Shown: positions 1 to 64,000 of the stretch, in pieces
Position numbering within the stretch: position 1 is the stretch's first letter
How the letters are laid out: every line of letters starts with the position of its first letter
Assembly (NCBI GenBank): GCA_009929845.1
Contig: RZZM01000001.1
Location: 14,166-78,165 of the forward strand
Reading direction: 5' to 3'
DNA length: 64,000 bases
DNA from: Spartobacteria bacterium
GTDB lineage: Bacteria > Verrucomicrobiota > Kiritimatiellia > RZYC01
Program-made: the position numbers and the translations under genes
The notes under the pieces: model-generated
The model's database searches: none
The model's input: only the letters and a program-made list of their open reading frames with translations
Told to the model about the DNA's origin: nothing

Positions 1-10633: not shown

Positions 10634-11910
10634 TGCCTGGTATCCAGGGAGCCGATACCGGCCTTTTCAAACAACAGGTGCCAGGTGGAATGCCGCCAGA
10701 TGCCCCGCAGGGAATCGGTGGCTTGCGCTATGCCGATGATGAAACAGAGCCAGAAGAGGATCCAGAGCGTCCGTCGGTGCATACGGTCCAGCCAGGACGC
10801 GGTGAAGAGCATAAGCAGCGGGACGGCTTCCAGCAGCCAACGGGGGCCCAGGCATATACCCCCATAGTTCCGCGTCTTCACGCCCAGTGCGAAGATGACC
10901 AGGGCCAGGGGGATGCCAATAGTGAGGGCCTCTGGACGGCGGGCCTCGCGTTTTACCAGTACACGTATAAGCTCGAAGGCGCCGAATAACAGCGCCGGCG
11001 TCATTGCGAAAATTCCGTGATGTCCGAAAAGCAGGTGAAAGAAATAGACCCCCTTGGGTTCCCAGAGCGCGTCAATTCCCGTCATATTGAGCCAGTACGA
11101 GCCGTCATAAAAATACAGGCCCTTGCGGAAGTAGACCGGTACGACCGAACCAGTCGACAGGTACGTCAAAAACAGGCTGAGGGCAACAAAAACAACCGAT
11201 GCGGGAATAAATCGGCACACCGTTTTTCGTGGATGGAGCGTCAGCAGATAGAACATGAACGCCCCGCTGAAAAGGCCGGCCCAGACCTCGAGGGTAGGGG
11301 CCAGCCCCGCGAAGAGGCCGGCCAGAAACCAGTGGCCGGGGGTGTCGGCGATATTCCTGCGTATGAGATAACAGTAATAGAAGCAGACCAGCAGGGCGGT
11401 GGCGGCGGGGGTGTGGTTGTTGATGCCCCGGGCATACCCCAGTCCGATAAATCCGAGCGCCAGACAGGAAAACGCGATGAGGCGCGCCATGTCGTGCCGC
11501 ACCCAGTGACGCAGCAGCAGGAAGAAAAAAAGCAACAGAACGATATGCGGAAGGATGACTGTGACGAGGGCAATCCAGAAAAGGGCGCCGGGTTCGTTGC
11601 TGACAAAGGTTTCTCCGGTGATGCGGTGATAGAGCCAGTAGGGGACCACCCCGACCACCGGGAGCAATGGGGGTTTCGACGAGTAATAGTGGCCATCAAT
11701 CTGTACCTTGTCCGGGGTGCGACAGTAGGGGCTGTGATCAATCCGGAAGGTCCCGCGATGTACCAGCGAATCAATGGTCGCCAGCCGGCTCTCCGGATTG
11801 GCCGACGGATGCCGCTCATAAAAGACGCACAGCAACACCACGTTCAGCAAAAGCAGTCCGGCAACGATGCCCTGGGTCCATGGTCGGATTCGCTCTTTGT
11901 CGGCTTCCAT
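10630..11910 (-). CDS. GT-C fold membrane glycosyltransferase (PMT/ArnT-like, GT39/GT83 family)
   Basis: It has more than 10 TM helices, an N-terminal periplasmic-loop motif DGHYYSSKPPLLP typical of PMT/ArnT-type GT-C enzymes, and ATGA overlap with the downstream gene. Confidence 0.55.
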   Translation of the reverse strand: MEADKERIRPWTQGIVAGLLLLNVVLLCVFYERHPSANPESRLATIDSLVHRGTFRIDHSPYCRTPDKVQIDGHYYSSKPPLLPVVGVVPYWLYHRITGETFVSNEPGALFWIALVTVILPHIVLLLFFFLLLRHWVRHDMARLIAFSCLALGFIGLGYARGINNHTPAATALLVCFYYCYLIRRNIADTPGHWFLAGLFAGLAPTLEVWAGLFSGAFMFYLLTLHPRKTVCRFIPASVVFVALSLFLTYLSTGSVVPVYFRKGLYFYDGSYWLNMTGIDALWEPKGVYFFHLLFGHHGIFAMTPALLFGAFELIRVLVKREARRPEALTIGIPLALVIFALGVKTRNYGGICLGPRWLLEAVPLLMLFTASWLDRMHRRTLWILFWLCFIIGIAQATDSLRGIWRHSTWHLLFEKAGIGSLDTRQ

Positions 11911-11921
11911 TACGCACCGCG

Positions 11922-13802
11922 TCAGTCAAGGACCAGGGTGAGCGCCTGTTGCTCTGGCAACAGCGTGAATGACACAGTGACCTGCCGGTCGTCCTTCTGG
12001 ACCGTGATTTCGTAGTCCCCGTAAAAGGCGCGGTTCCGGTAGCCTCCGTCGCCGTCGGTCTGGCCGTCAAGCCGGGTCCACCAGTCATCGAAAACAAGCT
12101 GTTTGTATGCCTTCAGCGCCGGCCGTTCGGTCCAGTCCCTGCGCAGGAAGGCGGCCTGTCCTCGCCAGTGCGCGCCTTCCCAGAATCCCCACACAAAAAA
12201 GCCGGTAATAGCCGGATGACTGAAGATCGTCATCATGAAATCGCGCGTGTAGTCGGCCTGCAGGGCCTCATCCTGCGTATTGACATCGAACTCGGTGATC
12301 TTGAGGTCCAGCCCCAGGGCGGCATAGCGGTCGAGCAGGTCCAATACACGGGTGGGTGGGGTGAGGTCGGCGCCAAAATGGGACTGGAAGCCCAGACCGG
12401 TGATGGGGGCGCCGTTGTCCAGCAGAAAGCGGGCCGTCGTTTCAAAGTGATCCTGGTGGAGGGTGTCGCGACCTCCCGCGGCCAGTATCGAGTAGTCGTT
12501 GAGATACAGCGGGGTGTCGGGCAGGACGGTTCGGGCCTGTCTGAACCAGTCAAGCATGATGTCCGGTCCGAAGAGGTCCATCATGTCGTGGTTGTCGTAG
12601 GGTTCGTTCAGGACATCCCATTCGTCTACCGTGTCCTGTGTGGCTTCACACATTTCGGTGATGTGTTCCCGGATGATACGGGGAATGTCGTCGGGGGCCT
12701 CTTTTAACGCCTTGAGCCGTTCGGGCATATTCTTCCAGCTTGGCCAGACCAGCGCATGGCCCCGAATGTAAAACCCGTTGTCCCTGAGCCATTGCAGTCC
12801 CTTCAGCGTGTTCTCACTCGACAGGTCCGGCCCCCAGTCGCCGGACCACGCCTCCCACTTCAAGGCGTTTTCAGTCACGACAGCGTTGAACAGTTCCTTC
12901 AAATGGCGGGTGTAGCGTTCGCTCTCTTCGTCGGCGCGTATCACCCGGCTGGGGACAACGGCGGTTCCAAAAGGAAAGGCGTGCCGTCGCATCTCGATGC
13001 GCACACGCGCCGACTCTACGGGCTGTCCATCCCGGTCCACAACGCGCACGGCGAGGTCGCCCTTGCGTATCCGCTCGATACGCTGACGCGCTTCTTCGCG
13101 CCATGGGGCCTCGGGTTCCTGACCGGCATAGGTCAAGGTTGTTTTCGGCAGGTCATCCACGGTCAGGGTCTTTCCGTACCCTGTAAGCGAAACGTCGGCA
13201 ATCTCGATGCGCTGGTTGATCGAACCCAGCCCGAACGCCAGGTCGGCGGCGCCGGCGGCATAGCCGTCGATAAAGGTAAACGGCAGGAGGTATTCCTGCC
13301 AGTGCGGCCCGATCGACAGGGTGACCAGCAGCGATTTGTCCCAGTCGGCGACGGACTTCTGGCAGTAGATGGTCAGGATGCCTTCGCCGGTCTCATCAGA
13401 AGACGAAACACAGCGGGTCCTGAAGCGTAGCAGCGCGACATCGCCCTTTTCGACGGATACGGCGAGGGGTTTCTTGATCTCCGCGCCCCAGGGTTGACCC
13501 GAGGCATTGGTTACCGTGATTTGCAGGATCTCGGCGACGGAATCAACGCCTGGAAGCCGGGCAAACTGAGCGCGGTTGTTCATGTACGGTTGAGCGCCTG
13601 CCATGTTGGCGTCCCCGAGGAGGTTGATCCCGGTCGGGATATCCGGTGTCGGCTCAAGCGCATTGGAATCATCAACAGGTTTCAGCGTCATATCATCTTT
13701 CCCCTGTACAGGCCGGGTTGCCGGTGGATGCGGTGCGGTGCAGCCCATGAGAAGTGTGAGTATACAAAACAGTATATAGATCGTCTTTTTCATCGTTTTC
13801 AT
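11922..13802 (-). CDS. Endo-1,4-beta-xylanase (GH10) lipoprotein with an N-terminal carbohydrate-binding-like domain
   Basis: It has a lipoprotein signal (ILTLLMGCTAP). The GH10 catalytic motifs are WDVLNEP (acid/base) and ITEFDV (nucleophile). The start is chosen at MKTMKK. Confidence 0.75.
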   Translation of the reverse strand: MKTMKKTIYILFCILTLLMGCTAPHPPATRPVQGKDDMTLKPVDDSNALEPTPDIPTGINLLGDANMAGAQPYMNNRAQFARLPGVDSVAEILQITVTNASGQPWGAEIKKPLAVSVEKGDVALLRFRTRCVSSSDETGEGILTIYCQKSVADWDKSLLVTLSIGPHWQEYLLPFTFIDGYAAGAADLAFGLGSINQRIEIADVSLTGYGKTLTVDDLPKTTLTYAGQEPEAPWREEARQRIERIRKGDLAVRVVDRDGQPVESARVRIEMRRHAFPFGTAVVPSRVIRADEESERYTRHLKELFNAVVTENALKWEAWSGDWGPDLSSENTLKGLQWLRDNGFYIRGHALVWPSWKNMPERLKALKEAPDDIPRIIREHITEMCEATQDTVDEWDVLNEPYDNHDMMDLFGPDIMLDWFRQARTVLPDTPLYLNDYSILAAGGRDTLHQDHFETTARFLLDNGAPITGLGFQSHFGADLTPPTRVLDLLDRYAALGLDLKITEFDVNTQDEALQADYTRDFMMTIFSHPAITGFFVWGFWEGAHWRGQAAFLRRDWTERPALKAYKQLVFDDWWTRLDGQTDGDGGYRNRAFYGDYEITVQKDDRQVTVSFTLLPEQQALTLVLD

Positions 13803-13924
13803 GTCCAACATATCCAGCACTTTAATTAGTGGTGCAGGCACGCTAACGGGTAATCGTCTCAACGTCAAGTGCTGTGACCGCAGTGATTTTTTGGTATTTT
13901 CGTCCCTGTGCATGCGCGGCTATG

Positions 13925-13956
13925 CGTACGCGGCAGGCTGAAGCCTGTACAACGAA
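13925..13956. repeat. Single copy of the REP-like hairpin unit GCGGCAGGCTRAAGCCTGTACAACGA
   Basis: CGCGGCAGGCTGAAGCCTGTACAACGAA contains the inverted repeat CAGGCT/AGCCTG. The same unit occurs four times in tandem at 38821-38928. Confidence 0.7.
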
Positions 13957-14118
13957 CCTCTTCCTTCCAGGGCAACACCCTGGTGTCAACTTCCACGGGG
14001 CAAGGAGTTCTGCCCTTGTCCCCGAAATTAGTTGCGGCAGGTGTTGAACCTGCTGCCGATTTTGTGTACTATGCAAGGGAAGTTAGGCAATACGCTTACA
14101 CAGTGAGTACATCGGGTT

Positions 14119-15606
14119 ATGTGGAAGAGAGCGTTAAAAGAGGTCCGGGAACGAAGCGTTGGAGCGCCATTGCGCCGGGCGGGCGCGGTGGTTTGCGTTC
14201 TGCTCGCGGCTGTAGATCCGGCGTGTTCGCTGGAGGACGGGATGCCCGGAGATATATTAAAAATTGTGCGCTATGACAATGACCTGTCCGGTTATGATGT
14301 GTTGGGCTGGATGGGGCATATTATCGTGGTGGCGTTTGTCGTTATCATCGGCATTCTCTATTGGAACTGGCGCCTGTACCGGGAAATCAGAAAACGGGAA
14401 GAGGTGGAAGTGGCGCGTCAGGAAAGTGAGGCCCGTTACCGGATATTGATCGATCAGGGGTTTAACGGCATATTTGTTCATGATCATTTTGTTGTTCTGG
14501 ATATCAACAAACAGATGGCCGAGATGGTAGGCCGCGCTAGAGAAGAACTGATCGGAACGGATGCGGGCGTGCTGTTTGAGCGTAGTATGTCGGATGCGTT
14601 GCATGGGCTGTCTGACCAGGGGGCCACGGCCAGGTTGCGGTTGTACGTGCGACACAAGGACGGTTCCGTCATACCGGTTGAAGCCTTCAGCGCGTTGTGC
14701 CGATTTCATGGGACGGACGCCACCATCGTCGCCATGCGCGATATGCGCGCGCAGGATGAAGCAGAGCGGATTTTGCGCGCAAACTATAATGAGATGGAGC
14801 AACGGGTCCAGGAACGTACCAGCGAGTTGGATGCTCGCGTGCGTGAAGCCGAAGACCTTAATCGGGCCATGATCAATATCCTGGAGGATTTGCAGGCGGT
14901 CAACCGGAACCTTAACCAGATGGCCGTGCGCCTGGAAGCCGCCAACCGCGAACTTGAGTCCTTTTCCTACTCGGTTTCCCATGACCTGCGCGCGCCGTTG
15001 CGCGCCATCGATGGATTCAGCCAGGCCATTGAGGAGGACTACACCCACCTGTTGGATGACCAGGGGCGCCATTACCTGCAACGGATACGCCATGCCAGCC
15101 GACGCATGGGCGACCTGATTGATGATATGCTGAACCTTTCGCGTTTGTCCCGTCGTACCATGCAGATCGAACAGGTCAACCTGAGCCATATCGCCTACGA
15201 AATCGGACGGGAACTGAAGGAAGCGCAGCCTGCGCGGCAAGCGGAGTTTGTGATCGCCCCCGATGTCGTCGTCCAGGGCGATGAACGCCTGCTGACCGTG
15301 GCCATGACCAATCTGCTTACCAATGCGTGGAAATTTACCTCCAGCCATTCGTCCGCCCGTATCGAGTTCGGGATTGAAACAACGAATGAATGTACGGCGT
15401 GTTATGTAAAAGACGACGGTGTCGGGTTCGATATGGCGTACGCGGGAAAGCTCTTCGGGGCCTTCCAGCGGCTGCATCACCAAGCGGAGTTTCCCGGCGC
15501 CGGGATCGGGCTGGCTACCGTGCAACGGATTATCCATCGGCATGGCGGCCAGGTCTGGGCAAAAGGCGAAGTGGAAAAAGGCGCCACCTTTTTCTTTAGC
15601 CTGTAA
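14119..15606 (+). CDS. PAS-domain sensor histidine kinase
   Basis: It has a TM segment, a PAS-like region, a HisKA H-box (SFSYSVSHDLRAPLRAI) and HATPase N/G boxes (LLTNAWKF, GVGFD, GAGIGLATVQ). The real start may be at the internal MPGDILK (14242). Confidence 0.8.
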   Translation: MWKRALKEVRERSVGAPLRRAGAVVCVLLAAVDPACSLEDGMPGDILKIVRYDNDLSGYDVLGWMGHIIVVAFVVIIGILYWNWRLYREIRKREEVEVARQESEARYRILIDQGFNGIFVHDHFVVLDINKQMAEMVGRAREELIGTDAGVLFERSMSDALHGLSDQGATARLRLYVRHKDGSVIPVEAFSALCRFHGTDATIVAMRDMRAQDEAERILRANYNEMEQRVQERTSELDARVREAEDLNRAMINILEDLQAVNRNLNQMAVRLEAANRELESFSYSVSHDLRAPLRAIDGFSQAIEEDYTHLLDDQGRHYLQRIRHASRRMGDLIDDMLNLSRLSRRTMQIEQVNLSHIAYEIGRELKEAQPARQAEFVIAPDVVVQGDERLLTVAMTNLLTNAWKFTSSHSSARIEFGIETTNECTACYVKDDGVGFDMAYAGKLFGAFQRLHHQAEFPGAGIGLATVQRIIHRHGGQVWAKGEVEKGATFFFSL

Positions 15607-15619
15607 CGTGTGAGGCCAT

Positions 15620-16093
15620 ATGAATGATAAAGCGTATATCCTACTGGTCGAGGACAATCCGGACGATGAGGCCCTGACCATCCGGGCGTTGAAAAAGAAC
15701 AACATCAGCAACGAAGTGGTTGTGATTCGCGACGGGGCCGACGCGGTCGATTTTATCCTGGCCCGGGGAAACTATGCCCACCGTGATCCCCTGGACCTGC
15801 CTGTGGTTGTCCTGCTGGACCTCAAACTGCCCAAGATCGAGGGCCTTGAGGTGCTGCGCCAGATTCGGCGCGATCCGGTGGCCAAACTGCTCCCGGTCGT
15901 GATCCTGACCTCATCCAAGGAAGAACAGGACCTGATCGGAGGATACAGCAACGGCGCCAACAGCTATATCCGTAAACCCGTGGACTTCACGCAATTCACC
16001 GAAGTCTTGGGCCATATCGGCTTATATTGGTTGTTGCTAAACGAAAAACCGCCTATACTTCGCGGCACCAAACGTAAACAGGACACATTATGA
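15620..16093 (+). CDS. Single-domain response regulator (CheY-like receiver)
   Basis: ILLVEDNPDDE, a phospho-acceptor Asp (VLLDLKLP) and a conserved Lys (YIRKP); no output domain. Confidence 0.8.
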   Translation: MNDKAYILLVEDNPDDEALTIRALKKNNISNEVVVIRDGADAVDFILARGNYAHRDPLDLPVVVLLDLKLPKIEGLEVLRQIRRDPVAKLLPVVILTSSKEEQDLIGGYSNGANSYIRKPVDFTQFTEVLGHIGLYWLLLNEKPPILRGTKRKQDTL

Positions 16094-18111
16094 GTGCATC
16101 GCTGATAATTCTGATTGTGGACGACAATGAAGATGACGCGTTACTGATTGTGCGTGAGCTGCGGCAAGGCGGCTATGAACCGGATTATCATTGCGTGGCC
16201 TCGCGCGAAGGCATGACACAGGCCCTCGAATCCAAACGGTGGGATGTCGTCGTGGCCGACTACGCCATGCCCCAGTTTACCGGGCTCGATGCCCTGAGTA
16301 TCCTCCGGGATCACGATCCGGATATGCCCTTTATCCTGGTGTCGGGGACCATCGGCGAAGAAACCGCCGTGGAAGCCATGCGCGCCGGCGCCCAGGATTA
16401 TATGATGAAAAATAACCTGCATCGGCTCTGCCCGGCCATCAAGCGCGAATTGCGCGAGGCTGAAGTCCGCCGCCTGCGGCGTTTTGCCGAGGACGCCCTG
16501 CGCGAGCAGAAGGAACTGCTGGACAATATCATCAGTACCGTACCTTACTGTGTCTTCTGGAAGGATCGTGACTCCGTCTTTCTGGGGTGCAATGAGAGTT
16601 TTGCCCGGACCTGCGGGCTGAACCATCCCGATGATATCCTGGGCAAAACCGACCACGACCTTCCCTATACGCGGGATGTGGCGGACGCCTACCGGGCGCT
16701 TGATCAGGAGGTCATGAGTACCGGCATCCCCATCACCGGACAGGAGGAAACACATACCGATGTCAACGGACGCCAGTCCACCATATTGATCAGCAAGGTG
16801 CCGTTACGTGACAACAACGGAGGGGTGGTCGGTATCCTCGGCGCCTTCACCGATATCAGCGAACGGAAAACGATGGAGGAAGAACTCCTCCAGGCCAAGG
16901 AAAGCGCCGAGGCCGCCAATCGGGCCAAAAGCGAATTTCTCGCCAATATGAGTCATGAACTCCGTACCCCCCTCAACGCCGTACTGGGCTTTACCGAATT
17001 GATCCTCGAAACGGATCTGACCACAGAGCAACGCAAGGATCTCGAAATTGTATGCAGTCGTGGCAAGGATCTGCTCGAATTGATTCAGGGCCTGTTGGAT
17101 CATTCCCAGATTGATGCCGGACATATAACCTTCCGTCCGACTGAAGTCACGCTGCGCAACCTCATAAATGACATCGTTTTTTCCATGGGCCCCCGCGTCC
17201 GCGCCAAGGGCCTGGCGCTTCATCGACAGATCGATGCGGCGGTGCCGCCCATTGTTGTCGTGGACGTGCTCCGTCTGCGCCAGATCATTCAGAACCTCGT
17301 CAACAACGCCATGAAATTTACCGATGAGGGCGCGATCACCATCGATATCGCCCTCGCCGCCCAACCTGATTCCTCGCTCGAAAAACCACCCTTTCTTCTA
17401 CAGTCCGACGAATACGACACCTGGCAGGAACTGGAATTTCGGGTGCGTGACACCGGCATTGGCATCCCGAAGCATCAGCAGGAGCGCATTTTCGAGCACT
17501 TTACACAGGCCGATGGCTCTATGACACGCGCCTACGGCGGCGTGGGGCTGGGCCTGGCCATTTGTCGGCAGTTGGTCGGCCTCATGGGCGGCGAGATCAC
17601 CGTCGAAAGCGAAATGGGGAAGGGCAGCGCCTTCACCTTTCGCCTTAACCTGCCCTGCCTCGATGAATCCCGCCAGGCCGACGGGCCCCCGGACCTCTCT
17701 TCCTGCATCTCATCCACCGTCAACCCGCCGGAAATTCACCGCGAAAGCCTGCAAATCCTGTTGGCCGAAGACGATCCCGCCAGCCGCATCCTGACCTCAA
17801 AAAAACTGCGCAGGGAAGGCCACCATGTATTTTGCGTGGCCAACGGAAAGCAAGCCGTCGAACAGATTATGAGCAAAAAATATGACCTCGTGCTGATGGA
17901 TATCCAGATGCCGGTGATGGATGGTCTCGACGCCACCCGTATCATCCGCGAGCGTATGGATGAAAACAAGCGCCCCTGTATTATCGCCATCACCGCCCAC
18001 GCATTTGATGACGACAAAGCTCGCTGTGTGGCCGCCGGCATGGACGGCTATATCGCCAAACCCGTCCGCGGCGAAGACCTCCTCAACATCATCGAATCCC
18101 TCCAAAAATAA
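16090..18111 (+). CDS. Hybrid sensor histidine kinase (REC-PAS-HisKA-HATPase-REC)
   Basis: It has an N-terminal receiver (ILIVDDNEDD...VVVADYAMP), a PAS region, an H-box FLANMSHELRTPLNAV, an ATPase domain (DTGIGIP, GGVGLGLAI) and a C-terminal receiver (ILLAEDD...LVLMDIQMP). Confidence 0.85.
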   Translation: MSASLIILIVDDNEDDALLIVRELRQGGYEPDYHCVASREGMTQALESKRWDVVVADYAMPQFTGLDALSILRDHDPDMPFILVSGTIGEETAVEAMRAGAQDYMMKNNLHRLCPAIKRELREAEVRRLRRFAEDALREQKELLDNIISTVPYCVFWKDRDSVFLGCNESFARTCGLNHPDDILGKTDHDLPYTRDVADAYRALDQEVMSTGIPITGQEETHTDVNGRQSTILISKVPLRDNNGGVVGILGAFTDISERKTMEEELLQAKESAEAANRAKSEFLANMSHELRTPLNAVLGFTELILETDLTTEQRKDLEIVCSRGKDLLELIQGLLDHSQIDAGHITFRPTEVTLRNLINDIVFSMGPRVRAKGLALHRQIDAAVPPIVVVDVLRLRQIIQNLVNNAMKFTDEGAITIDIALAAQPDSSLEKPPFLLQSDEYDTWQELEFRVRDTGIGIPKHQQERIFEHFTQADGSMTRAYGGVGLGLAICRQLVGLMGGEITVESEMGKGSAFTFRLNLPCLDESRQADGPPDLSSCISSTVNPPEIHRESLQILLAEDDPASRILTSKKLRREGHHVFCVANGKQAVEQIMSKKYDLVLMDIQMPVMDGLDATRIIRERMDENKRPCIIAITAHAFDDDKARCVAAGMDGYIAKPVRGEDLLNIIESLQK

Positions 18112-18181
18112 ATCGGGCAAAAAAGCACCACGGATGGTTTCGCTGCTGCGTCCGGCGACATGGATGATGGCGTTTTTGGCC

Positions 18182-19711
18182 CTACATTCCCACGCGCTGT
18201 GGGGGGGGGGCGGCGATATTTTCGGTAAAGAGCGGATTGGTGGCGAGTTTCAGTGGATGGCCTGCCGTGACGACGGCGCGGTAGCAGGCTTTTCCCTCCA
18301 GGGGGGCGGTATGGGAAAAGGTGGTCGGCAGGTCGCGTTCATCCGTGGCGATGACTTCCCCGTTCCTGATAAGCTGGATGGTGGCGCGCGTGTCCGGTTG
18401 TTTGCTGCTGAGCGCGAGGGTTGCCGTGACCTCGGCGTCTGCATTTTCGGAGGTGGTCTGTTCCAGTTTCCAGTCATCCAGTACCAGGTAATTAGCGTCG
18501 GTGTTCCGTCGCGCGTAGCACTGTCCCGTGCGCAGGCCTTCCAGCAGGGCGTCCGGGGTACGGGTTTCGGCCAGGATCACGGTTTCGACATTCCCGAGTT
18601 TCTTGGTTTTTGCCTGGCCCTCGTAGTGGTAGAGCATTTCGCCATAGCACCAGGCGGGCGCGGGGCGTGAGCCGTCCAGGTACTGTTCGAGGGCCTTGTC
18701 CCAGAGGCTTCCGGGATCCGTCAGATTGTTTTTACCTTCATAGACCCCGCCGAAGGCGGTATATCCGCTGGTGGTCAGCAGGACGCCGGGGTAGGGGGCG
18801 GTATCGGCCTGGAAGCGGATACCGTGATAATCAAACTCGTGGTGGTCCACCGCTTCGGGGTGCGCCCAGTAGTGCACGATGTTGTGCCGGTTGAAGTAAT
18901 CAATCATGGCCTGCTCGTGGGTGGGCGCGTGTTCTTCGCCGTAGATCTGGAAATCCGGTTGTTGGCGGGCCCACCAGTCCGCCGCGAAACATACAAGCGC
19001 GATGGGCAGGATCACGGTGGCCAGCGCGGACCAGCGGATATCGCGCGTGGAGAGCCCGCTGCGTCGGGCGAGGACCGGCGCCACGAAGAGGAAACAGAAA
19101 ATGGCAAAAATGAACAGGGCCAGCAGCGCGCGGGTGGCGATGATCCAGTAGGTGTGTTTGCCCGGGATAAAGCCGCAGCACTCGGGGATGTCGCGCAGTG
19201 TTTGCGCGTCGAAGGGTCCCAGCGCGATAATGTTTCGTTGATGATTATGACAGACCAGGTCCTGGTTGCGGAGGGCGCCGGTCCAGTATACACGCGGGCA
19301 GGTTTCGGCCCCGGCCACATACAGGATATCGTCTTGGCGCGCATTTTCCCGTTGTATGGCATCCAGGTAATTTTCCGGCCCAAAGGTCATGATGGAAGGC
19401 AGGGAGTACCCGGCCCAGAGGATGTTGCGCAGCGGGGGGAGCCCGAACTGGATATACTCGGTGATGTTGTCTGTCAGGAACACCGCATCCAGGCCGTAGC
19501 CTTTTGCGACTTCCGTGAGTTTGGGCAGGGCGTAGCTCCCGCTGGACATGTCGCTTTGCACATGTAAAACGGCCCGGTACTGATTTTTATCTTTCCATTG
19601 CGCATCGGAAAGTGTTTGCTTCGGGGGAGACGCGAATGTATGGAATCCGACGGAAAGGATTGTCAGGAATATGGTCCCTGTTGATAACCGGGTAGCATTA
19701 GAACCGAGCAT
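18182..19711 (-). CDS. Membrane-associated protein with a PHP-like domain (possibly degenerate metal site)
   Basis: LHVQSDMSSGSYALPKLTEVAKGYGLDAVFLTDN aligns with the PHP N-terminal motif, but HxH reads HVQ and the final TDH reads TDN. It also has internal TM helices. The start is chosen at MLGSNATRL. Confidence 0.4.
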   Translation of the reverse strand: MLGSNATRLSTGTIFLTILSVGFHTFASPPKQTLSDAQWKDKNQYRAVLHVQSDMSSGSYALPKLTEVAKGYGLDAVFLTDNITEYIQFGLPPLRNILWAGYSLPSIMTFGPENYLDAIQRENARQDDILYVAGAETCPRVYWTGALRNQDLVCHNHQRNIIALGPFDAQTLRDIPECCGFIPGKHTYWIIATRALLALFIFAIFCFLFVAPVLARRSGLSTRDIRWSALATVILPIALVCFAADWWARQQPDFQIYGEEHAPTHEQAMIDYFNRHNIVHYWAHPEAVDHHEFDYHGIRFQADTAPYPGVLLTTSGYTAFGGVYEGKNNLTDPGSLWDKALEQYLDGSRPAPAWCYGEMLYHYEGQAKTKKLGNVETVILAETRTPDALLEGLRTGQCYARRNTDANYLVLDDWKLEQTTSENADAEVTATLALSSKQPDTRATIQLIRNGEVIATDERDLPTTFSHTAPLEGKACYRAVVTAGHPLKLATNPLFTENIAAPPPQRVGM

Positions 19712-20891
19712 TGCGCATGTCTCCTCGCCTGTAGATTGTATTACTGTCTTGCATATCATTACCCGCCTTGACCATGGAGGTTCGGCAACCAATACCATAG
19801 TGACCCTCGAAGGGTTAATCAAGCGGGGATTTGGGGTAGAACTGATTTATGGGCGCACGCGTGATGACCCCGCCGCGTTGAAACATACCCTGCTGACGCA
19901 CGATATCCCCTACTTGTACCTGCCCGAGATGATCCGTTCGGTGCATCTGGTCCATGACAGGACGGCCTACCGGGAAATCCTCGCCTACATGCAATCAGTG
20001 CATGTCGATCTGGTGCATACGCACTCATCGAAGGCCGGGGTCCTCGGTCGACTGGCCGCTCGTAAATGCGGGTTGCCGGTGGTGCATACGGCGCATGGGC
20101 ATGTGTTTTACGGCTATTTCAATCCGCTGGTTTCGTGGTTTTTCATTGCCATTGAGCAATGGATGGCCCGGTATACTGATCGGCTGATCTCGTTGACGGA
20201 TCTGGAAACCCGGCAGGGCCTGGCCCGGTTTATCGGACGCAGGGAGCAGTATGTGACCGTTCCAAGCGGGGTGCCGGTTGCGCACTTCCGGGATATTCCC
20301 TCGGAACTGGGGATGGGATTCCGGGTGCAGCACGAGATTCACGACGAGTTTATCTGGCTGTCGGTCGGGCGCCTGACACCGATCAAAGGGCATGATGTCC
20401 TGATCAAGGCCTTTGCGGCCATGCCCCATGAGCGCATGTGCCTGATCCTGGTCGGCGACGGGGAGGAAAAGGCGGCGCTGCAAAAACTCGCCCAGCGGCT
20501 GGGGGTACAGGCGCAGGTGAAATTTATGGGGGGGTGCGAAGATATCCGTCCGGCGCTTTCGGCGGCCAACGCTTTTGTGCTGGCCAGCCGCAACGAGGGG
20601 ATGGGGCGGGTCTTCATCGAGGCCATGGCGGCGGGGCTGCCGGTGATCGGCACGGCCACGGGCGGCGTGCCGGAAGTGGTGGAAGAGGGCGTCACCGGGT
20701 TGCTGGTGAAGCCCGGCCATGTGAACGAACTTGCCGCGGCCATGACTCGACTTTACCAGGACCGTGAACTGCGCCATGCCATGCGGGCGCGAGCGCCGGA
20801 AGCCGTGTACCCGAAGTACGACCAGGAAACCATGATTGACCGCATTGCGCAGGTGTATCGCGATGTGCTGGCGGAAAGGTCCCGTCGATGA
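19671..20891 (+). CDS. Glycosyltransferase family 4 (GT-B, RfaG/PimA-like)
   Basis: The C-terminal half carries the GT4 EX7E region (GMGRVFIEAMAAGLPVIGTATGGVPEVVEEGVTGLL). The N-terminus ITVLHIITRLDHGG is typical. The true start may be the TTG near 19749, which would avoid overlapping the divergent gene. Confidence 0.7.
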   Translation: MVPVDNRVALEPSIAHVSSPVDCITVLHIITRLDHGGSATNTIVTLEGLIKRGFGVELIYGRTRDDPAALKHTLLTHDIPYLYLPEMIRSVHLVHDRTAYREILAYMQSVHVDLVHTHSSKAGVLGRLAARKCGLPVVHTAHGHVFYGYFNPLVSWFFIAIEQWMARYTDRLISLTDLETRQGLARFIGRREQYVTVPSGVPVAHFRDIPSELGMGFRVQHEIHDEFIWLSVGRLTPIKGHDVLIKAFAAMPHERMCLILVGDGEEKAALQKLAQRLGVQAQVKFMGGCEDIRPALSAANAFVLASRNEGMGRVFIEAMAAGLPVIGTATGGVPEVVEEGVTGLLVKPGHVNELAAAMTRLYQDRELRHAMRARAPEAVYPKYDQETMIDRIAQVYRDVLAERSRR

Positions 20892-21589
20892 GGATATGCG
20901 CCATCCATCAGCCGCAGTTCATGCCCTGGCTGGGGTACCTGGACAAGATACGGCGCGCCGATGTGTTTGTTTTTCTCGACAACGTGCAGTTCAAGAAGAA
21001 CGAATTCCAGAACCGCAACAGGATCCTTGTACAGGGCGTGTCGCAATGGCTGACCGTTCCGGTACGTTTCGCGTTTGGCGATACCCTGCGCGAAGTGCGG
21101 CTGCCGGAGGATACGCGCTGGAAGAAGAAGATGTGGCAGACCGTCAGCCAGCACTACACGAAGGCCCCGTTTTTCAAGGAATATGCCGAGGGGTTCCGGG
21201 ACTTTCTGTTTCGGGACTGGCCTGATCTGGCCGCATGCAACCAGGCCTCCGTGGAATGGCTGATGGCCTGTTTCGGGATTGATACCGAGCGGGTGACGTG
21301 TTCGGAACTGCCGTCATTCACTGAGGAACGTACCGGAAGGCTGGTGGAAATATGCCGGCACCTGAACGCGGACACCTACCTGTCGGGCGCGGGCGCCCGT
21401 GAGTACCTGGCGCTGCGCGCCTTCGAGGAGGCCGGGGTGCGGGTGATATTCCAGGCGTTCCGGCATCCGGTGTATCCGCAGCTTTCACCGATAAAAAATG
21501 CGCCTTTCGTGCCTTTTTTATCAGCCCTCGACGCTCTGTTCAATTGCGGCGGCGGTTTTTTAAATTTGTATTCAACAAATCCATCCTGA
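20888..21589 (+). CDS. WbqC-like family protein (uncharacterised, glycan-cluster associated)
   Basis: The N-terminus RICAIHQPQFMPWLGYLDKIRRADVFVFLDNVQF matches the WbqC-like family signature. It has a 4-bp overlap with the upstream GT4. Confidence 0.7.
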   Translation: MRICAIHQPQFMPWLGYLDKIRRADVFVFLDNVQFKKNEFQNRNRILVQGVSQWLTVPVRFAFGDTLREVRLPEDTRWKKKMWQTVSQHYTKAPFFKEYAEGFRDFLFRDWPDLAACNQASVEWLMACFGIDTERVTCSELPSFTEERTGRLVEICRHLNADTYLSGAGAREYLALRAFEEAGVRVIFQAFRHPVYPQLSPIKNAPFVPFLSALDALFNCGGGFLNLYSTNPS

Positions 21590-21633
21590 TGGGTATAATA
21601 CGTAGACAACAAGGTATAGCAGGAGTTTAGCAT

Positions 21634-22239
21634 ATGAAGATCCTGGCGTTGGGCGCGCATCCGGATGACATAGAGTATGGCTGCGGCGGCGCGCTGTTGC
21701 AGGCGGTCGGCAAAGGGCACGCGGTTTATCTGCAGGTCATGACCGACGGGCTGGGTACGGTTGACCGCCGTAGCGAGCAGGAGGCATCCGCTCGGATGCT
21801 GGGGGCCGCGGATTTAATCTGGGGCGGCTTTAAAGATACTGAACTGCCGACCTCCCGCGAGGTGATTACCTCGATCGAGTCCACCCTCCGCAGGGTCGAA
21901 CCGGATATCGTCTTTGTGAACTATTTCCAGGACGCCCACCAGGACCATAAGGCCCTGGCCAGTTGCACCATCACGGCCTGCCGCTACGTCAAACGCGTGT
22001 TTTTCTACCACGATTATACCTCGCTGAATTTTATGCCCGATACCTTTGTGGAAATCGGGGACGAACTGGAACAGAAATCCCGGTTGCTGGCCTGCCATGC
22101 CTCGCAGGTCGGCAAGGACTATCCCACGGGTCTGGACCTGTTGGAAAGCGTGCACGCCCTGGCGGCCTTTTACGGGTTCATGGCCAAAGTGAAATACGCG
22201 GAGGCCTTTCTCCCCCTGCGAAACCTGGTGTCTTTTTAG
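21634..22239 (+). CDS. PIG-L/LmbE family N-acetylglucosaminyl deacetylase
   Basis: ILALGAHPDDIEYGCGG and a downstream HQDH motif. Confidence 0.75.
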   Translation: MKILALGAHPDDIEYGCGGALLQAVGKGHAVYLQVMTDGLGTVDRRSEQEASARMLGAADLIWGGFKDTELPTSREVITSIESTLRRVEPDIVFVNYFQDAHQDHKALASCTITACRYVKRVFFYHDYTSLNFMPDTFVEIGDELEQKSRLLACHASQVGKDYPTGLDLLESVHALAAFYGFMAKVKYAEAFLPLRNLVSF

Positions 22240-23268
22240 ATGATTCCCCATTCCCGCCCCACAGTTAAACAGGATGAGATCGAGGCGGTCATCGCCGCGT
22301 TGCGCGCGGGACATTTGAGCCAGGGGGACGAGGTCCGCTTGCTGGAGTACCAGTTGTCCGCCATGTTCCAGAACAGGCATGTCGCGGTGGTTTCCTCGGG
22401 AACCGCCGCCCTGTACCTGGCGCTGAAGGCGCTGGGGATTACCTCCAGGCAGGAAGTCGTCATTCCCTCCTATACCTGCAACAGCCTCTTTGGCGCGGTT
22501 TCGCTGACGGGCGCCACCAGCGTGTGCGCGGATGTGTCCGCCGGCCAGATCACGCTGGACTGCGCGACGGTTGATGCCGTGCGCTCGTCCGCCACGGGCG
22601 CTGTGATAGCGCCGCATACCTGCGGTTTCGCCTGCGACATCGACGCGCTGGGCGACCTGGGTATTCCGGTGATTGAAGACTGTGCGCAGAGCATCGGCGG
22701 CTACCATCTGGACGGGGCGCCGATGGGGAGCAAAGGCGTTGTCGGCATATTCTCGTTTTACGGCACCAAAGTGCTTCCGGCCGGCGAAGGGGGCGCGGTC
22801 ATTACCCGCAGCGCCGTCATGGCCGAAAAGATACGTCGCTGGCGCGACTGTGACGAGCGGGATCCCGATCCCGCGGGGTTCAATTTCAAGATGAGTGATC
22901 TGTGCGCCGCGCTCGCCCGTGCCCGCCTGGCCCGCCTGGACGAGGCCGTGCGCGAACGCGCCGTCATCGCGAAGAATTATCATCGTCTGCTGGGTGGGCA
23001 CGCGATCTACCAGCCGACAAAACAGCCGGTCTTCTTTCGCTTTCTTGTAAAGTGCAAACATGGTGTCGAAGAGGTCATTGACGCTGCCCGCTCCAACGGG
23101 GTGGTGTGCCGCCGTCCGGTGTGGAACCCGCTGCACCTGCGCCTGGGGGGCGCCTGTCCGAACACAGAACAATGGCATCAGCACGTATTATCGATCCCCC
23201 TGTATCCCGGGTTGACGGACCGGGAACAGCAACTTGTGTGTGACGTGACGGGAGCATTGCTGGCATGA
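22240..23268 (+). CDS. DegT/DnrJ/EryC1/StrS family PLP-dependent sugar aminotransferase
   Basis: IPHSRPTV..., VSSGTAALYLAL, and a FSFYGTKVLPAGEGG lysine region. Confidence 0.8.
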   Translation: MIPHSRPTVKQDEIEAVIAALRAGHLSQGDEVRLLEYQLSAMFQNRHVAVVSSGTAALYLALKALGITSRQEVVIPSYTCNSLFGAVSLTGATSVCADVSAGQITLDCATVDAVRSSATGAVIAPHTCGFACDIDALGDLGIPVIEDCAQSIGGYHLDGAPMGSKGVVGIFSFYGTKVLPAGEGGAVITRSAVMAEKIRRWRDCDERDPDPAGFNFKMSDLCAALARARLARLDEAVRERAVIAKNYHRLLGGHAIYQPTKQPVFFRFLVKCKHGVEEVIDAARSNGVVCRRPVWNPLHLRLGGACPNTEQWHQHVLSIPLYPGLTDREQQLVCDVTGALLA

Positions 23269-24413
23269 TATACCGTAACGCAAGTACACGTGGAGGCGCA
23301 TTTTTTGTGCGTCTGTTACTGGTGGTTGGACTGGTATTGCTGCTGTTCGCCCTGCTGGCGGACGTTTCCGAAAAAACGGGGGCGCTGATTGTGATTTTCG
23401 CGGCATCCTCCTGTACGGTGGCGGTTACAACCCCCTTGATTATTCGCTACGCGAAAAAAATCGGGGCCCTGGACCTTCCGGGCGGCAGGCATTGGCATAC
23501 GGAACCGACACCGCGGTTGGGGGGGCTGTCCATCTGGATGGGTGTGGTGGTGGCCCTGTTGTTGACCAGCATCCACTACATGCCGAATTTGAAAGCGTTA
23601 ATGATCTGTTCGACCCTCATGCTTTTTGTCGGCGCGCTGGATGATGTGCGCGGTGTTTCCGCCGCCGTGCGCCTGTTTGTGCAGGTGGCGGCTTGCGGTA
23701 TACTGATTGCGGATGGTATTCATGTGACCTTCCTGCCGAACACCTGGTGGGGGATCGGCGGGGAGTGGCTGATCACGGTAGTCTGGATTGTCGGCATCAC
23801 CAACGCCATCAATTTCCTGGACGGCATTGACGGGCTGGTGGCGGGCATGGCGGCCGGCACATCGCTCATGTACTTTATCCTTTCCCTGTTGCTGGACGCC
23901 CCCATGATGGCCTATTGTTCCGTGGCCCTGCTGGGGGCCTCCATCGCCTTTCTCGGGTTTAATATGCAACCGGCGCGGATTTTCCTGGGGGACGGCGGCA
24001 GCTCCTTCCTGGGTTTTTTCCTGGCCACCATGAGTATCCAGGGTCATTGGGCTAAAAATGAACCGATGGTCTCGTTCTTTATCCCCATTTTGCTGCTTTC
24101 CGTGCCTATTTACGATATGGTGTTCACCACCGTGGCCCGCATCAGGTCCGGCAAGGTGTATTCGATCAAGACATGGATTGAATACACGGGGAAAGACCAT
24201 TTGCACCACCGGCTATATCAGCTCGGGCTGACCCGGTCCCAGGTCACCGTCAGTATCTGTTTCCTGAACCTGGCCGTCGGATTCGGCGCCATTACCCTCC
24301 TGCAAGCGCGCACATGGGGGGGCGTGGCATTGGTCCTGCAAGCCATCTGCATATATATAATGATTGCCCTGCTTGAAACGCTGGGCCAAAGAAAGGCAAA
24401 TGCAAAGGAATAG
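23265..24413 (+). CDS. Polyprenyl-phosphate HexNAc-1-phosphate transferase (MraY/WecA family)
   Basis: It has 10 or more TM helices and the conserved motifs NAINFLDGIDGL and FLGDGGS. Confidence 0.8.
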   Translation: MIYRNASTRGGAFFVRLLLVVGLVLLLFALLADVSEKTGALIVIFAASSCTVAVTTPLIIRYAKKIGALDLPGGRHWHTEPTPRLGGLSIWMGVVVALLLTSIHYMPNLKALMICSTLMLFVGALDDVRGVSAAVRLFVQVAACGILIADGIHVTFLPNTWWGIGGEWLITVVWIVGITNAINFLDGIDGLVAGMAAGTSLMYFILSLLLDAPMMAYCSVALLGASIAFLGFNMQPARIFLGDGGSSFLGFFLATMSIQGHWAKNEPMVSFFIPILLLSVPIYDMVFTTVARIRSGKVYSIKTWIEYTGKDHLHHRLYQLGLTRSQVTVSICFLNLAVGFGAITLLQARTWGGVALVLQAICIYIMIALLETLGQRKANAKE

Positions 24414-24546
24414 GCATCTTTTCATGTTTGGTATTAACAGAATTAGTCAACTCGATTACTTGTAATCATTTAGAACATAGATTACAATTCATACATATTT
24501 TTTTAATGTTGTTGGTTAGTAAAGCAGAACGAGGTCAACAGGGTAT

Positions 24547-25344
24547 ATGCATATAGACTATTGGAAGTTCAAGAAACTCCCGTTTGAAAACATTCCTGAT
24601 CCGGACTTTTTTTATGAGTCGCGGGCGCATCAGGAGGCGATAACCAGGCTGCTGTTTGCCGTCGAAAGCCACAAAATGCTGGCCCTGCTGACGGGTGACT
24701 ACGGCAGTGGCAAGACGGTCGTCTGCGAAACCGTGATTGACCGCCTGCCGGCCAACTCGCACGCGGTCGCCATGTTGACAAATCCGACCATGGACGCCAC
24801 CGATTTAACCAGGGAAATCATCTCCCAACTCGGCGGCGACTGCCCGGTAAAGGACAAATACGATGTCATGCATGCGTTCAAGGATCTGCTGGAGCGCCAC
24901 GCGGTTGCCGGCCGCCATTGCACCGCCATCATCGACGAGGCGCAACTGATCGCCAACTCGGGCGTAATCGAGGAGTTGCGCCTGCTCCTGAACGTGCAGA
25001 CCAGCAATCGCTCCAGCCTGACCCTCATCCTGGCCGGGCAGACCGAATTGAATGATGTGGTCAAGATCATTCCCCAAATGCGGCAGCGCATCAGCTTGAA
25101 ATACCATATCCAGCACCTGGAAAATGACGAAGTCGGTCCATACATCAAGCACCGCCTCGTGGCGGCGGGTGGCGAGGATACGATCTTCAACGAGTCGGCC
25201 ATTCGTGAGATTGAGCGTTTGAGCAAGGGCAATCCAAGGGAAATAAACGCGCTGGCGGATTTGGCGCTGCTGTTCGGGTCACTGACACAGCAGGCGGAGA
25301 TCGGGGCGGATTTAATAATAGAAGCCGGTAAGGAACGGGCCTGA
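24547..25344 (+). CDS. ExeA/GspA-like AAA ATPase (PEP-CTERM/EPS-locus-type putative secretion ATPase)
   Basis: It has Walker A (TGDYGSGKT) and Walker B (IIDEAQ) motifs and is 265 aa long. It sits at the head of the EPS export block. Confidence 0.7.
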   Translation: MHIDYWKFKKLPFENIPDPDFFYESRAHQEAITRLLFAVESHKMLALLTGDYGSGKTVVCETVIDRLPANSHAVAMLTNPTMDATDLTREIISQLGGDCPVKDKYDVMHAFKDLLERHAVAGRHCTAIIDEAQLIANSGVIEELRLLLNVQTSNRSSLTLILAGQTELNDVVKIIPQMRQRISLKYHIQHLENDEVGPYIKHRLVAAGGEDTIFNESAIREIERLSKGNPREINALADLALLFGSLTQQAEIGADLIIEAGKERA

Positions 25345-25375
25345 TCAACGGGCTACAAGGAGAAAAGCCGCGCAT

Positions 25376-25744
25376 ATGAAAAGAGTCTTAATTATTGAAG
25401 ATGACGAATTGGTGCAGAAACTTATCGCCACGCTGGTCAGGCGGCTGGATGCCGAACCGGTGATTGCCGACAGTCCGGAAACGGTCGAGAACGCCATCGA
25501 GCAGATCGAGACGATGTCCTGCGCCATCGTGGACCTGATTCTACCCTTTGAAACAGGGTGGGATATCATCGACCGCATTCGCAAGGCGGGGGAGGCAGGA
25601 ACGGCTTTGCCGGTGGTTGTCTTTACCGGGGCGCTTATTTCTGAAACGGAACAAAACAGGCTGCTTGAAAAGGTGGAATGTATCCAACGGAAGAATGATT
25701 TCACGATTGACGGGTTTACAGACCTGTTGCGAAAATGGATATAA
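25376..25744 (+). CDS. Single-domain response regulator receiver protein
   Basis: VLIIEDDELV and an acidic pocket (IVDLILP) define a 122-aa REC domain with no output domain. Confidence 0.7.
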   Translation: MKRVLIIEDDELVQKLIATLVRRLDAEPVIADSPETVENAIEQIETMSCAIVDLILPFETGWDIIDRIRKAGEAGTALPVVVFTGALISETEQNRLLEKVECIQRKNDFTIDGFTDLLRKWI

Positions 25745-25776
25745 CGCATACTTTTCGAACAAAGGACATGGTTGCA

Positions 25777-26849
25777 TGAGACTCAGTGATTACATAAAGG
25801 GCGGGCAGAAGCCGAAGGAACCCCCGGCGCCGTCGCCGCATCCCGCGCCCGAACAACCGCCGGGTGAACAGAAGACCGCGCCGCCCGAACGCGAAAAGGA
25901 GGTCTCCGGCCTGCATCAGCCCACGGGCTATGACCTGTTCCAGTCCGGTATCCTCGAGGCCGCCGCGCAGTTGGGTATCTCCACCTCCCGCCCCAAGGAT
26001 ACGGTGACGGAACGTTCCGCCAAATGCCTGGCCATGGTGTTCGAGAAATTTACCGGCGATGAAGATGATTATGAGGCGGTCTGGGCCATGGTGCAGAGCG
26101 TGGCCGCTGAACTGGAAGGTATCAGCCGCGAAGGGAACAGTTTTATCCCGCAATACCTCAACGGCTGGCAGGATGACCGCCTGTTGGTCCATAGTGTCTA
26201 CACGGCGGTGTTCGCCATGGAAATCGCCGTGGCGGTGGAACATGGGCTGGACACCTCCGTAACTGATATCGGGGCCGCCGCGCTGCTCCACGACGCGGGG
26301 TTCCTGCGGATGAAGGACGGGAAAACACGTTTTATCAATGAATTCGACCGGCGCAACGCCGAACACGTCAAGCAATCCGTGCAGATCGCCCGTCAGATCG
26401 GCGCGCCGACGGAGGTTGTGCGTATCATCGAGCAGCATCACGAACGTTGCGATGGCGAGGGGTTCCCCGCCGGCCTGAACAGTGAACAGATCGGACGCAG
26501 CAGCCAGGTGCTGGGCATCGCCAATGTGCTCGAAACCAGCCTTGCCCGCAGCGCCTCAATCAATGATACTGAAAATCGTAGCATTTTTGACGTGCTGGTG
26601 GAGTGGCGCAAGGCCTTCGACCATGATTTGCTCAAGTCCGTCCTTTCACGAAAGGGCTTCTACAGTGTCGGTGAAATGGTCGAGCTCACCAATCGCTCCA
26701 TTTGCCAGGTGGTGCACCTTAACCCCGGCTTCCCGTTGCGTCCGGTGGTCAAGGTCATCGTGGACGGCTCCGGCAACCACCCGGATGTCTCCAAACTCAT
26801 CGACCTGAAAGATGTCGGTGTGCTGGCTATTTCCAGAAAGATTACCTGA
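25777..26849 (+). CDS. HD-GYP-type phosphohydrolase domain protein (variant motif HHERCDGEGFP)
   Basis: It has the HD motif (LLHDAGF) and an HD-GYP signature in which GYP is replaced by GFP. It has a Pro-rich N-terminal region. The start is chosen at MRLSDYIKG. Confidence 0.65.
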
Positions 26850-27709
26850 TGAGGATGAAACCTATGTACAAGGGATTAACACGATGGGTTATTGGCGCGC
26901 TCCTCGGGGCGGGGGCCTGTGCGTTCAGCGGTTGTTCTTCATCGCAGACGCCGGTGGCCGCGGGGCCGCTGTCCGGCGAAGAGAAGCAACAGGAAGCGGC
27001 CCTGGTGGCGCAACAGACCGCCGAGGTCATGGCCACGGTAACGCCCCCCCGGCAAGAACAGCCGGCAGGCAAAAGAAACCTGGTGATCGCCCCCGGCGAC
27101 AGCATACGGATCAGTGTCTGGCTCAGTGACCGCGTCAGCCAGTTGAGCGGTTTTCCCGTGGAGCAGGTGATCCCCGATTCCGGCGAGATATTCCTGCCGC
27201 ACCTGGGCATGATTCAGGCGGCGGGGAAAACCACCACGGCCCTCAAGGCGGACCTGCAGTTCAATTTCGATAAAATCCTCAGCGAGTCGTATATCGCCGT
27301 GACACATGATCGCGAAAAAATCTCCGGCTCGGACAGCCGCACCAGCGTGGAGGTCGGCAATCACTTTATCATCCTCGGACATGTCGCGCGCCCCGGCGTC
27401 TTTCCCCTGTCGCCCGGCTTGCGCCTGCGCGACGGCATTGCCATGGCGGGCGGGTTTCAACGCTACGCGCTCAAAAAGGTCTTCCTCGTGCGCGGCGAAC
27501 GCGACGCCCCGGAAGTGTTGCGCGTCAACCTTGACCAGATCATGCAGGGGGTTGATCTGTCGCAGAATGTCACGCTGGCGGCCAACGACGCCATCTATGT
27601 GCCCCCGAAGAAATTGTGGGAAATCAGCGATTTTATTTCCACCTTGCTCATGCCCATTGTTTCGGTGCGTGACGCGATGTGGGTGATTGATCGCGTAACG
27701 GAAGAATAA
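26849..27709 (+). CDS. Polysaccharide export outer-membrane lipoprotein (Wza/EpsA-like; Poly_export + SLBB domains)
   Basis: It has a lipoprotein signal (LLGAGACAFSGCSS), the PGDSIRISVW motif of Poly_export and a C-terminal SLBB-like region. Confidence 0.75.
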   Translation: MRMKPMYKGLTRWVIGALLGAGACAFSGCSSSQTPVAAGPLSGEEKQQEAALVAQQTAEVMATVTPPRQEQPAGKRNLVIAPGDSIRISVWLSDRVSQLSGFPVEQVIPDSGEIFLPHLGMIQAAGKTTTALKADLQFNFDKILSESYIAVTHDREKISGSDSRTSVEVGNHFIILGHVARPGVFPLSPGLRLRDGIAMAGGFQRYALKKVFLVRGERDAPEVLRVNLDQIMQGVDLSQNVTLAANDAIYVPPKKLWEISDFISTLLMPIVSVRDAMWVIDRVTEE

Positions 27710-27727
27710 CGACAACGGAATAGCATT

Positions 27728-29695
27728 ATGGCCCGTGAAGAATTGGTATTCAGTGATTATCTGCGCGTTGTGCTGCGGCACAAGTGGTATGTCTTCAGCG
27801 CGGTTATCCTAACATTCACCTTAACCTACCTGATTTCCGGACGGGAAGTTCCGGTCTACCAGAGCCGGACCCGGATCAAGGTCCAGCGCGTGATGACCTT
27901 CGCAGATATGTTCGACGAAGTCCTCATGAGTAGCGGGAACCCCATCGAAAACTACCTCTATGAAATCAGCAGCTATGTGGTTATCAGCAGCGCCGCCACC
28001 CACATTTCCTATCCGGAACCGGCGACCCCCGAAGCCATTGCCGCCCTGCACGGTTCTATCCGGGCCCAGAGTATCTCCGGCACGGACCTGATTGATATCT
28101 TCAGCAAGGCGCCCACCCCCGCGGAGGCCAGGGCGCGCGGCGAGGCGGTGGTCTCTTCCTTCATCAAGCACCATGATGAAATGATGCGCAGCAATGCCGA
28201 GGAAATCTATAATTCCATCAAGGAGTCCCGGGATAACCTGCTGCAGCGCCTGGTGGAACGCGACGCCGAGATTTGGAATAAAATGGGCGCGCGGGCGATT
28301 ACCGGCGCGCAGGACGCGAGTGAAATGGGGATGCTTAAAGCAAAGCTCACCGAACTCGAACTCCAGTTGTGGCAGCTTCGCTCCACCGGTAATTATACCG
28401 AGGAGTACCCCGAAATCCAGGCTATCAAAAAACAGATTGAGGTGATCAAGGACCGGATCACCAGCAATGTCGAGCAGGAATACGAACGGCATATTCAACT
28501 GACGGAGTTCGAACAGCAAAAGACCATCTCCGATGAAATGAGCCTCTTTTTTACGCGCAAGCTCGAGGAGGCCAAGATCGCCTCGCAGCGGAAGAGCGAG
28601 GTGATCCATGTCATCGAACCCACCAATCCCGGTACGCCTATCAGCCGGGGAAAGACGCGCACGCTCTTTGCCGGCCTGTTGCTGGGGTTGATTCTCGGTA
28701 TTGTCATCGCGTTCATCGCCGACAGCCTGGATACCTCTATCCGTACGCTGGTGGAAATTGAAGAAACATTCCAATTGTCCGTACTTGGGGTCATTCCGCA
28801 TTTCTCGCCGGATGATATCGATGTGCCGCTGCATACGGACCGTCTGAGCGAGCGGGTGCGTTACTCGCGGCTGGTCATGGGGCTGAGCGCGTTCTGGCGG
28901 GCCCTGGCCCTTTCCTTCAGGTCCAGCCGCCGCCGCAACCTCGGGTCCGCGCGCCGCGCCGAGCTGGTGGTGCCCTTCGCGCCGCGTTCGCCCGCCACCG
29001 AAGGCTACCGGATCCTGCGCACCAATATGCGGTTGGTGATGGAGAAAACCGATTCCAAGATTTTCCTGGTGACCAGTTCCGGCCCGGCCGAGGGCAAAAG
29101 CACTACCATCACCAATCTGGCCATCACCTTCGCCCAGGCCGGTAGTCGGGTCCTCCTGATCGGCGCAAATATGCGCCGCCCCAAAATGCACCGTATCTTT
29201 GGACTTGAGCGCGACCAGGGCCTTTCCAATATCCTGGCGGGCGAAGTGGAGTGGCGCAGTGTCGTGAAGGACTATCGCGACGTGGCCCTTGGCGGCACGG
29301 CGCCGGATGAACTGATTACCGCGCCGGGGATTGACAACCTTTTCTTTATCACCTCCGGCGGCAAAACAGTCCAGCCGGCCGAATGGCTTTCGCTGCCCGC
29401 GTTTAATACCCTGCTCGATGAGGTGCGCGGGGAGTATGATATCGTACTGATTGACGGCACGCCCGTGCTGCCGGTCCCCGACAGCGTTATCATCGCCCAG
29501 TCGGTCGACCAGGTGCTGCTGGTCTACATGGTCGGCGTCGCTTCCCGTGAGTCCATTCGCAGGGCCTCCAATTCCCTGCGTAATGTCGGCGGCAAGATCG
29601 CCGGCCTCATCCTCAATGATGTCCGTTCAAGCTGGGCGGAAGGCGCGGACTTCCGGCACTACCGCGGGTATTACGGCCGCCCGGACCACACGTAG
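27728..29695 (+). CDS. Polysaccharide co-polymerase (Wzz/GumC-like) fused to a BY-kinase (tyrosine autokinase) domain
   Basis: It has an N-terminal TM segment, a long coiled-coil periplasmic region, a second TM, and Walker A (SSGPAEGKST), A' and B (VLIDGTP) motifs. The C-terminal Tyr cluster is RHYRGYYG. Confidence 0.8.
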   Translation: MAREELVFSDYLRVVLRHKWYVFSAVILTFTLTYLISGREVPVYQSRTRIKVQRVMTFADMFDEVLMSSGNPIENYLYEISSYVVISSAATHISYPEPATPEAIAALHGSIRAQSISGTDLIDIFSKAPTPAEARARGEAVVSSFIKHHDEMMRSNAEEIYNSIKESRDNLLQRLVERDAEIWNKMGARAITGAQDASEMGMLKAKLTELELQLWQLRSTGNYTEEYPEIQAIKKQIEVIKDRITSNVEQEYERHIQLTEFEQQKTISDEMSLFFTRKLEEAKIASQRKSEVIHVIEPTNPGTPISRGKTRTLFAGLLLGLILGIVIAFIADSLDTSIRTLVEIEETFQLSVLGVIPHFSPDDIDVPLHTDRLSERVRYSRLVMGLSAFWRALALSFRSSRRRNLGSARRAELVVPFAPRSPATEGYRILRTNMRLVMEKTDSKIFLVTSSGPAEGKSTTITNLAITFAQAGSRVLLIGANMRRPKMHRIFGLERDQGLSNILAGEVEWRSVVKDYRDVALGGTAPDELITAPGIDNLFFITSGGKTVQPAEWLSLPAFNTLLDEVRGEYDIVLIDGTPVLPVPDSVIIAQSVDQVLLVYMVGVASRESIRRASNSLRNVGGKIAGLILNDVRSSWAEGADFRHYRGYYGRPDHT

Positions 29696-29709
29696 GCGGA
29701 GCCGCGGGT

Positions 29710-31128
29710 ATGTCGACGGCCGCCGTACAACGTGATGCGCGAAACCGCATCCTCCTCTTCCTGCTTATGGCCGCCGCCGCGTACTTCCTCAGCGTGGCGG
29801 TCTGGGAAGTGCGGATATCCTACCTGCTCGGGGGGATCCTGTTTGCCATAGCGCTTGCGATCTCCTTTATACGCGGCACCGACGCCTTGTACCTGGTCAT
29901 TTTTGCGATGCTCTTCAGTCCGGAAATCGGCGGGTCCGGCGGACCCGCCGCGTCGGGCGAAGGGGGTGGGGGACTCGTCCTGCGCGTAGAGGACGTCCTG
30001 CTGGTGGCCACGGGGATGGGCTGGCTGCTGCGCACGGCCTATCTGGGGCGGCACTTCGGCATCCCGCGCACCCCCGTGAATTCAACCATCGGCTACTATA
30101 TCGCGGCCTCTGCCATCTGCACCCTCCTGGGGGTCATCGGCGGTTCGGTGCGCCTCGACCGCGGCTTCTTCAACAACCTGAAATACTTCGAATACTTCTT
30201 CCTTTATTTCATGATCCTCGCCCATGTGCGGGATAAGCAGGACATCAAACATATGATCATTGCCATGCTGATTGTGTTTTTCCTGGCCATGATCTACGGG
30301 TATTTCATGATGGCCGCCGGCGAGCGCGTGTCGGCGCCGTTCGATGAGGAGCCCAACACGTTCGGCGGCTATATCGTGCTGCTCTACTGCGTGGCCCTGG
30401 GCATTCTGCTTTCAATCCGGCCATCCAATATGCGTGTCATCATCGCCGCGCTGCTGGTCTTCGCCATACCGCCGTTTTTGTTCACCCTCTCGCGCACCTC
30501 CTACATGGCCATGGCGGGCGGTATCCTGGCCTTCATATTCGTCAGCAGCAAACGCTGGGTTATCCTCGGGGTGACCCTGGCCCTGTTGGCCATCATCATG
30601 GCTGGCGCCATGGTCCTGCCGAAAACCATCGAGGAACGTATCGCAGGCACGTTCAAAAAAGGCACCCAGTATCATGTGCAGGTCGCCGGTATCGATCTCG
30701 ATCCGTCCGCCTCGGCGCGCGTGCTCTCCTATAAACAGGCCGTGGATGTCTGGCTCAAGAGCCCGTTGTTCGGTCACGGGGTGACCGGCACGCACTTCAT
30801 CGACGGACAGTACATGCGGCTGCTCGCGGAAACCGGCGTCTTCGGGTTAAGCACCTTCCTGATCCTGATGCTCGTCCTTCTGCGTGAAGTCTGGCGGGTT
30901 TGCAAACGTACAAGTAACGAGCTGTGGCAGGGCGCGGCCCTGGGCTTTTTCTGCGGTATTGTTGCCATGATGGTGCATGCCATCGCCGCCAACACCTTCA
31001 TCATCGTGCGCATCGCCGAACCCTTCTGGTTACTCGCCGGCCTTGTCCTCCTCATGCCCTACCTGGAAGCCCTCCCGGACCCGGCCCCCCCCGCTGAAGT
31101 CCCCGCCTATCCGTCACAGGTTGTTTAG
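29710..31128 (+). CDS. O-antigen ligase/polymerase-like (Wzy-type) integral membrane protein
   Basis: A 472-aa protein with 10-12 TM helices and a large periplasmic loop, positioned in the EPS block. Confidence 0.55.
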   Translation: MSTAAVQRDARNRILLFLLMAAAAYFLSVAVWEVRISYLLGGILFAIALAISFIRGTDALYLVIFAMLFSPEIGGSGGPAASGEGGGGLVLRVEDVLLVATGMGWLLRTAYLGRHFGIPRTPVNSTIGYYIAASAICTLLGVIGGSVRLDRGFFNNLKYFEYFFLYFMILAHVRDKQDIKHMIIAMLIVFFLAMIYGYFMMAAGERVSAPFDEEPNTFGGYIVLLYCVALGILLSIRPSNMRVIIAALLVFAIPPFLFTLSRTSYMAMAGGILAFIFVSSKRWVILGVTLALLAIIMAGAMVLPKTIEERIAGTFKKGTQYHVQVAGIDLDPSASARVLSYKQAVDVWLKSPLFGHGVTGTHFIDGQYMRLLAETGVFGLSTFLILMLVLLREVWRVCKRTSNELWQGAALGFFCGIVAMMVHAIAANTFIIVRIAEPFWLLAGLVLLMPYLEALPDPAPPAEVPAYPSQVV

Positions 31129-31160
31129 GGGTTTAGGGGGTAGGTGGTTAGGTAGTAAAT

Positions 31161-31277
31161 CGACAAAGCTTGCGACTTATGTTGCGTGCGGCGTTATGTT
31201 GCGTGGGCATAGCGCGTAGGCATAAGTGGCTATGGGTGGAGCTTTCATGCCTTATGACGCAACATAACGCGACAAAG
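31161..31277. repeat. Imperfect hairpin structure flanked by 8-bp direct repeats (CGACAAAG)
   Basis: GCGTTATGTTGCGT (31190-31203) pairs with ACGCAACATAACGC (31258-31271). CGACAAAG occurs at both ends. Confidence 0.5.
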
Positions 31278-31303
31278 TATTGAGAATCTGGGGGTTTTCG
31301 TAA

Positions 31304-31548
31304 TTCGTGTGATTCGTGATCACTTTTCTGTCGCGAACTTTGTCGATTCTCTCTCCGCGTCCCCGCGTCTCTGCGTTAAAAAATATGCGCGCAGAGGCGC
31401 AGAGGCGCAGAGAAGGAAAGAAAAAAGGTAAAATTCTCAGGTTATTGAGAAGTTAAAAAGGCATTTTGCGGATTTTTCACCCTTTTTCCCCCTTCTCTGC
31501 GCCTCTGCGCCTCTGCGCGAGAAAAAAGTGATCACGAATCGCACGAAT
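31304..31548. repeat. Nested inverted-repeat element (MITE-like, or a structured RNA) between the Wzy-like gene and prfB
   Basis: The outer arms are ATTCGTGTGATTCGTGATCACTTTT (31304-31336) and its reverse complement (31516-31548), about 33 bp with 3 mismatches. The inner arms CGCGCAGAGGCGCAGAGGCGCAGAGAAGG (31388-31416) and 31491-31519 are a perfect 29-bp inverted repeat. The core is AT-rich and contains TTCTCA-N6-TGAGAA. Confidence 0.7.
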
Positions 31549-31740
31549 GACCTGGAGCAGCAGAGCCGCAACCAAATTCTTTTTTGCCCACAGATTTCGC
31601 AGATTTACACAGAATGCCTTGAAGAAGGGGCGGGAAATGAAAAAGGGGACAAACGGCCAATGGTTGGTTTACATTCGGGATGTTTTTGCATACAACGTGG
31701 CTTTCCCGTGTGGAATTTGCAATAGAGGAGTATAACGGAC

Positions 31741-32863
31741 ATGATTGATGAATTGAGAGAAGAGTTGAAGAGCTTTGCGGAAGGTGTCGAAGAGATGCGG
31801 GGGTATCTTTGACGTCCCAACCAAAATGATGGAAATCGCCCGCCTGGAAGAGCGGGCCACGGCGCCGGACTTCTGGAACGACCAGCACAGGGCCCGCGAG
31901 TTAATCGCGGAAACAAACAAGCTCAAGGCGGTGGTCAATCCCTTTAAAAAACTGGCCACGGCAGTCGAGGACGCGCTGCTGATGCTTGACCTGGCGGAGG
32001 AGGAGCAGGACCAGGCGTTGCGCAACACGGTGTTGAAGGATGTGCAGGAATCGCTGATATCGCTGCGGTCGGATTACGAGCGCATCGAAACACAGTCGCT
32101 GTTGAGCGGCCCGCTTGATCCCAACGGGGCATACCTGAGCCTGCACGCGGGGGCTGGCGGTACAGAATCCTGCGACTGGGCGGACATGCTGTATCGTATG
32201 TACCGGCGGTACCTGGAGAATAACGGCTACGATGTGGTGGTGCTTGATTACCAGCCGGGGGAAGAGGCGGGCATCAAAAGTGTTTCATTCAATGTCATTG
32301 GCCCGTATGCCTACGGGTACCTCAAGTCGGAGCGCGGGGTACACCGCCTGGTCCGGATCAGTCCGTTCGATTCCAATGCGCGCCGTCACACCTCGTTTGT
32401 GTCGCTGGATGTGGTGGCGGAGGTGGATGACAGCATCGAGGTGGAAATCAACGAAAACGATTTGCGGATTGACACCTTCCGCGCGAGCGGGGCGGGCGGA
32501 CAGCATGTGAATACCACCGATTCGGCGATCCGAATCACCCACATCCCCACCGGGATTGTGGTGCAGTGTCAGGCGGAACGATCACAGCACAGCAACCGGG
32601 ACAAGGCGTACAAGATGCTGCGCGCCCGGTTGTACGAATGGGAACTCGACCAGCAGAAAAAAGAAATGGAGCGTTTCTATTCGGCCAAGGGCGAAATTGC
32701 CTGGGGCAGCCAGATTCGTTCCTATGTGCTGCAGCCCTATACCATGGTGAAGGACCACCGCACAGGCGCGGAAACCGGAAATGTCGAGGCGGTGCTGGAT
32801 GGCGACCTGGATATTTTCATCGAGGCGTACCTGAAAAAGGAATGCGGACGTGAACATTCTTGA
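31741..32863 (+). CDS. prfB: Peptide chain release factor 2, expressed via a programmed +1 ribosomal frameshift
   Basis: Frame 1 reads MIDELREELKSFAEGVEEMRGYL and ends at the in-frame TGA at 31810. Frame +1 continues DVPTKMMEIAR... through the SPF and GGQ motifs (GGQHVNTTDSAIRITHIPTGIVVQCQ). Confidence 0.9.
31795..31813 (+). other. Programmed +1 frameshift site of prfB (SD-like GGGGG, then slippery CTT, then TGA C)
   Basis: The sequence is ATGCGGGGGTATCTTTGAC. GGGGGTATCTTTGAC is identical to the autoregulatory prfB frameshift site described in E. coli. Confidence 0.85.
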
Positions 32864-33644
32864 GGAAATCGTGGCGCACAAGCGCGTCGAAATTGCGGAA
32901 CGTATGAGGGCCTGTCCGCTCGATGGGATGCGCGCGCGGGCGGCCGCGGCCGCGGCCCGGCCTCCTTTTGTCGATGCGTTGCGCGCGGCGCCCATGGGGT
33001 TGATCGCCGAGGTCAAGCGCCGGTCTCCGTCCAAAGGGAGCATCCGGGAAGGCCTGGTGGCCGGTTCGCTGGCCGGGGAATATGAGGCGGCCGGGGCGCA
33101 GGCGATTTCATGCCTGATGGACAACCGGTATTTCGGCGGCGGCGAGGCTGATTTCCGCGAGGTGCGCGCCGCGGTCCACCTCCCGATGCTCTACAAGGAG
33201 TTTGTGGTTGAGCCCTGGCAGGTCTGGCACGCGGTCGCGCTGGGCGCGTCGGCGGTTCTCCTGATCGTGGCCGCGTTGGACAAGGACGCCCTGCTGATGT
33301 TGATGGATACCTGCCGTGAGGCCGGCATAGAGACGCTTGTGGAAGTCCATAACGTAGATGAAATGAAGGTCGCCGCCGCGCTGGGCGCGGCGTGCATCGG
33401 GATCAATAACCGGGATTTGAAGACCTTTACGGTCTCGTTGGACACCACCTTGCACGTTAAGGAATATGCCCCGGAGGGATGTACGCTCATCAGCGAGAGC
33501 GGAATTCGTTCCGCCGATGATGTGGCCCGCTTGCGGGCGGGCGGGGTCCACGGCATCCTGGTGGGGGAGCATCTCCTGCGGCAGCAGGATGTGTCCGGGG
33601 GGCTGCGTGACCTGATGCGGCGGGTGTGGGGCGCGGATACATGA
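32850..33644 (+). CDS. trpC: Indole-3-glycerol phosphate synthase
   Basis: ILEEIVAHKRVEI, EVKRRSPSKG and ESGI are typical IGPS motifs. It overlaps the end of prfB by 14 bp. Confidence 0.88.
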   Translation: MNILEEIVAHKRVEIAERMRACPLDGMRARAAAAAARPPFVDALRAAPMGLIAEVKRRSPSKGSIREGLVAGSLAGEYEAAGAQAISCLMDNRYFGGGEADFREVRAAVHLPMLYKEFVVEPWQVWHAVALGASAVLLIVAALDKDALLMLMDTCREAGIETLVEVHNVDEMKVAAALGAACIGINNRDLKTFTVSLDTTLHVKEYAPEGCTLISESGIRSADDVARLRAGGVHGILVGEHLLRQQDVSGGLRDLMRRVWGADT

Positions 33645-34267
33645 ACGTCCCTGGACCCTTTGTGAAAATCTGCGGGCTGACTTCGGCGGAGGATGTCCGG
33701 GCCGTGGTGGCCTTGAAGCCGGATGCTGTCGGGTTTGTTTTCTGGGCGCCGTCCAAACGGTATGTGACCCCCCGTCAGGTGGCGGAATGGGCGGCGCTCA
33801 TTCCGTCGGATATCCTCAAGGTGGGCGTTTTTGTGGATGCCGGGCGGGATGTGATTCTGGAGACCGTGCGGCAGGCCGGCCTGGAGGTGGTGCAATTGCA
33901 CGGGGGCGAGGCGCCGGAAGCATGCGACGGATTTCCAGTACAGGTCTGGAAGGCCCTGCACCTGGACCGTGTGGATGAGCGTAGTCTGTCTGCCTATCAG
34001 GTTGACGCCTTTCTGATAGACAGCTACAGTACTGACGCTCCGGGTGGTACCGGCCGGTGTTGCGACTGGCGGGCGGTCCGGACATTTGTGGAGAAGGTTT
34101 CGACGCCGGTGTTGCTGGCGGGCGGGCTGGAGTCCGCCAATGTGCGCGAGGCCCTTGAGCAGACCCGTCCCTGGGGCGTGGATGTAAGTTCCGGTGTGGA
34201 GAAAGCGCCGGGTGTAAAAGACAGATTACTGGTGAAAGAGTTTATAGAACAATGTCGTCAAAAATAA
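33641..34267 (+). CDS. trpF: Phosphoribosylanthranilate isomerase
   Basis: VKICGLT, GFVFW and LLAGGL motifs. The start is chosen at MNVPGPF, overlapping the trpC stop. Confidence 0.82.
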
Positions 34268-35463
34268 AAATACCGGATGCGCATGGCCATTTTGGGCCGT
34301 ATGGGGGCATGTTTGTGCCTGAAACCCTGATGACTCCGCTCAATGAACTGACCGAAGAGTATGAACGAGCCAAACGCGATCCCGCTTTCCGTAAGGAGCT
34401 GGCGTACTACCTGAACGAGTATGTCGGGCGTCCCACGCCCCTGTATTATGCCGCTCGCATGTCCGAGGCATTGGGGACCGCAAAAATCTATCTCAAGCGT
34501 GAGGACCTGTGCCATACCGGGGCGCACAAGATCAATAATTGCATCGGCCAGGCGCTGCTGGCCAGGCGGATGAAAAAGAACCGTCTGATCGCCGAAACCG
34601 GGGCCGGTCAACACGGCGTGGCCACCGCGACCGTGGCGGCCATGTTCGGCATGGAGTGTACGGTGTACATGGGCAAGGTCGATATGGAACGTCAGGCCCT
34701 GAACGTCTTTCGAATGGAGCGGCTCGGGGCTACAGTGGCGCCGGTGACTGCCGGGCAGCAGACCCTCAAGGAAGCCATCAGCGAGGCTATGCGCGACTGG
34801 GTGACCAATGTACGCTCGACGCATTACATCCTGGGTTCCGTGCTGGGGTCACATCCCTATCCGATGATGGTGCGGGATTTCCAGAGCGTTATCGGACGGG
34901 AAGCGCGCAAACAATGCCTGAAAAAAGAGGGACGTTTACCGGACCGTCTCATTGCCTGTGTGGGGGGGGGCAGCAATGCCATGGGCCTTTTTTACGCATT
35001 TGTGGACGACAGGGATGTGGAGATGATCGGTGTGGAAGCCGGGGGACGAGGGATCAGGGGCGGGGAGCATGCCGCCCGTTTCGCCGGGGGGCGCCTGGGG
35101 GTTCTCCAGGGCACAAAAACGTATGTCCTGCAGGATAAGGACGGACAGATACAGCTTACACACTCGGTCAGCGCCGGACTCGACTACGCGGCGATCGGTC
35201 CTGAACACGCGCTGCTGCGCGACTTGAAGCGGGCCACATACGCGCATGTTTCCGACAAGGAAGCGGTGAAGGCGGTCAACGCCCTGTGTGCCTGGGAGGG
35301 GATTTTGCCGGCCCTTGAATCGGCGCACGCAGTGGCGTACGTCATGAAGCAGGCCAAAACGTGGAAAAAGGATGACATTGTGATCATCAATCTCTCCGGC
35401 CGGGGCGACAAGGATGTGATGCAGATTGCGGAGTGGGAACGGCAGCAGAAGGCCGGGAACTGA
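34252..35463 (+). CDS. trpB: Tryptophan synthase beta chain
   Basis: [15 protein letters not shown], the PLP-lysine region HTGAHKINN and GGGSNAMG. Confidence 0.92.
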
Positions 35464-35479
35464 TAGGACAGGAGTATTC

Positions 35480-36364
35480 ATGGGTATTCGCAGTATGACA
35501 GGATATGGACAGGCCGCGGTTTCCGCGGAGGGCGTGCGCGCTGAAATTGAGCTGAGCGCCGTCAACCGCAAACAGCTTGATGTGCGCGTTTCGCTGCCCA
35601 GGGATTTGGTGCATCTCGAACCACAGATACAGGAGGCCCTCCAGCAATTGGTTTCGCGGGGGCGGGTGAGTGTGGATGTGCGCATGACCTACTATGGTGA
35701 GCAGGGCAGGGCCACCGTTAGTGTGGACCAGGAGCTGGCGGGCGCGTATGTGCAGGGATTGCGCGCGGCCGCGAAAAAACTTGGGTTGCGGGATGACCTT
35801 GACGCATCCATGCTGCTCAAATTTCCGGATGTGGTGCGTGTGGAGCCGCGCCGCATGAACCACGATAAGGTCTGGTCGGTTGTCTCAACGGCCCTGGACA
35901 AGGCGTTGAAACGCCTGTGCCGCATGCGCGCGACCGAGGGTAAGGCCCTGCAGAAAGATTTGGAAGGCCGGATAAAGATTTTGGAATCCTACATGCGAAG
36001 TATCCGCAAGCAGGCCCCGCTGGTGGCCGCGCAATACCGCGAACAACTGCTTGGCCGCCTGGCGGACGCGGGCGTGGAGGCCCTGGTCAATGATGAACGG
36101 TTGCTCAAGGAGGTGGCCATCTTCGCCGACAGGGCGGACATCACCGAAGAGCTGACCCGGCTGGACAGCCACATGAAACAGGCGAAGGCCGTGCTGAAAG
36201 CCTCGAAACCCGGTGGTCGCACCCTGGATTTCCTCGCGCAGGAAATGTTCCGTGAAATCAACACCATCGGGTCCAAAGGCAATGACATTACGATTTTGAA
36301 CAATGTGGTCCTTTTTAAAACGGACTTGGAACGTTTCCGTGAACAGGTACAGAACGTCGAATGA
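35480..36364 (+). CDS. yicC: YicC family protein
   Basis: The N-terminus is IRSMTGYG and the C-terminus is the conserved QEMFREINTIGSKGND segment. It lies immediately upstream of gmk, as in many bacteria. Confidence 0.8.
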   Translation: MGIRSMTGYGQAAVSAEGVRAEIELSAVNRKQLDVRVSLPRDLVHLEPQIQEALQQLVSRGRVSVDVRMTYYGEQGRATVSVDQELAGAYVQGLRAAAKKLGLRDDLDASMLLKFPDVVRVEPRRMNHDKVWSVVSTALDKALKRLCRMRATEGKALQKDLEGRIKILESYMRSIRKQAPLVAAQYREQLLGRLADAGVEALVNDERLLKEVAIFADRADITEELTRLDSHMKQAKAVLKASKPGGRTLDFLAQEMFREINTIGSKGNDITILNNVVLFKTDLERFREQVQNVE

Positions 36365-36975
36365 TTGAACGCGAACATATCCCGTTGCTGTTGGTGATCT
36401 CCGCGCCTTCCGGCGCGGGCAAGACCACCCTGTGCCACAGCCTGGTCGGCGAATTTGACGAAATTATCTATTCGGTCTCCTGCACGACGCGTGCGCCGCG
36501 ACCCAGTGAAGTCGATGGCAAGAGCTATCACTTTTTGGGCAAAGAAAATTTCCTGATGCGGGTAGATCGCGGCGAATTTATTGAGTTCGCCCAGGTGTAC
36601 GAGCACATGTACGGCACATTGCGTCAGACCATCCTGGATGGCTTTGCGCGGGGCAAGCATGTGCTGATGGACCTGGATGTGCAGGGCGCCGCGCAGATTC
36701 GCGAGAAGGTGCGGCAGGCCCCCGCGGACGACCCGTTGCGCCGGGGATATTTGGACATCTTCATCGTGCCGCCCTCCATGCAGGTGCTGGAAGAACGGCT
36801 GCGCGGACGCGGGCAGGACGCGGACGATGTGATCAACCTGCGCCTATCAAGGGCACAGGCCGAGATCAGTCGTTGGCACGAATACCAATACTGCGTGGTG
36901 AACGACAACCTGGAGCGTTCCTACGGCGCCCTCCGCTCAATCTACATCGCCGAACTCCAGCGCGTCCGTCCGTGA
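36361..36975 (+). CDS. gmk: Guanylate kinase
   Basis: It has the P-loop SAPSGAGKTT, TTRAPR and a guanylate kinase fold length (204 aa). Confidence 0.9.
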   Translation: MIEREHIPLLLVISAPSGAGKTTLCHSLVGEFDEIIYSVSCTTRAPRPSEVDGKSYHFLGKENFLMRVDRGEFIEFAQVYEHMYGTLRQTILDGFARGKHVLMDLDVQGAAQIREKVRQAPADDPLRRGYLDIFIVPPSMQVLEERLRGRGQDADDVINLRLSRAQAEISRWHEYQYCVVNDNLERSYGALRSIYIAELQRVRP

Positions 36976-37131
36976 CGCGGTGGTTCGTCTGGTAGGTGAT
37001 TTGGTGGTAGCTGAAGTCTATTCGAAAAGCCCTGGCGACACATGGAACCCGAAAACCATATTTGCAGGGTGGACTTTGGCGGGAGATTCACTATACTCCG
37101 CGCACAATGAAAATCCTGGAAGGTATATAAA

Positions 37132-37678
37132 AATGTCTTTATTTGCGATATTGTCCATTATTGTCGGTTCGGTGTTGATTGTGTCGGGCCTGTGTTTGCT
37201 GCTGTTGCCACTGGCGAGTTTGCAGGCGGTGACCATGTTTCCGCGCAGCCGCTGGCCGGGGTGGGTGTTGACGGCGGTCGACCTGGCCTGGGTGGCGTAC
37301 ATTTTGCAGGATGCCTACCTGGGCCCCTGCGAGTTTCTAAAACCCTACATCTATCCAGTTGCGCCAGTGGCTTTTTTTCTGGTGATTTATTATATGGATG
37401 AGCTGCTGGCCCCCCGCGCGCTGGGCGGCTTGCTGCTGCTGGCGGGCAGTCCGGTGCTGAACGCGGCGCGATGGTATGACACCTCGTGGCGGTTGTATAT
37501 GGTGGTGCTCGCGTACCTCTGGGTGATTATGGGCATGACCCTGGTCCTCAGCCCGTTCCGTTTTCGCAAGACCATGGAGTTTGTTTTCAAGACGGATGTC
37601 CGCCGCCGGGCGTGCGCGTTTGCAGGCACGCTGGTTGGGCTCTGCGCGGTACTGCTGGCTGTCGCAAAATACCGCTAG
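37132..37678 (+). CDS. Hypothetical integral membrane protein (about 5 TM helices)
   Basis: The start is chosen at MSLFAILSIIVG. It is hydrophobic throughout and has no recognisable motif. Confidence 0.4.
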
Positions 37679-37694
37679 CGCAGAAAGGCCGGGT

Positions 37695-38618
37695 ATGGAG
37701 GCGATACCGCGATTCCTTGTGCTGCGGGGCGGGGCGATTGGGGACTTTATCCTTACGCTGCCGGTGCTGCAGGCGCTGCGCGAGCGATGGCCGACGGCGC
37801 ACATCGAGCTGATGTGTTATCCGCACATCGGGCAGCTTGTCCTGGATACCGGGCTGGTGGAGGCTATACGTTCACTCGACGAAGCCGGGATGGCGGAATT
37901 TTTTTCACTGCGTCCGGAATTCACGGAGGAACAGGTAGCCTATATTCGTTCGTTTGATATCATTATCACCTACTTGCATGATCCGGGCCATATTGTGCGT
38001 GAGAACCTGCTGCGCGCCGGTGCGCGCCAGGTCATCTATGGAACCCCGATGGTCACGGAGGGACATGCGATTGATTTCCTGCTCAAGCCGCTGGAGGAAC
38101 TGGCCCTTTATCCCGAGTGCGCCGTGCCGTGTTTGCGGCTGTCCGAATCGTCCGCGCTAGCCGGCGGCGTGTGGCTGCAAGAGCATCACCTGGCGGGGCG
38201 GGTCACCGCGATTCATCCGGGAAGCGGCAGTCCGAAGAAAAACTGGCCGGCGGAACGGTTCGGCCGGTTGGCCGAAGCGCTGTGCAGGGACGGGGGCGGC
38301 TGTTTTTTCATTTTTGGCGAGGCCGACCGGGACATTGAAGCGGCGCTATCACGTCAGTTGCCGCGGATACCCGTTTTATCGGGCGTGCCCCTTACACAGG
38401 TGGCCGCGGTCCTGGCCAACTGCGACGCCTATGTCGGGAACGACTCCGGCATCACGCACATCGCCGCGGCCCTGGGCATTCCGGTCGTGGCCCTGTTCGG
38501 ACCATCGGACCACACCACCTGGGCGCCACGCGGCGAACATGTTTGCGTGCTTCGTGATGAGCGCGGCGACCTGGCGGATGTCCCCCTGGAAGCGGTGGTG
38601 TTGAGTTTAAGTGTTTAA
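37695..38618 (+). CDS. Glycosyltransferase family 9 (ADP-heptose:LPS heptosyltransferase-like)
   Basis: The N-terminal RFLVLRGGAIGDFILTLPVLQALRERWPTAHIELM and the C-terminal GNDSGITHIAAALGIPVVALFG are hallmark GT9 regions. Confidence 0.75.
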   Translation: MEAIPRFLVLRGGAIGDFILTLPVLQALRERWPTAHIELMCYPHIGQLVLDTGLVEAIRSLDEAGMAEFFSLRPEFTEEQVAYIRSFDIIITYLHDPGHIVRENLLRAGARQVIYGTPMVTEGHAIDFLLKPLEELALYPECAVPCLRLSESSALAGGVWLQEHHLAGRVTAIHPGSGSPKKNWPAERFGRLAEALCRDGGGCFFIFGEADRDIEAALSRQLPRIPVLSGVPLTQVAAVLANCDAYVGNDSGITHIAAALGIPVVALFGPSDHTTWAPRGEHVCVLRDERGDLADVPLEAVVLSLSV

Positions 38619-38820
38619 ATTTTTTTTAGACATGATTCACAGGATGACTTTTTGAGAAGTTACAAAAAAACGACAAAAACCGTCAAAACGGCCAAAAAAT
38701 GGCCATTTTTACGGTTTTTCAGCTCAAAATGGCCATTCTAGGGCAAATTTTGCGAATTTTACACTGAAATTGGCCGTTTTTTGTGCGTTTTCGGCGCGGA
38801 ACATGCGCGACTCGCCGTGC

Positions 38821-38928
38821 GCGGCAGGCTAAAGCCTGTACAACGAGCGGCAGGCTAAAGCCTACAACGAGCGGCAGGCTAAAGCCTCTGTACAACGAGC
38901 GGCAGGCTGACGCCTGAACTGCGAACGG
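38821..38928. repeat. Tandem array (about 4 units, 24-30 bp) of the REP-like hairpin unit GCGGCAGGCTAAAGCCTGTACAACGA
   Basis: Units lie at 38821-38846, 38847-38870, 38871-38898 and 38899-38928, the last degenerate. Each carries the inverted repeat CAGGCT/AGCCTG. The array sits between convergent genes. A homologous single unit is at 13925-13956. Confidence 0.8.
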
Positions 38929-38964
38929 ACGAAGCATGTCTTTCGCTAATCGCTGTGTGAGCAG

Positions 38965-39285
38965 TTATTCCTTGGATTTGAATTTGCCTTTGATATTGGT
39001 GTTGTAGAACTGTCCCTTGGAGGGGGCGCTCATGAACGCCTTGTAGATGTCCTGGGGGACCGCCGTGTAGACATAGTCGCCGCCGGAGGTCATTTCGATC
39101 GTCAATTCCTGGGTGGCCGCGTCATATTTCACCTGGCTGATGAGGCTTGAATCCACCTTTTCGAAGTCGCTTCCGGCTTGCGCCGCCGCCGGTTTTTCGG
39201 CGGGTTTTTCAGCGGGTTTGGAGCATCCTGTCACCGCGATGGTGATGGCGACGAGTCCTGCGGTTACTACGATACGTGCTGTCAT
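38965..39285 (-). CDS. KTSC domain-containing lipoprotein
   Basis: It has a lipobox (AVTGCS), a PAEKPAEKP linker and a C-terminal KTSC-like segment (VKYDAATQELTIEMTSGGDYVYTAVPQDIYKAF). Confidence 0.55.
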   Translation of the reverse strand: MTARIVVTAGLVAITIAVTGCSKPAEKPAEKPAAAQAGSDFEKVDSSLISQVKYDAATQELTIEMTSGGDYVYTAVPQDIYKAFMSAPSKGQFYNTNIKGKFKSKE

Positions 39286-39433
39286 GTGTCTGCCTCCGGT
39301 TGATAGGTTGTATGTATTCATCATCTATGCCTGTTTCTGTATCCAGGTAAACTATATGAGTGCGGCATCAGGAATTCAAGCCTTCATATTTTTTTATCAT
39401 TGAAAATGAGCGCTGGGCTGATAGGGTCCAGGC

Positions 39434-39769
39434 ATGGACAAAGAAAAAGTACCGGACAGTGCCCCCCCCGCGGAACCGGGTGTATGCCCGGCATGCGGAT
39501 ACAGATTTAGCAAATGGCGCGTCCTGCGCCAGTTTGCGTGGCGGTTCCGGTGTGCCGGATGCGGCGCGGCGCTTTGTTTTTCGAAAACGTCCCTCCAGCG
39601 GTGCGCGGAATTTGCCGGTTTGTTTGTGCTGACCGCGTTTGTGGTTGTGGGGTGCGAAAATGCAAGGAAATGGCCTGTTTTTTCGACTATATTGTTGCTG
39701 GCGCTAATCAGTTCCCGTGTGGTTTTCACGTGGATAGCCCGTGTGGAAAAGGCGGAGCAGCCGGGATAA
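39434..39769 (+). CDS. Hypothetical small protein with a CxxC...CxxC zinc-ribbon-like N-terminus and a C-terminal TM helix
   Basis: CPACGYRF...CAGCGAALC, then a hydrophobic stretch. It overlaps the ORF extension upstream of lpxC. Confidence 0.3.
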   Translation: MDKEKVPDSAPPAEPGVCPACGYRFSKWRVLRQFAWRFRCAGCGAALCFSKTSLQRCAEFAGLFVLTAFVVVGCENARKWPVFSTILLLALISSRVVFTWIARVEKAEQPG

Positions 39770-39848
39770 AAATGGATGCAGCTTTCGGTTGCCACGCCGT
39801 ATTTTATCCGGTATGTTCCGTCCGCAATTTTATAGAAAAGGTCGATGT

Positions 39849-40880
39849 ATGCCCGAAGATATTTATGGAAGAATCATTGCCGGCGATGAAGCCCTCGCGC
39901 GGCAGTCCTATGCGGAATTTCAAGGTTTGGAGGTGGATTGGGACTTGCGCAACGGCTCCTGTCCGGCGCCCCGCGAGCAATTGACCACCATTGATGAGCC
40001 GGTAACCCTGACGGGGACCGGGACGTTCCTTGGCAAGGCCACGCGCACCATAACGTTGGAGCCGTGCGAACTGGAGGGGTGGTGGATCGACCGGTCGGAT
40101 TTGCCGGATTGTCTGCCGACCAGGGTCTCCATCCGCAATGTATGGACGACAGGCGACATGGTCAGCAATATTGTGTTGCGCAGTGGGTCGCCGCACAACT
40201 ACCTGCGTATGGTGGAGCACATTATCGCCCTGAAAGTGGGCATGGGCATAGACAACCTGATGGTGCGCATTGATTCGGGGGATCCACCGCTGTTTGAGCG
40301 GGGGAGCCTTGACCTTGTGGAGGCGATCGGTTCCCGCGAGGTACGCGAACTGCCCGGACGGGTGCGCTATGTGACGGTGAAAGAGAAGGTCACCGCGGTG
40401 GCCCCGCATGGCGGATTTGTGACCCTGGCGCCCTGTGCGGCTTCCGTGCCTGAACTGAACCTGGATTGCGCGGTCAATTTTCCTAATGCCATCGGCCGAC
40501 AGCGGATACAGTTCCCGGCGACGTATGATCATTTCCGGATGGGGGCCGAGGCGCGGACGAATACCACCTCCGGCAAGAAACTGTATTGTCAGACCATCGG
40601 AAAGCTTTTTGCGGACGTGCGGAACCTGGGGTATACCTACAAGAACGTCCTGGTAGCGGGAAAGGACCGCTACATCAACGAGCCCCGGCTCCTGCACGAA
40701 GGCAAGTCGCTTGAGGCGGTCTGGCACCGGGCCACACTTGACCTGTTGGCGGCTATCGCCCTGATTGATCGCGGACGGTTTGTCGGGGAGATCACCTCAT
40801 ATAAGGCAGGACATTCCCTGGATGTACATCTGATCACCCTGCTCTACATGCACGATCTGCTGGTTCCGGTTTTTGCGTAG
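39849..40880 (+). CDS. lpxC: UDP-3-O-acyl-N-acetylglucosamine deacetylase
   Basis: The N-terminal segment TLTGTGTFLGKATRTITLEP resembles the LpxC N-terminus. The C-terminal HRATLDLLAAIALI...YKAGHSLDVHL matches the LpxC HKxLD...SGH region. It has an N-terminal extension of about 40 aa. Confidence 0.75.
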   Translation: MPEDIYGRIIAGDEALARQSYAEFQGLEVDWDLRNGSCPAPREQLTTIDEPVTLTGTGTFLGKATRTITLEPCELEGWWIDRSDLPDCLPTRVSIRNVWTTGDMVSNIVLRSGSPHNYLRMVEHIIALKVGMGIDNLMVRIDSGDPPLFERGSLDLVEAIGSREVRELPGRVRYVTVKEKVTAVAPHGGFVTLAPCAASVPELNLDCAVNFPNAIGRQRIQFPATYDHFRMGAEARTNTTSGKKLYCQTIGKLFADVRNLGYTYKNVLVAGKDRYINEPRLLHEGKSLEAVWHRATLDLLAAIALIDRGRFVGEITSYKAGHSLDVHLITLLYMHDLLVPVFA

Positions 40881-40912
40881 TGTCGGTGATTAGCGGGCGT
40901 TTCGGATACTGT

Positions 40913-41545
40913 CTATTTGGCCGTCGCGTTAAAGATGCGGTCTCCCGCGTCGCCGAGGCCCGGCACGATGTAGGCTTGTTCGTTCAGGTGTGAATCGACG
41001 GCGCAGACATAGATTTGGGTGTCGGGGAATTCCGCGTGGATGCGCTGGATGCCTTCCGGCGCGGCGATCATGGAGAGCAGTTTGATGTGCGGCACCCCCC
41101 AGCTTCGTACCGCCTGGATGGCCGCGACGGCCGAGCCGCCGGTCGCCAGCATGGGGTCCAGCACCAATGCCACATCCACGGGCCGCCCGTCCGGCAGTTT
41201 CTTGTAATACTCCACCGGTTCAAAGGTTGTTTCATCCCGGTAGAAGCCAAGATGCCAGACCTCGGCTTCGGGCATCAGGTCCAGGACCGGGTCGACCATG
41301 CCCAGGCCCGCGCGCAGGATGGGGATTAAGCCCACCCGGGGTTTGATGATGCGTCCCTGTGTCACTGTAAGCGGCGTTTCCACCTGGACCTCTTCGGTTG
41401 CGAAGTCTTTGGTGGCCTCATAGGTCAGCAGGCGGGAGAGACGATGAATAAGATGCCGGAATGTCGGAGAAGAGGTATTTTTGTCGCGCATGCGGGTGAC
41501 GTGGTGTTGAATCAGCGGATGATCGATTTCAAATACGTTCTTCAT
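40913..41545 (-). CDS. upp: Uracil phosphoribosyltransferase
   Basis: IDHPLIQHH, ILRAGLGM, the PRPP-binding LVLDPMLATGGS and YIVPGLGDAGD. Confidence 0.92.
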   Translation of the reverse strand: MKNVFEIDHPLIQHHVTRMRDKNTSSPTFRHLIHRLSRLLTYEATKDFATEEVQVETPLTVTQGRIIKPRVGLIPILRAGLGMVDPVLDLMPEAEVWHLGFYRDETTFEPVEYYKKLPDGRPVDVALVLDPMLATGGSAVAAIQAVRSWGVPHIKLLSMIAAPEGIQRIHAEFPDTQIYVCAVDSHLNEQAYIVPGLGDAGDRIFNATAK

Positions 41546-41778
41546 TTCAAAAAGACATCTCCATGGTTAAACGTTTCGGGCTCATTGTTGTCATAACAGG
41601 TATAAGATTGCAATGTAATGTGTGAGAAAATAGACTGGATGAGGACAAAAAGAGTGACGGAATGAATGAAGGAGACCGCTTGACGTATTAAAAGAAAGCG
41701 GGTACGGTAATGAGTAAAGCGTTTTACTTGTATTTGACTGTGTCCCAGAATCGGGGTACATAGGTAGGTATTCATCGA

Positions 41779-44700
41779 GTGTGTATAGACATTTTGTCCG
41801 GCAAAGAAAAGAAAGGGCTTAACGTGAAAGCAAAGCTCAGACTGTGGTGTATGTGTCTGCTAATTGGAGGGGTGGTCGCGTCTGTCCCTGCATCCGCTGA
41901 GGTCATCCTTCAGGTGTTTAACAACACCTGGGCGGAGATCACGGAAAAAATTCCGGAATACGTCGAGGTGGGCTATACCGCCCTGTGGCTGCCTCCGCCC
42001 CAGAAGGCGGGCAGTATCTGGTCGGTGGGATATGACCTGTTTGATCCGTTTGATTTGGGCGGCATCGACCAGAACGGGTCCGTGAAGACACGCTACGGCA
42101 CGGAAGCCGAATTAAAGAATCTGATGGCGACGGCGCACCGTTTTGGATTGCGGGTATATTTTGACAACATCATGAATCACCGCGGGTATCACATTCCCGG
42201 CTACGATGCGAACACTCCGCTGGATGTCTACCCCGGCATGCTGCCGGAGGACTTTCACTTGCAGGTGACCCCGGAAGGATTCTACCGGGCCTGGCCGGAC
42301 ACCGTGAACTGGGGCAGCACCTGGGAGGTGCAGAATTACTGGCTTTCGGGGCTGATCGATATCTCCCACGAGGAACCCAACGCCAATTTCGGCCAGAACG
42401 CCGGCGACACCCACCCGCGCATCAAGTTCCTTCGTCATCCGAATAATCCGGAATTCTACGCCTACCTGCCGGATGATACCTACGTGGGGTTCAACAGCCC
42501 CCAGATAACAACCAATACCCTCGCGACCAATTCCTGGTATTACGAGGAGGATGTCGGCGCGTATCTGAACCGTTCTGTGCGCTGGCTGGTGAATGAAACA
42601 AAATGCGATGGACTGCGTCTGGATGCCGTGAAGCATGTGCCCGGCTATTTCTTCGGTGAGCAGTGGGCGGGGGACAAGGATTCCAGCGACGCCGGCTATT
42701 GTGGACAGGCCCAGGTGGAGTTCAATCTCTCGCGTGGCTTCAACGATTGGGACAATCACCGCGATACGGTGTTTGATACCGAGCTGGATTTCGGGCGCAA
42801 TGACCTGATGATTTTTGGTGAGCACATGGGCGAACCGCCACCGTACAGTGACTTCTGGGCGGCCGGCATGCGCCTGTTGGATGCGCGAACGCACTCGACA
42901 CTCAATGAACGCCTGGGGAATCCCTGGAGCAACCTGAATGGCCTGGACAGTGCGGATTACATTGATGGGGTTCAGATGGGGCAGCAATTGGGCATCTATT
43001 ATGCCAAAAGCCATGACGACGGGATCGCCAATCACGAGGAATTGCATTATGCGATCAATCTGACCCGCGCCGGATTACCGGATATCTATACCGACGGAAA
43101 CAGGCAGGCGGAAACACTCGGCGAAAGCGGCGGGGCCTTTCCCCGTCACGCCAATACCTGCTACCTCGGCCAGTGGGGGGATAGCCGCATTCCCAATCTG
43201 GTGTATATGCACAACCAATTTGCCCGTTCGTGGCAGTATCCCCGATTGTCTGATGACGATGTGGTGGCCTACGATCGCATTGATAAACGCGAGAACTCAG
43301 GGATGTCGGACGCTGATGCCTGCGTGATGTGTTTCATGTTGAATGACAATTACGCGGACGGGGCCTATCGCGAGGTCTCAACCGCGTTTCCTGAAGGGGC
43401 GTATCTATGGCAGTATGCCACAGGCGGCGGTAATTTTTACACGCAGGTCGACGGGGGTAAAATCAAGGTGATCATCCCCTCGGGCGGGTATTTTCTGTTT
43501 TCCTGGCGCAGTCCCGAAGAGTCGACCCTCTGGAGTTACGGCGGCGGCAACCCGTTGACGATTTATGAAAACGGAGAGGAATGCGGCTGGATGGGGTATT
43601 GGCGGTATGATGGGCCGGACGGCGATCCGAATTTCAATCCGTATGCGTCGGGTGTAACCACCAACTACGGATACAAATGGTGGGTGCCGCTGGTCACCTC
43701 CCGAACCAACCTGCGTTTCGCCACGCGCGTGGACGGCTCCGCCTATCATGTCATGTTCAAATTGGATGGCGGAATGGATTTGAACGGGGATGCGCACGCC
43801 CCCAGCGGCGACATGCGCGATCATCCACCGGGAAATGAAGGCAGTTACGATGTCTTTCTGGGGTACGAAGATGCTGATTTCGTGAAGCGTATCGGACCGG
43901 AGAAATTTGCGGACAGCGATACGTCCTCCAATACGATCGGTTCAGCGGGTAGCGGCAGCTATGAAATGACGATCGGATCGGACGGGGTGAATGTCAATCA
44001 CGGGAACGGCGCGAATGATTATGACAATACGCAGGGCGCTTCTTTTGTATACCATGACCCGACGGCCTCCACCGACTTTGGCGAAAGTCAGTTCTGGCCC
44101 CCGCCCAGCAATGCGGCCAATCAGGATTTGTGGATTCAGGTCAAGGTCGGTCAGGCGGGTGACATTAACCGGGTCTATCTCTACTATTCCATTGATGGCG
44201 AAACCTGGCCGGAAGGCGCCGGCGGTGAGGCGGTAGGCAACAATACCTATGTCACCGAGATGTATTGGACGACCAACTGGGTGGACGGGTCGGACACCAA
44301 CGACTGGTGGAAGTGCTCGATCCCCGGCGGCTTCCCGGCCGATACGGTGTTCCGGTACAAGATCGGCGCCTGCCGCGAACAGGGGTACGCAGGCGCGCCG
44401 TGGTATTGTCCGTTCCCCAATTCGGAATACGACATCGCCATGAAGACCCGCATGATGGGCCTCTGGGAAATCGACGACTTGAATGTAGATACCAATGTCT
44501 ATTATCAGCACAACGACTGGGGCAACGTCATTACCGGGCTGGTGGACGGCTTCCATGTCATTCGCTCGCGCGCCTTCCTGCAGCGGGAAACCCAGGCGCC
44601 CATCTACAACACCTTTACGCAGCCGTTCTATCTCGACGCCGAAACCGTGCAGGGCGAACTGATCTACCCGGCTGAAAACGATACCCTCTACAATAACGAA

Positions 44701-47700
44701 TATGGGTGCGTGCTGCGTACGGATTGGACCTGCAAAAAAGTATACTTCCATATTGAAGACAACGACCCTTCGAATGATGACGCCGCTACGGGTCGTACCC
44801 TGGGCAACGGCACGAACGCGGCGGGGGCCTGGGCCTGGGCGGAAGCCTCGGAAAATATCCCTGCCCTGAATATTGATTCTGTTTACCCCAAGGAATGGCG
44901 CTTTAACTACAGCAATATCCCATCGAACGGTGCTGCGGTTCTGTATATCAAGATGGCGGAATTGTCCTCCTCCACCAATTATCTGGATACGGCCGAGGAC
45001 GGACATTTCGGTGAAATCGTACGCAACCTGAACGCATCCGGCCCGGGCTATCGCATGTTTATGGCATGGCCACAGAATAACGGCGACACGGTCGGTGAAG
45101 GCTATGATATGAAGGTGCACTTCAGTTGGAACCTCTGGGAGGGCTTTGACGAGACCACCGTGAAAAATCGTTTCCTGATCACGATCGATGGCGAAACACA
45201 GGGGCGCGATAACTATTCCCTCTCCTGGGGCGGGGCCGGAGACTACCACGAGCTGGCCTATTCGTTGCCTGACCTCTATGACGGTTCTCCCGAAAACGTG
45301 CATGAGATTGTCGTCACCCACACCAATGCCGCGGGCAATGGCGTGACCCTGAACGCCGCCCGGGAGGTGCTGGCCTATCCCAGTTCGACGGGGCCCACCA
45401 TCCAGATCACCGATCCGCCCGAGTACGACAGCGACGGGGCGCGCTACCGGATCATTTTGCCGGATTTGGCGTCGCCCACACCGACTGATCGCATGTACCA
45501 GGTGTCTGTGCAAACGGACACGACGGTCAAGGACGTTTGGATTGATTTTACGAACAGCTCCACCGGGTATATCACGCCGGTGTCCGCCACCAATTACCTG
45601 ATGAGCAACGCCGTGACGGTCGTCAACGGCACCAACCTGGTGCTGGGCACAAACTTTAATTCGGTATTGTCCGCCGGGAACCGAATCCTCATCGCCTCCA
45701 ATGAGGTTACCGTTGCCACCATCCTCAACGACACCAACCTGCTGCTGCGCTTTAACTGGGACCAGGCCTCGGGCACCAACGTCGCCGCCTACCGCATCGG
45801 CGGAAATCCCACGGTCGAGGGCAGCGCGTATATCTGGAAGTTCTGGTGGACCAATATGACCAAAGGGTCCTACACCTTTGTCGCCAGCGCGACCACCAAT
45901 ACCGATACCTACAATGTGCATGCCGCCGCTACCCGTAATGCCACCGTGATCTTCCGCGAAATTGTCAATGCCTCCACCAATGATCTGGATGATGACGATG
46001 ACGGTCTCTTTGATGCTGATGAAACGACGTCCGTGGACTTACCCTCCTCCAATCCGGAATCCTGGACGAATGGCGTGGTGCATCAATGGTACTCCTTCGG
46101 AAAAACCGATCCGCTGATGCCCGACACCGATGGCGATGGGCTCCCCGACGCGCTCGAACTTGGCTTCCGCTATGCCTCGTCGTCCACCGATACCAACACC
46201 GATACCAACGGCGATGGCTATCCCAACTTCATCATCGACCTCGATCCGCCGATATATAATACGGTGCCCGATAACAGTGATATGCCCGGCTTCAACCTGA
46301 ATGCGTCCCGCACCTCGAAACTCATGGGGTCGACCACCGACCCCAATAATCCGGATTCCGATTATGATGGTCTTCCTGACGGCGTTGAAGACGCCAACCG
46401 CAACGGATGGGTCGACGGGGACCACGATGCCCTGCCGGTTGGTTATGAGCCCTGGGACGGATGGGATTATCCCCGGGGTGTCTGGTCGGCGTCCTGGACG
46501 GAAACTTCGCCCAACCTGGCGGATTCCGATGGCGACGGGCTCAGCGACGGATACGGCGAGGATGGCGACCTGAACGGGGCCATCGCCGGCGACATCAATT
46601 CCAATCGCGTCTATGACCCCGGGGAGCAGTGGACGGAAACCGATCCGTTGAACCCGGATACGGACGGTGACGGGCTGCCTGATGGTTGGGAAGTGACCTA
46701 CAGCCTGAGTCCGTGGGATGATGGGGTAATCGGGCATACCAATATGTACGACGGCTCCCTCATTACCACCAATACGCATGGACCGGACGGAAACCCCGAT
46801 GGGGATTATATTGTCGACGGCACCGTGACCAATCCGTATACCAATATCCGGGAATATGAAAATGGCACCAACCCACGCTATTTTGACCCCCTGGAGCCGC
46901 CGCCGGAAGGCAGCATTGTCATCGGCCCCGGTCCCTCGCTGGGCGAACTGACCGGCTTGGGCACGCAATATACCGAGTTCACCGACTGGACTGCCGACGA
47001 TGTGCTGGCCCTCGATGAATACGAAGGAGCGGGTAAAAATTCAGAAGGCGGTGACATCTATAGAAAGTGGGATGAATGGGACAGCTCCCGTGACCTTGTC
47101 GCGTTCTATGCCCGCGACGGTGGTTCCGATGTAAATGAATTCTATTTCCGTGTCGACTTGCATGATCTGAAGGCGCATGCGGAAGAGGGAAATGTGGATT
47201 TCTACGTGGTCATCGATACCGGCAATCCGTCCGTCGGCGAGATGGCCCTGCCGGACGAGGTGGACTGCACCACCTCCATGCGCTGGGAGGCGGTCGTTGC
47301 CGTGTATGATTCAGGAAACGGCGCGGTGTATGTCGATACCGACCGTGAGCACAACACGACGGCATCCTATCAGAACCTCTATGACTATGGGGTGGTGCGT
47401 CGCGATATGTCCGACCCGATGGGTTTTATCGAGGCCTACTTCAACTCCAGCCTCGACGCGGTCGAGTTTTCTATCCGCCGGTCCGGTCTCACCGATTCCA
47501 CATCCGGCGCCGGCTGGAACGGCCTGAACCCGGGCGACTTGAATTATCAGGTCTATTCGGTCGCGGATGGCACTTGTAATACATGCGGAGAAGAAGGGGG
47601 CGCTGGCGGGGGCGATATTGGTGGTCGTCCGGATATCCGGGACGCCATTTACAACGACTACATCGCCGAGGATTTCTGGAATGCGCAGGCGGGTTTGCCG

Positions 47701-50226
47701 CATGTGCTGATGTATTGGATCCCCGGTGACGCGGAGCCGAATCTCGCCAAGATATCCACCATCATCCACGGCAACCAGGCCGTTCAGCCGGGCAGTACGA
47801 TTCAGGCCCTGATCAACAACGGTGAGGGCGGGGGATACGGACGTCCTCTGGGTTCCCACGGGCTCTTCCAGGCACCCTTGAACCTACATGTCACGCCCAC
47901 CCTGGCCATGGCCATGGAATGGGCCAAAACCGACCCGGCCAATACCAACGACTGGCGCAAGACCAAATACGCCTCCGGCCCGCTCTTCAACGACTGGATC
48001 GCGGAACTGTATGCCACCAACCTGGTCTACCTGTTCGCCTCCACCTTCTCTGATCATATGATGCCGTATTTCACCGAGGCGTATAACAATGATAACATTG
48101 CGCTTGCCGAGCAGGTCCTGCATGAAATCTACGGATTCACCCCGGACTCGAATACCGTGTTCTGGACGCCCGAGCGCGTGCTCGATTCCGATACCTTCGG
48201 CAAAATTCTCAGCGCCGGCTACCGGCACACCTGTGTCGACCAGTTAACCCATATCTGGAACTGGTTCGGACGTGACGAAGCGCTGGGAACGCCCGGATAC
48301 CGTATCAATCAAATGGAAGACGTCGATTGTTTCGTTATCAATAATGGTCCCAGTGCCGTGATGTTTGAGAATTACGATGAAGGCCTGCCGATTGACCTGC
48401 GCAATCTGCTCATACGCAAGGGCCTCGAAGACACCACCAAAGACCAGTTGGTGAACCTCTTTATGCCCTGGGAGGACTACGCGGATACCGACAATGCGAA
48501 TGCCTACGATGTCAACCTGCGATGGATCGCCAATCACCCGTGGATTCAACCCGTCGGATTGGAAGAAATAGCCTCCGACCGTTCATTTGGCGGACATACC
48601 TGGTGGAGCGTCGAGCGCGGTTCTTCGCTTGCGCTTTCCAAGCAAAGTCATGTCTGGCTTAATCATGCCAGCGATGATGACTTCGATAACTGGTATCTTG
48701 GCGGTACCCTCCATGAGGGCCTCCAGGATAAATATTTTGACATCCGCCCCGGCGTGGCCATGACCAACAAGTACGGCATGCTGTACACCCCGGGCGTCGT
48801 CGCAGATGCATGGGACACGGTCGATGGACTTTCTGACCCCGACATCTCCGCGCTGGCGCGCGCCGCCCTGCACGCCTCCACCTTCGAGACCGCTTTCCAT
48901 AATGAAGATGAAAACGACCTTTCCCGCTGGTCAACCGGCGATTTCATCCATCCGGTCAGCAACTATTCTTCGTTGGCCACTTTCTCGAAGATTGCCCAGT
49001 CCCAGTCCCGCTTTGCCGCGGTCTATGACCGGGTCGACCAGTGGGCCGCCTCGGCGGCCTCGGTGACCACGCCACAGACCCAGGCCCTTGATGTGGACCT
49101 CGACGGCGAGCAGGAATATGTGATGTACAATGACCGTCTGTTTGTTCTGATCGAGCGGATCGGCGGGCGTGTGATCGGGGTCTGGGTCCGCGACATCCTC
49201 AACGCCGGGGTCTACCAGGCCGCCGGCAACCTGGTCAGTTACGCAGGCAGCGAGGACGAAACCGAAAACTACTATAATGCCGACACCAATGGCGTGGTCG
49301 GCGCCTACCGGACCTCCCTGCTCAAGGACTGGTGGGCGGACACCGCCGACTATATCAACGATATCTATACCGCTTCCCCGGTGGCCGGAGGGTGGCAGAT
49401 GACCTCATCGAACGGATGCATCCAGAAGACCCTCACCCTGGCGGAAAAGTCCTGGGAGATGGAAGTGGACTACGTTTTGTCCGGTGCGTTGGCGGGAACC
49501 ACGCTTTACATACGCAACGGGTTCTCCCCGCATCTCTATGATTTGCTGGTGGCCGGGCAGGGGACCCTGGGCGATCTGCAGGATGCCTCCGGCGTCCTTA
49601 CCCTGGAAAACACCAATTACAATACTACCGTGCTGACTACCATTGGCTATGCGGACGGCACGCACGCTGCAGGCTATGTTTCCACGGCTATCGATCAGCC
49701 GTCCTCCGGCGCCCAATTCCATACCATGAACATGCGCAACCAGGCGCAGACCCACCAGGTCGAGCTTTCCGGGTCCGCCAGCTTCTCCTTCTCGCTCGGG
49801 TTCCGCGCCCTGCCGTCCGACTGGAACCAGGACGGCATGCCCAACGACTGGGCGGACGAGTACGGACTGGGGACAAACGTCCAGGGCGGCGCCTCCCAGG
49901 ACGCTGATGGTGATGGCGTCATCAACAAGGATGAATATGTCGCCGGCACCAATCCGAATCAGGATACCGACTACCTTTATGTCTCCCAGACCGCCCCCAC
50001 CGGAACCGGCATCCGGGTACAGTTCCCGACCAAGGCCGGTCGCGACTACCGCATCTGGTACATGAATTCGTCCCTGCAAACGCCCAACTGGAGCAACGCC
50101 ACCCCGACGCTCATCAGCGGCACCGGCAGCACCTACGAATGGATCGACGACGGTTCCAATACCGACCCCAACCCCGCGGACACCACCAACCGCTTCTACA
50201 AAATCCAGGTCCAGTTGCCCCAATAA
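41779..50226 (+). CDS. Giant secreted multidomain glycoside hydrolase (2815 aa): GH13 alpha-amylase-family domain, beta-sandwich region, thrombospondin-type-3/EF-hand-like Ca-binding repeats, GH57-like domain, dockerin-like module and a C-terminal beta domain
   Basis: GH13 regions are GLRLDAVKHV (region II) and YAKSHDD (region IV). The Ca-binding repeats are DTDGDGLPDALE, DSDYDGLPDGVED, DSDGDGLSDGYGEDGD and DTDGDGLPDGWE. GH57-like motifs are IIHGNQAVQP, LNLHVTPTLAMAMEW and VFWTPERVL. A signal peptide probably begins at GTG 41824 (VKAKLRLWCMCLLIGGVVASVPASA). Confidence 0.85.
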   Translation: MCIDILSGKEKKGLNVKAKLRLWCMCLLIGGVVASVPASAEVILQVFNNTWAEITEKIPEYVEVGYTALWLPPPQKAGSIWSVGYDLFDPFDLGGIDQNGSVKTRYGTEAELKNLMATAHRFGLRVYFDNIMNHRGYHIPGYDANTPLDVYPGMLPEDFHLQVTPEGFYRAWPDTVNWGSTWEVQNYWLSGLIDISHEEPNANFGQNAGDTHPRIKFLRHPNNPEFYAYLPDDTYVGFNSPQITTNTLATNSWYYEEDVGAYLNRSVRWLVNETKCDGLRLDAVKHVPGYFFGEQWAGDKDSSDAGYCGQAQVEFNLSRGFNDWDNHRDTVFDTELDFGRNDLMIFGEHMGEPPPYSDFWAAGMRLLDARTHSTLNERLGNPWSNLNGLDSADYIDGVQMGQQLGIYYAKSHDDGIANHEELHYAINLTRAGLPDIYTDGNRQAETLGESGGAFPRHANTCYLGQWGDSRIPNLVYMHNQFARSWQYPRLSDDDVVAYDRIDKRENSGMSDADACVMCFMLNDNYADGAYREVSTAFPEGAYLWQYATGGGNFYTQVDGGKIKVIIPSGGYFLFSWRSPEESTLWSYGGGNPLTIYENGEECGWMGYWRYDGPDGDPNFNPYASGVTTNYGYKWWVPLVTSRTNLRFATRVDGSAYHVMFKLDGGMDLNGDAHAPSGDMRDHPPGNEGSYDVFLGYEDADFVKRIGPEKFADSDTSSNTIGSAGSGSYEMTIGSDGVNVNHGNGANDYDNTQGASFVYHDPTASTDFGESQFWPPPSNAANQDLWIQVKVGQAGDINRVYLYYSIDGETWPEGAGGEAVGNNTYVTEMYWTTNWVDGSDTNDWWKCSIPGGFPADTVFRYKIGACREQGYAGAPWYCPFPNSEYDIAMKTRMMGLWEIDDLNVDTNVYYQHNDWGNVITGLVDGFHVIRSRAFLQRETQAPIYNTFTQPFYLDAETVQGELIYPAENDTLYNNEYGCVLRTDWTCKKVYFHIEDNDPSNDDAATGRTLGNGTNAAGAWAWAEASENIPALNIDSVYPKEWRFNYSNIPSNGAAVLYIKMAELSSSTNYLDTAEDGHFGEIVRNLNASGPGYRMFMAWPQNNGDTVGEGYDMKVHFSWNLWEGFDETTVKNRFLITIDGETQGRDNYSLSWGGAGDYHELAYSLPDLYDGSPENVHEIVVTHTNAAGNGVTLNAAREVLAYPSSTGPTIQITDPPEYDSDGARYRIILPDLASPTPTDRMYQVSVQTDTTVKDVWIDFTNSSTGYITPVSATNYLMSNAVTVVNGTNLVLGTNFNSVLSAGNRILIASNEVTVATILNDTNLLLRFNWDQASGTNVAAYRIGGNPTVEGSAYIWKFWWTNMTKGSYTFVASATTNTDTYNVHAAATRNATVIFREIVNASTNDLDDDDDGLFDADETTSVDLPSSNPESWTNGVVHQWYSFGKTDPLMPDTDGDGLPDALELGFRYASSSTDTNTDTNGDGYPNFIIDLDPPIYNTVPDNSDMPGFNLNASRTSKLMGSTTDPNNPDSDYDGLPDGVEDANRNGWVDGDHDALPVGYEPWDGWDYPRGVWSASWTETSPNLADSDGDGLSDGYGEDGDLNGAIAGDINSNRVYDPGEQWTETDPLNPDTDGDGLPDGWEVTYSLSPWDDGVIGHTNMYDGSLITTNTHGPDGNPDGDYIVDGTVTNPYTNIREYENGTNPRYFDPLEPPPEGSIVIGPGPSLGELTGLGTQYTEFTDWTADDVLALDEYEGAGKNSEGGDIYRKWDEWDSSRDLVAFYARDGGSDVNEFYFRVDLHDLKAHAEEGNVDFYVVIDTGNPSVGEMALPDEVDCTTSMRWEAVVAVYDSGNGAVYVDTDREHNTTASYQNLYDYGVVRRDMSDPMGFIEAYFNSSLDAVEFSIRRSGLTDSTSGAGWNGLNPGDLNYQVYSVADGTCNTCGEEGGAGGGDIGGRPDIRDAIYNDYIAEDFWNAQAGLPHVLMYWIPGDAEPNLAKISTIIHGNQAVQPGSTIQALINNGEGGGYGRPLGSHGLFQAPLNLHVTPTLAMAMEWAKTDPANTNDWRKTKYASGPLFNDWIAELYATNLVYLFASTFSDHMMPYFTEAYNNDNIALAEQVLHEIYGFTPDSNTVFWTPERVLDSDTFGKILSAGYRHTCVDQLTHIWNWFGRDEALGTPGYRINQMEDVDCFVINNGPSAVMFENYDEGLPIDLRNLLIRKGLEDTTKDQLVNLFMPWEDYADTDNANAYDVNLRWIANHPWIQPVGLEEIASDRSFGGHTWWSVERGSSLALSKQSHVWLNHASDDDFDNWYLGGTLHEGLQDKYFDIRPGVAMTNKYGMLYTPGVVADAWDTVDGLSDPDISALARAALHASTFETAFHNEDENDLSRWSTGDFIHPVSNYSSLATFSKIAQSQSRFAAVYDRVDQWAASAASVTTPQTQALDVDLDGEQEYVMYNDRLFVLIERIGGRVIGVWVRDILNAGVYQAAGNLVSYAGSEDETENYYNADTNGVVGAYRTSLLKDWWADTADYINDIYTASPVAGGWQMTSSNGCIQKTLTLAEKSWEMEVDYVLSGALAGTTLYIRNGFSPHLYDLLVAGQGTLGDLQDASGVLTLENTNYNTTVLTTIGYADGTHAAGYVSTAIDQPSSGAQFHTMNMRNQAQTHQVELSGSASFSFSLGFRALPSDWNQDGMPNDWADEYGLGTNVQGGASQDADGDGVINKDEYVAGTNPNQDTDYLYVSQTAPTGTGIRVQFPTKAGRDYRIWYMNSSLQTPNWSNATPTLISGTGSTYEWIDDGSNTDPNPADTTNRFYKIQVQLPQ

Positions 50227-50242
50227 GCCAAACCGGTAGTTG

Positions 50243-50285
50243 ACCCTCCCGCGTGCATAAACGCCCGGGAGGAACACCCGGGAGC
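50243..50285 (+). terminator. Candidate intrinsic terminator hairpins after the giant CDS
   Basis: CCTCCCG-N13-CGGGAGG overlaps CCCGGG-AGGAACA-CCCGGG. No clear U-tract follows, so this is tentative. Confidence 0.25.
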
Positions 50286-50632
50286 GTCGCTGCTTGTCCC
50301 GCCGTAATATATGAAGGCGGGTCCCCAGCGACCGGGATAATCCAGCCAGCTTACGGGTTTATCCGAAAGCAACCTGGTCTCCCCGGTCATTGAGGACAAT
50401 GACCCTCCCGTGAGAGAAGGGCGTGCGTATGGCAGCATTCAAAAAACAACAAAACTAAATAAGTAATAAAAAATAAGTATTGACGATGTGTAAGAATTAT
50501 GGTTTCTACTCCCTTCAATGACAAATGGAGGGTGCCGATGGTGGCATCTCCATGTGGTGGTCAGGATAAACAGGCGGGATGGAGATTGATCGTTGGATCG
50601 ATGGCGGGTCCCGTAAACGAAAGGGAGAAGTG

Positions 50633-51289
50633 ATGAGAAACATAGTGTTGGGTTTGGTGAGTGTGGTGGTATGTGCGGCATGCGCGGCGCAAGGGGCGCT
50701 GATTTTTGAGGATAACTATGACAGCGAAGATACCGGGAGTGGCGTCGGGTATCCGGATGGATACAGCTTTTTTGGCACGGGCATTGATGACCGAGGCGTG
50801 ACCGCGCTGGAGTCTGTGTCCCCTGATAATTCAGGGTACCTTGCCCTGGACAACGGTGTAACGGCCTGGGGCGCCGGATGCTGGAAAGCGGCGGCCGGCG
50901 GGGCTGTTGATCTTACCGAAGGGTCGCTTTCGATCTACATGAAGCGCACCGCCGGGACAGCGGGCGGTGTGGCGTTCAAGGTATGGGACGGCGATGGCAA
51001 TGAGTATCGTACAGCGGACGAAGACCTCTTTTCCATCAGTACCGACTGGACGGAGTTCAGTCAGCCGCTTTCAGCGCTGACCCACCAGGATGCCGGCAGC
51101 GGCGCGCTGGATGCCGCTAACATTACGCAGTATGGACTGATTTTCTACAAGGCGGGCAGCGGAACAGACGCCATTACCTATTACTTTGACGATTACACCG
51201 GCAGTACCATCCCTGAGCCGGGCGTCGCTATGCTGTTGATCGGCGGGATAGGGACCTGCCTGTTCCTGCGCCGTCGGAAACGCGCCTAA
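50633..51289 (+). CDS. PEP-CTERM-anchored putative carbohydrate-binding (CBM-like beta-sandwich) protein
   Basis: It has a signal peptide (MRNIVLGLVSVVVCAACAAQG) and a Gly/Asp-rich beta domain. It ends with a canonical PEP-CTERM sorting signal: IPEPGVAMLLIGGIGTCLFLRRRKRA. Confidence 0.75.
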   Translation: MRNIVLGLVSVVVCAACAAQGALIFEDNYDSEDTGSGVGYPDGYSFFGTGIDDRGVTALESVSPDNSGYLALDNGVTAWGAGCWKAAAGGAVDLTEGSLSIYMKRTAGTAGGVAFKVWDGDGNEYRTADEDLFSISTDWTEFSQPLSALTHQDAGSGALDAANITQYGLIFYKAGSGTDAITYYFDDYTGSTIPEPGVAMLLIGGIGTCLFLRRRKRA

Positions 51290-52212
51290 AAGCTGTGTGT
51301 TTTTGTGAATTCGAGCACATCGGCAAGCTTGGCTTCGGCCATGGAAATGCAGGTGTCGGCGCAACCGTAATAGACCCGCAGGACGGTATTGTTTTCTTCC
51401 ATGGTCAGGGCGCTGGGAAAGACCACGTTGGGGACATCACCGACGCGTTCATAGGGCGCAGTGGGGTAGAGCAGATAGTCTTTCGTGCGGTGGATCACCT
51501 TCCAGGGCTCATCGAGATCGAGCAGCGCGGCGCCCATGGAATACAGGAAGCCGTTGCAGCTCATCCATACCCCGTGGTACAGGAGCAGCCAGCCCTCGGG
51601 GGTTTCGATGGGGTGGGGGCCGGGCCCGGTCTTCACCGACTGCCAGCCGGGTTTCGGGCCCAGCACAAAGCGATGCGTGCCCCAGTGCACAAGATCGGGG
51701 CTGGTGGCATAAAAGATATCCCCGAAGGAGGTGTGACCGCGGTCGCTGGGCCGATGCAGGATGGCGAACTTGCCATTGATCTTGCGGGGGAAGATTACGC
51801 AGTTACGGTTGGCGGGGGGCAATGGATTTTCCCATTGTTTATAGGTGTTGAAATCTTTGGTTGTGGCCAGGCCGATGCAGGGGCCCTGTCCGTCTGAATT
51901 GCACCAGGTGATGTAGTAGGTGTCGTCCATCCTGGTGATCCGCGGGTCATAACTGTAATGGGTCATGAAAATATCGGGATCGTCGCTTTGCATCCGGATG
52001 CGCTCGGGCTCAATCGTCCAGTGGATACCGTCCGGGCTTTCACCGTAGTGCAGTGTGTATTCCATGCTGATTTCATCGATGCGAAAAATGCCCCGGTAGC
52101 CGTTGGCTTCTTTCACAATGGCGCTGTTGTGAATGCTGTTGGCGCGGGGGACGGCGCTTGGGGTGACAATGGGATTGCCTTCGTAGCGTTTAAATACGGT
52201 TTCATTGGCCAT
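51286..52212 (-). CDS. Glycoside hydrolase family 130 (beta-mannoside phosphorylase-like)
   Basis: A 308-aa protein with the GH130 pattern (NPIV, HYSYDPRI, ILHRPSD, GWLLLYHGV). Confidence 0.78.
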   Translation of the reverse strand: MANETVFKRYEGNPIVTPSAVPRANSIHNSAIVKEANGYRGIFRIDEISMEYTLHYGESPDGIHWTIEPERIRMQSDDPDIFMTHYSYDPRITRMDDTYYITWCNSDGQGPCIGLATTKDFNTYKQWENPLPPANRNCVIFPRKINGKFAILHRPSDRGHTSFGDIFYATSPDLVHWGTHRFVLGPKPGWQSVKTGPGPHPIETPEGWLLLYHGVWMSCNGFLYSMGAALLDLDEPWKVIHRTKDYLLYPTAPYERVGDVPNVVFPSALTMEENNTVLRVYYGCADTCISMAEAKLADVLEFTKTHSF

Positions 52213-55204
52213 GGTCGGTTCCTTTCATGTGATGCTGTGGACTAATAAGGGTTGCCTCGCCCCATTGGCGGGCGTCATATTCTTCGGTGCCCAGCCAGAG
52301 CAGGTGCTGCCACTGGTTCCCTTCACGCTCCGGGTCCGCATCGCAATTCGATACGTTCAATCCGATGACGTGCGGGTTTTCAACGGGGGCGCTTCCTCGC
52401 AGGAAATCAAGCGGAATCGCCGCCTCAATGTAATACCCTTCGGGGGTGATCGAGGAGGCGGCCGTTATATTGGTCAGGCTCTTGTTGTTGTAGAGGGGGT
52501 GCCGGTAGACGACGTTATCGACGCGGCCGGGGGTGTCGATGGATGGCGCCAGGTTGATCTGCCAGCATCCGGGATTGTGCGGCATATTGTTGAAAAAGTC
52601 GGCGTCGTGGCGCGCGTCAATCCACAGCTCTATACAATCGTCTTTCCAAAGGTCCGGGCCGGCCTTGTGTCGGCGCGCCACCTGATTGTCGTTGACGGCG
52701 GCGGCAATGTAGAGGGTGTCCGCATTGTAGTGCGCCAACCAAAACGTCATACCGTTGTCATTCCCTTTTTCTTTGCCGCTGAGGGTGTAGGACGGGATGT
52801 CCTCCCATGACTTGGGTTGGCCGTCCGGTTTGAAGGGCGCCGTAAGGGCCGGAATCGCCATGCTCTTTTTCGCTTCAATCCGCTGTGTGGGATCCCAGGC
52901 GGACAGGATGATTTCCGGCGTGCCCTCCGGTGGGGTGCTCGCTGTGTCGTCGCGGATAAGCCGGATGGCCGTATCCGGTCCGGCGGACGCATAGGGCAGC
53001 ACGGCTTGCCGATTGGAAACAGTGACGGTCTCTTTGGAGAATACCGTTCCTTCATAGGTATTCCATTGTTCATAGACCCATGCGCCGTCGCTGATATTGG
53101 TAATCGTAAGCGCTCCCTTGAATGCCTGTGGCGCCAGGGGCGGATGGCCGGACCACGGAAGGCGGGATGGATCGTACAGCCAGAGGTTCACACGGTCCGT
53201 TCCGCACAGGCCCATGACATGCAATTCGACGCCCGTTTCACAGACGGTTTTGCCGGTCTTCAGTTCCCAGGCGCCGTCGCGGCGGTCCAGGCCTTCCCCA
53301 AAGCGGCTCAGGGCGGCATAGTGATAGTACAGTTGATTCGGGTCGATGAGGTCATACCACCACCAGCTCATCGCGTTGCCGCCTTCCGGCAGCATGAAAG
53401 CGGCCCAGATCGTCGCATGGATAAACTGCCCGGTGAGGTCTTCGCCATCGACCCCGTCGTCGGTGTTGCGTCCGAATTCGGCCACAAAATGGGGTTTGTT
53501 TAGTTCCTTGTAGGGCGGGTACATCGAGGCCAGGTACGAGATGATGTCTTCGGTGTAGACATGGGATTGTGTGTAGTCGATTTCAGGGAGTGAGAACACT
53601 TCGACATTGGGTGTGGTGATGTAGCTGGTGGTGACCATATGGCCGTGCGGGTCCGTCTGTTTGATGTATTGCGCCATCTCCCGGTGCCAGGCGGTATCGT
53701 GGACCATGTTGAAATTGTCCGACAAGTCGACCTCGTTGAACAGCTCCCATGCCATCAGGTTGGGGGAATGGCCGTACCTGGCGATAATGTAGCGGATACG
53801 ATGGCGGGTAAGGCGTTTGGCCTCTTCATTATAGAAGAACGATTCAGGGGTTTCGCAGGGCCCGCCATTCGCGCTGTTGAGGGGATTGTTTTGCCACTCC
53901 GGGTTGGTGTTTGCGCTCACGCGGCAGTGTTCGTGAAGGACCAGTTGCAGGTAGAGGTCGTTTTCCTCCGCGCAGGCCATGATCTGGTCAAGTTTCTCCG
54001 CATGGCGCAGGTTGTAAAGGCCAAGGCCCTCGTAATCGCGAATGCCCTCCATCCACTCCAGTTCACAATTCCAGGGGGCGATCCATATCCGTGACCAGTT
54101 TTCGCCGTGCGCGTGCATGGCGGCAAATTGCTCGCGATATTCGGCAAGGCTGTTCCAGCAGACGTTGTGACCCAGCGCATAGTAGAAGCGCTCGTCCGCC
54201 AATTCGAAATAGGCCGGGTGGGCCGTGCAGACGCGCGGAAAGCCGCGCGGTTCGGCGGGGGCGACCACCAACGGGGTAACCTCGGTTTCGATGGTTTTCC
54301 CAGGGGTACGGGCGAAGAGTTTCCACTGCCACTCGCCAGCCTCTTTCGGGGTAAAACGGATCCGCCACTGGTCATAGGGATGCGATTCCGTGGCCCAGGC
54401 ATAAAGAAAGCCGGGACAGGTTACCTGGCGTCCGGAGGGGGCAAGCAGAACAACTTCCACGGATAGTTCATCCGGGTCAAACGGGTTCGTTGCCACGATC
54501 GCCAGGTCGGCCGAGATTTCGAGCATCCGGTAGCAGGCGGGCTGTTCGGTAAGCAATTCAACGTGCTGGAACGAGAGGGGGGCCACAATACGCGACGCCC
54601 GCTTTTCTTGCGCGATAGTGTCGGTGAGTGTCATGTCTATGATGTCCATTTGATACGATGCTCCTGACTCGGGGTAGAGGACCAGTTCCAGTGAAGTAAC
54701 GGGGGCTTCCATGCGCACAGCGTCTTCGTGCCGCCAGGAGGAGGTGGCGCTTTTATACTGTGGTTCCGAAAGCGCAAAGACGTGCGAGGTGATCGTATGC
54801 GCGGGGAGGGTTATGCGCGGTCCCTCATAAAATTGATCGGTGCGTAGGGCGGGGGCGAGCGTCACAGGCTGTTCGAAGGTTTCGACTGTCAGCGTGAGCG
54901 TCGATGACGGGGACAGGTGACGACCGGAAACGGCGGTCCCGATGATCGTGCCCTTTTGCGCCTCGCCTTCGGGGCCCTCAATATCAATGTTAAGGCGTTC
55001 CGGTTCGACGGGGGTGAGGACCGGGGTCGCGGAATCACCCTGCCAGACCAGCGACCAGGCGGCGGCCGGGGGAGAAAAACTCGATAACGTCGTCATCCCA
55101 TCGGCCTGTTCCACGATTTCCACGGCGGCCGCAGCAAGACAATACGCAAAAAAACAGAGCATCAATTGCGCAAATAAACGGACCGGAAGCCAGTATACCT
55201 TCAT
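52202..55204 (-). CDS. Secreted GH5-family (clan GH-A TIM-barrel) glycoside hydrolase with a C-terminal CBM9-like sugar-binding domain
   Basis: It has a signal peptide (MKVYWLPVRLFAQLMLCFFAYCLAAAAV) and the acid/base motif AWELFNEV. The C-terminal TFWLAHYNADTLYIAAAVND...DDCIELWIDARHD resembles family-9 CBM. Confidence 0.65.
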   Translation of the reverse strand: MKVYWLPVRLFAQLMLCFFAYCLAAAAVEIVEQADGMTTLSSFSPPAAAWSLVWQGDSATPVLTPVEPERLNIDIEGPEGEAQKGTIIGTAVSGRHLSPSSTLTLTVETFEQPVTLAPALRTDQFYEGPRITLPAHTITSHVFALSEPQYKSATSSWRHEDAVRMEAPVTSLELVLYPESGASYQMDIIDMTLTDTIAQEKRASRIVAPLSFQHVELLTEQPACYRMLEISADLAIVATNPFDPDELSVEVVLLAPSGRQVTCPGFLYAWATESHPYDQWRIRFTPKEAGEWQWKLFARTPGKTIETEVTPLVVAPAEPRGFPRVCTAHPAYFELADERFYYALGHNVCWNSLAEYREQFAAMHAHGENWSRIWIAPWNCELEWMEGIRDYEGLGLYNLRHAEKLDQIMACAEENDLYLQLVLHEHCRVSANTNPEWQNNPLNSANGGPCETPESFFYNEEAKRLTRHRIRYIIARYGHSPNLMAWELFNEVDLSDNFNMVHDTAWHREMAQYIKQTDPHGHMVTTSYITTPNVEVFSLPEIDYTQSHVYTEDIISYLASMYPPYKELNKPHFVAEFGRNTDDGVDGEDLTGQFIHATIWAAFMLPEGGNAMSWWWYDLIDPNQLYYHYAALSRFGEGLDRRDGAWELKTGKTVCETGVELHVMGLCGTDRVNLWLYDPSRLPWSGHPPLAPQAFKGALTITNISDGAWVYEQWNTYEGTVFSKETVTVSNRQAVLPYASAGPDTAIRLIRDDTASTPPEGTPEIILSAWDPTQRIEAKKSMAIPALTAPFKPDGQPKSWEDIPSYTLSGKEKGNDNGMTFWLAHYNADTLYIAAAVNDNQVARRHKAGPDLWKDDCIELWIDARHDADFFNNMPHNPGCWQINLAPSIDTPGRVDNVVYRHPLYNNKSLTNITAASSITPEGYYIEAAIPLDFLRGSAPVENPHVIGLNVSNCDADPEREGNQWQHLLWLGTEEYDARQWGEATLISPQHHMKGTDHGQ

Positions 55205-55508
55205 GATTTTCGCTTGTTTAGTGGTCATTGCATTCATATACATCTTGCCGTATATCCCTTTGAAATTGCCATAATATATTTTTTTCATGTGCACCGCTAG
55301 CCGCTTATCACACAACGCAAACGTTTGCATTTATCTGAAAATACGGCGTGGGGTGGATTTTGTAAAGAGGTTTTTCCGCATTATTTGCGGATAATTCAGG
55401 CCTGTTTTATGATTGATGGCACCTTTTTGCTGTGGTAACCTTTTCCCGAGGTTTCGGAACAAGCGTAACCTGCTGTTGTCGGCGGGATAGAACGAACGGA
55501 GCGATGCG

Positions 55509-58500
55509 ATGATTGAGCTAAAAGACGGTTTTCGGCGGTTTCGTGGATTGATTCTGTTTTTCTTGACGGGAGGACTCCTGCTTGCATCGGCTTTCCTGTA
55601 CGCCCTGCAGGCCGCCCCGGTGCCCGATGCGCCCGCTCCGGTTTTCCTTGATATCCCCACCAACGATGTGCAGTACGGCTTTGAGCCCGACCGGCAGGGT
55701 TGGCGCAATGTCGCATACACCGACCCCGGTGATTATCACAATTCCCTCACGGGTATCGTGAACGCTACCCGGTCTTCGCTCTATGCGGCCGAAGGAAGTA
55801 ATTCACTGGAACTGGATGTGCGGATTATCAATGAAACAACAAACCGCCAAAAGGGCGCGGTGGCTGTCGATATGACCTGGTATCCGCCGCCTTCGCTCCG
55901 TGCCCCGTTCAACCTGGACGGCACAAACATCCATGCCTACCTGTACTGTCCCGTCGGCAGCGCCGCCACCAACCCGCTCTCGCCCAACCTGGCCCAGATA
56001 TATGTCAAGAGCCGCCAGGATGAATTTACCTGGCCGGCCCAGTACGGCGCGGCGGCAACAATGGTCGAGGATAGCTGGGTCGAACTGCAATTGACCCCCT
56101 CGACCAATACGCCCCCCGGCGGGTACACGCAACCGGGCTTCGACCCGCGGGCCATCCTCGAAATGGGCATATCCATTGAGATGTCGGGCATCTATACGGG
56201 CGCGCTTTTCCTGGACGGAATCCGGTTTGACGTGGGGCCGGACCCGCGCCTGACCAATTCGCAGCATATTTACTCTTTCGACACCGCCGACCAACAGGCC
56301 TGGTGGCGCTGGGGCGTTAACGCGGAGGGGCATCACGCCAAGGCCTGGACCCATGTGTACTATGCGACCAACGACCTCACCGAGGGCCGTCCGGCTTTGG
56401 CGGCCCAGGCGTCCTTCCGTACAAACGACAGCGCCGAAGTGGTCACCAACCAGTCCGGACAGGTCATAACCAATGAATACGTGTTTCAAAAGGGCAATTT
56501 CGAAATTGCCTACGAACCGTCCCTGAACCTGAGCACCAAGGACAACCGGATGTGCCAGGCGCGCCTGCGGTTCGATCCGCCGGTCGAGGGGCTCCTTTCG
56601 TTCGAGGCGTCCCTGCAACTGTATGACAAGATCACGGACCAGTGGTACTACCAGGTTTATCCCGTCGGTGGCAGCGGCTGGAATATCCTGAACTGGAACC
56701 TGGATGATCCGGACGACTATGCCACCAACCGGGTAACCAATCCGTCTCCCCCCGGACCGATGGACGCCTCCGCGATCGGCTTTGCCGCTATCCAGTTGTT
56801 TGCCAATGTGTCATGGACCGGCACCGTTTACCTGGAGGAGGTCGTGCTGGGCGGCGTCGAGACCGGCACGAATTACCAGCGTATAACCAGCGGCTTCGTG
56901 CACCCCGCCGGGCATAAATATGTCCTGGACGGTTCCAACTTTTATCACTGCGGCGCGAATATTGAGTATCTTCAGACCGTGCCGGACGCCGTGGTTGAGG
57001 AGTGCCTTGACTGGTGTACCAACATGGGCATCGACGTGGTCCGCACCTGGGCCATGCAGGAGGGACAGCCGTACAGCTTCCAGCCGGAGCGCGGGGTCTG
57101 GAATGAATTGATGTTTGAACATTTGGACCGCATCGTGGCCATGGCCGGCGACCGCGGAATCCGCCTGATGCTGGATGTGCTGGATAACTGGGCGCATAAT
57201 GGCGGGGTCTTCCAGTATGTGCATTGGGTCACCCGGGAGCATCCGGAAACAGTGAACACCAATCTCGACCCGGAAGGGGTCGCCTATCATGACCAGTTCT
57301 GGACCAATACCTATTGCCAGCAGTGGTACAAGGATTATGTGGAGCGCCTGCTGCGGCGCACCAACACCATCACCGGCGTGCAGTATAAGGATGACCCGAC
57401 CATCTTCACGTGGGAAATAGTCAATGAGCCGCGCTGTGAATCCGATTTTGACGGCAGCACGATTCATGATTGGCTCCATGAAATGAGTGACTGGATTCGG
57501 ACCATCGATACCAATCACATGCTCGGGCCCGGCGAGGAGGGCGGGTATGTACGCACCTATGCCGACGCCGACAAGGTCGGCTGGGAGGTCTATCCGGCCA
57601 ATTATTATCACTATGGGGTCTATGGCACCGGCAGCGCGACCTGCGATGTGTACGGGTGCGGCCGGGGGCATGGCGTGGACTTTATCAGCGATATGAGCAG
57701 CGTTTCCAATTATGTCATGTGGCAGGATGGCGGTTGGTCCAATACGGACTATCATCCGCCGGAAGGGGAATGGCGCAGTGGAAATTCCAATATCCATTTC
57801 TGCACAATTCGACTTTATATCGACCAGAAGGAATACAATCTCTGGCGCACCAATTTCAATGACGCCGATCAGCGCCTTGAATGGATCAATGACCACTGGT
57901 ATGAGTCGCACCGCGTCATCGGCAAACCCATGTTGCTCGAAGAGTTCGGCATCCACGCGGTCGGCTGGGTGTTCAACGGGTCCTACGGGCAGGTGCAACT
58001 GGTGCCGTCACCCAAGTATGATATCCAGGACCGTGTCGACTTGTATGATAAGTACTACTGGCACATTGAAAATTGCGGTATCCCCGGTTCCTATTTCTGG
58101 AACTTCGGATACGAGGGCATGTGGAACGATCCGTTCCACCGCTGCGAAGAGCTCGCGCCGTGGTACGCCTACACAGCCCAGTGGTCGGCGGTCTCCGTGG
58201 CCCTCGATACCAACTATGCGATGCAGGGCGCCAATTGCCTGCAACTGAATTTTGACGTGCAGGACCCCGGGGAAAACCGGGCGGTCTTCATCTGTCCCAC
58301 CAATGAGATGTGGGTGCTGCGCGTGGACCCGGATTCCACCAACGATCCCCCCACCCGCGGGGTCAACCGGGTCAAGTTTTTCTGGAATGTGCTGAGTCCC
58401 ACCCAGGAGGTGTATGTCGCTATCGGCCTGCGAGGCACGGCCAGCAATTACCTGGCCGAGTCCGTGGCACAGCGCGTGCCCGCCGGGGCCTGGACAAACC

Positions 58501-59474
58501 TGATGTTTGACCTCAGCGCGGGGACCTGGGCCTGGGAGGGCAACGGATGGAGCCATACCGACTATCTCATTCACATCACCAACAGCGCCACGGGCACAAA
58601 CATCCTGGCGGATGTCAGGGAGGTGAATGTGGTGGTCTATGACCTGGCCATGGGCGCCGGCGCGGTCTACCTGGATGATATCCAGATCAAGCGCGATGAC
58701 GGGTTTGTCGTGTACCGGGACGACCCCGTTTGCGCGGTCATCCAGGCCCACGCGGAACGTATGGCGGATTGGAACATGCCCACCAACCGCCCCAATATCT
58801 CTCCCGTCGCGCCTTCACTCCTGGTGGATGTGCGCGCCTTTACGGCCACAAATATCAACCTGACGGCCACGGATGCGGACGGCGACAGACTCAGTTATCG
58901 CTTCATGTCCATGCCCACCAACGGCTGGGTGTTCGGCTCCCCGCCCTCCAATGTCCTGTACAAAACCTTTCCGGGCACACCGGCCTTACAGGATGAATTC
59001 ACCTATGTGGCCTATGACGGGTTGGCCGACAGCCTGACAGCCACCGTACGCCTCGTGGTAACCGATGGCGATGTGGACGCGGACGCGCTCCCGGATAGCT
59101 GGGAATATGATTTCTTCCCCAAACGTGTGCAGTGGTGGCCGGACTGCGACCAGGACATGCTCACCAACATGTATACCGCCTGGGACTGGGACCGGGACGG
59201 ATGCACGGACTGGGACGAGTACCGGGCCGGGACGGACCCCACCAATGCATCGTCGCTGTTTACGATTCTGCAGCAAGTGCAAACACAGGCGGCATACGCT
59301 GTATACTGGTCGAGTGTGGACGGCAAAGCATACGTGGTGGAACGTGCAACCAACCTTGTTGAGGGCTTTGTTTCCCTGGTGACCAATGTGGCAGTCCCTC
59401 CGATGAACAGCTACACGGATGAAACCGGCGCGGCGTCAAGCGCCTGTTTTTACCGCATTCGCCTGGGTGACTAA
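55509..59474 (+). CDS. Giant secreted GH5 beta-mannanase-like protein (1321 aa) with a C-terminal dockerin-like module and terminal beta domain
   Basis: It has a signal/TM (LILFFLTGGLLLASAFLYALQA). The GH5 mannanase-type acid/base motif is FTWEIVNEPRCE, with the nucleophile region MLLEEFG. The C-terminus matches that of the 2815-aa protein. Confidence 0.72.
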   Translation: MIELKDGFRRFRGLILFFLTGGLLLASAFLYALQAAPVPDAPAPVFLDIPTNDVQYGFEPDRQGWRNVAYTDPGDYHNSLTGIVNATRSSLYAAEGSNSLELDVRIINETTNRQKGAVAVDMTWYPPPSLRAPFNLDGTNIHAYLYCPVGSAATNPLSPNLAQIYVKSRQDEFTWPAQYGAAATMVEDSWVELQLTPSTNTPPGGYTQPGFDPRAILEMGISIEMSGIYTGALFLDGIRFDVGPDPRLTNSQHIYSFDTADQQAWWRWGVNAEGHHAKAWTHVYYATNDLTEGRPALAAQASFRTNDSAEVVTNQSGQVITNEYVFQKGNFEIAYEPSLNLSTKDNRMCQARLRFDPPVEGLLSFEASLQLYDKITDQWYYQVYPVGGSGWNILNWNLDDPDDYATNRVTNPSPPGPMDASAIGFAAIQLFANVSWTGTVYLEEVVLGGVETGTNYQRITSGFVHPAGHKYVLDGSNFYHCGANIEYLQTVPDAVVEECLDWCTNMGIDVVRTWAMQEGQPYSFQPERGVWNELMFEHLDRIVAMAGDRGIRLMLDVLDNWAHNGGVFQYVHWVTREHPETVNTNLDPEGVAYHDQFWTNTYCQQWYKDYVERLLRRTNTITGVQYKDDPTIFTWEIVNEPRCESDFDGSTIHDWLHEMSDWIRTIDTNHMLGPGEEGGYVRTYADADKVGWEVYPANYYHYGVYGTGSATCDVYGCGRGHGVDFISDMSSVSNYVMWQDGGWSNTDYHPPEGEWRSGNSNIHFCTIRLYIDQKEYNLWRTNFNDADQRLEWINDHWYESHRVIGKPMLLEEFGIHAVGWVFNGSYGQVQLVPSPKYDIQDRVDLYDKYYWHIENCGIPGSYFWNFGYEGMWNDPFHRCEELAPWYAYTAQWSAVSVALDTNYAMQGANCLQLNFDVQDPGENRAVFICPTNEMWVLRVDPDSTNDPPTRGVNRVKFFWNVLSPTQEVYVAIGLRGTASNYLAESVAQRVPAGAWTNLMFDLSAGTWAWEGNGWSHTDYLIHITNSATGTNILADVREVNVVVYDLAMGAGAVYLDDIQIKRDDGFVVYRDDPVCAVIQAHAERMADWNMPTNRPNISPVAPSLLVDVRAFTATNINLTATDADGDRLSYRFMSMPTNGWVFGSPPSNVLYKTFPGTPALQDEFTYVAYDGLADSLTATVRLVVTDGDVDADALPDSWEYDFFPKRVQWWPDCDQDMLTNMYTAWDWDRDGCTDWDEYRAGTDPTNASSLFTILQQVQTQAAYAVYWSSVDGKAYVVERATNLVEGFVSLVTNVAVPPMNSYTDETGAASSACFYRIRLGD

Positions 59475-59647
59475 AATCAGAACTCCTTTGGAAACATAGA
59501 CTGATACCCAAGCGGGAGGTCGCTGTCCGTAACGACTGGATTATCCAACCATTTTTCAGATTCAACAGAACGCTTCCTGATTCACCAGGTATTGAGGACC
59601 ATGTCCCTCCATCCACAATCCCTGCGGAGCAGCCTCTGGCACGATCG

Positions 59648-61498
59648 GTGAGTGAAAAAGTGTATGGTTTTCTTCGTCGATCCGGGTACTATGCCACTAT
59701 GAAGTATTTTGTATTTCTAATGCTGGCTGTTGTGTTTATGTGCCCGGCGCAAGTCATCGGCGACATGTCCGGGGCGCGTGTTGTGCTGCGTCCGTGGACA
59801 TTCCTCCGGGGCGATGATGTCGACTGGGCGAAACCGGATGCCGATGAATCTGCCGGGACAGCACAAACAGTGCCCGAATTATTCGATGCCACCGGGGATT
59901 CACCGATGGCCTGGTACCGGGTGCGGTTCGACCTGCCCCGGGAGAGGCCCGCCGGCGGATGGGGCGTACGCACGGGGCGTATCCTCACCTCCGACGAAGT
60001 GTATTTAAACGGCGGGCTGATCGGCGGCGAAGGGCGCATCGGCGCGGATTTTGTTGATGCGCCGCAAAAGGAACGTGTCTACCGCCTGCCCGGTCATCTC
60101 TTGCAACCGGAAGATAATGTGTTGGCGGTGCGCGTGCAGTCCAGCCAGGCGCGGGGCGGACTCGCCGGCGCGGTGGTTGTCGATGCCTGGGAGGAGATAT
60201 CACGCATTGCGCAGCGGCAGATGGCGCGCCAAAAAGCGAGTGAAGCGTTTGTGCTCGGGTTGCTGGGCATGACACTGGTGTTCTGGGCCATGCTGTATGT
60301 GCGGGGTGTTCCTCACCGCGGGTATCTCTGGATCGGCATGCTCATCGTCCTCTTTACCCTGGTCTTTGGCCTGGAAAGTTTGCTCTTCTACGAAGCCAAA
60401 TGGCTCACACCACGGCTCCAGCGCATCGCCGTCGCGGCCCTGGCCGCCCTCCCGGCGCCGTTTTTCATGCTCAGCCTGCCTGTTTTTGACAGCCGGTGGC
60501 CGACACTCGTGTTGAAAGGCCTGGCGGGACTTTGCGCCGCGCTGGCCTGTTTCATCGCCATCGCCGGGAATCTTCAATGGTGCCACCGTATCGAGCCGCT
60601 ATGGATGGGCCTTGTGCTTGCGGGAACGGCCATCATCGTGCCGGGCTTCCTTCGAAAAGGGTGGGGGGCCTTACCCGCATCCGATCTCTGCGTGTTCGCC
60701 GGGTTCCTGTGGCTGGTGGCATTCAGTCTGGTGGAATACCTCGTCTGCCAGTGGAATCCGCTCCTGCCGCCTTTCAGCCTGGCGCTTCACATCGGTTTCG
60801 CGGGACTGGCCGCCTCCCTGGCCGTTGCGCTGTCTATACAATACCGCGCGACCTACCGGCAACTGCGCCATCTCTCGCGCCAGCTTGTCGGGACTGAAGA
60901 ACAGGAGCGGAAACGCCTGGCCGCCACGCTGCACAACGAGATCGCGCCCACCCTCTCCGCGGTCAAACTAGATATTCAACTTTTGCTGCGCCGGTGTCCC
61001 CGGGAGGAAGATGACGACGGCAAGCGAATCGTTGCGCAGCTATCCGATTCCATCAATGCGCTGCGCGATTTTTCCCACGTCCTGCGCCCCGCCGAAATTG
61101 ACCAGCTTGGACTGACTGTCGCGTTGCGCGCCCTGGCCGAACGGACAGCCGACCAGCATGGGTTCTCGCTGGAACTCGACCTGCCAGAGGGGGAGGCCCC
61201 ATTCGCGGGCATTTCGCCGGACATGTCGGTCACCATCTACAGGGCCGCCCAGGAAGCCTTCAACAACATCGTCCGCCACGCCTCCGCCGATAGCGTCCGG
61301 CTGACCCTGGAACGAAAAAGCAGCGGATTGCGCCTGCGTATATCGGACAACGGCCGGGGCGGCGCCCCGTTGCAGGCGAATACCGGAATCGGCCTGCTGA
61401 CCCTGCGTGAACATGTGGACGCCCTGGCCGGCACATGCCGCGTCACAACCGCCACAGGAAAAGGAATGGATATAGAACTATGGCTCCCCATCAACTGA
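59648..61498 (+). CDS. 7TMR-DISM-type sensor histidine kinase (periplasmic sensing domain, 7 TM, HisKA_3, HATPase)
   Basis: It has an extracellular beta-rich domain (YRVRFDLP...EVYLNGGLIG...AVRV), seven hydrophobic helices, a HisKA_3 H-box ERKRLAATLHNEIAPTL and an ATPase region (GIGLLTLRE). The start may be at MKYFVF (59699). Confidence 0.75.
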   Translation: MSEKVYGFLRRSGYYATMKYFVFLMLAVVFMCPAQVIGDMSGARVVLRPWTFLRGDDVDWAKPDADESAGTAQTVPELFDATGDSPMAWYRVRFDLPRERPAGGWGVRTGRILTSDEVYLNGGLIGGEGRIGADFVDAPQKERVYRLPGHLLQPEDNVLAVRVQSSQARGGLAGAVVVDAWEEISRIAQRQMARQKASEAFVLGLLGMTLVFWAMLYVRGVPHRGYLWIGMLIVLFTLVFGLESLLFYEAKWLTPRLQRIAVAALAALPAPFFMLSLPVFDSRWPTLVLKGLAGLCAALACFIAIAGNLQWCHRIEPLWMGLVLAGTAIIVPGFLRKGWGALPASDLCVFAGFLWLVAFSLVEYLVCQWNPLLPPFSLALHIGFAGLAASLAVALSIQYRATYRQLRHLSRQLVGTEEQERKRLAATLHNEIAPTLSAVKLDIQLLLRRCPREEDDDGKRIVAQLSDSINALRDFSHVLRPAEIDQLGLTVALRALAERTADQHGFSLELDLPEGEAPFAGISPDMSVTIYRAAQEAFNNIVRHASADSVRLTLERKSSGLRLRISDNGRGGAPLQANTGIGLLTLREHVDALAGTCRVTTATGKGMDIELWLPIN

Positions 61499-62091
61499 TT
61501 CGAATCATCCTCGCCGACGACCACCAGCTTTTTCTCGAAGGCCTCCAGCGGTTATTCAGCGATCAACCGGATATACAGCTTGAAGGCTTCGCCCGCACCG
61601 GACGGGAAGCGCTGGCGCTCATCGAAGCGCGAAAACCGGACATCGTCGTGCTCGACATCGACATGCCCGACATGGACGCCTTCACCATCGCCAACCGGCT
61701 GGCCGGCGCCGGCGATCCTCCGCGTATCATCCTGCTCAGCATGCACAACGAGACCGCCTACCTGTTAGCGGCTTCACGCCCCGACATACAGGGCTATGTC
61801 CTCAAAGATGCCGCCTTCGACGACCTCATACATGCCGTGCACGAGGTCCATGCCGGAAGACGTTACATGAGCGCAGGCATCGCCGACGATGCCGTCGGCA
61901 GCCGTTCTCCGTTGACACCGCGCGAACAGGAGGTGCTCCGCTACGCGGCCGCCGGTCTGACCACCCGCCAGACCGCCGATCAACTCGGTCTGAGTGCCAA
62001 AACCATCGAAACCCACCGCACCAACATTATACGAAAACTGGATGTCGCCAACATCACGGAGGCCGTCCACATCACGATGCGTTTGCGATAA
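61480..62091 (+). CDS. NarL/FixJ-family response regulator (REC + LuxR-type HTH)
   Basis: IRIILADDHQLF, an acidic pocket VVLDIDMPD and a LuxR HTH (LTPREQEVLRYAAAGLTTRQTADQLGLSAKTIETHR). Confidence 0.85.
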   Translation: MAPHQLIRIILADDHQLFLEGLQRLFSDQPDIQLEGFARTGREALALIEARKPDIVVLDIDMPDMDAFTIANRLAGAGDPPRIILLSMHNETAYLLAASRPDIQGYVLKDAAFDDLIHAVHEVHAGRRYMSAGIADDAVGSRSPLTPREQEVLRYAAAGLTTRQTADQLGLSAKTIETHRTNIIRKLDVANITEAVHITMRLR

Positions 62092-62173
62092 CGAGGGAAG
62101 CGCAACGTATGCGGCCTTAATGAACCCGTAATATGCGCTTGACGACCGCCCCGCCCCCCCCGAAAATGCCCCC

Positions 62174-62962
62174 ATGAGCACACAAACAGGACCAATCGAT
62201 ACGCTTGCTGCCCCAGGGCAAAAAGCGCTTTCTTATCAGGTGTTTTACGGGTTTATCCCGTGGATTATATTCTGGATTTTTTCAGGGGCTGGGCTATGGC
62301 CTGTTGCCATTCTGGGCGGCTTGACGTGCGCTGCCGTGGTTGTCGTGTGGCGATGGCTTGCGTGCGGCAACACGAAAACACTTGAGCTGGTGGCGTTGGG
62401 GTATTTCGCGCTGCATGCGTGCCTCACCCTGCTTATCGGCTGGCCATTTCTGAAAACCTATGGAATGGTTGTTAACGGAGTCGTACTCGCCGGCATGGCC
62501 TTCGGAACGTTGGCGGCGAAAAATCCATTCACGTATCAGTATGCCAAAGAGGAGTGGGACGAAATCTACTGGGATGACCCCGAATTCTATGCCATCAACG
62601 CCATCATTACGGCTGTGTGGGGCGGAATATTCTCTCTTAATGCACTCATGGGCGTCCTGGCCGTCCTGCGCCCCGACATGAGAACATGGTTCTCCATTGT
62701 TTTCCCGACCGTCAGCATGGCTGGAGGCATCATTTTTTCGTATCAATTCCCGCTCTTTGCCGTCCGGAGAGGGCTGCAGCAACGGCTTGACCAGTGGGAG
62801 CCGTACAAATGGCCTCCCCCCTGCTTTGACGCGCGCCCCACGGCGGAACGCGAGCACGATGTGGTCGTGGTGGGTTCCGGTATCGGCGGGCTTTCCGCTG
62901 CCGCCTTGCTGGCCAGGCGCCGGATTATGCGGAAAAGAAGCGCCGGGTCGGCGACGCGATGA
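62174..62962 (+). CDS. Hypothetical membrane protein whose 3' end runs into a truncated FAD-oxidoreductase N-terminus
   Basis: It has about 6 TM helices over 210 aa, then EREHDVVVVGSGIGGLSAAALLARR (a Rossmann GxGxxG) and an early stop. Confidence 0.4.
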   Translation: MSTQTGPIDTLAAPGQKALSYQVFYGFIPWIIFWIFSGAGLWPVAILGGLTCAAVVVVWRWLACGNTKTLELVALGYFALHACLTLLIGWPFLKTYGMVVNGVVLAGMAFGTLAAKNPFTYQYAKEEWDEIYWDDPEFYAINAIITAVWGGIFSLNALMGVLAVLRPDMRTWFSIVFPTVSMAGGIIFSYQFPLFAVRRGLQQRLDQWEPYKWPPPCFDARPTAEREHDVVVVGSGIGGLSAAALLARRRIMRKRSAGSATR

Positions 62963-63228
62963 TCGACGCCGCTCAAAAAATAATCCCCGGCCTGCGCTCG
63001 CGCATCACCTATCGACAAGAGGCGTCCCCTGCCACATTGGCGCGTTACGCATGGAGTACGCACGGGTGCATTTATGGCCCCGCGCCCGGGCAGGCGGGGC
63101 TCACCACCCAAACGCCCCTCAAGCATTTATACCTCGCCGGCTCCGCAGTCGTTGGCAGTGGCGTCGAGGCGGCGGCCATTGCCGGCATGCACGCCGCACA
63201 CGCCATCAGGCCCGAGCCGCACCGGTAA
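62857..63228 (+). pseudogene. Remnant of a phytoene-desaturase-family (CrtI-like) FAD-dependent oxidoreductase with an internal deletion of about 350 codons
   Basis: The N-terminal dinucleotide-binding motif (HDVVVVGSGIGGLSAAALLA) lies at 62857-62962. A frame change follows. A C-terminal family segment (IYGPAPGQAGL...LYLAGSAVVGSGVEAAAIAGMHAAHAI) lies at 62959-63228. The central roughly 350 aa of a normal ~500-aa enzyme are absent. Confidence 0.5.
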
Positions 63229-63239
63229 CACTGGTTCGA

Positions 63240-63773
63240 TTATGGTTTCGTTCTTTGCAAATCATCGTTGAAAATGTCGATGGTCATCCAGCCAAGAATA
63301 AAGTCGATAATTTCTCCAGGGTTGATACCAAAACGCAACGTCCCCCCCAGACCGATGACGATGTCGATGCCTGTGTAATAGTGCAGGTGTTCTCTGGAGA
63401 AACTCCACTCATGTTCAAACTTCTCGCCTGTGTCAACAAGCGAGAGAAACGGAAGGGGTTTGCTGGTATTCACGCATTTGTGCCTCGCAATTACCACTTG
63501 GTTTGTCGTCTCCATCCATTCGAAACCAAATCCGTATAGAGGAAAAAGAAGGAAGTCCGTGTCAAGCGACCAGGGGATAGAGACTGTACCAGCGCGCACA
63601 CCCGCAAGATCCCGGTTCACAACAAGCCCAACCTGAACCGGCCCAACGCGTCCTTTTGCCCCCGCGCCCATGCCGACAGTCATCGTGGCCATATCCCCCG
63701 CATCACGCATTCGGTCACCAAGATAGCCTGTGGTGGCACAGCCCGCGCAGAGCGCCGAAATCAAAGCCGCCAT
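63240..63773 (-). CDS. Hypothetical lipoprotein
   Basis: It has a lipobox (LISALCAGCATTG) when the start is taken at MAALIS. No recognisable domain. Confidence 0.35.
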   Translation of the reverse strand: MAALISALCAGCATTGYLGDRMRDAGDMATMTVGMGAGAKGRVGPVQVGLVVNRDLAGVRAGTVSIPWSLDTDFLLFPLYGFGFEWMETTNQVVIARHKCVNTSKPLPFLSLVDTGEKFEHEWSFSREHLHYYTGIDIVIGLGGTLRFGINPGEIIDFILGWMTIDIFNDDLQRTKP

Positions 63774-64000
63774 GAACTGATAGACGAACACACGACCAAC
63801 ACATTTCAGTACTTTGTGCGTCCGCTTACGAGCGTCCAGTTTTGATCTTCCCTGTGTAGTTGCCTCTATTATACTCATCATATATACCTTGCTATGGCCA
63901 GTGTACGGTTACGCCATATTGGTTCCTCAACGTTGGGATCTGATTAGTCTGCGCAAATGATGTTAACGGGTTGCCGGAGAGCCAAATGTGGTCTCCTGAA

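Follow-up and report, generated by a model that had tools for sequence, protein, structure and literature searches.

A block of nested palindromic repeats with an octamer hairpin at its core between an EPS gene cluster and prfB

Introduction

REP and REPIN elements are short, non-coding, intergenic and dispersed repeats that are often placed at gene 3' ends, and in which two inverted units and a spacer fold into a long hairpin (PMC3116915, PMC3337134, PMC3733652). Protection of mRNA 3' ends and termination have been proposed as their roles (PMC3116915, PMC3337134, PMC3733652). The REP unit is an imperfect palindrome of 20 to 40 nt tagged with GTAG or CGTC at one end; its stems are 5 to 13 bp and its loops 2 to 20 nt long (PMC3733652). 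REPINs are lineage-specific and RAYT-tied, and their spacers are conserved within a family. The BIMEs, which are known from enterobacteria only, combine REP (PU) units with defined linker motifs. In eukaryotes, the foldback (FB) transposons have long inverted arms built of short tandem repeats, with a variable number of units and with loops that are heterogeneous or absent; these elements are kilobase-sized, and some have coding capacity. We know of no bacterial counterpart of the foldback elements.

Here we describe a spacer between an EPS cluster and prfB that holds about 460 bases of hairpin-forming repeats within a gap of 612 nt. The repeats share with REP and REPIN elements the short, non-coding, intergenic and dispersed character, the position at a gene 3' end and the folding of two inverted units and a spacer into a long hairpin, the inner arms being 74 nt apart and the outer arms 180 nt apart; clusters, mosaics and presence or absence from strain to strain are also common to both. 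Unlike REP units, the arms are non-self-complementary tandem CGCAGAGG units with no GTAG or CGTC head. Unlike REPINs, the octamer hairpins have unrelated loops, and their arms cross phyla without gene association; the TIRs that flank RAYT-like genes in the literature carry a GGGGWSAS motif and not octamer units.

Other systems are also similar in part. Like a MITE, the block is small and non-coding, has TIRs and nested insertions, and is patchy among relatives, but the main element has no target-site duplication (TSD), the interior is not conserved between copies, no matching IS or transposase was found among 40 window ORFs and the arms are simple tandem repeats. Like an enterobacterial BIME, it is an intergenic mosaic of alternating short motifs between co-oriented or convergent genes, but its modules are different, each being a short tandem array. 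The arms of short tandem repeats, the varying number of units and the heterogeneous loops recall the foldback elements, a likeness of architecture only (compare PMC3169594, on a Mutator/Foldback family). A Rho-independent terminator would also place a GC-rich hairpin just past a stop codon, and in sister Sphingobium strains a small GC hairpin stands where others have an octamer hairpin. In contrast to a terminator, the block has no U-tract on the transcribed strand, its loops are 74 and 180 nt and its stems 29 to 49 bp, and the T-run before and A-run after the hairpin that mark the octamer class are the reverse of the terminator arrangement.

Results

The window, by which we mean the whole 64-kb stretch of DNA analyzed, contains an EPS cluster in which a domain scan found GT1, WbqC, DegT, GT4, AAA_22, HD, Poly_export/SLBB and a Wzc-like ATPase. 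The final gene of the cluster (29710-31128, + strand) encodes a Wzy_C protein of the O-antigen ligase/polymerase-like type (Pfam PF04932). The co-oriented gene on the other side of the spacer is prfB (release factor 2; 31741-32863, + strand), which was recognized from its sequence, its PCRF and RF-1 domains and its RF2 homologues and which has a programmed +1 frameshift site, CTT TGA C, at 31807-31813; IGPS, PRAI and PALP genes come after it. The repeat block starts 26 nt past the Wzy_C stop codon. G-rich short tandem units (GTTTAGGG x2 and GGTAGGT/GGTTAGGT), detected by TRF at 31123-31153 (+ strand), overlap the stop codon itself.

When the region 31140-31570 was folded, the + strand reached -195.8 kcal/mol (z -10.7) and the - strand -187.7 kcal/mol (z -12.1), and none of 100 shuffles was as stable as either. 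Pattern and unit scans found the octamer-unit block a single time in the window. In an independent short-read assembly of the same organism, contig L001 matches the window up to 31153 and then ends, and the match is picked up again at 31612 by the first base of contig L122; the two breaks lie on both sides of the block, outside the repeats. Look-ups of the middle of the block in the Logan assembly via two small ORFs found nothing on record.

Some other ideas about this region were dropped. A replication origin was considered for a local sign change of the GC skew at about 31.1 kb, but the change vanishes at the 2-kb scale; the whole window has positive skew, and the dip near 31.1 kb is gene-specific. 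What we took to be type III restriction sites (CAGAG, CGAAT), boxA and DnaA boxes at 31580-31610 were set aside as well.

The core of the block is an inner hairpin with a perfect 29-nt inverted repeat. Its left arm, which is of the purine type (31388-31416, + strand), has the sequence CGCGCAGAGGCGCAGAGGCGCAGAGAAGG, or CG(CGCAGAGG)2CGCAGAGAAGG, and its right arm, of the pyrimidine type (31491-31519, + strand), is the exact reverse complement. The repeat search and TRF showed that each arm is made of 3.0 perfect copies (100%) of an 8-nt unit, with three GCGCAGAG units, and the inverted repeat can be extended to 49 nt at 82%. A 22-mer from the inner arm had two sites in the window, both of them the inner arms, with 0 expected. 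The A/T-rich loop of 74 nt (31417-31490, + strand) was delimited by sequence, repeat search and DNA fold; its first and last 20 nt or so pair imperfectly, and it holds TTCTCA-N6-TGAGAA at 31433-31450, a kind of 6-nt palindrome that is not significant alone. Folded as DNA, the inner hairpin reached -54.1 kcal/mol (z -11.3).

A second pair of arms encloses the inner hairpin. The outer left arm (31300-31335, + strand) has two ATTCGTG units, GTGATCAC and a T-run, and the outer right arm (31516-31551, + strand) has an A-run, GTGATCAC and two CACGAAT units; together they form an inverted repeat of 36 nt at 89%, and are themselves made of short units. An outer-arm 25-mer quoted previously had one site per strand (0 and 1 mismatch), the only sites in the window, with 0 expected in shuffles. 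A composite outer-arm 21-mer had one other intergenic match in the JGI metagenomes, a three-unit array (L127). A match there in L128 was rejected as a coding coincidence in alaS.

Between the outer and inner left arms lies an insertion of 52 nt (31336-31387, + strand), which was seen in the repeat search and by TRF with a period of 8. It is composed of a solo degenerate octamer arm of the pyrimidine type, TCTCCGCG TCCCCGCG TCTCTGCG (31352-31375), followed by TTAAAAAA. Compared with the region of the right inner arm (31494-31525), the solo arm (31352-31383) is an inverted third copy at 75%, and it can pair with 31390-31427 at 71%.

Upstream of the outer left arm is a separate hairpin with perfect 14-nt arms (31191-31204 and 31257-31270). 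The repeat search also delimited a small hairpin module of 91 nt (31177-31267, + strand) with perfect 11-nt terminal inverted repeats, TTATGTTGCGT (31177-31187 and 31257-31267), and with GCGAC directly on both flanks. The left repeat of the module has an internal duplicate at 31194-31205, and the three copies of this unit in the window are all here. Direct repeats CGACAAAG at 31161-31168 and 31270-31277 lie outside the module. A further inverted repeat of 19 nt at 89%, with the left arm AATCGACAAAGCTTGCGAC (31158-31176, + strand) and its partner at 31330-31348, interlocks the upstream hairpin with the main element. A 15-mer of the upstream hairpin had only chance-level matches in IMG/VR, none of them with a partner. 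At the other end of the block, a unit scan found three further short units of the purine type, CACAGATTT CGCAGATTT ACACAGAAT (31588-31617, + strand).

The earlier note had described a perfect 29-bp inverted repeat of triplet units, outer arms of about 33 bp, a 74-bp AT-rich core with the TTCTCA-N6-TGAGAA motif, a left insertion of about 50 bp and a separate upstream hairpin with flanking direct repeats. All of these parts were recovered, the inner repeat exactly; the outer arms extend to 36 nt, and the insertion turned out to be an extra repeat module, the degenerate octamer arm.

The whole window gave 0 matches in Rfam at the gathering threshold. In E-value mode, the only matches were sub-threshold hairpin models of plant and animal miRNAs, such as one with 56.5 bits against the 135 required. 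On the + strand, A-runs and no U-tract come after the two hairpins; on the - strand, TTTTTT follows the inner hairpin, but no gene converges there. A terminator scan returned two tiny - strand sites inside the left arm and one weak site at 31654. The domain scan of 40 window ORFs turned up neither a transposase or recombinase domain nor a Y1 (Y1_Tnp) domain.

We then compared the prfB spacer with those of two relatives. The order prfB-IGPS-PRAI-PALP-YicC-Gmk is kept in L123, whose RF2 is 84% identical, and in L124/L125 (80%), while the upstream gene varies: in the window it is Wzy_C, L123 has small HTH ORFs there and L124 a xanthine/uracil permease. Neither octamer units nor the repeat block were present in the prfB spacers of these two relatives (about 265 and 87 nt). 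Because relatives with conserved prfB-trp synteny differ upstream and have no block, the comparison of sequences indicates that the block is not a conserved regulator of prfB; it is lineage-specific and lies in a variable gene junction. This comparison had been set beforehand, and its outcome favors mobile or dispensable DNA, in line with the earlier view of nested palindromic modules and not of a conserved regulatory structure.

The octamer units of the inner arms were also found far beyond the window. We defined a class of hairpins in which the 5' arm consists of tandem CGCRRAGR octamers, the 3' arm is the complementary pyrimidine array and the loop is arbitrary. The 20-mer GCAGAGGCGCAGAGGCGCAG occurred in at least 120 stretches of the genome contig collection, in Cyanobacteria, Planctomycetota, Verrucomicrobiota, Kiritimatiellia, Acidobacteriota, Gemmatimonadota, Chloroflexota, Spirochaetota, Bacteroidota, Myxococcota and Alpha-, Beta- and Gammaproteobacteria, cultured isolates included. 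Overall, purine arrays with a pyrimidine array as downstream partner were seen between genes in more than 10 phyla, and in viral contigs as well. In IMG/VR, GCAGAGGCGCAGAGGCGCAG was present in 40 stretches and the sister unit (CGCGGAGA)n in 19, compared with 0, 1 contig and 1 for three composition-matched permutations; any estimate of enrichment refers to IMG/VR, the genome contig collection having had no control pattern. Sister units in the same loci were all CGCRRAGR or CACRRAGR.

The polarity of the hairpins was fixed: among the matches listed, 50 of 121 purine arrays had a pyrimidine array within 300 nt downstream, and 2 had one upstream. The outer flank was T-rich, typically with a T-run before the hairpin and an A-run after it. 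Unit number ranged from 2 to more than 5 among copies, and many members had loops of 12 to 40 nt.

By sequence and polarity, the core of the block belongs to this class. Its 5' arm at 31390-31413 consists of the tandem CGCRRAGR units CGCAGAGG CGCAGAGG CGCAGAGA, where the class requires at least two units, and the pyrimidine array follows downstream at 31491-31519 across a loop of 74 nt, within the class range of 12 to 255 nt. The loop-side purine run ..CGCAGAGAAGGAAAGAAAAAAGG is mirrored by the pyrimidine run CCCTTTTTCCCCCTTCTCTGCG.., as in the class; the same mirrored extension was seen in L002, L027, L091, L115 and L120. The right flank, AGAAAAAAG, fits the class pattern of A-rich DNA past the pyrimidine arm. 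The left flank, TTAAAAAATATG, is A-rich, in contrast to the T-rich class pattern, apparently because the solo arm was inserted there; the ancestral left flank, CACTTTTCTGTCGCG, fits. As in other members, the hairpin is intergenic and close to a gene end, and has no fixed neighbor.

Nesting and turnover of these hairpins were evident in other genomes. Sphingomonas L049 and L085 have the same nested arrangement, with (CGCGAAGR)3 as the outer and (CGCAGAGG)3-4 as the inner arms, separated by a spacer, then the loop and beyond it the mirror image. A Brocadiaceae genome (L121) has three copies with common CCAAGGCAAC-(CGCAGAGG)n arms, including a 10-nt extension beyond the octamers, and with unrelated loops. 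Five Sphingobium chromids have a hairpin between repA and repB that two related but diverged replicons, S. indicum pSRL2 and S. parapaucimobilis p2, lack, and at orthologous sites the octamer arms drift by single transitions. The Sphingobium phosphatase/glcB junction can carry two neighboring hairpins, and strains have or lack each of them independently of the other; strains without one octamer hairpin carry a small GC hairpin in its place. In Sphingobium TomTYG72, an unrelated TIR element of 141 nt has inserted immediately next to an octamer hairpin. A loop segment of 27 nt stands in opposite orientation in two viral contigs that are related to each other; this 27-mer is itself a short tandem module that is also found in other loops.

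An all-against-all BLAST of 214 neighbors of 116 arrays found no recurrent neighbor family. A small gene that we take to be of the GxxExxY type adjoins the array of L015, and it did not recur in the neighbor BLAST. When the whole block was searched against plasmids and phages, only the octamer arms matched, in unannotated DNA of Sphingobium, Sphingomonas and Sphingopyxis replicons, Thiodictyon and Scytonema; no phage records matched. Exact-sequence searches of the literature with the octamer arrays and five sister arrays gave no match, and in the literature found by keyword, where only work on REP, REPIN and MITE elements surfaced, the octamer hairpins are undescribed.

A strand asymmetry of mismatches, as a mark of selection on the RNA, was sought in 49 hairpins; G-T and A-C mismatches numbered 93 each, with no consistent strand bias relative to the flanking genes and with an over-dispersion (p about 0.009) that comes partly from related phage copies. 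A role of the arrays as 5'-UTR or translation enhancers was rejected, as purine arrays were no closer to ORF starts than pyrimidine arrays, and the octamer arrays had no orientation bias towards ORF starts. Integron attC sites were thought of and set aside, as AAC/GTT ends occur in only some of the hairpin copies.

Discussion

The block is best read as foldback-type dispersed palindromic repeats, which are like REP or MITE elements and belong to neither. More specifically, we give about even weight to the reading that the block at 31154-31617 is a lineage-specific mosaic of small palindromic modules, with an octamer foldback-type hairpin as its core, and is not a dedicated prfB regulator. The octamer arms are there three times, as the perfect pair and as the degenerate solo arm between the outer and inner left arms, nested within the second arm pair of CACGAAT units and with the separate 91-nt hairpin module beside them. 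Whole arms may have been added, by insertion or duplication, within or next to a hairpin that was already there. Slippage of the 8-nt unit and intrastrand template switching (quasi-palindrome correction) could then keep the paired arms identical. We propose with more reserve, as a possibility somewhat short of even, that the inner arms mark an undescribed class of bacterial and phage repeats that crosses phyla, with fixed polarity, heterogeneous loops, nesting, solo arms, strain-level turnover and no associated gene.

As for the effect of the block, RNA reading through from the EPS genes would fold into a very stable hairpin starting 26 nt past the Wzy_C stop. Such a hairpin would act in a REP-like manner, blocking 3' exonucleases and read-through and probably serving as a substrate of RNase III, and would separate EPS transcription from prfB. 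A generic 3'-hairpin or insulator effect would be plausible, and any action of the block is probably confined to that of a 3' RNA hairpin after the EPS operon.

On the other hand, the palindrome may have grown in situ from a terminator-like EPS hairpin by slippage of 8-nt stem units and symmetrization by template switching, in which case it was never mobile and the octamers elsewhere are convergent. Growth of this kind would be consistent with the exact 3.0-copy tandem arrays in both arms, the range of 2 to more than 5 units in copies elsewhere, the single-transition drift of arms at orthologous sites, the small GC hairpin that replaces the octamer hairpin in sister strains and the absence of a TSD and a transposase. 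However, convergence would not account for the 20- to 40-fold excess of one octamer, with its transition variants, over composition-matched permutations in IMG/VR, and the common T-rich outer flank, the fixed polarity, the 10-nt extension shared by the three copies of one genome and the solo inverted arm between outer and inner arms are also left without explanation; we regard growth in situ as unlikely. The earlier note had proposed a MITE, possibly nested. A classical MITE here would be a deletion derivative of an IS moved in trans by a transposase that recognizes TIRs of 29 to 36 bp. The nested palindromic modules and the dispersed arm class bear out part of the proposal of the note, and the long terminal inverted repeats (outer, 36 nt at 89%; inner, 29 nt at 100%), the relatives without the block, the GCGAC on both sides of the 91-nt module with its perfect 11-nt TIRs, which resembles a 5-bp duplication, and the TIR element beside the octamer hairpin in TomTYG72 agree with a MITE. 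A strict MITE is nevertheless unsupported, because neither the flanks of the outer arms (..GGGGGTTTTC and CTGGAGCAGC..) nor those of the inner arms share a direct repeat that could be a TSD, the window has a single copy and no transposase or recombinase domain in the 40 ORFs scanned, and copies of the family share their arms and not their interiors. The TIRs of IS families are also not known to be tandem simple repeats, as the arms here are, and a classical or nested MITE is in our judgment quite improbable.

A regulatory role for the structure was also weighed. In a cis-regulatory RNA for prfB or for the end of the EPS operon, the segments 31352-75, 31390-31412 and 31495-31518 would pair in mutually exclusive ways, the degenerate pyrimidine arm with the purine arm at 71% or the purine arm with the perfect pyrimidine arm at 100%; the extremely stable predicted folds and the 612-nt spacer between co-oriented genes would suit such an RNA. 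But the structure is not kept upstream of prfB in relatives with RF2 identities of 84% and 80%, it reaches no Rfam gathering score, neither hairpin has a + strand U-tract after it, the element ends 189 nt ahead of the prfB start codon, and the same arms stand beside unrelated genes in other genomes. These results make such an RNA highly improbable; the large structured RNA suggested previously fails on the same lack of an Rfam score and of conservation, and the bidirectional terminator suggested with it is disfavored by the A-runs on the + strand and by the lack of a gene converging on the - strand TTTTTT. An inverton, in which a site-specific recombinase flips the segment and switches the orientation of a promoter beside the EPS cluster or prfB, would account for perfect inverted repeats around a short A/T-rich segment next to a surface-polysaccharide locus, for arms that are conserved within one genome while the enclosed DNA differs, as when one invertase serves several invertons, and for the oppositely oriented 27-nt loop segment in the two viral contigs. 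The breaks of the short-read assembly on both sides of the block might also be expected of an inverton, but they lie at 31153 and 31612, outside the repeats. No sigma-70-like promoter was found on either strand in 31000-31800, although PVC promoters may differ, and no recombinase domain in the 40 window ORFs that were scanned; furthermore, the 12- to 40-nt loops of many members are too short to invert, and the inverted 27-mer is a tandem module of other loops too. We consider an inverton the least probable of these explanations.

Several observations also weigh against the preferred reading of the block as a mosaic of dispersed palindromic modules. The 64 kb contain one block, no target-site duplication flanks the main element, and the JGI metagenomes have almost no other example of the composite outer arm. 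No mobilizing enzyme was found for the octamer-hairpin class, and unrelated loops among copies fit no known transposition mechanism. The perfect arms could equally arise in situ via slippage and palindrome correction.

Taken alone, the locus is of little importance: it would be dispensable DNA between genes, with probably no role beyond ending the EPS transcript, and an assembly break may be due to it. In practical terms, octamer hairpins break short-read assemblies, give rise to small ORFs that are spurious and, in covariance-model searches, look like miRNA-type hairpins. If the proposed class is true, it would imply either an unknown, broadly conserved way of making or mobilizing short palindromes or a sequence-specific function across phyla, for example as an RNA 3'-end module or, because the units end in the Shine-Dalgarno-like RRAGG, as a module that interacts with the ribosome or with an RNase. 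The octamer hairpins would then be a new kind of small dispersed repeat, and the questions for its biology would be what makes or moves the hairpins and why they have this sequence.

Anatomy of the repeat block upstream of prfB

An earlier note, made from sequence alone, had described nested inverted repeats in the spacer upstream of prfB, and the sequence, a repeat search and folding confirmed the whole observation. The repeat search found an outer inverted repeat (31300-31335 / 31516-31551; 36 nt, 89%) and an inner one (31388-31436 / 31471-31519; 49 nt, 82%). The first 29 nt of the inner left arm, CGCGCAGAGGCGCAGAGGCGCAGAGAAGG, are the perfect complement of 31491-31519, which is the perfect 29-bp repeat of the note. 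In each inner arm an 8-nt unit is repeated exactly 3.0 times, and the outer arms are built from ATTCGTG twice and CACGAAT twice. The 74-nt core, with its palindrome TTCTCA-N6-TGAGAA, was also found as described.

The block (31154-31617) was not random. An inner-arm 22-mer and an outer-arm 25-mer each occur at two sites within 64 kb, for which shuffles predict none. The predicted fold of 31140-31570 reached -195.8 kcal/mol on the plus strand and -187.7 kcal/mol on the minus strand (z about -11 to -12), and the inner hairpin folded as DNA gave -54.1 kcal/mol (z -11.3).

The insertion that the note had placed between the outer and inner left arms is present and measures 52 nt (31336-31387). It contains TCTCCGCG TCCCCGCG TCTCTGCG, then TTAAAAAA, and is a degenerate octamer arm of the pyrimidine type, the third such arm of the block, not random DNA. 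Its identity to the right inner arm is 75%, and its complementarity to the left inner arm is 71%. When the insertion is taken out, the left outer and inner arms form one uninterrupted arm of ~65 nt, the mirror of the right side. Three more short units, CACAGATTT CGCAGATTT ACACAGAAT, lie at 31588-31617. The separate upstream hairpin with CGACAAAG direct repeats is likewise present. Its perfect 11-nt terminal repeats, with GCGAC at both flanks, allow it to be viewed as a 91-nt module; an interlocking inverted repeat (31158-31176 / 31330-31348) ties it to the main element.

The prfB locus in close relatives

The flanking genes agree with the EPS block and prfB-trp operon of the note. On the upstream side lies Wzy_C, the final gene of the EPS cluster; on the downstream side, prfB contains a CTT TGA C frameshift site and precedes homologues of trpC, trpF and trpB. 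RF2 homologues placed the source organism in the PVC group, its named relatives being Kiritimatiellae, Verrucomicrobiota and Lentisphaerae MAGs (64-68% identity). The two closest contigs (RF2 84% and 80% identity) keep the order prfB-IGPS-PRAI-PALP-YicC-Gmk and have other upstream genes, with prfB spacers of ~265 and ~87 nt that contain none of the repeat units of the block. The comparison with relatives that the note had proposed thus found the block lacking, and it is not a conserved prfB feature.

In Logan, this organism has been assembled independently (SRR8327731); that assembly ends at 31153 and restarts at 31612, both breaks lying outside the inverted repeats proper. Possible causes of the gap are reduced coverage at a strong hairpin, population heterogeneity and repeats elsewhere.

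The octamer-repeat hairpin class

The 20-mer GCAGAGGCGCAGAGGCGCAG was used in a scan with one genome per species. It occurred in at least 120 stretches, from more than 10 phyla among the matches listed, the listed carriers including cultured Sphingomonas, Nostoc, Anabaena, Chitinilyticum and Undibacterium. Sister arrays at the same loci (CGCAGAGA, CGCGGAGG, CGCGGAGA, CGCAAAGR, CGCGAAGR and CACGAAGA) generalise at the sequence level to CGCRRAGR; arrays of this unit form the purine arm, and the complementary arrays the pyrimidine arm. The arrays are not plain microsatellites: a complementary pyrimidine array lies 12-255 nt downstream of the purine array in 50 of the 121 listed cases and upstream in just 2. 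Their outer flanks are T-rich and terminate in CA, CG or AC.

In IMG/VR, the 20-mer was found in 40 stretches, with 4-7 arrays on some contigs, and (CGCGGAGA)n in 19; three composition-matched permutations gave 0, one contig and 1. Since the genome scan that lists at least 120 stretches had no control pattern of its own, the enrichment figure is that of the viral collection only. The neighbours of 116 arrays included no recurrent gene family, and plasmid records that carry the arms annotate nothing at them. Exact-sequence and keyword searches of the literature found no description of the arrays; most subscription journals fall outside that coverage, and "undescribed" is provisional.

The class shows nesting elsewhere. 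Two Sphingomonas stretches (L049, L085) have the design of the window: an outer (CGCGAAGR)3, a spacer, an inner (CGCAGAGG)3-4, a loop and the mirror image. Copies in a Brocadiaceae stretch (L121) share arms, including a 10-nt extension, and have unrelated loops. Among PVC relatives, L056 has a hairpin with TTTTAA/TTAAAA flanks, and a Kiritimatiellia MAG (L015, 4140-4330) and a Victivallales MAG (L036, 4860-4940) have solo purine arms arranged head to tail, TTTTTAA(CGCAGAGG)n, to which no pyrimidine arm corresponds. The L015 array forms a ~65-nt higher-order repeat upstream of a small, putatively GxxExxY-like gene.

A 9.9-kb viral contig (L164, IMGVR_UViG_2510461066_000001) carries seven octamer arrays, all on the same strand, adjoined by arrays of other short units, namely (GGAGAAT/GCAGAAT)n and (ATCTGTGGTC)3. 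Such genomes seem typically to have intergenic DNA that consists almost wholly of short tandem modules. Some loops contain tiny ORFs that begin a few bases past the purine arm (L161, 4152-4303; L121, 6664-6807), among them one of 28 aa (MKKSKIVFKKLTPAQKILAMFEAAKSKQ) and one for a short hydrophobic peptide that resembles a lipobox. Such ORFs may have arisen by chance, or may be small genes that the arms enclose. Arrays in a Chloroflexota MAG (L083) and in Sphingomonas sp. Leaf22 (L085) adjoin candidate prfA ORFs, recognised by N-terminal sequence. With prfA-like neighbours at 2 of 116 arrays, and prfB in the window, adjacency to release-factor genes is probably coincidence.

Purine and pyrimidine orientations were equally distant from ORF starts. 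In 49 hairpins, G-T and A-C mismatches balanced overall, with over-dispersion (p about 0.009) that comes partly from related copies, and mismatch bias had no consistent link to gene direction.

Turnover of hairpins in Sphingobium

Five replicons among Sphingobium chromids carry a ~150-nt hairpin between repA and repB. The loop is homologous across all five and the hairpin is therefore vertically inherited; its arms drift through transitions. Two diverged related replicons have a 62-nt spacer without the hairpin. In the TomTYG72 chromid (L130, about 670-810), an unrelated 141-nt element with inverted termini of ~20 nt (CTAGGGCCGCTCGACATTCAG at the left end) is inserted directly beside the pyrimidine arm and is missing in sister strains.

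The convergent phosphatase/glcB junction (L200-L205, L198) has two neighbouring hairpins of different unit types, whose presence and absence are independent. Strains without hairpin 1 have a small GC hairpin in its position. TomTYG46 appears from its sequence to have lost hairpin 2 by deletion between two directly repeated pyrimidine arrays, which suggests that arrays promote local deletions. Together, the Sphingobium loci show that hairpins of the class come and go between strains and species, undergo recombination, attract additional insertions and occupy the positions of terminator hairpins.

Other features in the window

A palindrome, TTTTTCCAAT(G/C)ATTGGAAA, is repeated in five copies at ~31-nt spacing at 3840-3985 (TRF 3.6 copies, 89%), within a long ORF on the minus strand (3511-4353), in which the NTP_transferase match is limited to residues 12-133. 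The array could be operator-like or a gene-disrupting repeat insertion. A tandem array at 38640-38916 resembles a REP cluster: it has four units of 24-26 nt (GCGGCAGGCTAAAGCCTGTACAACGA), each a small stem-loop CAGGC-TAAA-GCCTG, and is preceded by ~150 nt in which A/T runs alternate with GGCC/CGG. The 2815-aa ORF at 41779-50226 matches an alpha-amylase catalytic domain near its N-terminus (residues 52-182) and has no Pfam match at E<=1e-5 in the remainder.

Discussion

The best-supported reading of 31154-31617 is a mosaic, specific to this lineage, of small modules of palindromic repeats: a core of the octamer-repeat foldback class, nested within a second short-unit arm pair, with a solo arm and a small hairpin module as additions. 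A local hairpin that grew in situ is a rival account. The short units of the block are restricted to this single spacer in a scan of the window; the core, as judged by its sequence, polarity and right flank, belongs to the octamer class, its left flank being A-rich where the solo arm is inserted. A further rival is an inverton. A 27-nt loop segment stands in opposite orientation in two related viral contigs, but it is weak evidence for inversion, since the segment belongs to the short tandem modules and recurs in other loops.

Of the note's preferred interpretation, a mobile element of the MITE type, the nested repeat element at a non-conserved position stands, and a strict MITE was not demonstrated: the main element resembles a MITE, yet lacks a target-site duplication, copies of the octamer class within one genome have unrelated interiors, and a scan of 40 window ORFs detected no domain of a transposase, recombinase or Y1 type. 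Two of the note's other suggestions fared worse. As for a large structured RNA, and for the rival account of a cis-regulatory RNA, no Rfam family reached the gathering threshold, E-value mode returned only sub-threshold eukaryotic miRNA hairpin models, and the block is absent from the two closest relatives. As for a terminator, the plus strand has no U-tract after either hairpin.

The closest architectural analogue may be the eukaryotic Foldback transposon, whose arms consist of short tandem repeats and whose loops are heterogeneous. By analogy, the block would work like REP/REPIN and BIME elements, yet it lacks defining features of each. REP units are self-palindromic and GTAG- or CGTC-tagged (PMC3733652), and the block has no such unit; REPINs have a conserved spacer and a RAYT (PMC3116915, PMC3337134), and the block has no conserved spacer, nor do the 40 window ORFs include a RAYT.

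In the mosaic reading, arms would spread as units, and intrastrand template switching together with slippage would keep the two arms of a pair alike. On transcripts, the block may act as a REP-like 3' hairpin behind the EPS operon, serving as an exonuclease or read-through barrier and RNase III substrate. The block is a kind of small dispersed palindromic repeat, itself a known category. The locus in the window is ordinary; what deserves follow-up is the octamer-hairpin class that spans phyla.

Follow-up and report, generated by a model that had tools for sequence, protein, structure and literature searches.

The window, by which is meant the whole 64,000-nucleotide stretch of DNA analysed here, comes from a Spartobacteria (Verrucomicrobiota) MAG and encodes two large secreted proteins that share a C-terminal module of about 130 residues. 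The first of these, carrier 1, is a giant multidomain protein with a GH13 alpha-amylase region at its N-terminus, and it occupies an open reading frame at 41779–50226 on the forward strand. Its length depends on the start codon, being 2815 residues from a GTG and 2791 residues in the public gene call. The amylase domain is matched by the Alpha-amylase model of Pfam (E=2.7e-13) and by the alpha-amylase model of NCBIfam (E=8e-33), and the N-terminus resembles a signal peptide (...LLIGGVVASVPASA/EV). Regular-expression and HMM matches also mark an internal array of TSP3-type calcium loops at residues 1404–1643 (45988–46707, forward strand), with a Pfam TSP3_bac match at residues 1627–1641, a CglD-like match at residues 1392–1547 and no beta domain behind it. 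Orthologues of carrier 1 form one cluster drawn from four Verrucomicrobiota loci (L044, L056, L058 and L063). Terminal-module matches are found in the orthologues of L056, L058 and L063, and the same locus scan gave none in that of L044 (2112–5810).

Carrier 2, encoded by an open reading frame at 55509–59474 on the forward strand, is a secreted GH5 endo-beta-mannanase of 1321 residues. Its earlier assignment to GH5 was confirmed, and specified as beta-mannanase, by a match to PDB sequences of GH5 mannanases (9m20, E=1e-47), and the protein contains NEP and EEFG motifs. The N-terminus is hydrophobic and a Big_9 Ig-like domain precedes the module. Mannanase orthologues, at 46–76% identity, mostly retain the module variant of carrier 2, and two are devoid of it, which indicates that the module is a detachable accessory.

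The first-pass annotation had proposed that both proteins end in one and the same module, in which a pair of DxDxDG-type calcium loops precedes an FN3-like beta domain, and this was upheld by two kinds of comparison. BLASTP of one tail against the other gives E=4e-7 with 30% identity over 87 residues, a span that takes in strands one to three as well as the two calcium loops. When 119 metagenomic homologues were used to make an HMM of the whole module, leaving out both window sequences, it detected protein 1 with 112 bits (E=6e-34) and protein 2 with 53 bits (E=9e-16), the match to protein 2 being a single alignment from loop 1 as far as the terminal FYRI. Both module segments are closed directly by TAA stop codons, at 50224–50226 and 59472–59474. 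HMM searches of the other open reading frames of the window revealed no further carriers.

In module 1 the first calcium loop and its short helix (DWNQDGMPNDWADEYGL; 49819–49869, forward strand) were placed by an AlphaFold helix and by alignment to the family, whose conserved DxDxDG-[IL]-P-D-x-W-E columns the loop matches. The second loop, again with a short helix (DADGDGVINKDEYVAGTNP; 49900–49956, forward strand), is identified as a bacterial TSP3 repeat by Pfam and alignment, the Pfam matches being weak ones to TSP3_bac and EF-hand models. Residues D31, D33, D35, E42 and T47 are invariant in an alignment of 121 sequences. The FN3-like beta sandwich follows at 49957–50223 on the forward strand and ends in FYKIQVQLPQ, with no residues between it and the stop codon.

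Module 2 has its two calcium loops (DVDADALPDSWEYDFF ... DWDRDGCTDWDEYRAGTDP) at 59070–59240 on the forward strand, where they match positions 71–128 of the profile made without the window sequences and are separated by a 22-residue insert. A calcium loop had been recognised at the first of these sites at first pass, but the true loop, DVDADALPDSWE, starts two residues earlier than the one quoted and has A in place of the usual G. The divergent FN3-like beta domain at 59241–59471 (forward strand), which the whole-module HMM follows through FYR, ends in FYRIRLGD directly before the stop codon. Protein 1 is detected (E=2e-11), and protein 2 is not, by an HMM of the beta domain only from which the window sequences were left out. 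Module 2 is a divergent subtype of the module; its beta part is weakly supported when taken alone.

AlphaFold places the loops and the sandwich of module 1 in one model (pLDDT 88.6, pTM 0.72), in which helices at residues 12–17 and 39–45 each come after a calcium loop. The model of module 2 (pLDDT 79.3) has six strands. For the approximately 80 residues after the loops the models show an FN3-like sandwich of generic type, with the FY(K/R)I motif as its last strand, and the module conforms to a seven-stranded FN3-type beta-sandwich fold. The earlier suggestion of an FN3 fold that lacks its last strand was not supported, as no strand loss is visible in the AlphaFold models. Foldseek searches return generic FN3 matches only, and the beta domain has no specific match in Pfam, NCBIfam, PDB sequences or Foldseek and no close fold in the PDB. 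The Pfam fn3 profile (PF00041) matches neither the window modules at E<=10 nor 14 family members at E<=1, whilst a PDB sequence search with module 1 produced matches at chance level (GH71, E=0.025).

The loops had first been described as dockerin or EF-hand type, with a cohesin-bearing partner implied. A type I dockerin (PF00404) likewise has two DxDxDG-type loops with a helix each, is usually C-terminal on secreted enzymes and serves for assembly or anchoring by non-covalent contacts. Binding of a dockerin-like module to a cohesin scaffold, so that CAZymes are assembled in a cellulosome-like complex, would agree with the short helix modelled after each loop and with the C-terminal location on polysaccharide-degrading enzymes. 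Judged by profile matches, however, the calcium loops of the module are bacterial TSP3 repeats (PF18884) and not dockerin. The TSP3_bac model matches 14 of 14 mainstream members of the family (best E=5e-13), whereas Dockerin_1 (PF00404) is absent at E<=10 for the window modules and at E<=1 for the 14 mainstream members. On their own the window modules score 13 bits against TSP3_bac, below the cut-off of 25, and they align column for column with the TSP3 loops of the profile built without them. The consensus of TSP3_bac is D-x-D-x-D-G-x-x-[DN]-x-x-E ... G-T-[DN]-P, and the signature of the module loops is D-x-D-x-D-G-[IL]-P-D-x-W-E for one and D-x-D-G-D-G-x-x-N-x-x-E-Y-x-A-G-T-D-P for the other. 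Searched against all PDB chains at E<=1, the family profile matched EF-hand proteins, Bap and C2 toxin, and no dockerin chain.

A dockerin consists of two duplicated segments of about 22 residues, each a calcium loop with an alpha-helix, in a stand-alone three-helix module. The model of the tail does show a loop with a short helix twice, but the helices are only 6–7 residues long, the two segments are not duplicates, and they are predicted jointly with the beta sandwich to which they are fused, a domain that dockerins do not have. No cohesin was seen among the annotated genes of the window or among the recurrent neighbours of carriers, and most carriers are not CAZymes. The dockerin and cohesin reading was rejected on the profile and PDB sequence searches, and assembly into a cellulosome-like complex is considered highly improbable.

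The N-terminal half of the module is instead a pair of the bacterial TSP3 repeats known from OmpA-like proteins, from CglD and MtsD of Myxococcus and from carbohydrases of Saccharophagus degradans. It shares with them a setting in calcium-binding extracellular and envelope proteins. Unlike these known cases, which are internal arrays without an FN3-like domain, the module locks exactly two, or sometimes one, of the repeats to a specific terminal FN3-like domain, and the whole is conserved as a single unit.

Profile scans of proteins and of GTDB genome loci, the genome scan using 14 closer sequences, found many carriers beyond the two CAZymes on which the module had been noticed. Of 54 occurrences in the GTDB genome loci, 50 have the end of the module no more than 7 residues from the stop codon, and in the fetched proteins 131 of 136 beta-domain matches end within 4 residues of the C-terminus. 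By the taxon labels in the titles of MAG records, almost all full-length matches belong to Verrucomicrobiota, Kiritimatiellia, Lentisphaeraceae/Lentisphaerae or 'PVC group' records; matches confined to the TSP3 part are also seen outside these groups. A large search of a representative library with the whole-module profile gave 86,899, 38,854 and 5,055 matches, counts that are not usable as a family size because they are swamped by multi-TSP3 proteins.

Most complete carriers begin with a classical Sec signal peptide. Their passengers include Ig_3, GH44, Peptidase_S8 with PPC, an MtrC-like multihaem cytochrome, SASA with BNR (sialidase-like), FG-GAP, NHL, alpha-amylase, DUF11 with Golvesin_C, and giants with LTD, CotH and Ig domains, the last being the commonest carriers. 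As the passengers are unrelated (protease, cytochrome, FG-GAP, LTD/CotH/Ig), the module is not specific to CAZymes. Several carriers occur in one genome or contig, with two in the window and two loci from each of two MAGs. Tandem carrier genes are present at L040, L044, L056, L058 and L063, and at weaker E-values also at L037 and L046. Rare internal copies of the module (L018, L059, P0144 and, in tandem, P0247) mean that a free C-terminus is not strictly required, and the tandem triplication in P0247 shows the module to be self-contained in folding and action, in the manner of binding modules. An all-against-all BLAST of open reading frames from 42 carrier loci disclosed no conserved neighbour or partner gene, the recurrences being carriers and shadow ORFs only.

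The architecture suggests that the module probably has a targeting or anchoring function. Tentatively, and at a little under even confidence, the tail may be regarded as an envelope-targeting module that is specific to one lineage, Verrucomicrobiota with their PVC relatives Kiritimatiellia and Lentisphaerae, and stands at the C-terminus of proteins exported by Sec. The pair of TSP3 calcium loops, with a short helix after each, forms one unit with a small FN3-like sandwich whose last strand, N-R-F-Y-R-[VLI], is the end of the protein. This anatomy and fold class are shown by the analysis, as are the terminal position, the restriction to the lineage, the signal peptides and the lack of relation among passengers; the mechanism is a proposal. 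Carriers would be exported by Sec and would then be taken across the outer membrane, most likely through the general type II pathway, after which the module would fold around Ca2+. Bound non-covalently to a surface polysaccharide or an outer-membrane protein, it could then retain the passenger on the outside of the cell, an anchoring that would keep the amylase, the mannanase and other large enzymes beside the producing cell. Such a mode of action would be akin to that of an anchoring module or a T9SS C-terminal domain, and unlike that of a cohesin–dockerin pair. The terminal beta domain had earlier been put forward as a possible sorting or display tag, which fits the location of the module at the very C-terminus, the presence of Sec signal peptides and the lack of relation among passengers.

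In bacterial extracellular proteins, TSP3 repeats and FN3-like domains commonly serve as spacers or structural elements, and TSP3 repeats have been noted on carbohydrases, including secreted glycanases, of Saccharophagus degradans (PMC2386152). The tail might have no targeting role and be a stabilising cap, a spacer or a CBM-like binding module on large extracellular proteins, an option with which the internal TSP3 loops of carrier 1 and the tandem copies would agree. A spacer, however, would be expected in internal positions, yet more than 90% of the copies are terminal. A CBM, for its part, would be expected to follow CAZymes, and the CBM or substrate-binding reading is disfavoured because the module is also borne by non-CAZyme carriers, namely proteases, a multihaem cytochrome and CotH/LTD proteins. 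The conservation of the module across orders, on passengers that are unrelated, also speaks against this whole group of roles, which is thought distinctly unlikely.

The envelope-targeting module preferred here also has to be set beside a true secretion or sorting signal, read by dedicated machinery for outer-membrane translocation and attachment and perhaps cleaved, with a covalent anchor instead, as with the T9SS CTD, PorU and PorV of Bacteroidota. The T9SS CTD (TIGR04183 / Por_Secre_tail) is likewise an Ig/FN3-like sandwich of about 80 residues that forms the very end of Sec-exported proteins, whose diverse and often huge passengers include many glycoside hydrolases and proteases, and it too is found in one lineage with many carriers per genome. 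The carriers follow the logic of T9SS cargo within one bacterial group: a Sec signal peptide in front, a passenger that varies and is often giant, and a sandwich of about 80 residues as the end. Mainstream members of the family also show strong conservation of the terminal motif NRFYR[VL]xTPxQP. The resemblance in beta sandwich, extreme C-terminal position and Sec-exported diverse cargo is a functional analogy only. Neither sequence nor profile comparisons link the module to the T9SS CTD, and fold searches gave no specific match. The module also has an obligatory TSP3 loop pair in front, is at times tandem or internal, and belongs to Verrucomicrobiota, Kiritimatiellia and Lentisphaerae. The T9SS CTD models (TIGR04183 / PF18962) match neither the window modules nor the 14 mainstream members (NCBIfam at E<=1, Pfam at E<=10), and no T9SS machinery (PorK/L/M/N, Sov, PorU/V) is present in the window. 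A binding module accounts better than a cleaved signal for the rare tandem and internal copies, and a true sorting signal is thought unlikely, if with an appreciable chance.

In its boldest form, which is doubtful, the TSP3–FN3 tail would be the address label of an unrecognised sorting or surface-attachment system common to Verrucomicrobiota, Kiritimatiellia and Lentisphaerae, a PVC counterpart of the T9SS CTD pathway in which dedicated machinery reads the NRFYR[VL]xTPxQP strand. If this were true, the cargo of such a system, exported or attached, would comprise hundreds of giant enzymes, CotH/LTD proteins of adhesin-like type and even multihaem cytochromes.

The first-pass view that no known sorting domain is evident stands, in that no described one matches in Pfam or NCBIfam. 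PEP-CTERM and short '-CTERM' signals consist of a signature motif, a hydrophobic transmembrane helix and a basic C-terminal tail. These and related signals (exosortase, archaeosortase, rhombosortase and LPXTG) were rejected for want of any NCBIfam match; the module ends in ...NRFYKIQVQLPQ and ...ACFYRIRLGD, a beta strand with no hydrophobic helix. An analogy with T1SS/RTX proteins was rejected on two grounds, the Sec signal peptides of the carriers and the absence of GGxGxD repeats from them.

In soil, water and guts, complex polysaccharides are broken down to a major extent by Verrucomicrobiota and Kiritimatiellota, which encode secreted enzymes of very large size. For these mostly uncultured phyla the module may provide a marker for predicting the surface and secreted proteome, and a handle for seeking an anchoring ligand or sorting machinery. 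As the models now in Pfam and NCBIfam cover the TSP3 loops only, it could also be put forward as a new curated domain family, and its recognition corrects a tempting mis-annotation of such tails as dockerin or EF-hand. No prior description of the module was found in the open-access text searched.

The best NCBIfam match of both window modules is the Amuc_1099 family (NF042425; E=7.6e-8 and 1.4e-5), at 25–32 bits against a cut-off of 50, which places them outside the family, with 48–50 of its 321 positions aligned (profile positions 106–160, the TSP3 pair). Amuc_1099, from the type IV pilus-like MUL2 locus of Akkermansia, resembles the module in its TSP3 loop pair and comes from the same phylum, but the beta domain is unmatched and the architecture and genomic context differ. 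The MUL2 locus with Amuc_1099 is thought to mediate surface attachment (PMC13174399).

Both carriers of the shared tail are encoded on the forward strand, with protein 1, a GH13 alpha-amylase giant, occupying 41779-50226 (2815 aa if read from a GTG start, 2791 aa according to the public gene call) and protein 2, a GH5 beta-mannanase of 1321 aa, occupying 55509-59474. The respective terminal segments, at 49777-50226 and 59025-59474, each represent the final 149 codons of the ORF and close with a TAA stop. In protein 1 a signal peptide precedes the GH13 alpha-amylase domain, and at 45988-46707 on the same strand there is an internal series of four or more TSP3-type calcium loops (aa 1404-1643; CglD-like NCBIfam match, E=1e-18). 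The protein also has a weak GH57-like stretch at aa 2074-2163 (E=0.0014) and about 2,000 residues with no domain assignment. Protein 2 begins with a hydrophobic N-terminus and contains a GH5 endo-beta-mannanase core (PDB 9m20, E=1e-47; NEP and EEFG motifs), with a Big_9 Ig-like domain C-terminal to it.

The first-pass annotation had described a C-terminal module common to the two proteins, and this is confirmed both by direct alignment of the tails (BLASTP E=4e-7) and by a whole-module HMM constructed from 119 metagenomic homologues, from which both window sequences were left out to prevent circularity. Searched against all 540 ORFs of the window, this HMM matches only proteins 1 (112 bits, E=6e-34) and 2 (53 bits, E=9e-16), the latter in a single alignment that begins at calcium loop 1 and extends as far as the terminal FYR. 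The module consists of a first loop of the pattern D-x-[DN]-x-D-[GA]-[LM]-P-[DN]-x-W-[EA], a second of the pattern D-x-D-x-D-G-x-x-[DN]-x-x-E-Y-x-A-G-T-[DN]-P and a third part of about 80 beta-rich residues with F-Y-[KR]-I at its end. A beta-domain-only HMM, again built without the window sequences, matches protein 1 (E=2e-11) and does not detect protein 2; hence module 2 is a divergent subtype. Mannanase orthologues (46-76% identical) mostly carry this second subtype, with a terminal YR[IV]xV[EQ], and the module is absent from two of them, P0286 and P0287 (about 2017 aa). The C-terminus of these two is instead a domain similar to the family's N-terminal region (...YLDYVTFTRNP), here present for the second time. 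Two further family proteins, P0290 and P0292, retain a single TSP3 loop ahead of the beta domain.

The loops had been taken to be dockerin-like, which implied a cohesin-bearing partner. Pfam searches of the modules report no Dockerin_1 even at E<=10, and when the family profile is compared with every PDB chain (E<=1) it matches EF-hand proteins, Bap and C2 toxin and no dockerin. The Pfam TSP3 model PF18884, on the other hand, matches each of 14 mainstream members of the family (best E=5e-13), and the loops are bacterial TSP3 repeats. Neither the identification as dockerin nor the proposed cohesin partner is supported, and a dockerin-cohesin assembly is essentially excluded. The best NCBIfam matches (Amuc_1099 family, MtsD and CglD) are limited to the TSP3 pair and lie far below their cut-offs. 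For both modules the top match (49819-49956 and 59070-59240) is the Amuc_1099 family, NF042425, again below cut-off and covering positions 106-160 of 321; its TSP3 pair is the closest NCBIfam match. Amuc_1099 is an uncharacterised gene in the MUL2 type IV pilus-like locus of Akkermansia (PMC13174399).

The beta domain is matched by no Pfam or NCBIfam model. The AlphaFold2 model of module 1, based on a 121-sequence alignment (pLDDT 88.6, pTM 0.72), predicts a helix of 6-7 residues after each loop followed by seven beta segments, the last of which is FYKIQVQ, and that of module 2, guided by the family alignment, has six strands (pLDDT 79.3). The module joins two known elements, TSP3 and an FN3-like fold, in a combination that has no annotation. 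The secreted carbohydrases of Saccharophagus degradans share the TSP3 repeats, which were noted long ago, but differ in having no terminal domain (PMC2386152). Full-text searches of the open-access literature found no prior description of the module. A C-terminal tag is a known mode of use, although none has been described in this lineage.

A profile search of a word-indexed protein collection returned 849 matches at E<=1e-3. The best 120 of these are all shorter than 250 aa, many seemingly being fragments from short contigs, and nearly all have the C-terminus ...DPxWTTNRFYR[VL]xTPxQP. An exhaustive representative search gave 86,899 matches, 5,055 of them at E<=1e-30, figures that are dominated by multi-TSP3 proteins and so do not measure family size. 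When one genome per GTDB species was scanned, over 305 related stretches were detected, of which 80 loci were retained. Amongst these, whole-module matches are almost all in records labelled Verrucomicrobiota (Chthoniobacterales/Spartobacteria, Limisphaerales, Verrucomicrobiales and Akkermansiaceae), Kiritimatiellia, Lentisphaeraceae or 'PVC group', and matches in other phyla involve the TSP3 part only, with the weak exception of a Limnocylindrales record (L077, beta-domain E=0.022). The position is strongly terminal: 131 of 136 beta-domain matches obtained in fetched proteins by means of a beta-only HMM end within four residues of the C-terminus, and 50 of 54 in the GTDB loci within seven residues of the stop codon. 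Carriers in these loci are about 170-2,650 aa long, and adjacent genes often both bear the module.

Most complete carriers have a classical signal peptide at the N-terminus. Their passengers are unrelated, and include Ig_3, GH44, subtilase with PPC, an MtrC-like multihaem cytochrome, sialate O-acetylesterase with BNR, FG-GAP, NHL, three alpha-amylases, DUF11 with Golvesin_C and several proteins with no Pfam domain. The commonest group in Verrucomicrobiota genomes comprises secreted proteins of 1,800-2,650 aa, a conserved family of giants in which Ig repeats and 4-8 Lamin-tail domains are combined with a CotH kinase-like domain and CHB_HEX_C/Fn3_assoc domains (seen in L002, L014, L020 and L023; carrier ORFs ending at about 10384). 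Because of this variety, which extends to protease and cytochrome carriers, the module is not a CAZyme feature, contrary to what had tentatively been suggested from the two window proteins. The cytochrome, a 757-aa MtrC/MtrF-like multihaem protein with Big_9, is encoded at L039:6962-9232, and its beta-domain match is weak (E=0.0017). It suggests that the same tag is used by extracellular electron-transfer proteins in an uncultured Verrucomicrobiota MAG. With such diverse passengers, a purely structural or substrate-binding role for the module is considered less likely than a targeting role. When the ORFs around 42 carriers were compared all against all, no recurrent partner gene emerged.

Carriers have a Sec signal peptide, and their passenger is arbitrary and often very large; the small conserved domain closes the protein, is confined to one lineage and occurs on several proteins of a genome. 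Together these traits are known to mark C-terminal targeting domains such as the CTD of the T9SS. No sequence feature that defines the T9SS CTD, dockerins, PEP-CTERM-type signals or T1SS signals is present in the tail. On these grounds it is read as a PVC-specific envelope-targeting module, a function that we infer, and the earlier suggestion of a sorting or display tag is to this extent supported circumstantially, without its cohesin component. The main rival to retention at the surface is a genuine signal for secretion or attachment, recognised by a putative dedicated machinery, which the terminal position would suit; a fairly low probability is given to this explanation. A metagenomic protein of 440 aa, P0247, consists of three complete TSP3+FN3-like modules in tandem, each keeping RFYRxVTPxQP and separated by linkers of 4-5 residues, and internal copies are present in L018, L059 and P0144. 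The domain is therefore a self-contained unit for which a free C-terminus is not strictly needed, and P0247 provides the clearest case for an autonomous unit rather than merely a terminal signal. The mechanism tentatively preferred is one in which the module, stabilised by calcium, would hold its passenger at the surface of the cell by non-covalent means. It is favoured by the calcium loops and by the tandem and internal copies, which behave like binding modules.

Within the window, the genes at 51286-62091, including carrier 2, look like a mannan-utilisation cluster. Between the two carriers, on the reverse strand, lie a GH130 beta-1,4-mannooligosaccharide phosphorylase (51286-52212) and a GH5+DUF5060+CBM9 protein of 1042 aa that does not have the module (52202-55330), and downstream of carrier 2, on the forward strand, are a HisKA_3 histidine kinase and a LuxR-type response regulator (59648-62091). 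LpxC and upp are located upstream of the carriers, and the remainder is ordinary chromosome, with EPS-type glycosyltransferases, a tyrosine autokinase, prfB and trpB. The region at about 4646-31128 looks like one of surface-polysaccharide and signalling genes, with a polysaccharide-biosynthesis tyrosine autokinase at 27728-29695, in the upstream part of the window. This region also contains a flippase-like protein, an HDIG response regulator, histidine kinases and a clan AA aspartic protease domain protein, as well as a GT4 glycosyltransferase that resembles those of PEP-CTERM/XrtA systems with a score below cut-off.

Follow-up and report, generated by a model that had tools for sequence, protein, structure and literature searches.

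A conserved three-gene module predicted to depolymerize beta-mannan, and a neighboring two-component pair, in a Spartobacteria-class Verrucomicrobiota genome

The DNA analyzed here, referred to as the window, is a 64,000-nucleotide stretch of a Spartobacteria-class Verrucomicrobiota metagenome-assembled genome (MAG). Five ORFs were confirmed within it, two on the reverse strand (51286-52212 and 52202-55330) and three on the forward strand (55509-59474, 59648-61498 and 61435-62091). The first three encode a GH130 enzyme, a GH5-CBM9 enzyme and a 1321-aa GH5 enzyme, all of which assign by sequence comparison to beta-mannan enzymes, and the last two encode a sensor histidine kinase and a response regulator. 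The first-pass annotation had described these genes as a mannan-targeted cluster with its own dedicated sensor.

The 1321-aa protein (55509-59474, forward strand) is predicted to be a secreted, multi-modular endo-beta-1,4-mannanase of GH5_7-like type, a label that denotes likeness to PDB sequences and not CAZy subfamily phylogeny. Its N-terminus has a signal/anchor helix followed by two ~200-aa modules without assignment. The GH5 barrel occupies residues ~456-880 and is followed by another module without assignment (881-1070), a Big_9 domain (1098-1182), and a TSP3-like region with a beta-rich module at the C-terminus (1196-1321). The several non-catalytic modules appear to be beta-sandwich-like, and the TSP3 region and C-terminal module probably retain the enzyme at the cell surface. 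These last parts had been taken for dockerin-like modules; no dockerin was detected, and they were found to be bacterial TSP3 repeats followed by the C-terminal beta-rich module. The beta-mannanase-type motif WEIVNEPRC noted earlier is present at residues 634-642 and holds the acid/base residue E640 (codon 57426-57428), while the nucleophile E812 (codon 57942-57944) lies within LLEEFG.

In phmmer searches of the PDB, the 1321-aa protein matched 9m20 (2.9e-46), 8gf3 (BlMan5_7; 6e-44) and 1rh9 (tomato; 1.7e-41). E-values against solved GH5 mannanases ranged from 2.9e-46 to 1e-13, with the acid/base and nucleophile motifs both aligning, and the annotated PDB matches at E <1e-4 were all mannanases or mannosidases. 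The Pfam search returned Big_9 only; a precomputed annotation gave PF26410 (GH5_mannosidase). Full-length relatives with 44-73% identity were found in Verrucomicrobiota/Kiritimatiellae MAGs. With the GH5_7 endo-beta-1,4-mannanases of tomato (LeMAN4a, 1RH9), Bacillus licheniformis (BlMan5_7, 8GF3) and Thermotoga petrophila (3PZ9), matched at E-values of 1e-35 to 1e-46, the protein shares a barrel with the NEP acid/base motif and an EFG nucleophile motif. It differs from them in that the barrel is embedded among three unassigned ~200-aa modules, Big_9, TSP3 and the C-terminal module, and in having a ~70-residue insertion between the acid/base strand and the nucleophile strand.

The second GH5 enzyme (52202-55204, reverse strand) is a secreted DUF5060-GH5-CBM9 protein and a predicted second, ManDH5-like beta-mannanase. 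The ORF from 55330 encodes 1042 aa, in which Pfam detected DUF5060, GH5 (Cellulase, 4.6e-6) and CBM9_1 (4e-13), in agreement with its first annotation as a GH5 plus CBM9 enzyme. Its true start is likely Met43 at 55204 (MKVYW...), giving ~1000 aa; alignment with relatives begins at residue 47 of the query starting there (ORF residue ~89), and the closest relative has 990 aa. In ORF numbering, the acid/base residue is E533 in WELFNEVD and the nucleophile E618 in VAEFG. PDB entries 9gmj/9gpc were matched at 3.5e-71 in alignments that bring the NEVD and EFG motifs into register, and an AF2 model of the protein (pLDDT 90.1) had ManDH5 as its top Foldseek matches (E 8.5e-48, TMq 0.89). Entry titles describe ManDH5 as a GH5 beta-D-mannanase from Dictyoglomus in complexes with mannobiose/mannotetraose, and the likeness drawn here rests on sequence, fold and those PDB entry titles. 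Like ManDH5 of Dictyoglomus thermophilum (9GMJ, 9GPA, 9GPC-G; 29% identity), the window enzyme has an N-terminal DUF5060 Ig-like domain and a GH5 barrel with conserved NEVD/EFG motifs, and its E533 aligns with ManDH5 E303, which is replaced by Q in 9gpc. Unlike ManDH5, it adds ~200 unassigned N-terminal residues and the C-terminal CBM9. Both GH5 domains thus match mannanase-type relatives when checked for assignment to non-mannanase types.

The GH130 gene (51286-52212, reverse strand) shares 11 nt with the GH5-CBM9 gene upstream of it, and the two therefore form one operon. The divergent intergenic region between this operon and the mannanase gene (55205-55508, from the gene coordinates) is presumed to be a shared control region; a scan of it for consensus promoters found nothing above chance. 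The encoded 308-aa protein is a predicted cytoplasmic GH130_2-like beta-1,4-mannoside phosphorylase, as had been proposed (Pfam 2e-65). Its nearest PDB matches were UhgbMP (3e-106), RaMP2 (5ayd; 2e-103) and TM1225 (5.5e-103), and D89, R136/N137, R154, H160 and H213 are each identical to the UhgbMP residue at the aligned position. This conservation of the catalytic Asp and basic residues is in keeping with the criteria of PMC4599007. Like the GH130_2 enzymes UhgbMP (4UDG), RaMP2 (5AYD) and TM1225 (1VKD), to which it is similar over its full length (E ~1e-103 or better), the window protein has no signal peptide, and no hydrophobic segment was found at its N-terminus. It differs from UhgbMP in being ~15 residues shorter at the N-terminus and in having Phe (NGFLYS) in place of the +1 subsite Tyr (NGYVYS).

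Man-beta-1,4-GlcNAc from N-glycans is also a GH130_2 substrate. The best GH130 match, UhgbMP, is a Man-beta-1,4-GlcNAc/N-glycan phosphorylase, and no specificity could be assigned to the mannanase's non-catalytic modules; both points would suit a module acting on other beta-mannosides, such as the N-glycan Man-beta-1,4-GlcNAc core or fungal or algal beta-mannans. We regard this as very unlikely. RaMP2 and TM1225, which are named or grouped as beta-1,4-manno-oligosaccharide phosphorylases, score nearly as well as UhgbMP, both GH5 enzymes match endo-beta-1,4-mannanases, and ManDH5 was crystallized with beta-manno-oligosaccharides. Furthermore, domain searches of the neighboring genes found no N-glycan enzymes of families GH18, GH85, GH20 or GH2.

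Comparison with related loci (L019-L026, seven distinct loci since L024 and L025 have the same arrangement) showed that the set of three enzyme genes is conserved. The divergent mannanase/GH5-CBM9/GH130 trio recurs in the same order and orientation in L020, L021 and L023, and L019 has the GH5-CBM9 and GH130 pair alone. GH130 orthologues at the matching position in L019-L021 have 75-76% identity, and in L023 that position is held by a 308-aa protein assigned to GH130 by Pfam. In L021, L024 and L026, the mannanase-type part and the DUF5060-GH5 module are fused in one polypeptide of >3000 aa.

Two other genes lie near the trio, the first of which had been counted with it in an 18-kb glycan island. 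This one encodes a 2815-aa giant (41779-50226, forward strand) with an N-terminal GH13 alpha-amylase domain by Pfam/NCBIfam (6e-24 against PDB alpha-amylases), a weak GH57-like region at ~2074-2163, TSP3 repeats, and a C-terminal module that module comparisons placed in the same type as that of the mannanase. The other encodes a 236-aa secreted protein (50579-51289, forward strand) whose C-terminus carries a PEP-CTERM sorting signal (TIPEPGVAMLLIGG...RRRKRA), which scored 19 bits with TIGR02595 (cut-off 16) and 17.3 bits with Pfam, under its cut-off of 20.7. Of the PEP-CTERM modules attributed to the cluster, only this motif on a non-catalytic neighbor was found, and the enzymes carry none. 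The island was not supported by comparison: tblastn with the giant, the PEP-CTERM protein, the kinase and the regulator gave no match in L019-L026, a search that in L020 and L021 covered the sequence up to the mannanase homologue. The giant and the PEP-CTERM protein are non-conserved neighbors of the trio.

The kinase and regulator adjoin the mannan module without being members of it. The kinase likely starts at 59699, as in the NCBI record (59699-61498, forward strand, 599 aa), 224 bp past the mannanase stop. The regulator likely starts at 61480 (61480-62091, forward strand, 203 aa), with a 19-nt overlap that is also seen in relatives, and is of the NarL/FixJ type as first annotated (Response_reg 2e-21, GerE HTH 2e-20). 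The kinase begins with a signal/TM helix and an extracytoplasmic sensor that is a GH2-N-like jelly-roll (~22-172). Seven hydrophobic segments (183-380) come next, ahead of the HisKA_3 (H412) and HATPase_c domains. The 7TMR-DISM label given to it earlier is consistent with this architecture and with weak family-level evidence, but neither PF07695 nor PF07696 matched even at E<=10. The closest known systems are the 7TMR-DISM receptors RetS and LadS of Pseudomonas aeruginosa. The sensor was also said to be carbohydrate-sensing; its fold is of a carbohydrate-binding type, but this does not reveal the ligand.

The pair belongs to a family of the PVC superphylum that has, in other loci, an orthologous RHS/YD-repeat giant as its conserved partner. 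Such giants occur in six of ten other contexts (L002, L003/L004, L005/L006/L016, L007, L008 and L014), and L010 and L015 have giant surface proteins of other kinds; in none of the ten was an identifiable glycoside hydrolase found beside the relatives. The relative nearest to the kinase (P0002, 55% identity) lies on a 2.6-kb contig. We therefore consider the pair most likely a neighbor by genome arrangement, and at most a lineage-specific recruit. It is unlikely that the jelly-roll senses mannan or manno-oligosaccharides and that the regulator activates the divergent GH5/GH130 genes, perhaps with the alpha-glucan giant. In its favor, the pair immediately follows the mannanase gene and is read from the same strand, an adjacency that could still mean local regulation within the source genome. 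The sensor fold also speaks for it, and the constant adjacency of this family to genes for giant secreted proteins makes control of a neighboring gene plausible. Against a dedicated mannan sensor, the pair is absent from all seven trio/mannanase loci, one of which (L024/L025) has a LacI regulator in its place, and the closest mannanase orthologue has no kinase in the 681 bp after its gene. The sensor core motifs are invariant between the window kinase and RHS-linked members, which argues for the same signal, and the sensor has no profile similarity to modules of either GH5 enzyme. Among characterized DISMED2 sensors, LadS binds calcium and the ligand of RetS is unknown (PMC7695008).

The pair might also be what is left of an RHS cassette, or a part displaced from one, with a target that lies beyond the window end on the 80-kb contig. 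Relatives keep the cassette, in which orthologous RHS giants lie to either side of the kinase and regulator genes, and a broken oxidoreductase gene just downstream, together with Y1 transposases close to several relatives, suggests a rearrangement-prone region. We find this doubtful, as no RHS-like sequence occurs in the whole window, including the 1.9 kb downstream of the pair, and L012, the closest genome relative, also has no RHS giant within reach.

The mannan loci of Ruminococcus albus, Bacteroides fragilis and Roseburia intestinalis combine an extracellular mannanase with intracellular GH130 phosphorolysis. The window module would resemble them in its secreted endo-mannanase, oligosaccharide uptake and energy-saving phosphorolysis. 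It differs in lacking a transporter, an epimerase, a GH130_1 enzyme, a phosphomannomutase and an isomerase, in that its enzymes are giant surface-type proteins, and in that the conserved unit has no regulator. As in Bacteroidetes polysaccharide utilization loci (SusC/SusD with HTCS or ECF-sigma), glycan-degrading enzymes are co-located. Unlike in those loci, conservation of the enzymes does not extend to the regulator, and SusC/SusD are absent from the genes between 40.9 and 64 kb, as the first-pass annotation had noted and as is simply expected for Verrucomicrobiota.

Overall, we think it probable that the locus holds a conserved three-gene module for beta-mannan depolymerization. The pathway is incomplete at the locus because a transporter, a mannose-phosphate enzyme, an epimerase, an alpha-galactosidase and an esterase are absent from the cluster. 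Based on homology, the two secreted retaining GH5 enzymes, the GH5_7-like endo-mannanase and the ManDH5-like enzyme, would cut beta-1,4-mannan extracellularly, and manno-oligosaccharides, for which the cluster encodes no transporter, would be imported. In the cytoplasm, judging by its conserved residues and missing signal peptide, the GH130 phosphorylase would then cleave them with phosphate to yield alpha-mannose-1-phosphate and a shortened oligosaccharide. Judged on its predicted functions, the trio is an ordinary, conserved set for beta-mannan breakdown and represents a known type of system.

The three genes at the centre of this analysis are distributed over both strands. The gene for a 308-aa GH130 protein (51286-52212, minus strand) has an 11-nt overlap with the end of the gene for a 1042-aa DUF5060-GH5-CBM9 protein (52202-55330, minus strand) and, because of this overlap, the two are considered an operon, divergent from the gene for a 1321-aa GH5 protein (55509-59474, plus strand). 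On the GH130 side are genes for a 236-aa PEP-CTERM protein (50579-51289, plus), a 2815-aa giant protein (41779-50226, plus) and a UPRTase (40913-41545, minus). On the other side are genes for a histidine kinase (59648/59699-61498, plus) and a response regulator (61435/61480-62091, plus). The kinase and the 1321-aa protein share 100% identity with proteins of a Spartobacteria (Verrucomicrobiota) MAG. Directly downstream of the regulator is a broken FAD-oxidoreductase gene (62174-63228, plus), in which a membrane domain and the GxGxxG start of the enzyme (62174-62962) run into an early stop and the C-terminal end resumes in another frame (62959-63228), a pattern suggestive of a frameshift or an internal deletion.

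The GH5 domain of the 1321-aa protein was identified by a PDB sequence search, as local Pfam missed it even at E<=10, with Big_9 as the only match. The PDB search (phmmer) matched 16 GH5 mannanase/mannosidase chains with E-values of 2.9e-46 to 8e-5, among them tomato LeMAN4a (1rh9) and the entry titled BlMan5_7 (8gf3); the remaining top matches are GH5_7 enzymes in CAZy. A precomputed annotation places PF26410 (GH5_mannosidase) on the protein. The Clan GH-A catalytic pair was found as acid/base E640, within the WEIVNEPRC motif, and nucleophile E812 (LLEEFG), and both motifs align with the catalytic motifs of 9m20 and 8gf3. The N-terminus is a hydrophobic signal or anchor segment. No meaningful match was returned for residues 40-460 and 880-1321 in a PDB sequence search of the non-catalytic modules, and self-comparison revealed no internal repeats. 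Full-length relatives are present in many Verrucomicrobiota and Kiritimatiellae MAGs. Overall, the protein is predicted to be a GH5_7-like mannanase.

In the 1042-aa protein, Pfam matched DUF5060 (1.8e-9), a weak GH5 domain (Cellulase, 4.6e-6) and, at residues 846-1029, CBM9_1 (50.1 bits vs a gathering cut-off of 23.4). Its best solved relative, 9gmj (E 3.5e-71), is labelled only as a "DUF5060 domain-containing protein". Residues 245-735 were modelled with AlphaFold (pLDDT 90.1), and Foldseek matched the model to the same entries (E 8.5e-48, TMq 0.89), the titles of which describe ManDH5, a beta-D-mannanase of the GH5 family from Dictyoglomus, with crystals containing mannobiose and mannotetraose and an E303Q mutant. 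The identity of 9GMJ as ManDH5 was taken solely from these entry titles, and a literature search on DUF5060, ManDH5 and the PDB codes returned nothing usable. As in ManDH5, a DUF5060 Ig-like domain is followed by a homologous GH5 barrel, in which the catalytic Glu pair is conserved: E533 (NEVD) aligns with ManDH5 E303, the residue replaced by Q in the mutant, and E618 (AEFG) aligns with the nucleophile motif GEFG. Based on sequence and the predicted fold, we consider the 1042-aa protein a probable ManDH5-like DUF5060-GH5 mannanase. A beta-1,2-mannan role for 9GMJ was considered at first, as its PDB code adjoins those of the GH130 entries of PMC12814180, and was dropped.

The GH130 protein (Pfam match of 221 bits) was closest to UhgbMP, RaMP2 and TM1225 (E ~1e-103 to 1e-106, all <=5.5e-103), compared with 1e-35 to 1e-48 for beta-1,2-mannoside phosphorylases and 1e-10 to 1e-12 for GH130 hydrolases. 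D89 is the aligned counterpart of the invariant catalytic Asp104 of UhgbMP, and R136, R154 and H213, presumably the three phosphate-binding residues, are each the same as at the aligned positions of UhgbMP. The protein has no N-terminal hydrophobic segment or signal peptide. A catalytic Asp together with basic phosphate-binding residues that are absent in GH130 hydrolases, and the lack of a signal peptide, are the features by which GH130 phosphorylases are recognized (PMC4599007), and because the window protein has these features it is assigned as a cytoplasmic phosphorylase, not a secreted hydrolase. Specifically, it is a putative GH130_2-like beta-1,4-mannoside phosphorylase. The first-pass annotation had described GH130, GH5-CBM9 and WEIVNEPRC-bearing GH5 proteins as mannan-targeted, and this description is supported by the Pfam and PDB matches, by the alignment of that motif to those of solved mannanases and by the relatives of all three enzymes; a check for GH5 domains of non-mannanase types likewise came out in favor of mannan.

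The same three genes were found together in related genomes. Metagenomes were scanned with the GH5-CBM9 protein as the query, and four loci were returned. In two of them (L020 and L021), the mannanase homologue (52-55% identity) forms the N-terminal third of giants of 3073-3189 aa and is divergent from a gene pair for a GH5-CBM9 homologue (48-51%) and, after it, GH130 (75-76%); this GH5-CBM9/GH130 pair is also present in L019. The same arrangement was observed in L023 for P0064, the closest relative of the mannanase (73% identity). A single polypeptide combines a mannanase-type part with a DUF5060-GH5 module in L021, L024 and L026, a fusion which suggests that the two GH5 types act jointly. 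The trio is thus a conserved functional unit. We consider this to be a predicted beta-mannan depolymerisation unit of known mechanism, in which secreted GH5 mannanases would act together with phosphorolysis by a cytoplasmic GH130. In L024:1-24338, L025 and L026:1-14902, giant mannanases of 1445-3287 aa occur as two or three paralogues in tandem, some of them fused to a DUF5060-GH5 module, and there is also a small Mann_GBD_bact protein plus a LacI-family regulator in L024 and L025. After the trio in L020, there is a protein with a T6SS Tle1-like phospholipase domain (L020:14543-15766) and a second, divergent GH130 (L020:17472-18446; 37% identity to the window GH130).

The cluster encodes neither a transporter nor downstream steps of mannose metabolism and, as proposed in the first-pass annotation, there is no SusC/SusD pair among the genes at 40.9-64 kb. 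The remaining genes of the window encode envelope-polysaccharide biosynthesis, tryptophan synthesis, other sensors and one GH10. The latter, a 663-aa xylanase-family protein (11922-13913, minus) ~40 kb upstream of the cluster, adjoins genes for a PAS histidine kinase (14119-15606) and a hybrid kinase (16090-18111). The envelope-polysaccharide biosynthesis/export cluster (19671-31128, plus) includes genes for GT4, WbqC-like, PIG-L deacetylase, DegT aminotransferase, GT family 4 phosphotransferase, Poly_export, chain-length ATPase and Wzy-like ligase proteins, and GDP-mannose dehydratase-type genes are located at 5680-7673.

At the N-terminus of the 2815-aa giant is a GH13 amylase domain, and a weak GH57-like region was seen around IIHGNQ (~residues 2074-2163). 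The combination of two alpha-glucan enzyme domains in one protein is an unusual architecture, and the giant also has long stretches of TSP3 repeats. These features agree with its description as an alpha-glucan giant, but its place in an 18-kb glycan island is not supported, as tblastn found no relative of it, nor of the PEP-CTERM protein, the kinase or the regulator, in any of the loci related to the trio (L019-L026). A PEP-CTERM signal, also ascribed to the island, was found only on the non-catalytic 236-aa protein, whose C-terminus (TIPEPGV...RRRKRA) comprises a PEP motif, TM helix and basic tail and scores above the TIGR02595 cut-off; it is absent from the three enzymes and the giant. The suggested dockerin-like modules were not recovered: Dockerin_1 matched neither the 1321-aa protein (E<=10) nor the giant (E<=0.01), and the sole repeats detected were TSP3_bac/Amuc_1099-like. 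The mannanase and the giant have in common a C-terminal module of TSP3-type acidic repeats and a ~90-aa beta-rich domain that ends in FY(R/K)I(R/Q)(V/L); this module weakly matches the Amuc_1099 family. The giants of L021, L024 and L026 have the same module, as do small proteins beside RHS genes (sites at 59094-59471 and 49849-50223 in the window, L021:261-560 and L005:5024-5674). Possibly, the TSP3/C-terminal module serves PVC bacteria as a signal for surface retention or export.

The two-component pair consists of a kinase with HisKA_3 and HATPase_c domains and a regulator with REC and GerE/LuxR HTH domains, encoded in one operon with a 19-nt gene overlap. The Pfam domains confirm the NarL-type regulator, and NCBIfam matches were UhpB/NarX-like and UhpA/NarL-like, all under equivalog cut-offs. 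The kinase begins with a leader and a ~150-aa extracytoplasmic domain, followed by seven hydrophobic segments (183-380) and then H412. Local Pfam found no 7TMR-DISM (PF07695) match in it at E<=10, and there was no match to the extracellular domains PF07696 (7TMR-DISMED2) or PF07697 (DISMED1). Among 12 full-length members of the kinase family, PF07695 was matched weakly in seven (best 3.8e-4), a beta-galactosidase jelly-roll family in five and PF07696 in none. Alignment with hhalign to P0025, a protein that carries PF07695, covered the sensor, TM and kinase regions (E 5e-24), with the kinase part dominating the score. The layout fits the 7TMR-DISM class, so that the label given to the kinase at first pass holds as 7TMR-DISM-like, by its seven segments and the weak family-level matches, and not as a Pfam assignment of the window kinase itself. 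The periplasmic domain, described at first pass as carbohydrate-sensing, is of a carbohydrate-binding type in its fold, but the fold alone does not give the ligand: LadS binds calcium and the ligand of RetS is unknown (PMC7695008).

The mannanase and kinase genes share a strand and are 224 bp apart (stop to start), and in this one genome the kinase/regulator pair may control its neighboring genes locally. Promoter and terminator scans of 50-62.5 kb gave counts at chance level and are therefore uninformative on kinase-mannanase co-transcription. The stronger claim, that the pair is a sensor dedicated to mannan, is not supported by either of two independent comparisons. From the enzyme side, the pair is absent from L019-L026 by tblastn, with no kinase in the 681 bp that follow the closest orthologue of the mannanase and a LacI regulator in its place in L024 and L025. 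From the sensor side, orthologous pairs (41-56% identity) were found in ten other contexts, none of which has an identifiable glycoside hydrolase beside the kinase, several neighbors being without a Pfam match. Six of these contexts (L002/L013, L003/L004, L005/L006/L016, L007, L008 and L014) have giant RHS/YD-shell proteins that are mutual orthologues from residue 1 (39-66% identity). The other neighbors are a 2681-aa ricin-lectin giant (L010), a 1010-aa fibre-like protein (L015), beta-helix proteins and a "small" RHS-associated protein (L012, the closest genome relative) and, where the contig starts at the kinase (L009), two downstream proteins of 557 and 676 aa without a Pfam match. No variation was seen in the core motifs of the sensor when the window kinase was compared with the RHS-linked members. 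A binding module common to the sensor and the GH5 enzymes was rejected, as hhalign of the sensor profile to both GH5 proteins revealed no similarity to any module.

The RHS cassettes (L002:3001-12378, L003:4135-12393, L005:3-8251, L007:35-9097, L008:3-10687 and L014:2-9240) combine the kinase/regulator family with the orthologous RHS/YD-shell giants (1675-1994 aa) and a "small" protein of 216-289 aa. They occur in MAGs of Opitutia, Victivallales and Verrucomicrobiota, often with Y1 transposase genes in the vicinity. By tblastn, the window is free of RHS genes and remnants, except for weak matches to a 65-aa motif (681-872 and 2024-2212). This ~65-aa motif is shared by two ORFs without a Pfam match (477-1490 and 1856-2404) in a low-GC stretch (0.47 vs ~0.57 elsewhere), and is also present in the C-terminal region of the L014 RHS giant (residues 1639-1706).

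A broader reading, which we regard as improbable, is that the pair belongs to an undescribed PVC-superphylum family that controls adjacent giant-exoprotein genes and was re-wired here onto a giant mannanase. Such a family would combine a GH2-N-like jelly-roll sensor, seven membrane helices, a HisKA_3 kinase and a NarL-type regulator, and its usual targets would be the orthologous RHS/YD giant and a small protein with the TSP3/C-terminal module of the mannanase. If true, sensing of surface or environmental glycans would be linked to the deployment of toxins or glycan-degrading enzymes. More modestly, this sensor/regulator family, conserved next to giant RHS proteins, offers a minor new clue to RHS gene regulation in PVC bacteria.

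For the enzymes, the recently solved ManDH5 structure suggests a probable substrate for the widespread DUF5060-GH5-CBM9 family. With current understanding unchanged, the trio appears to be a clean, conserved example of how beta-mannan breakdown is organized without SusC/SusD in Verrucomicrobiota/Kiritimatiellae, with two surface GH5 mannanases of different types and a cytoplasmic GH130 phosphorylase, and it may serve as an annotation aid for PVC metagenomes.
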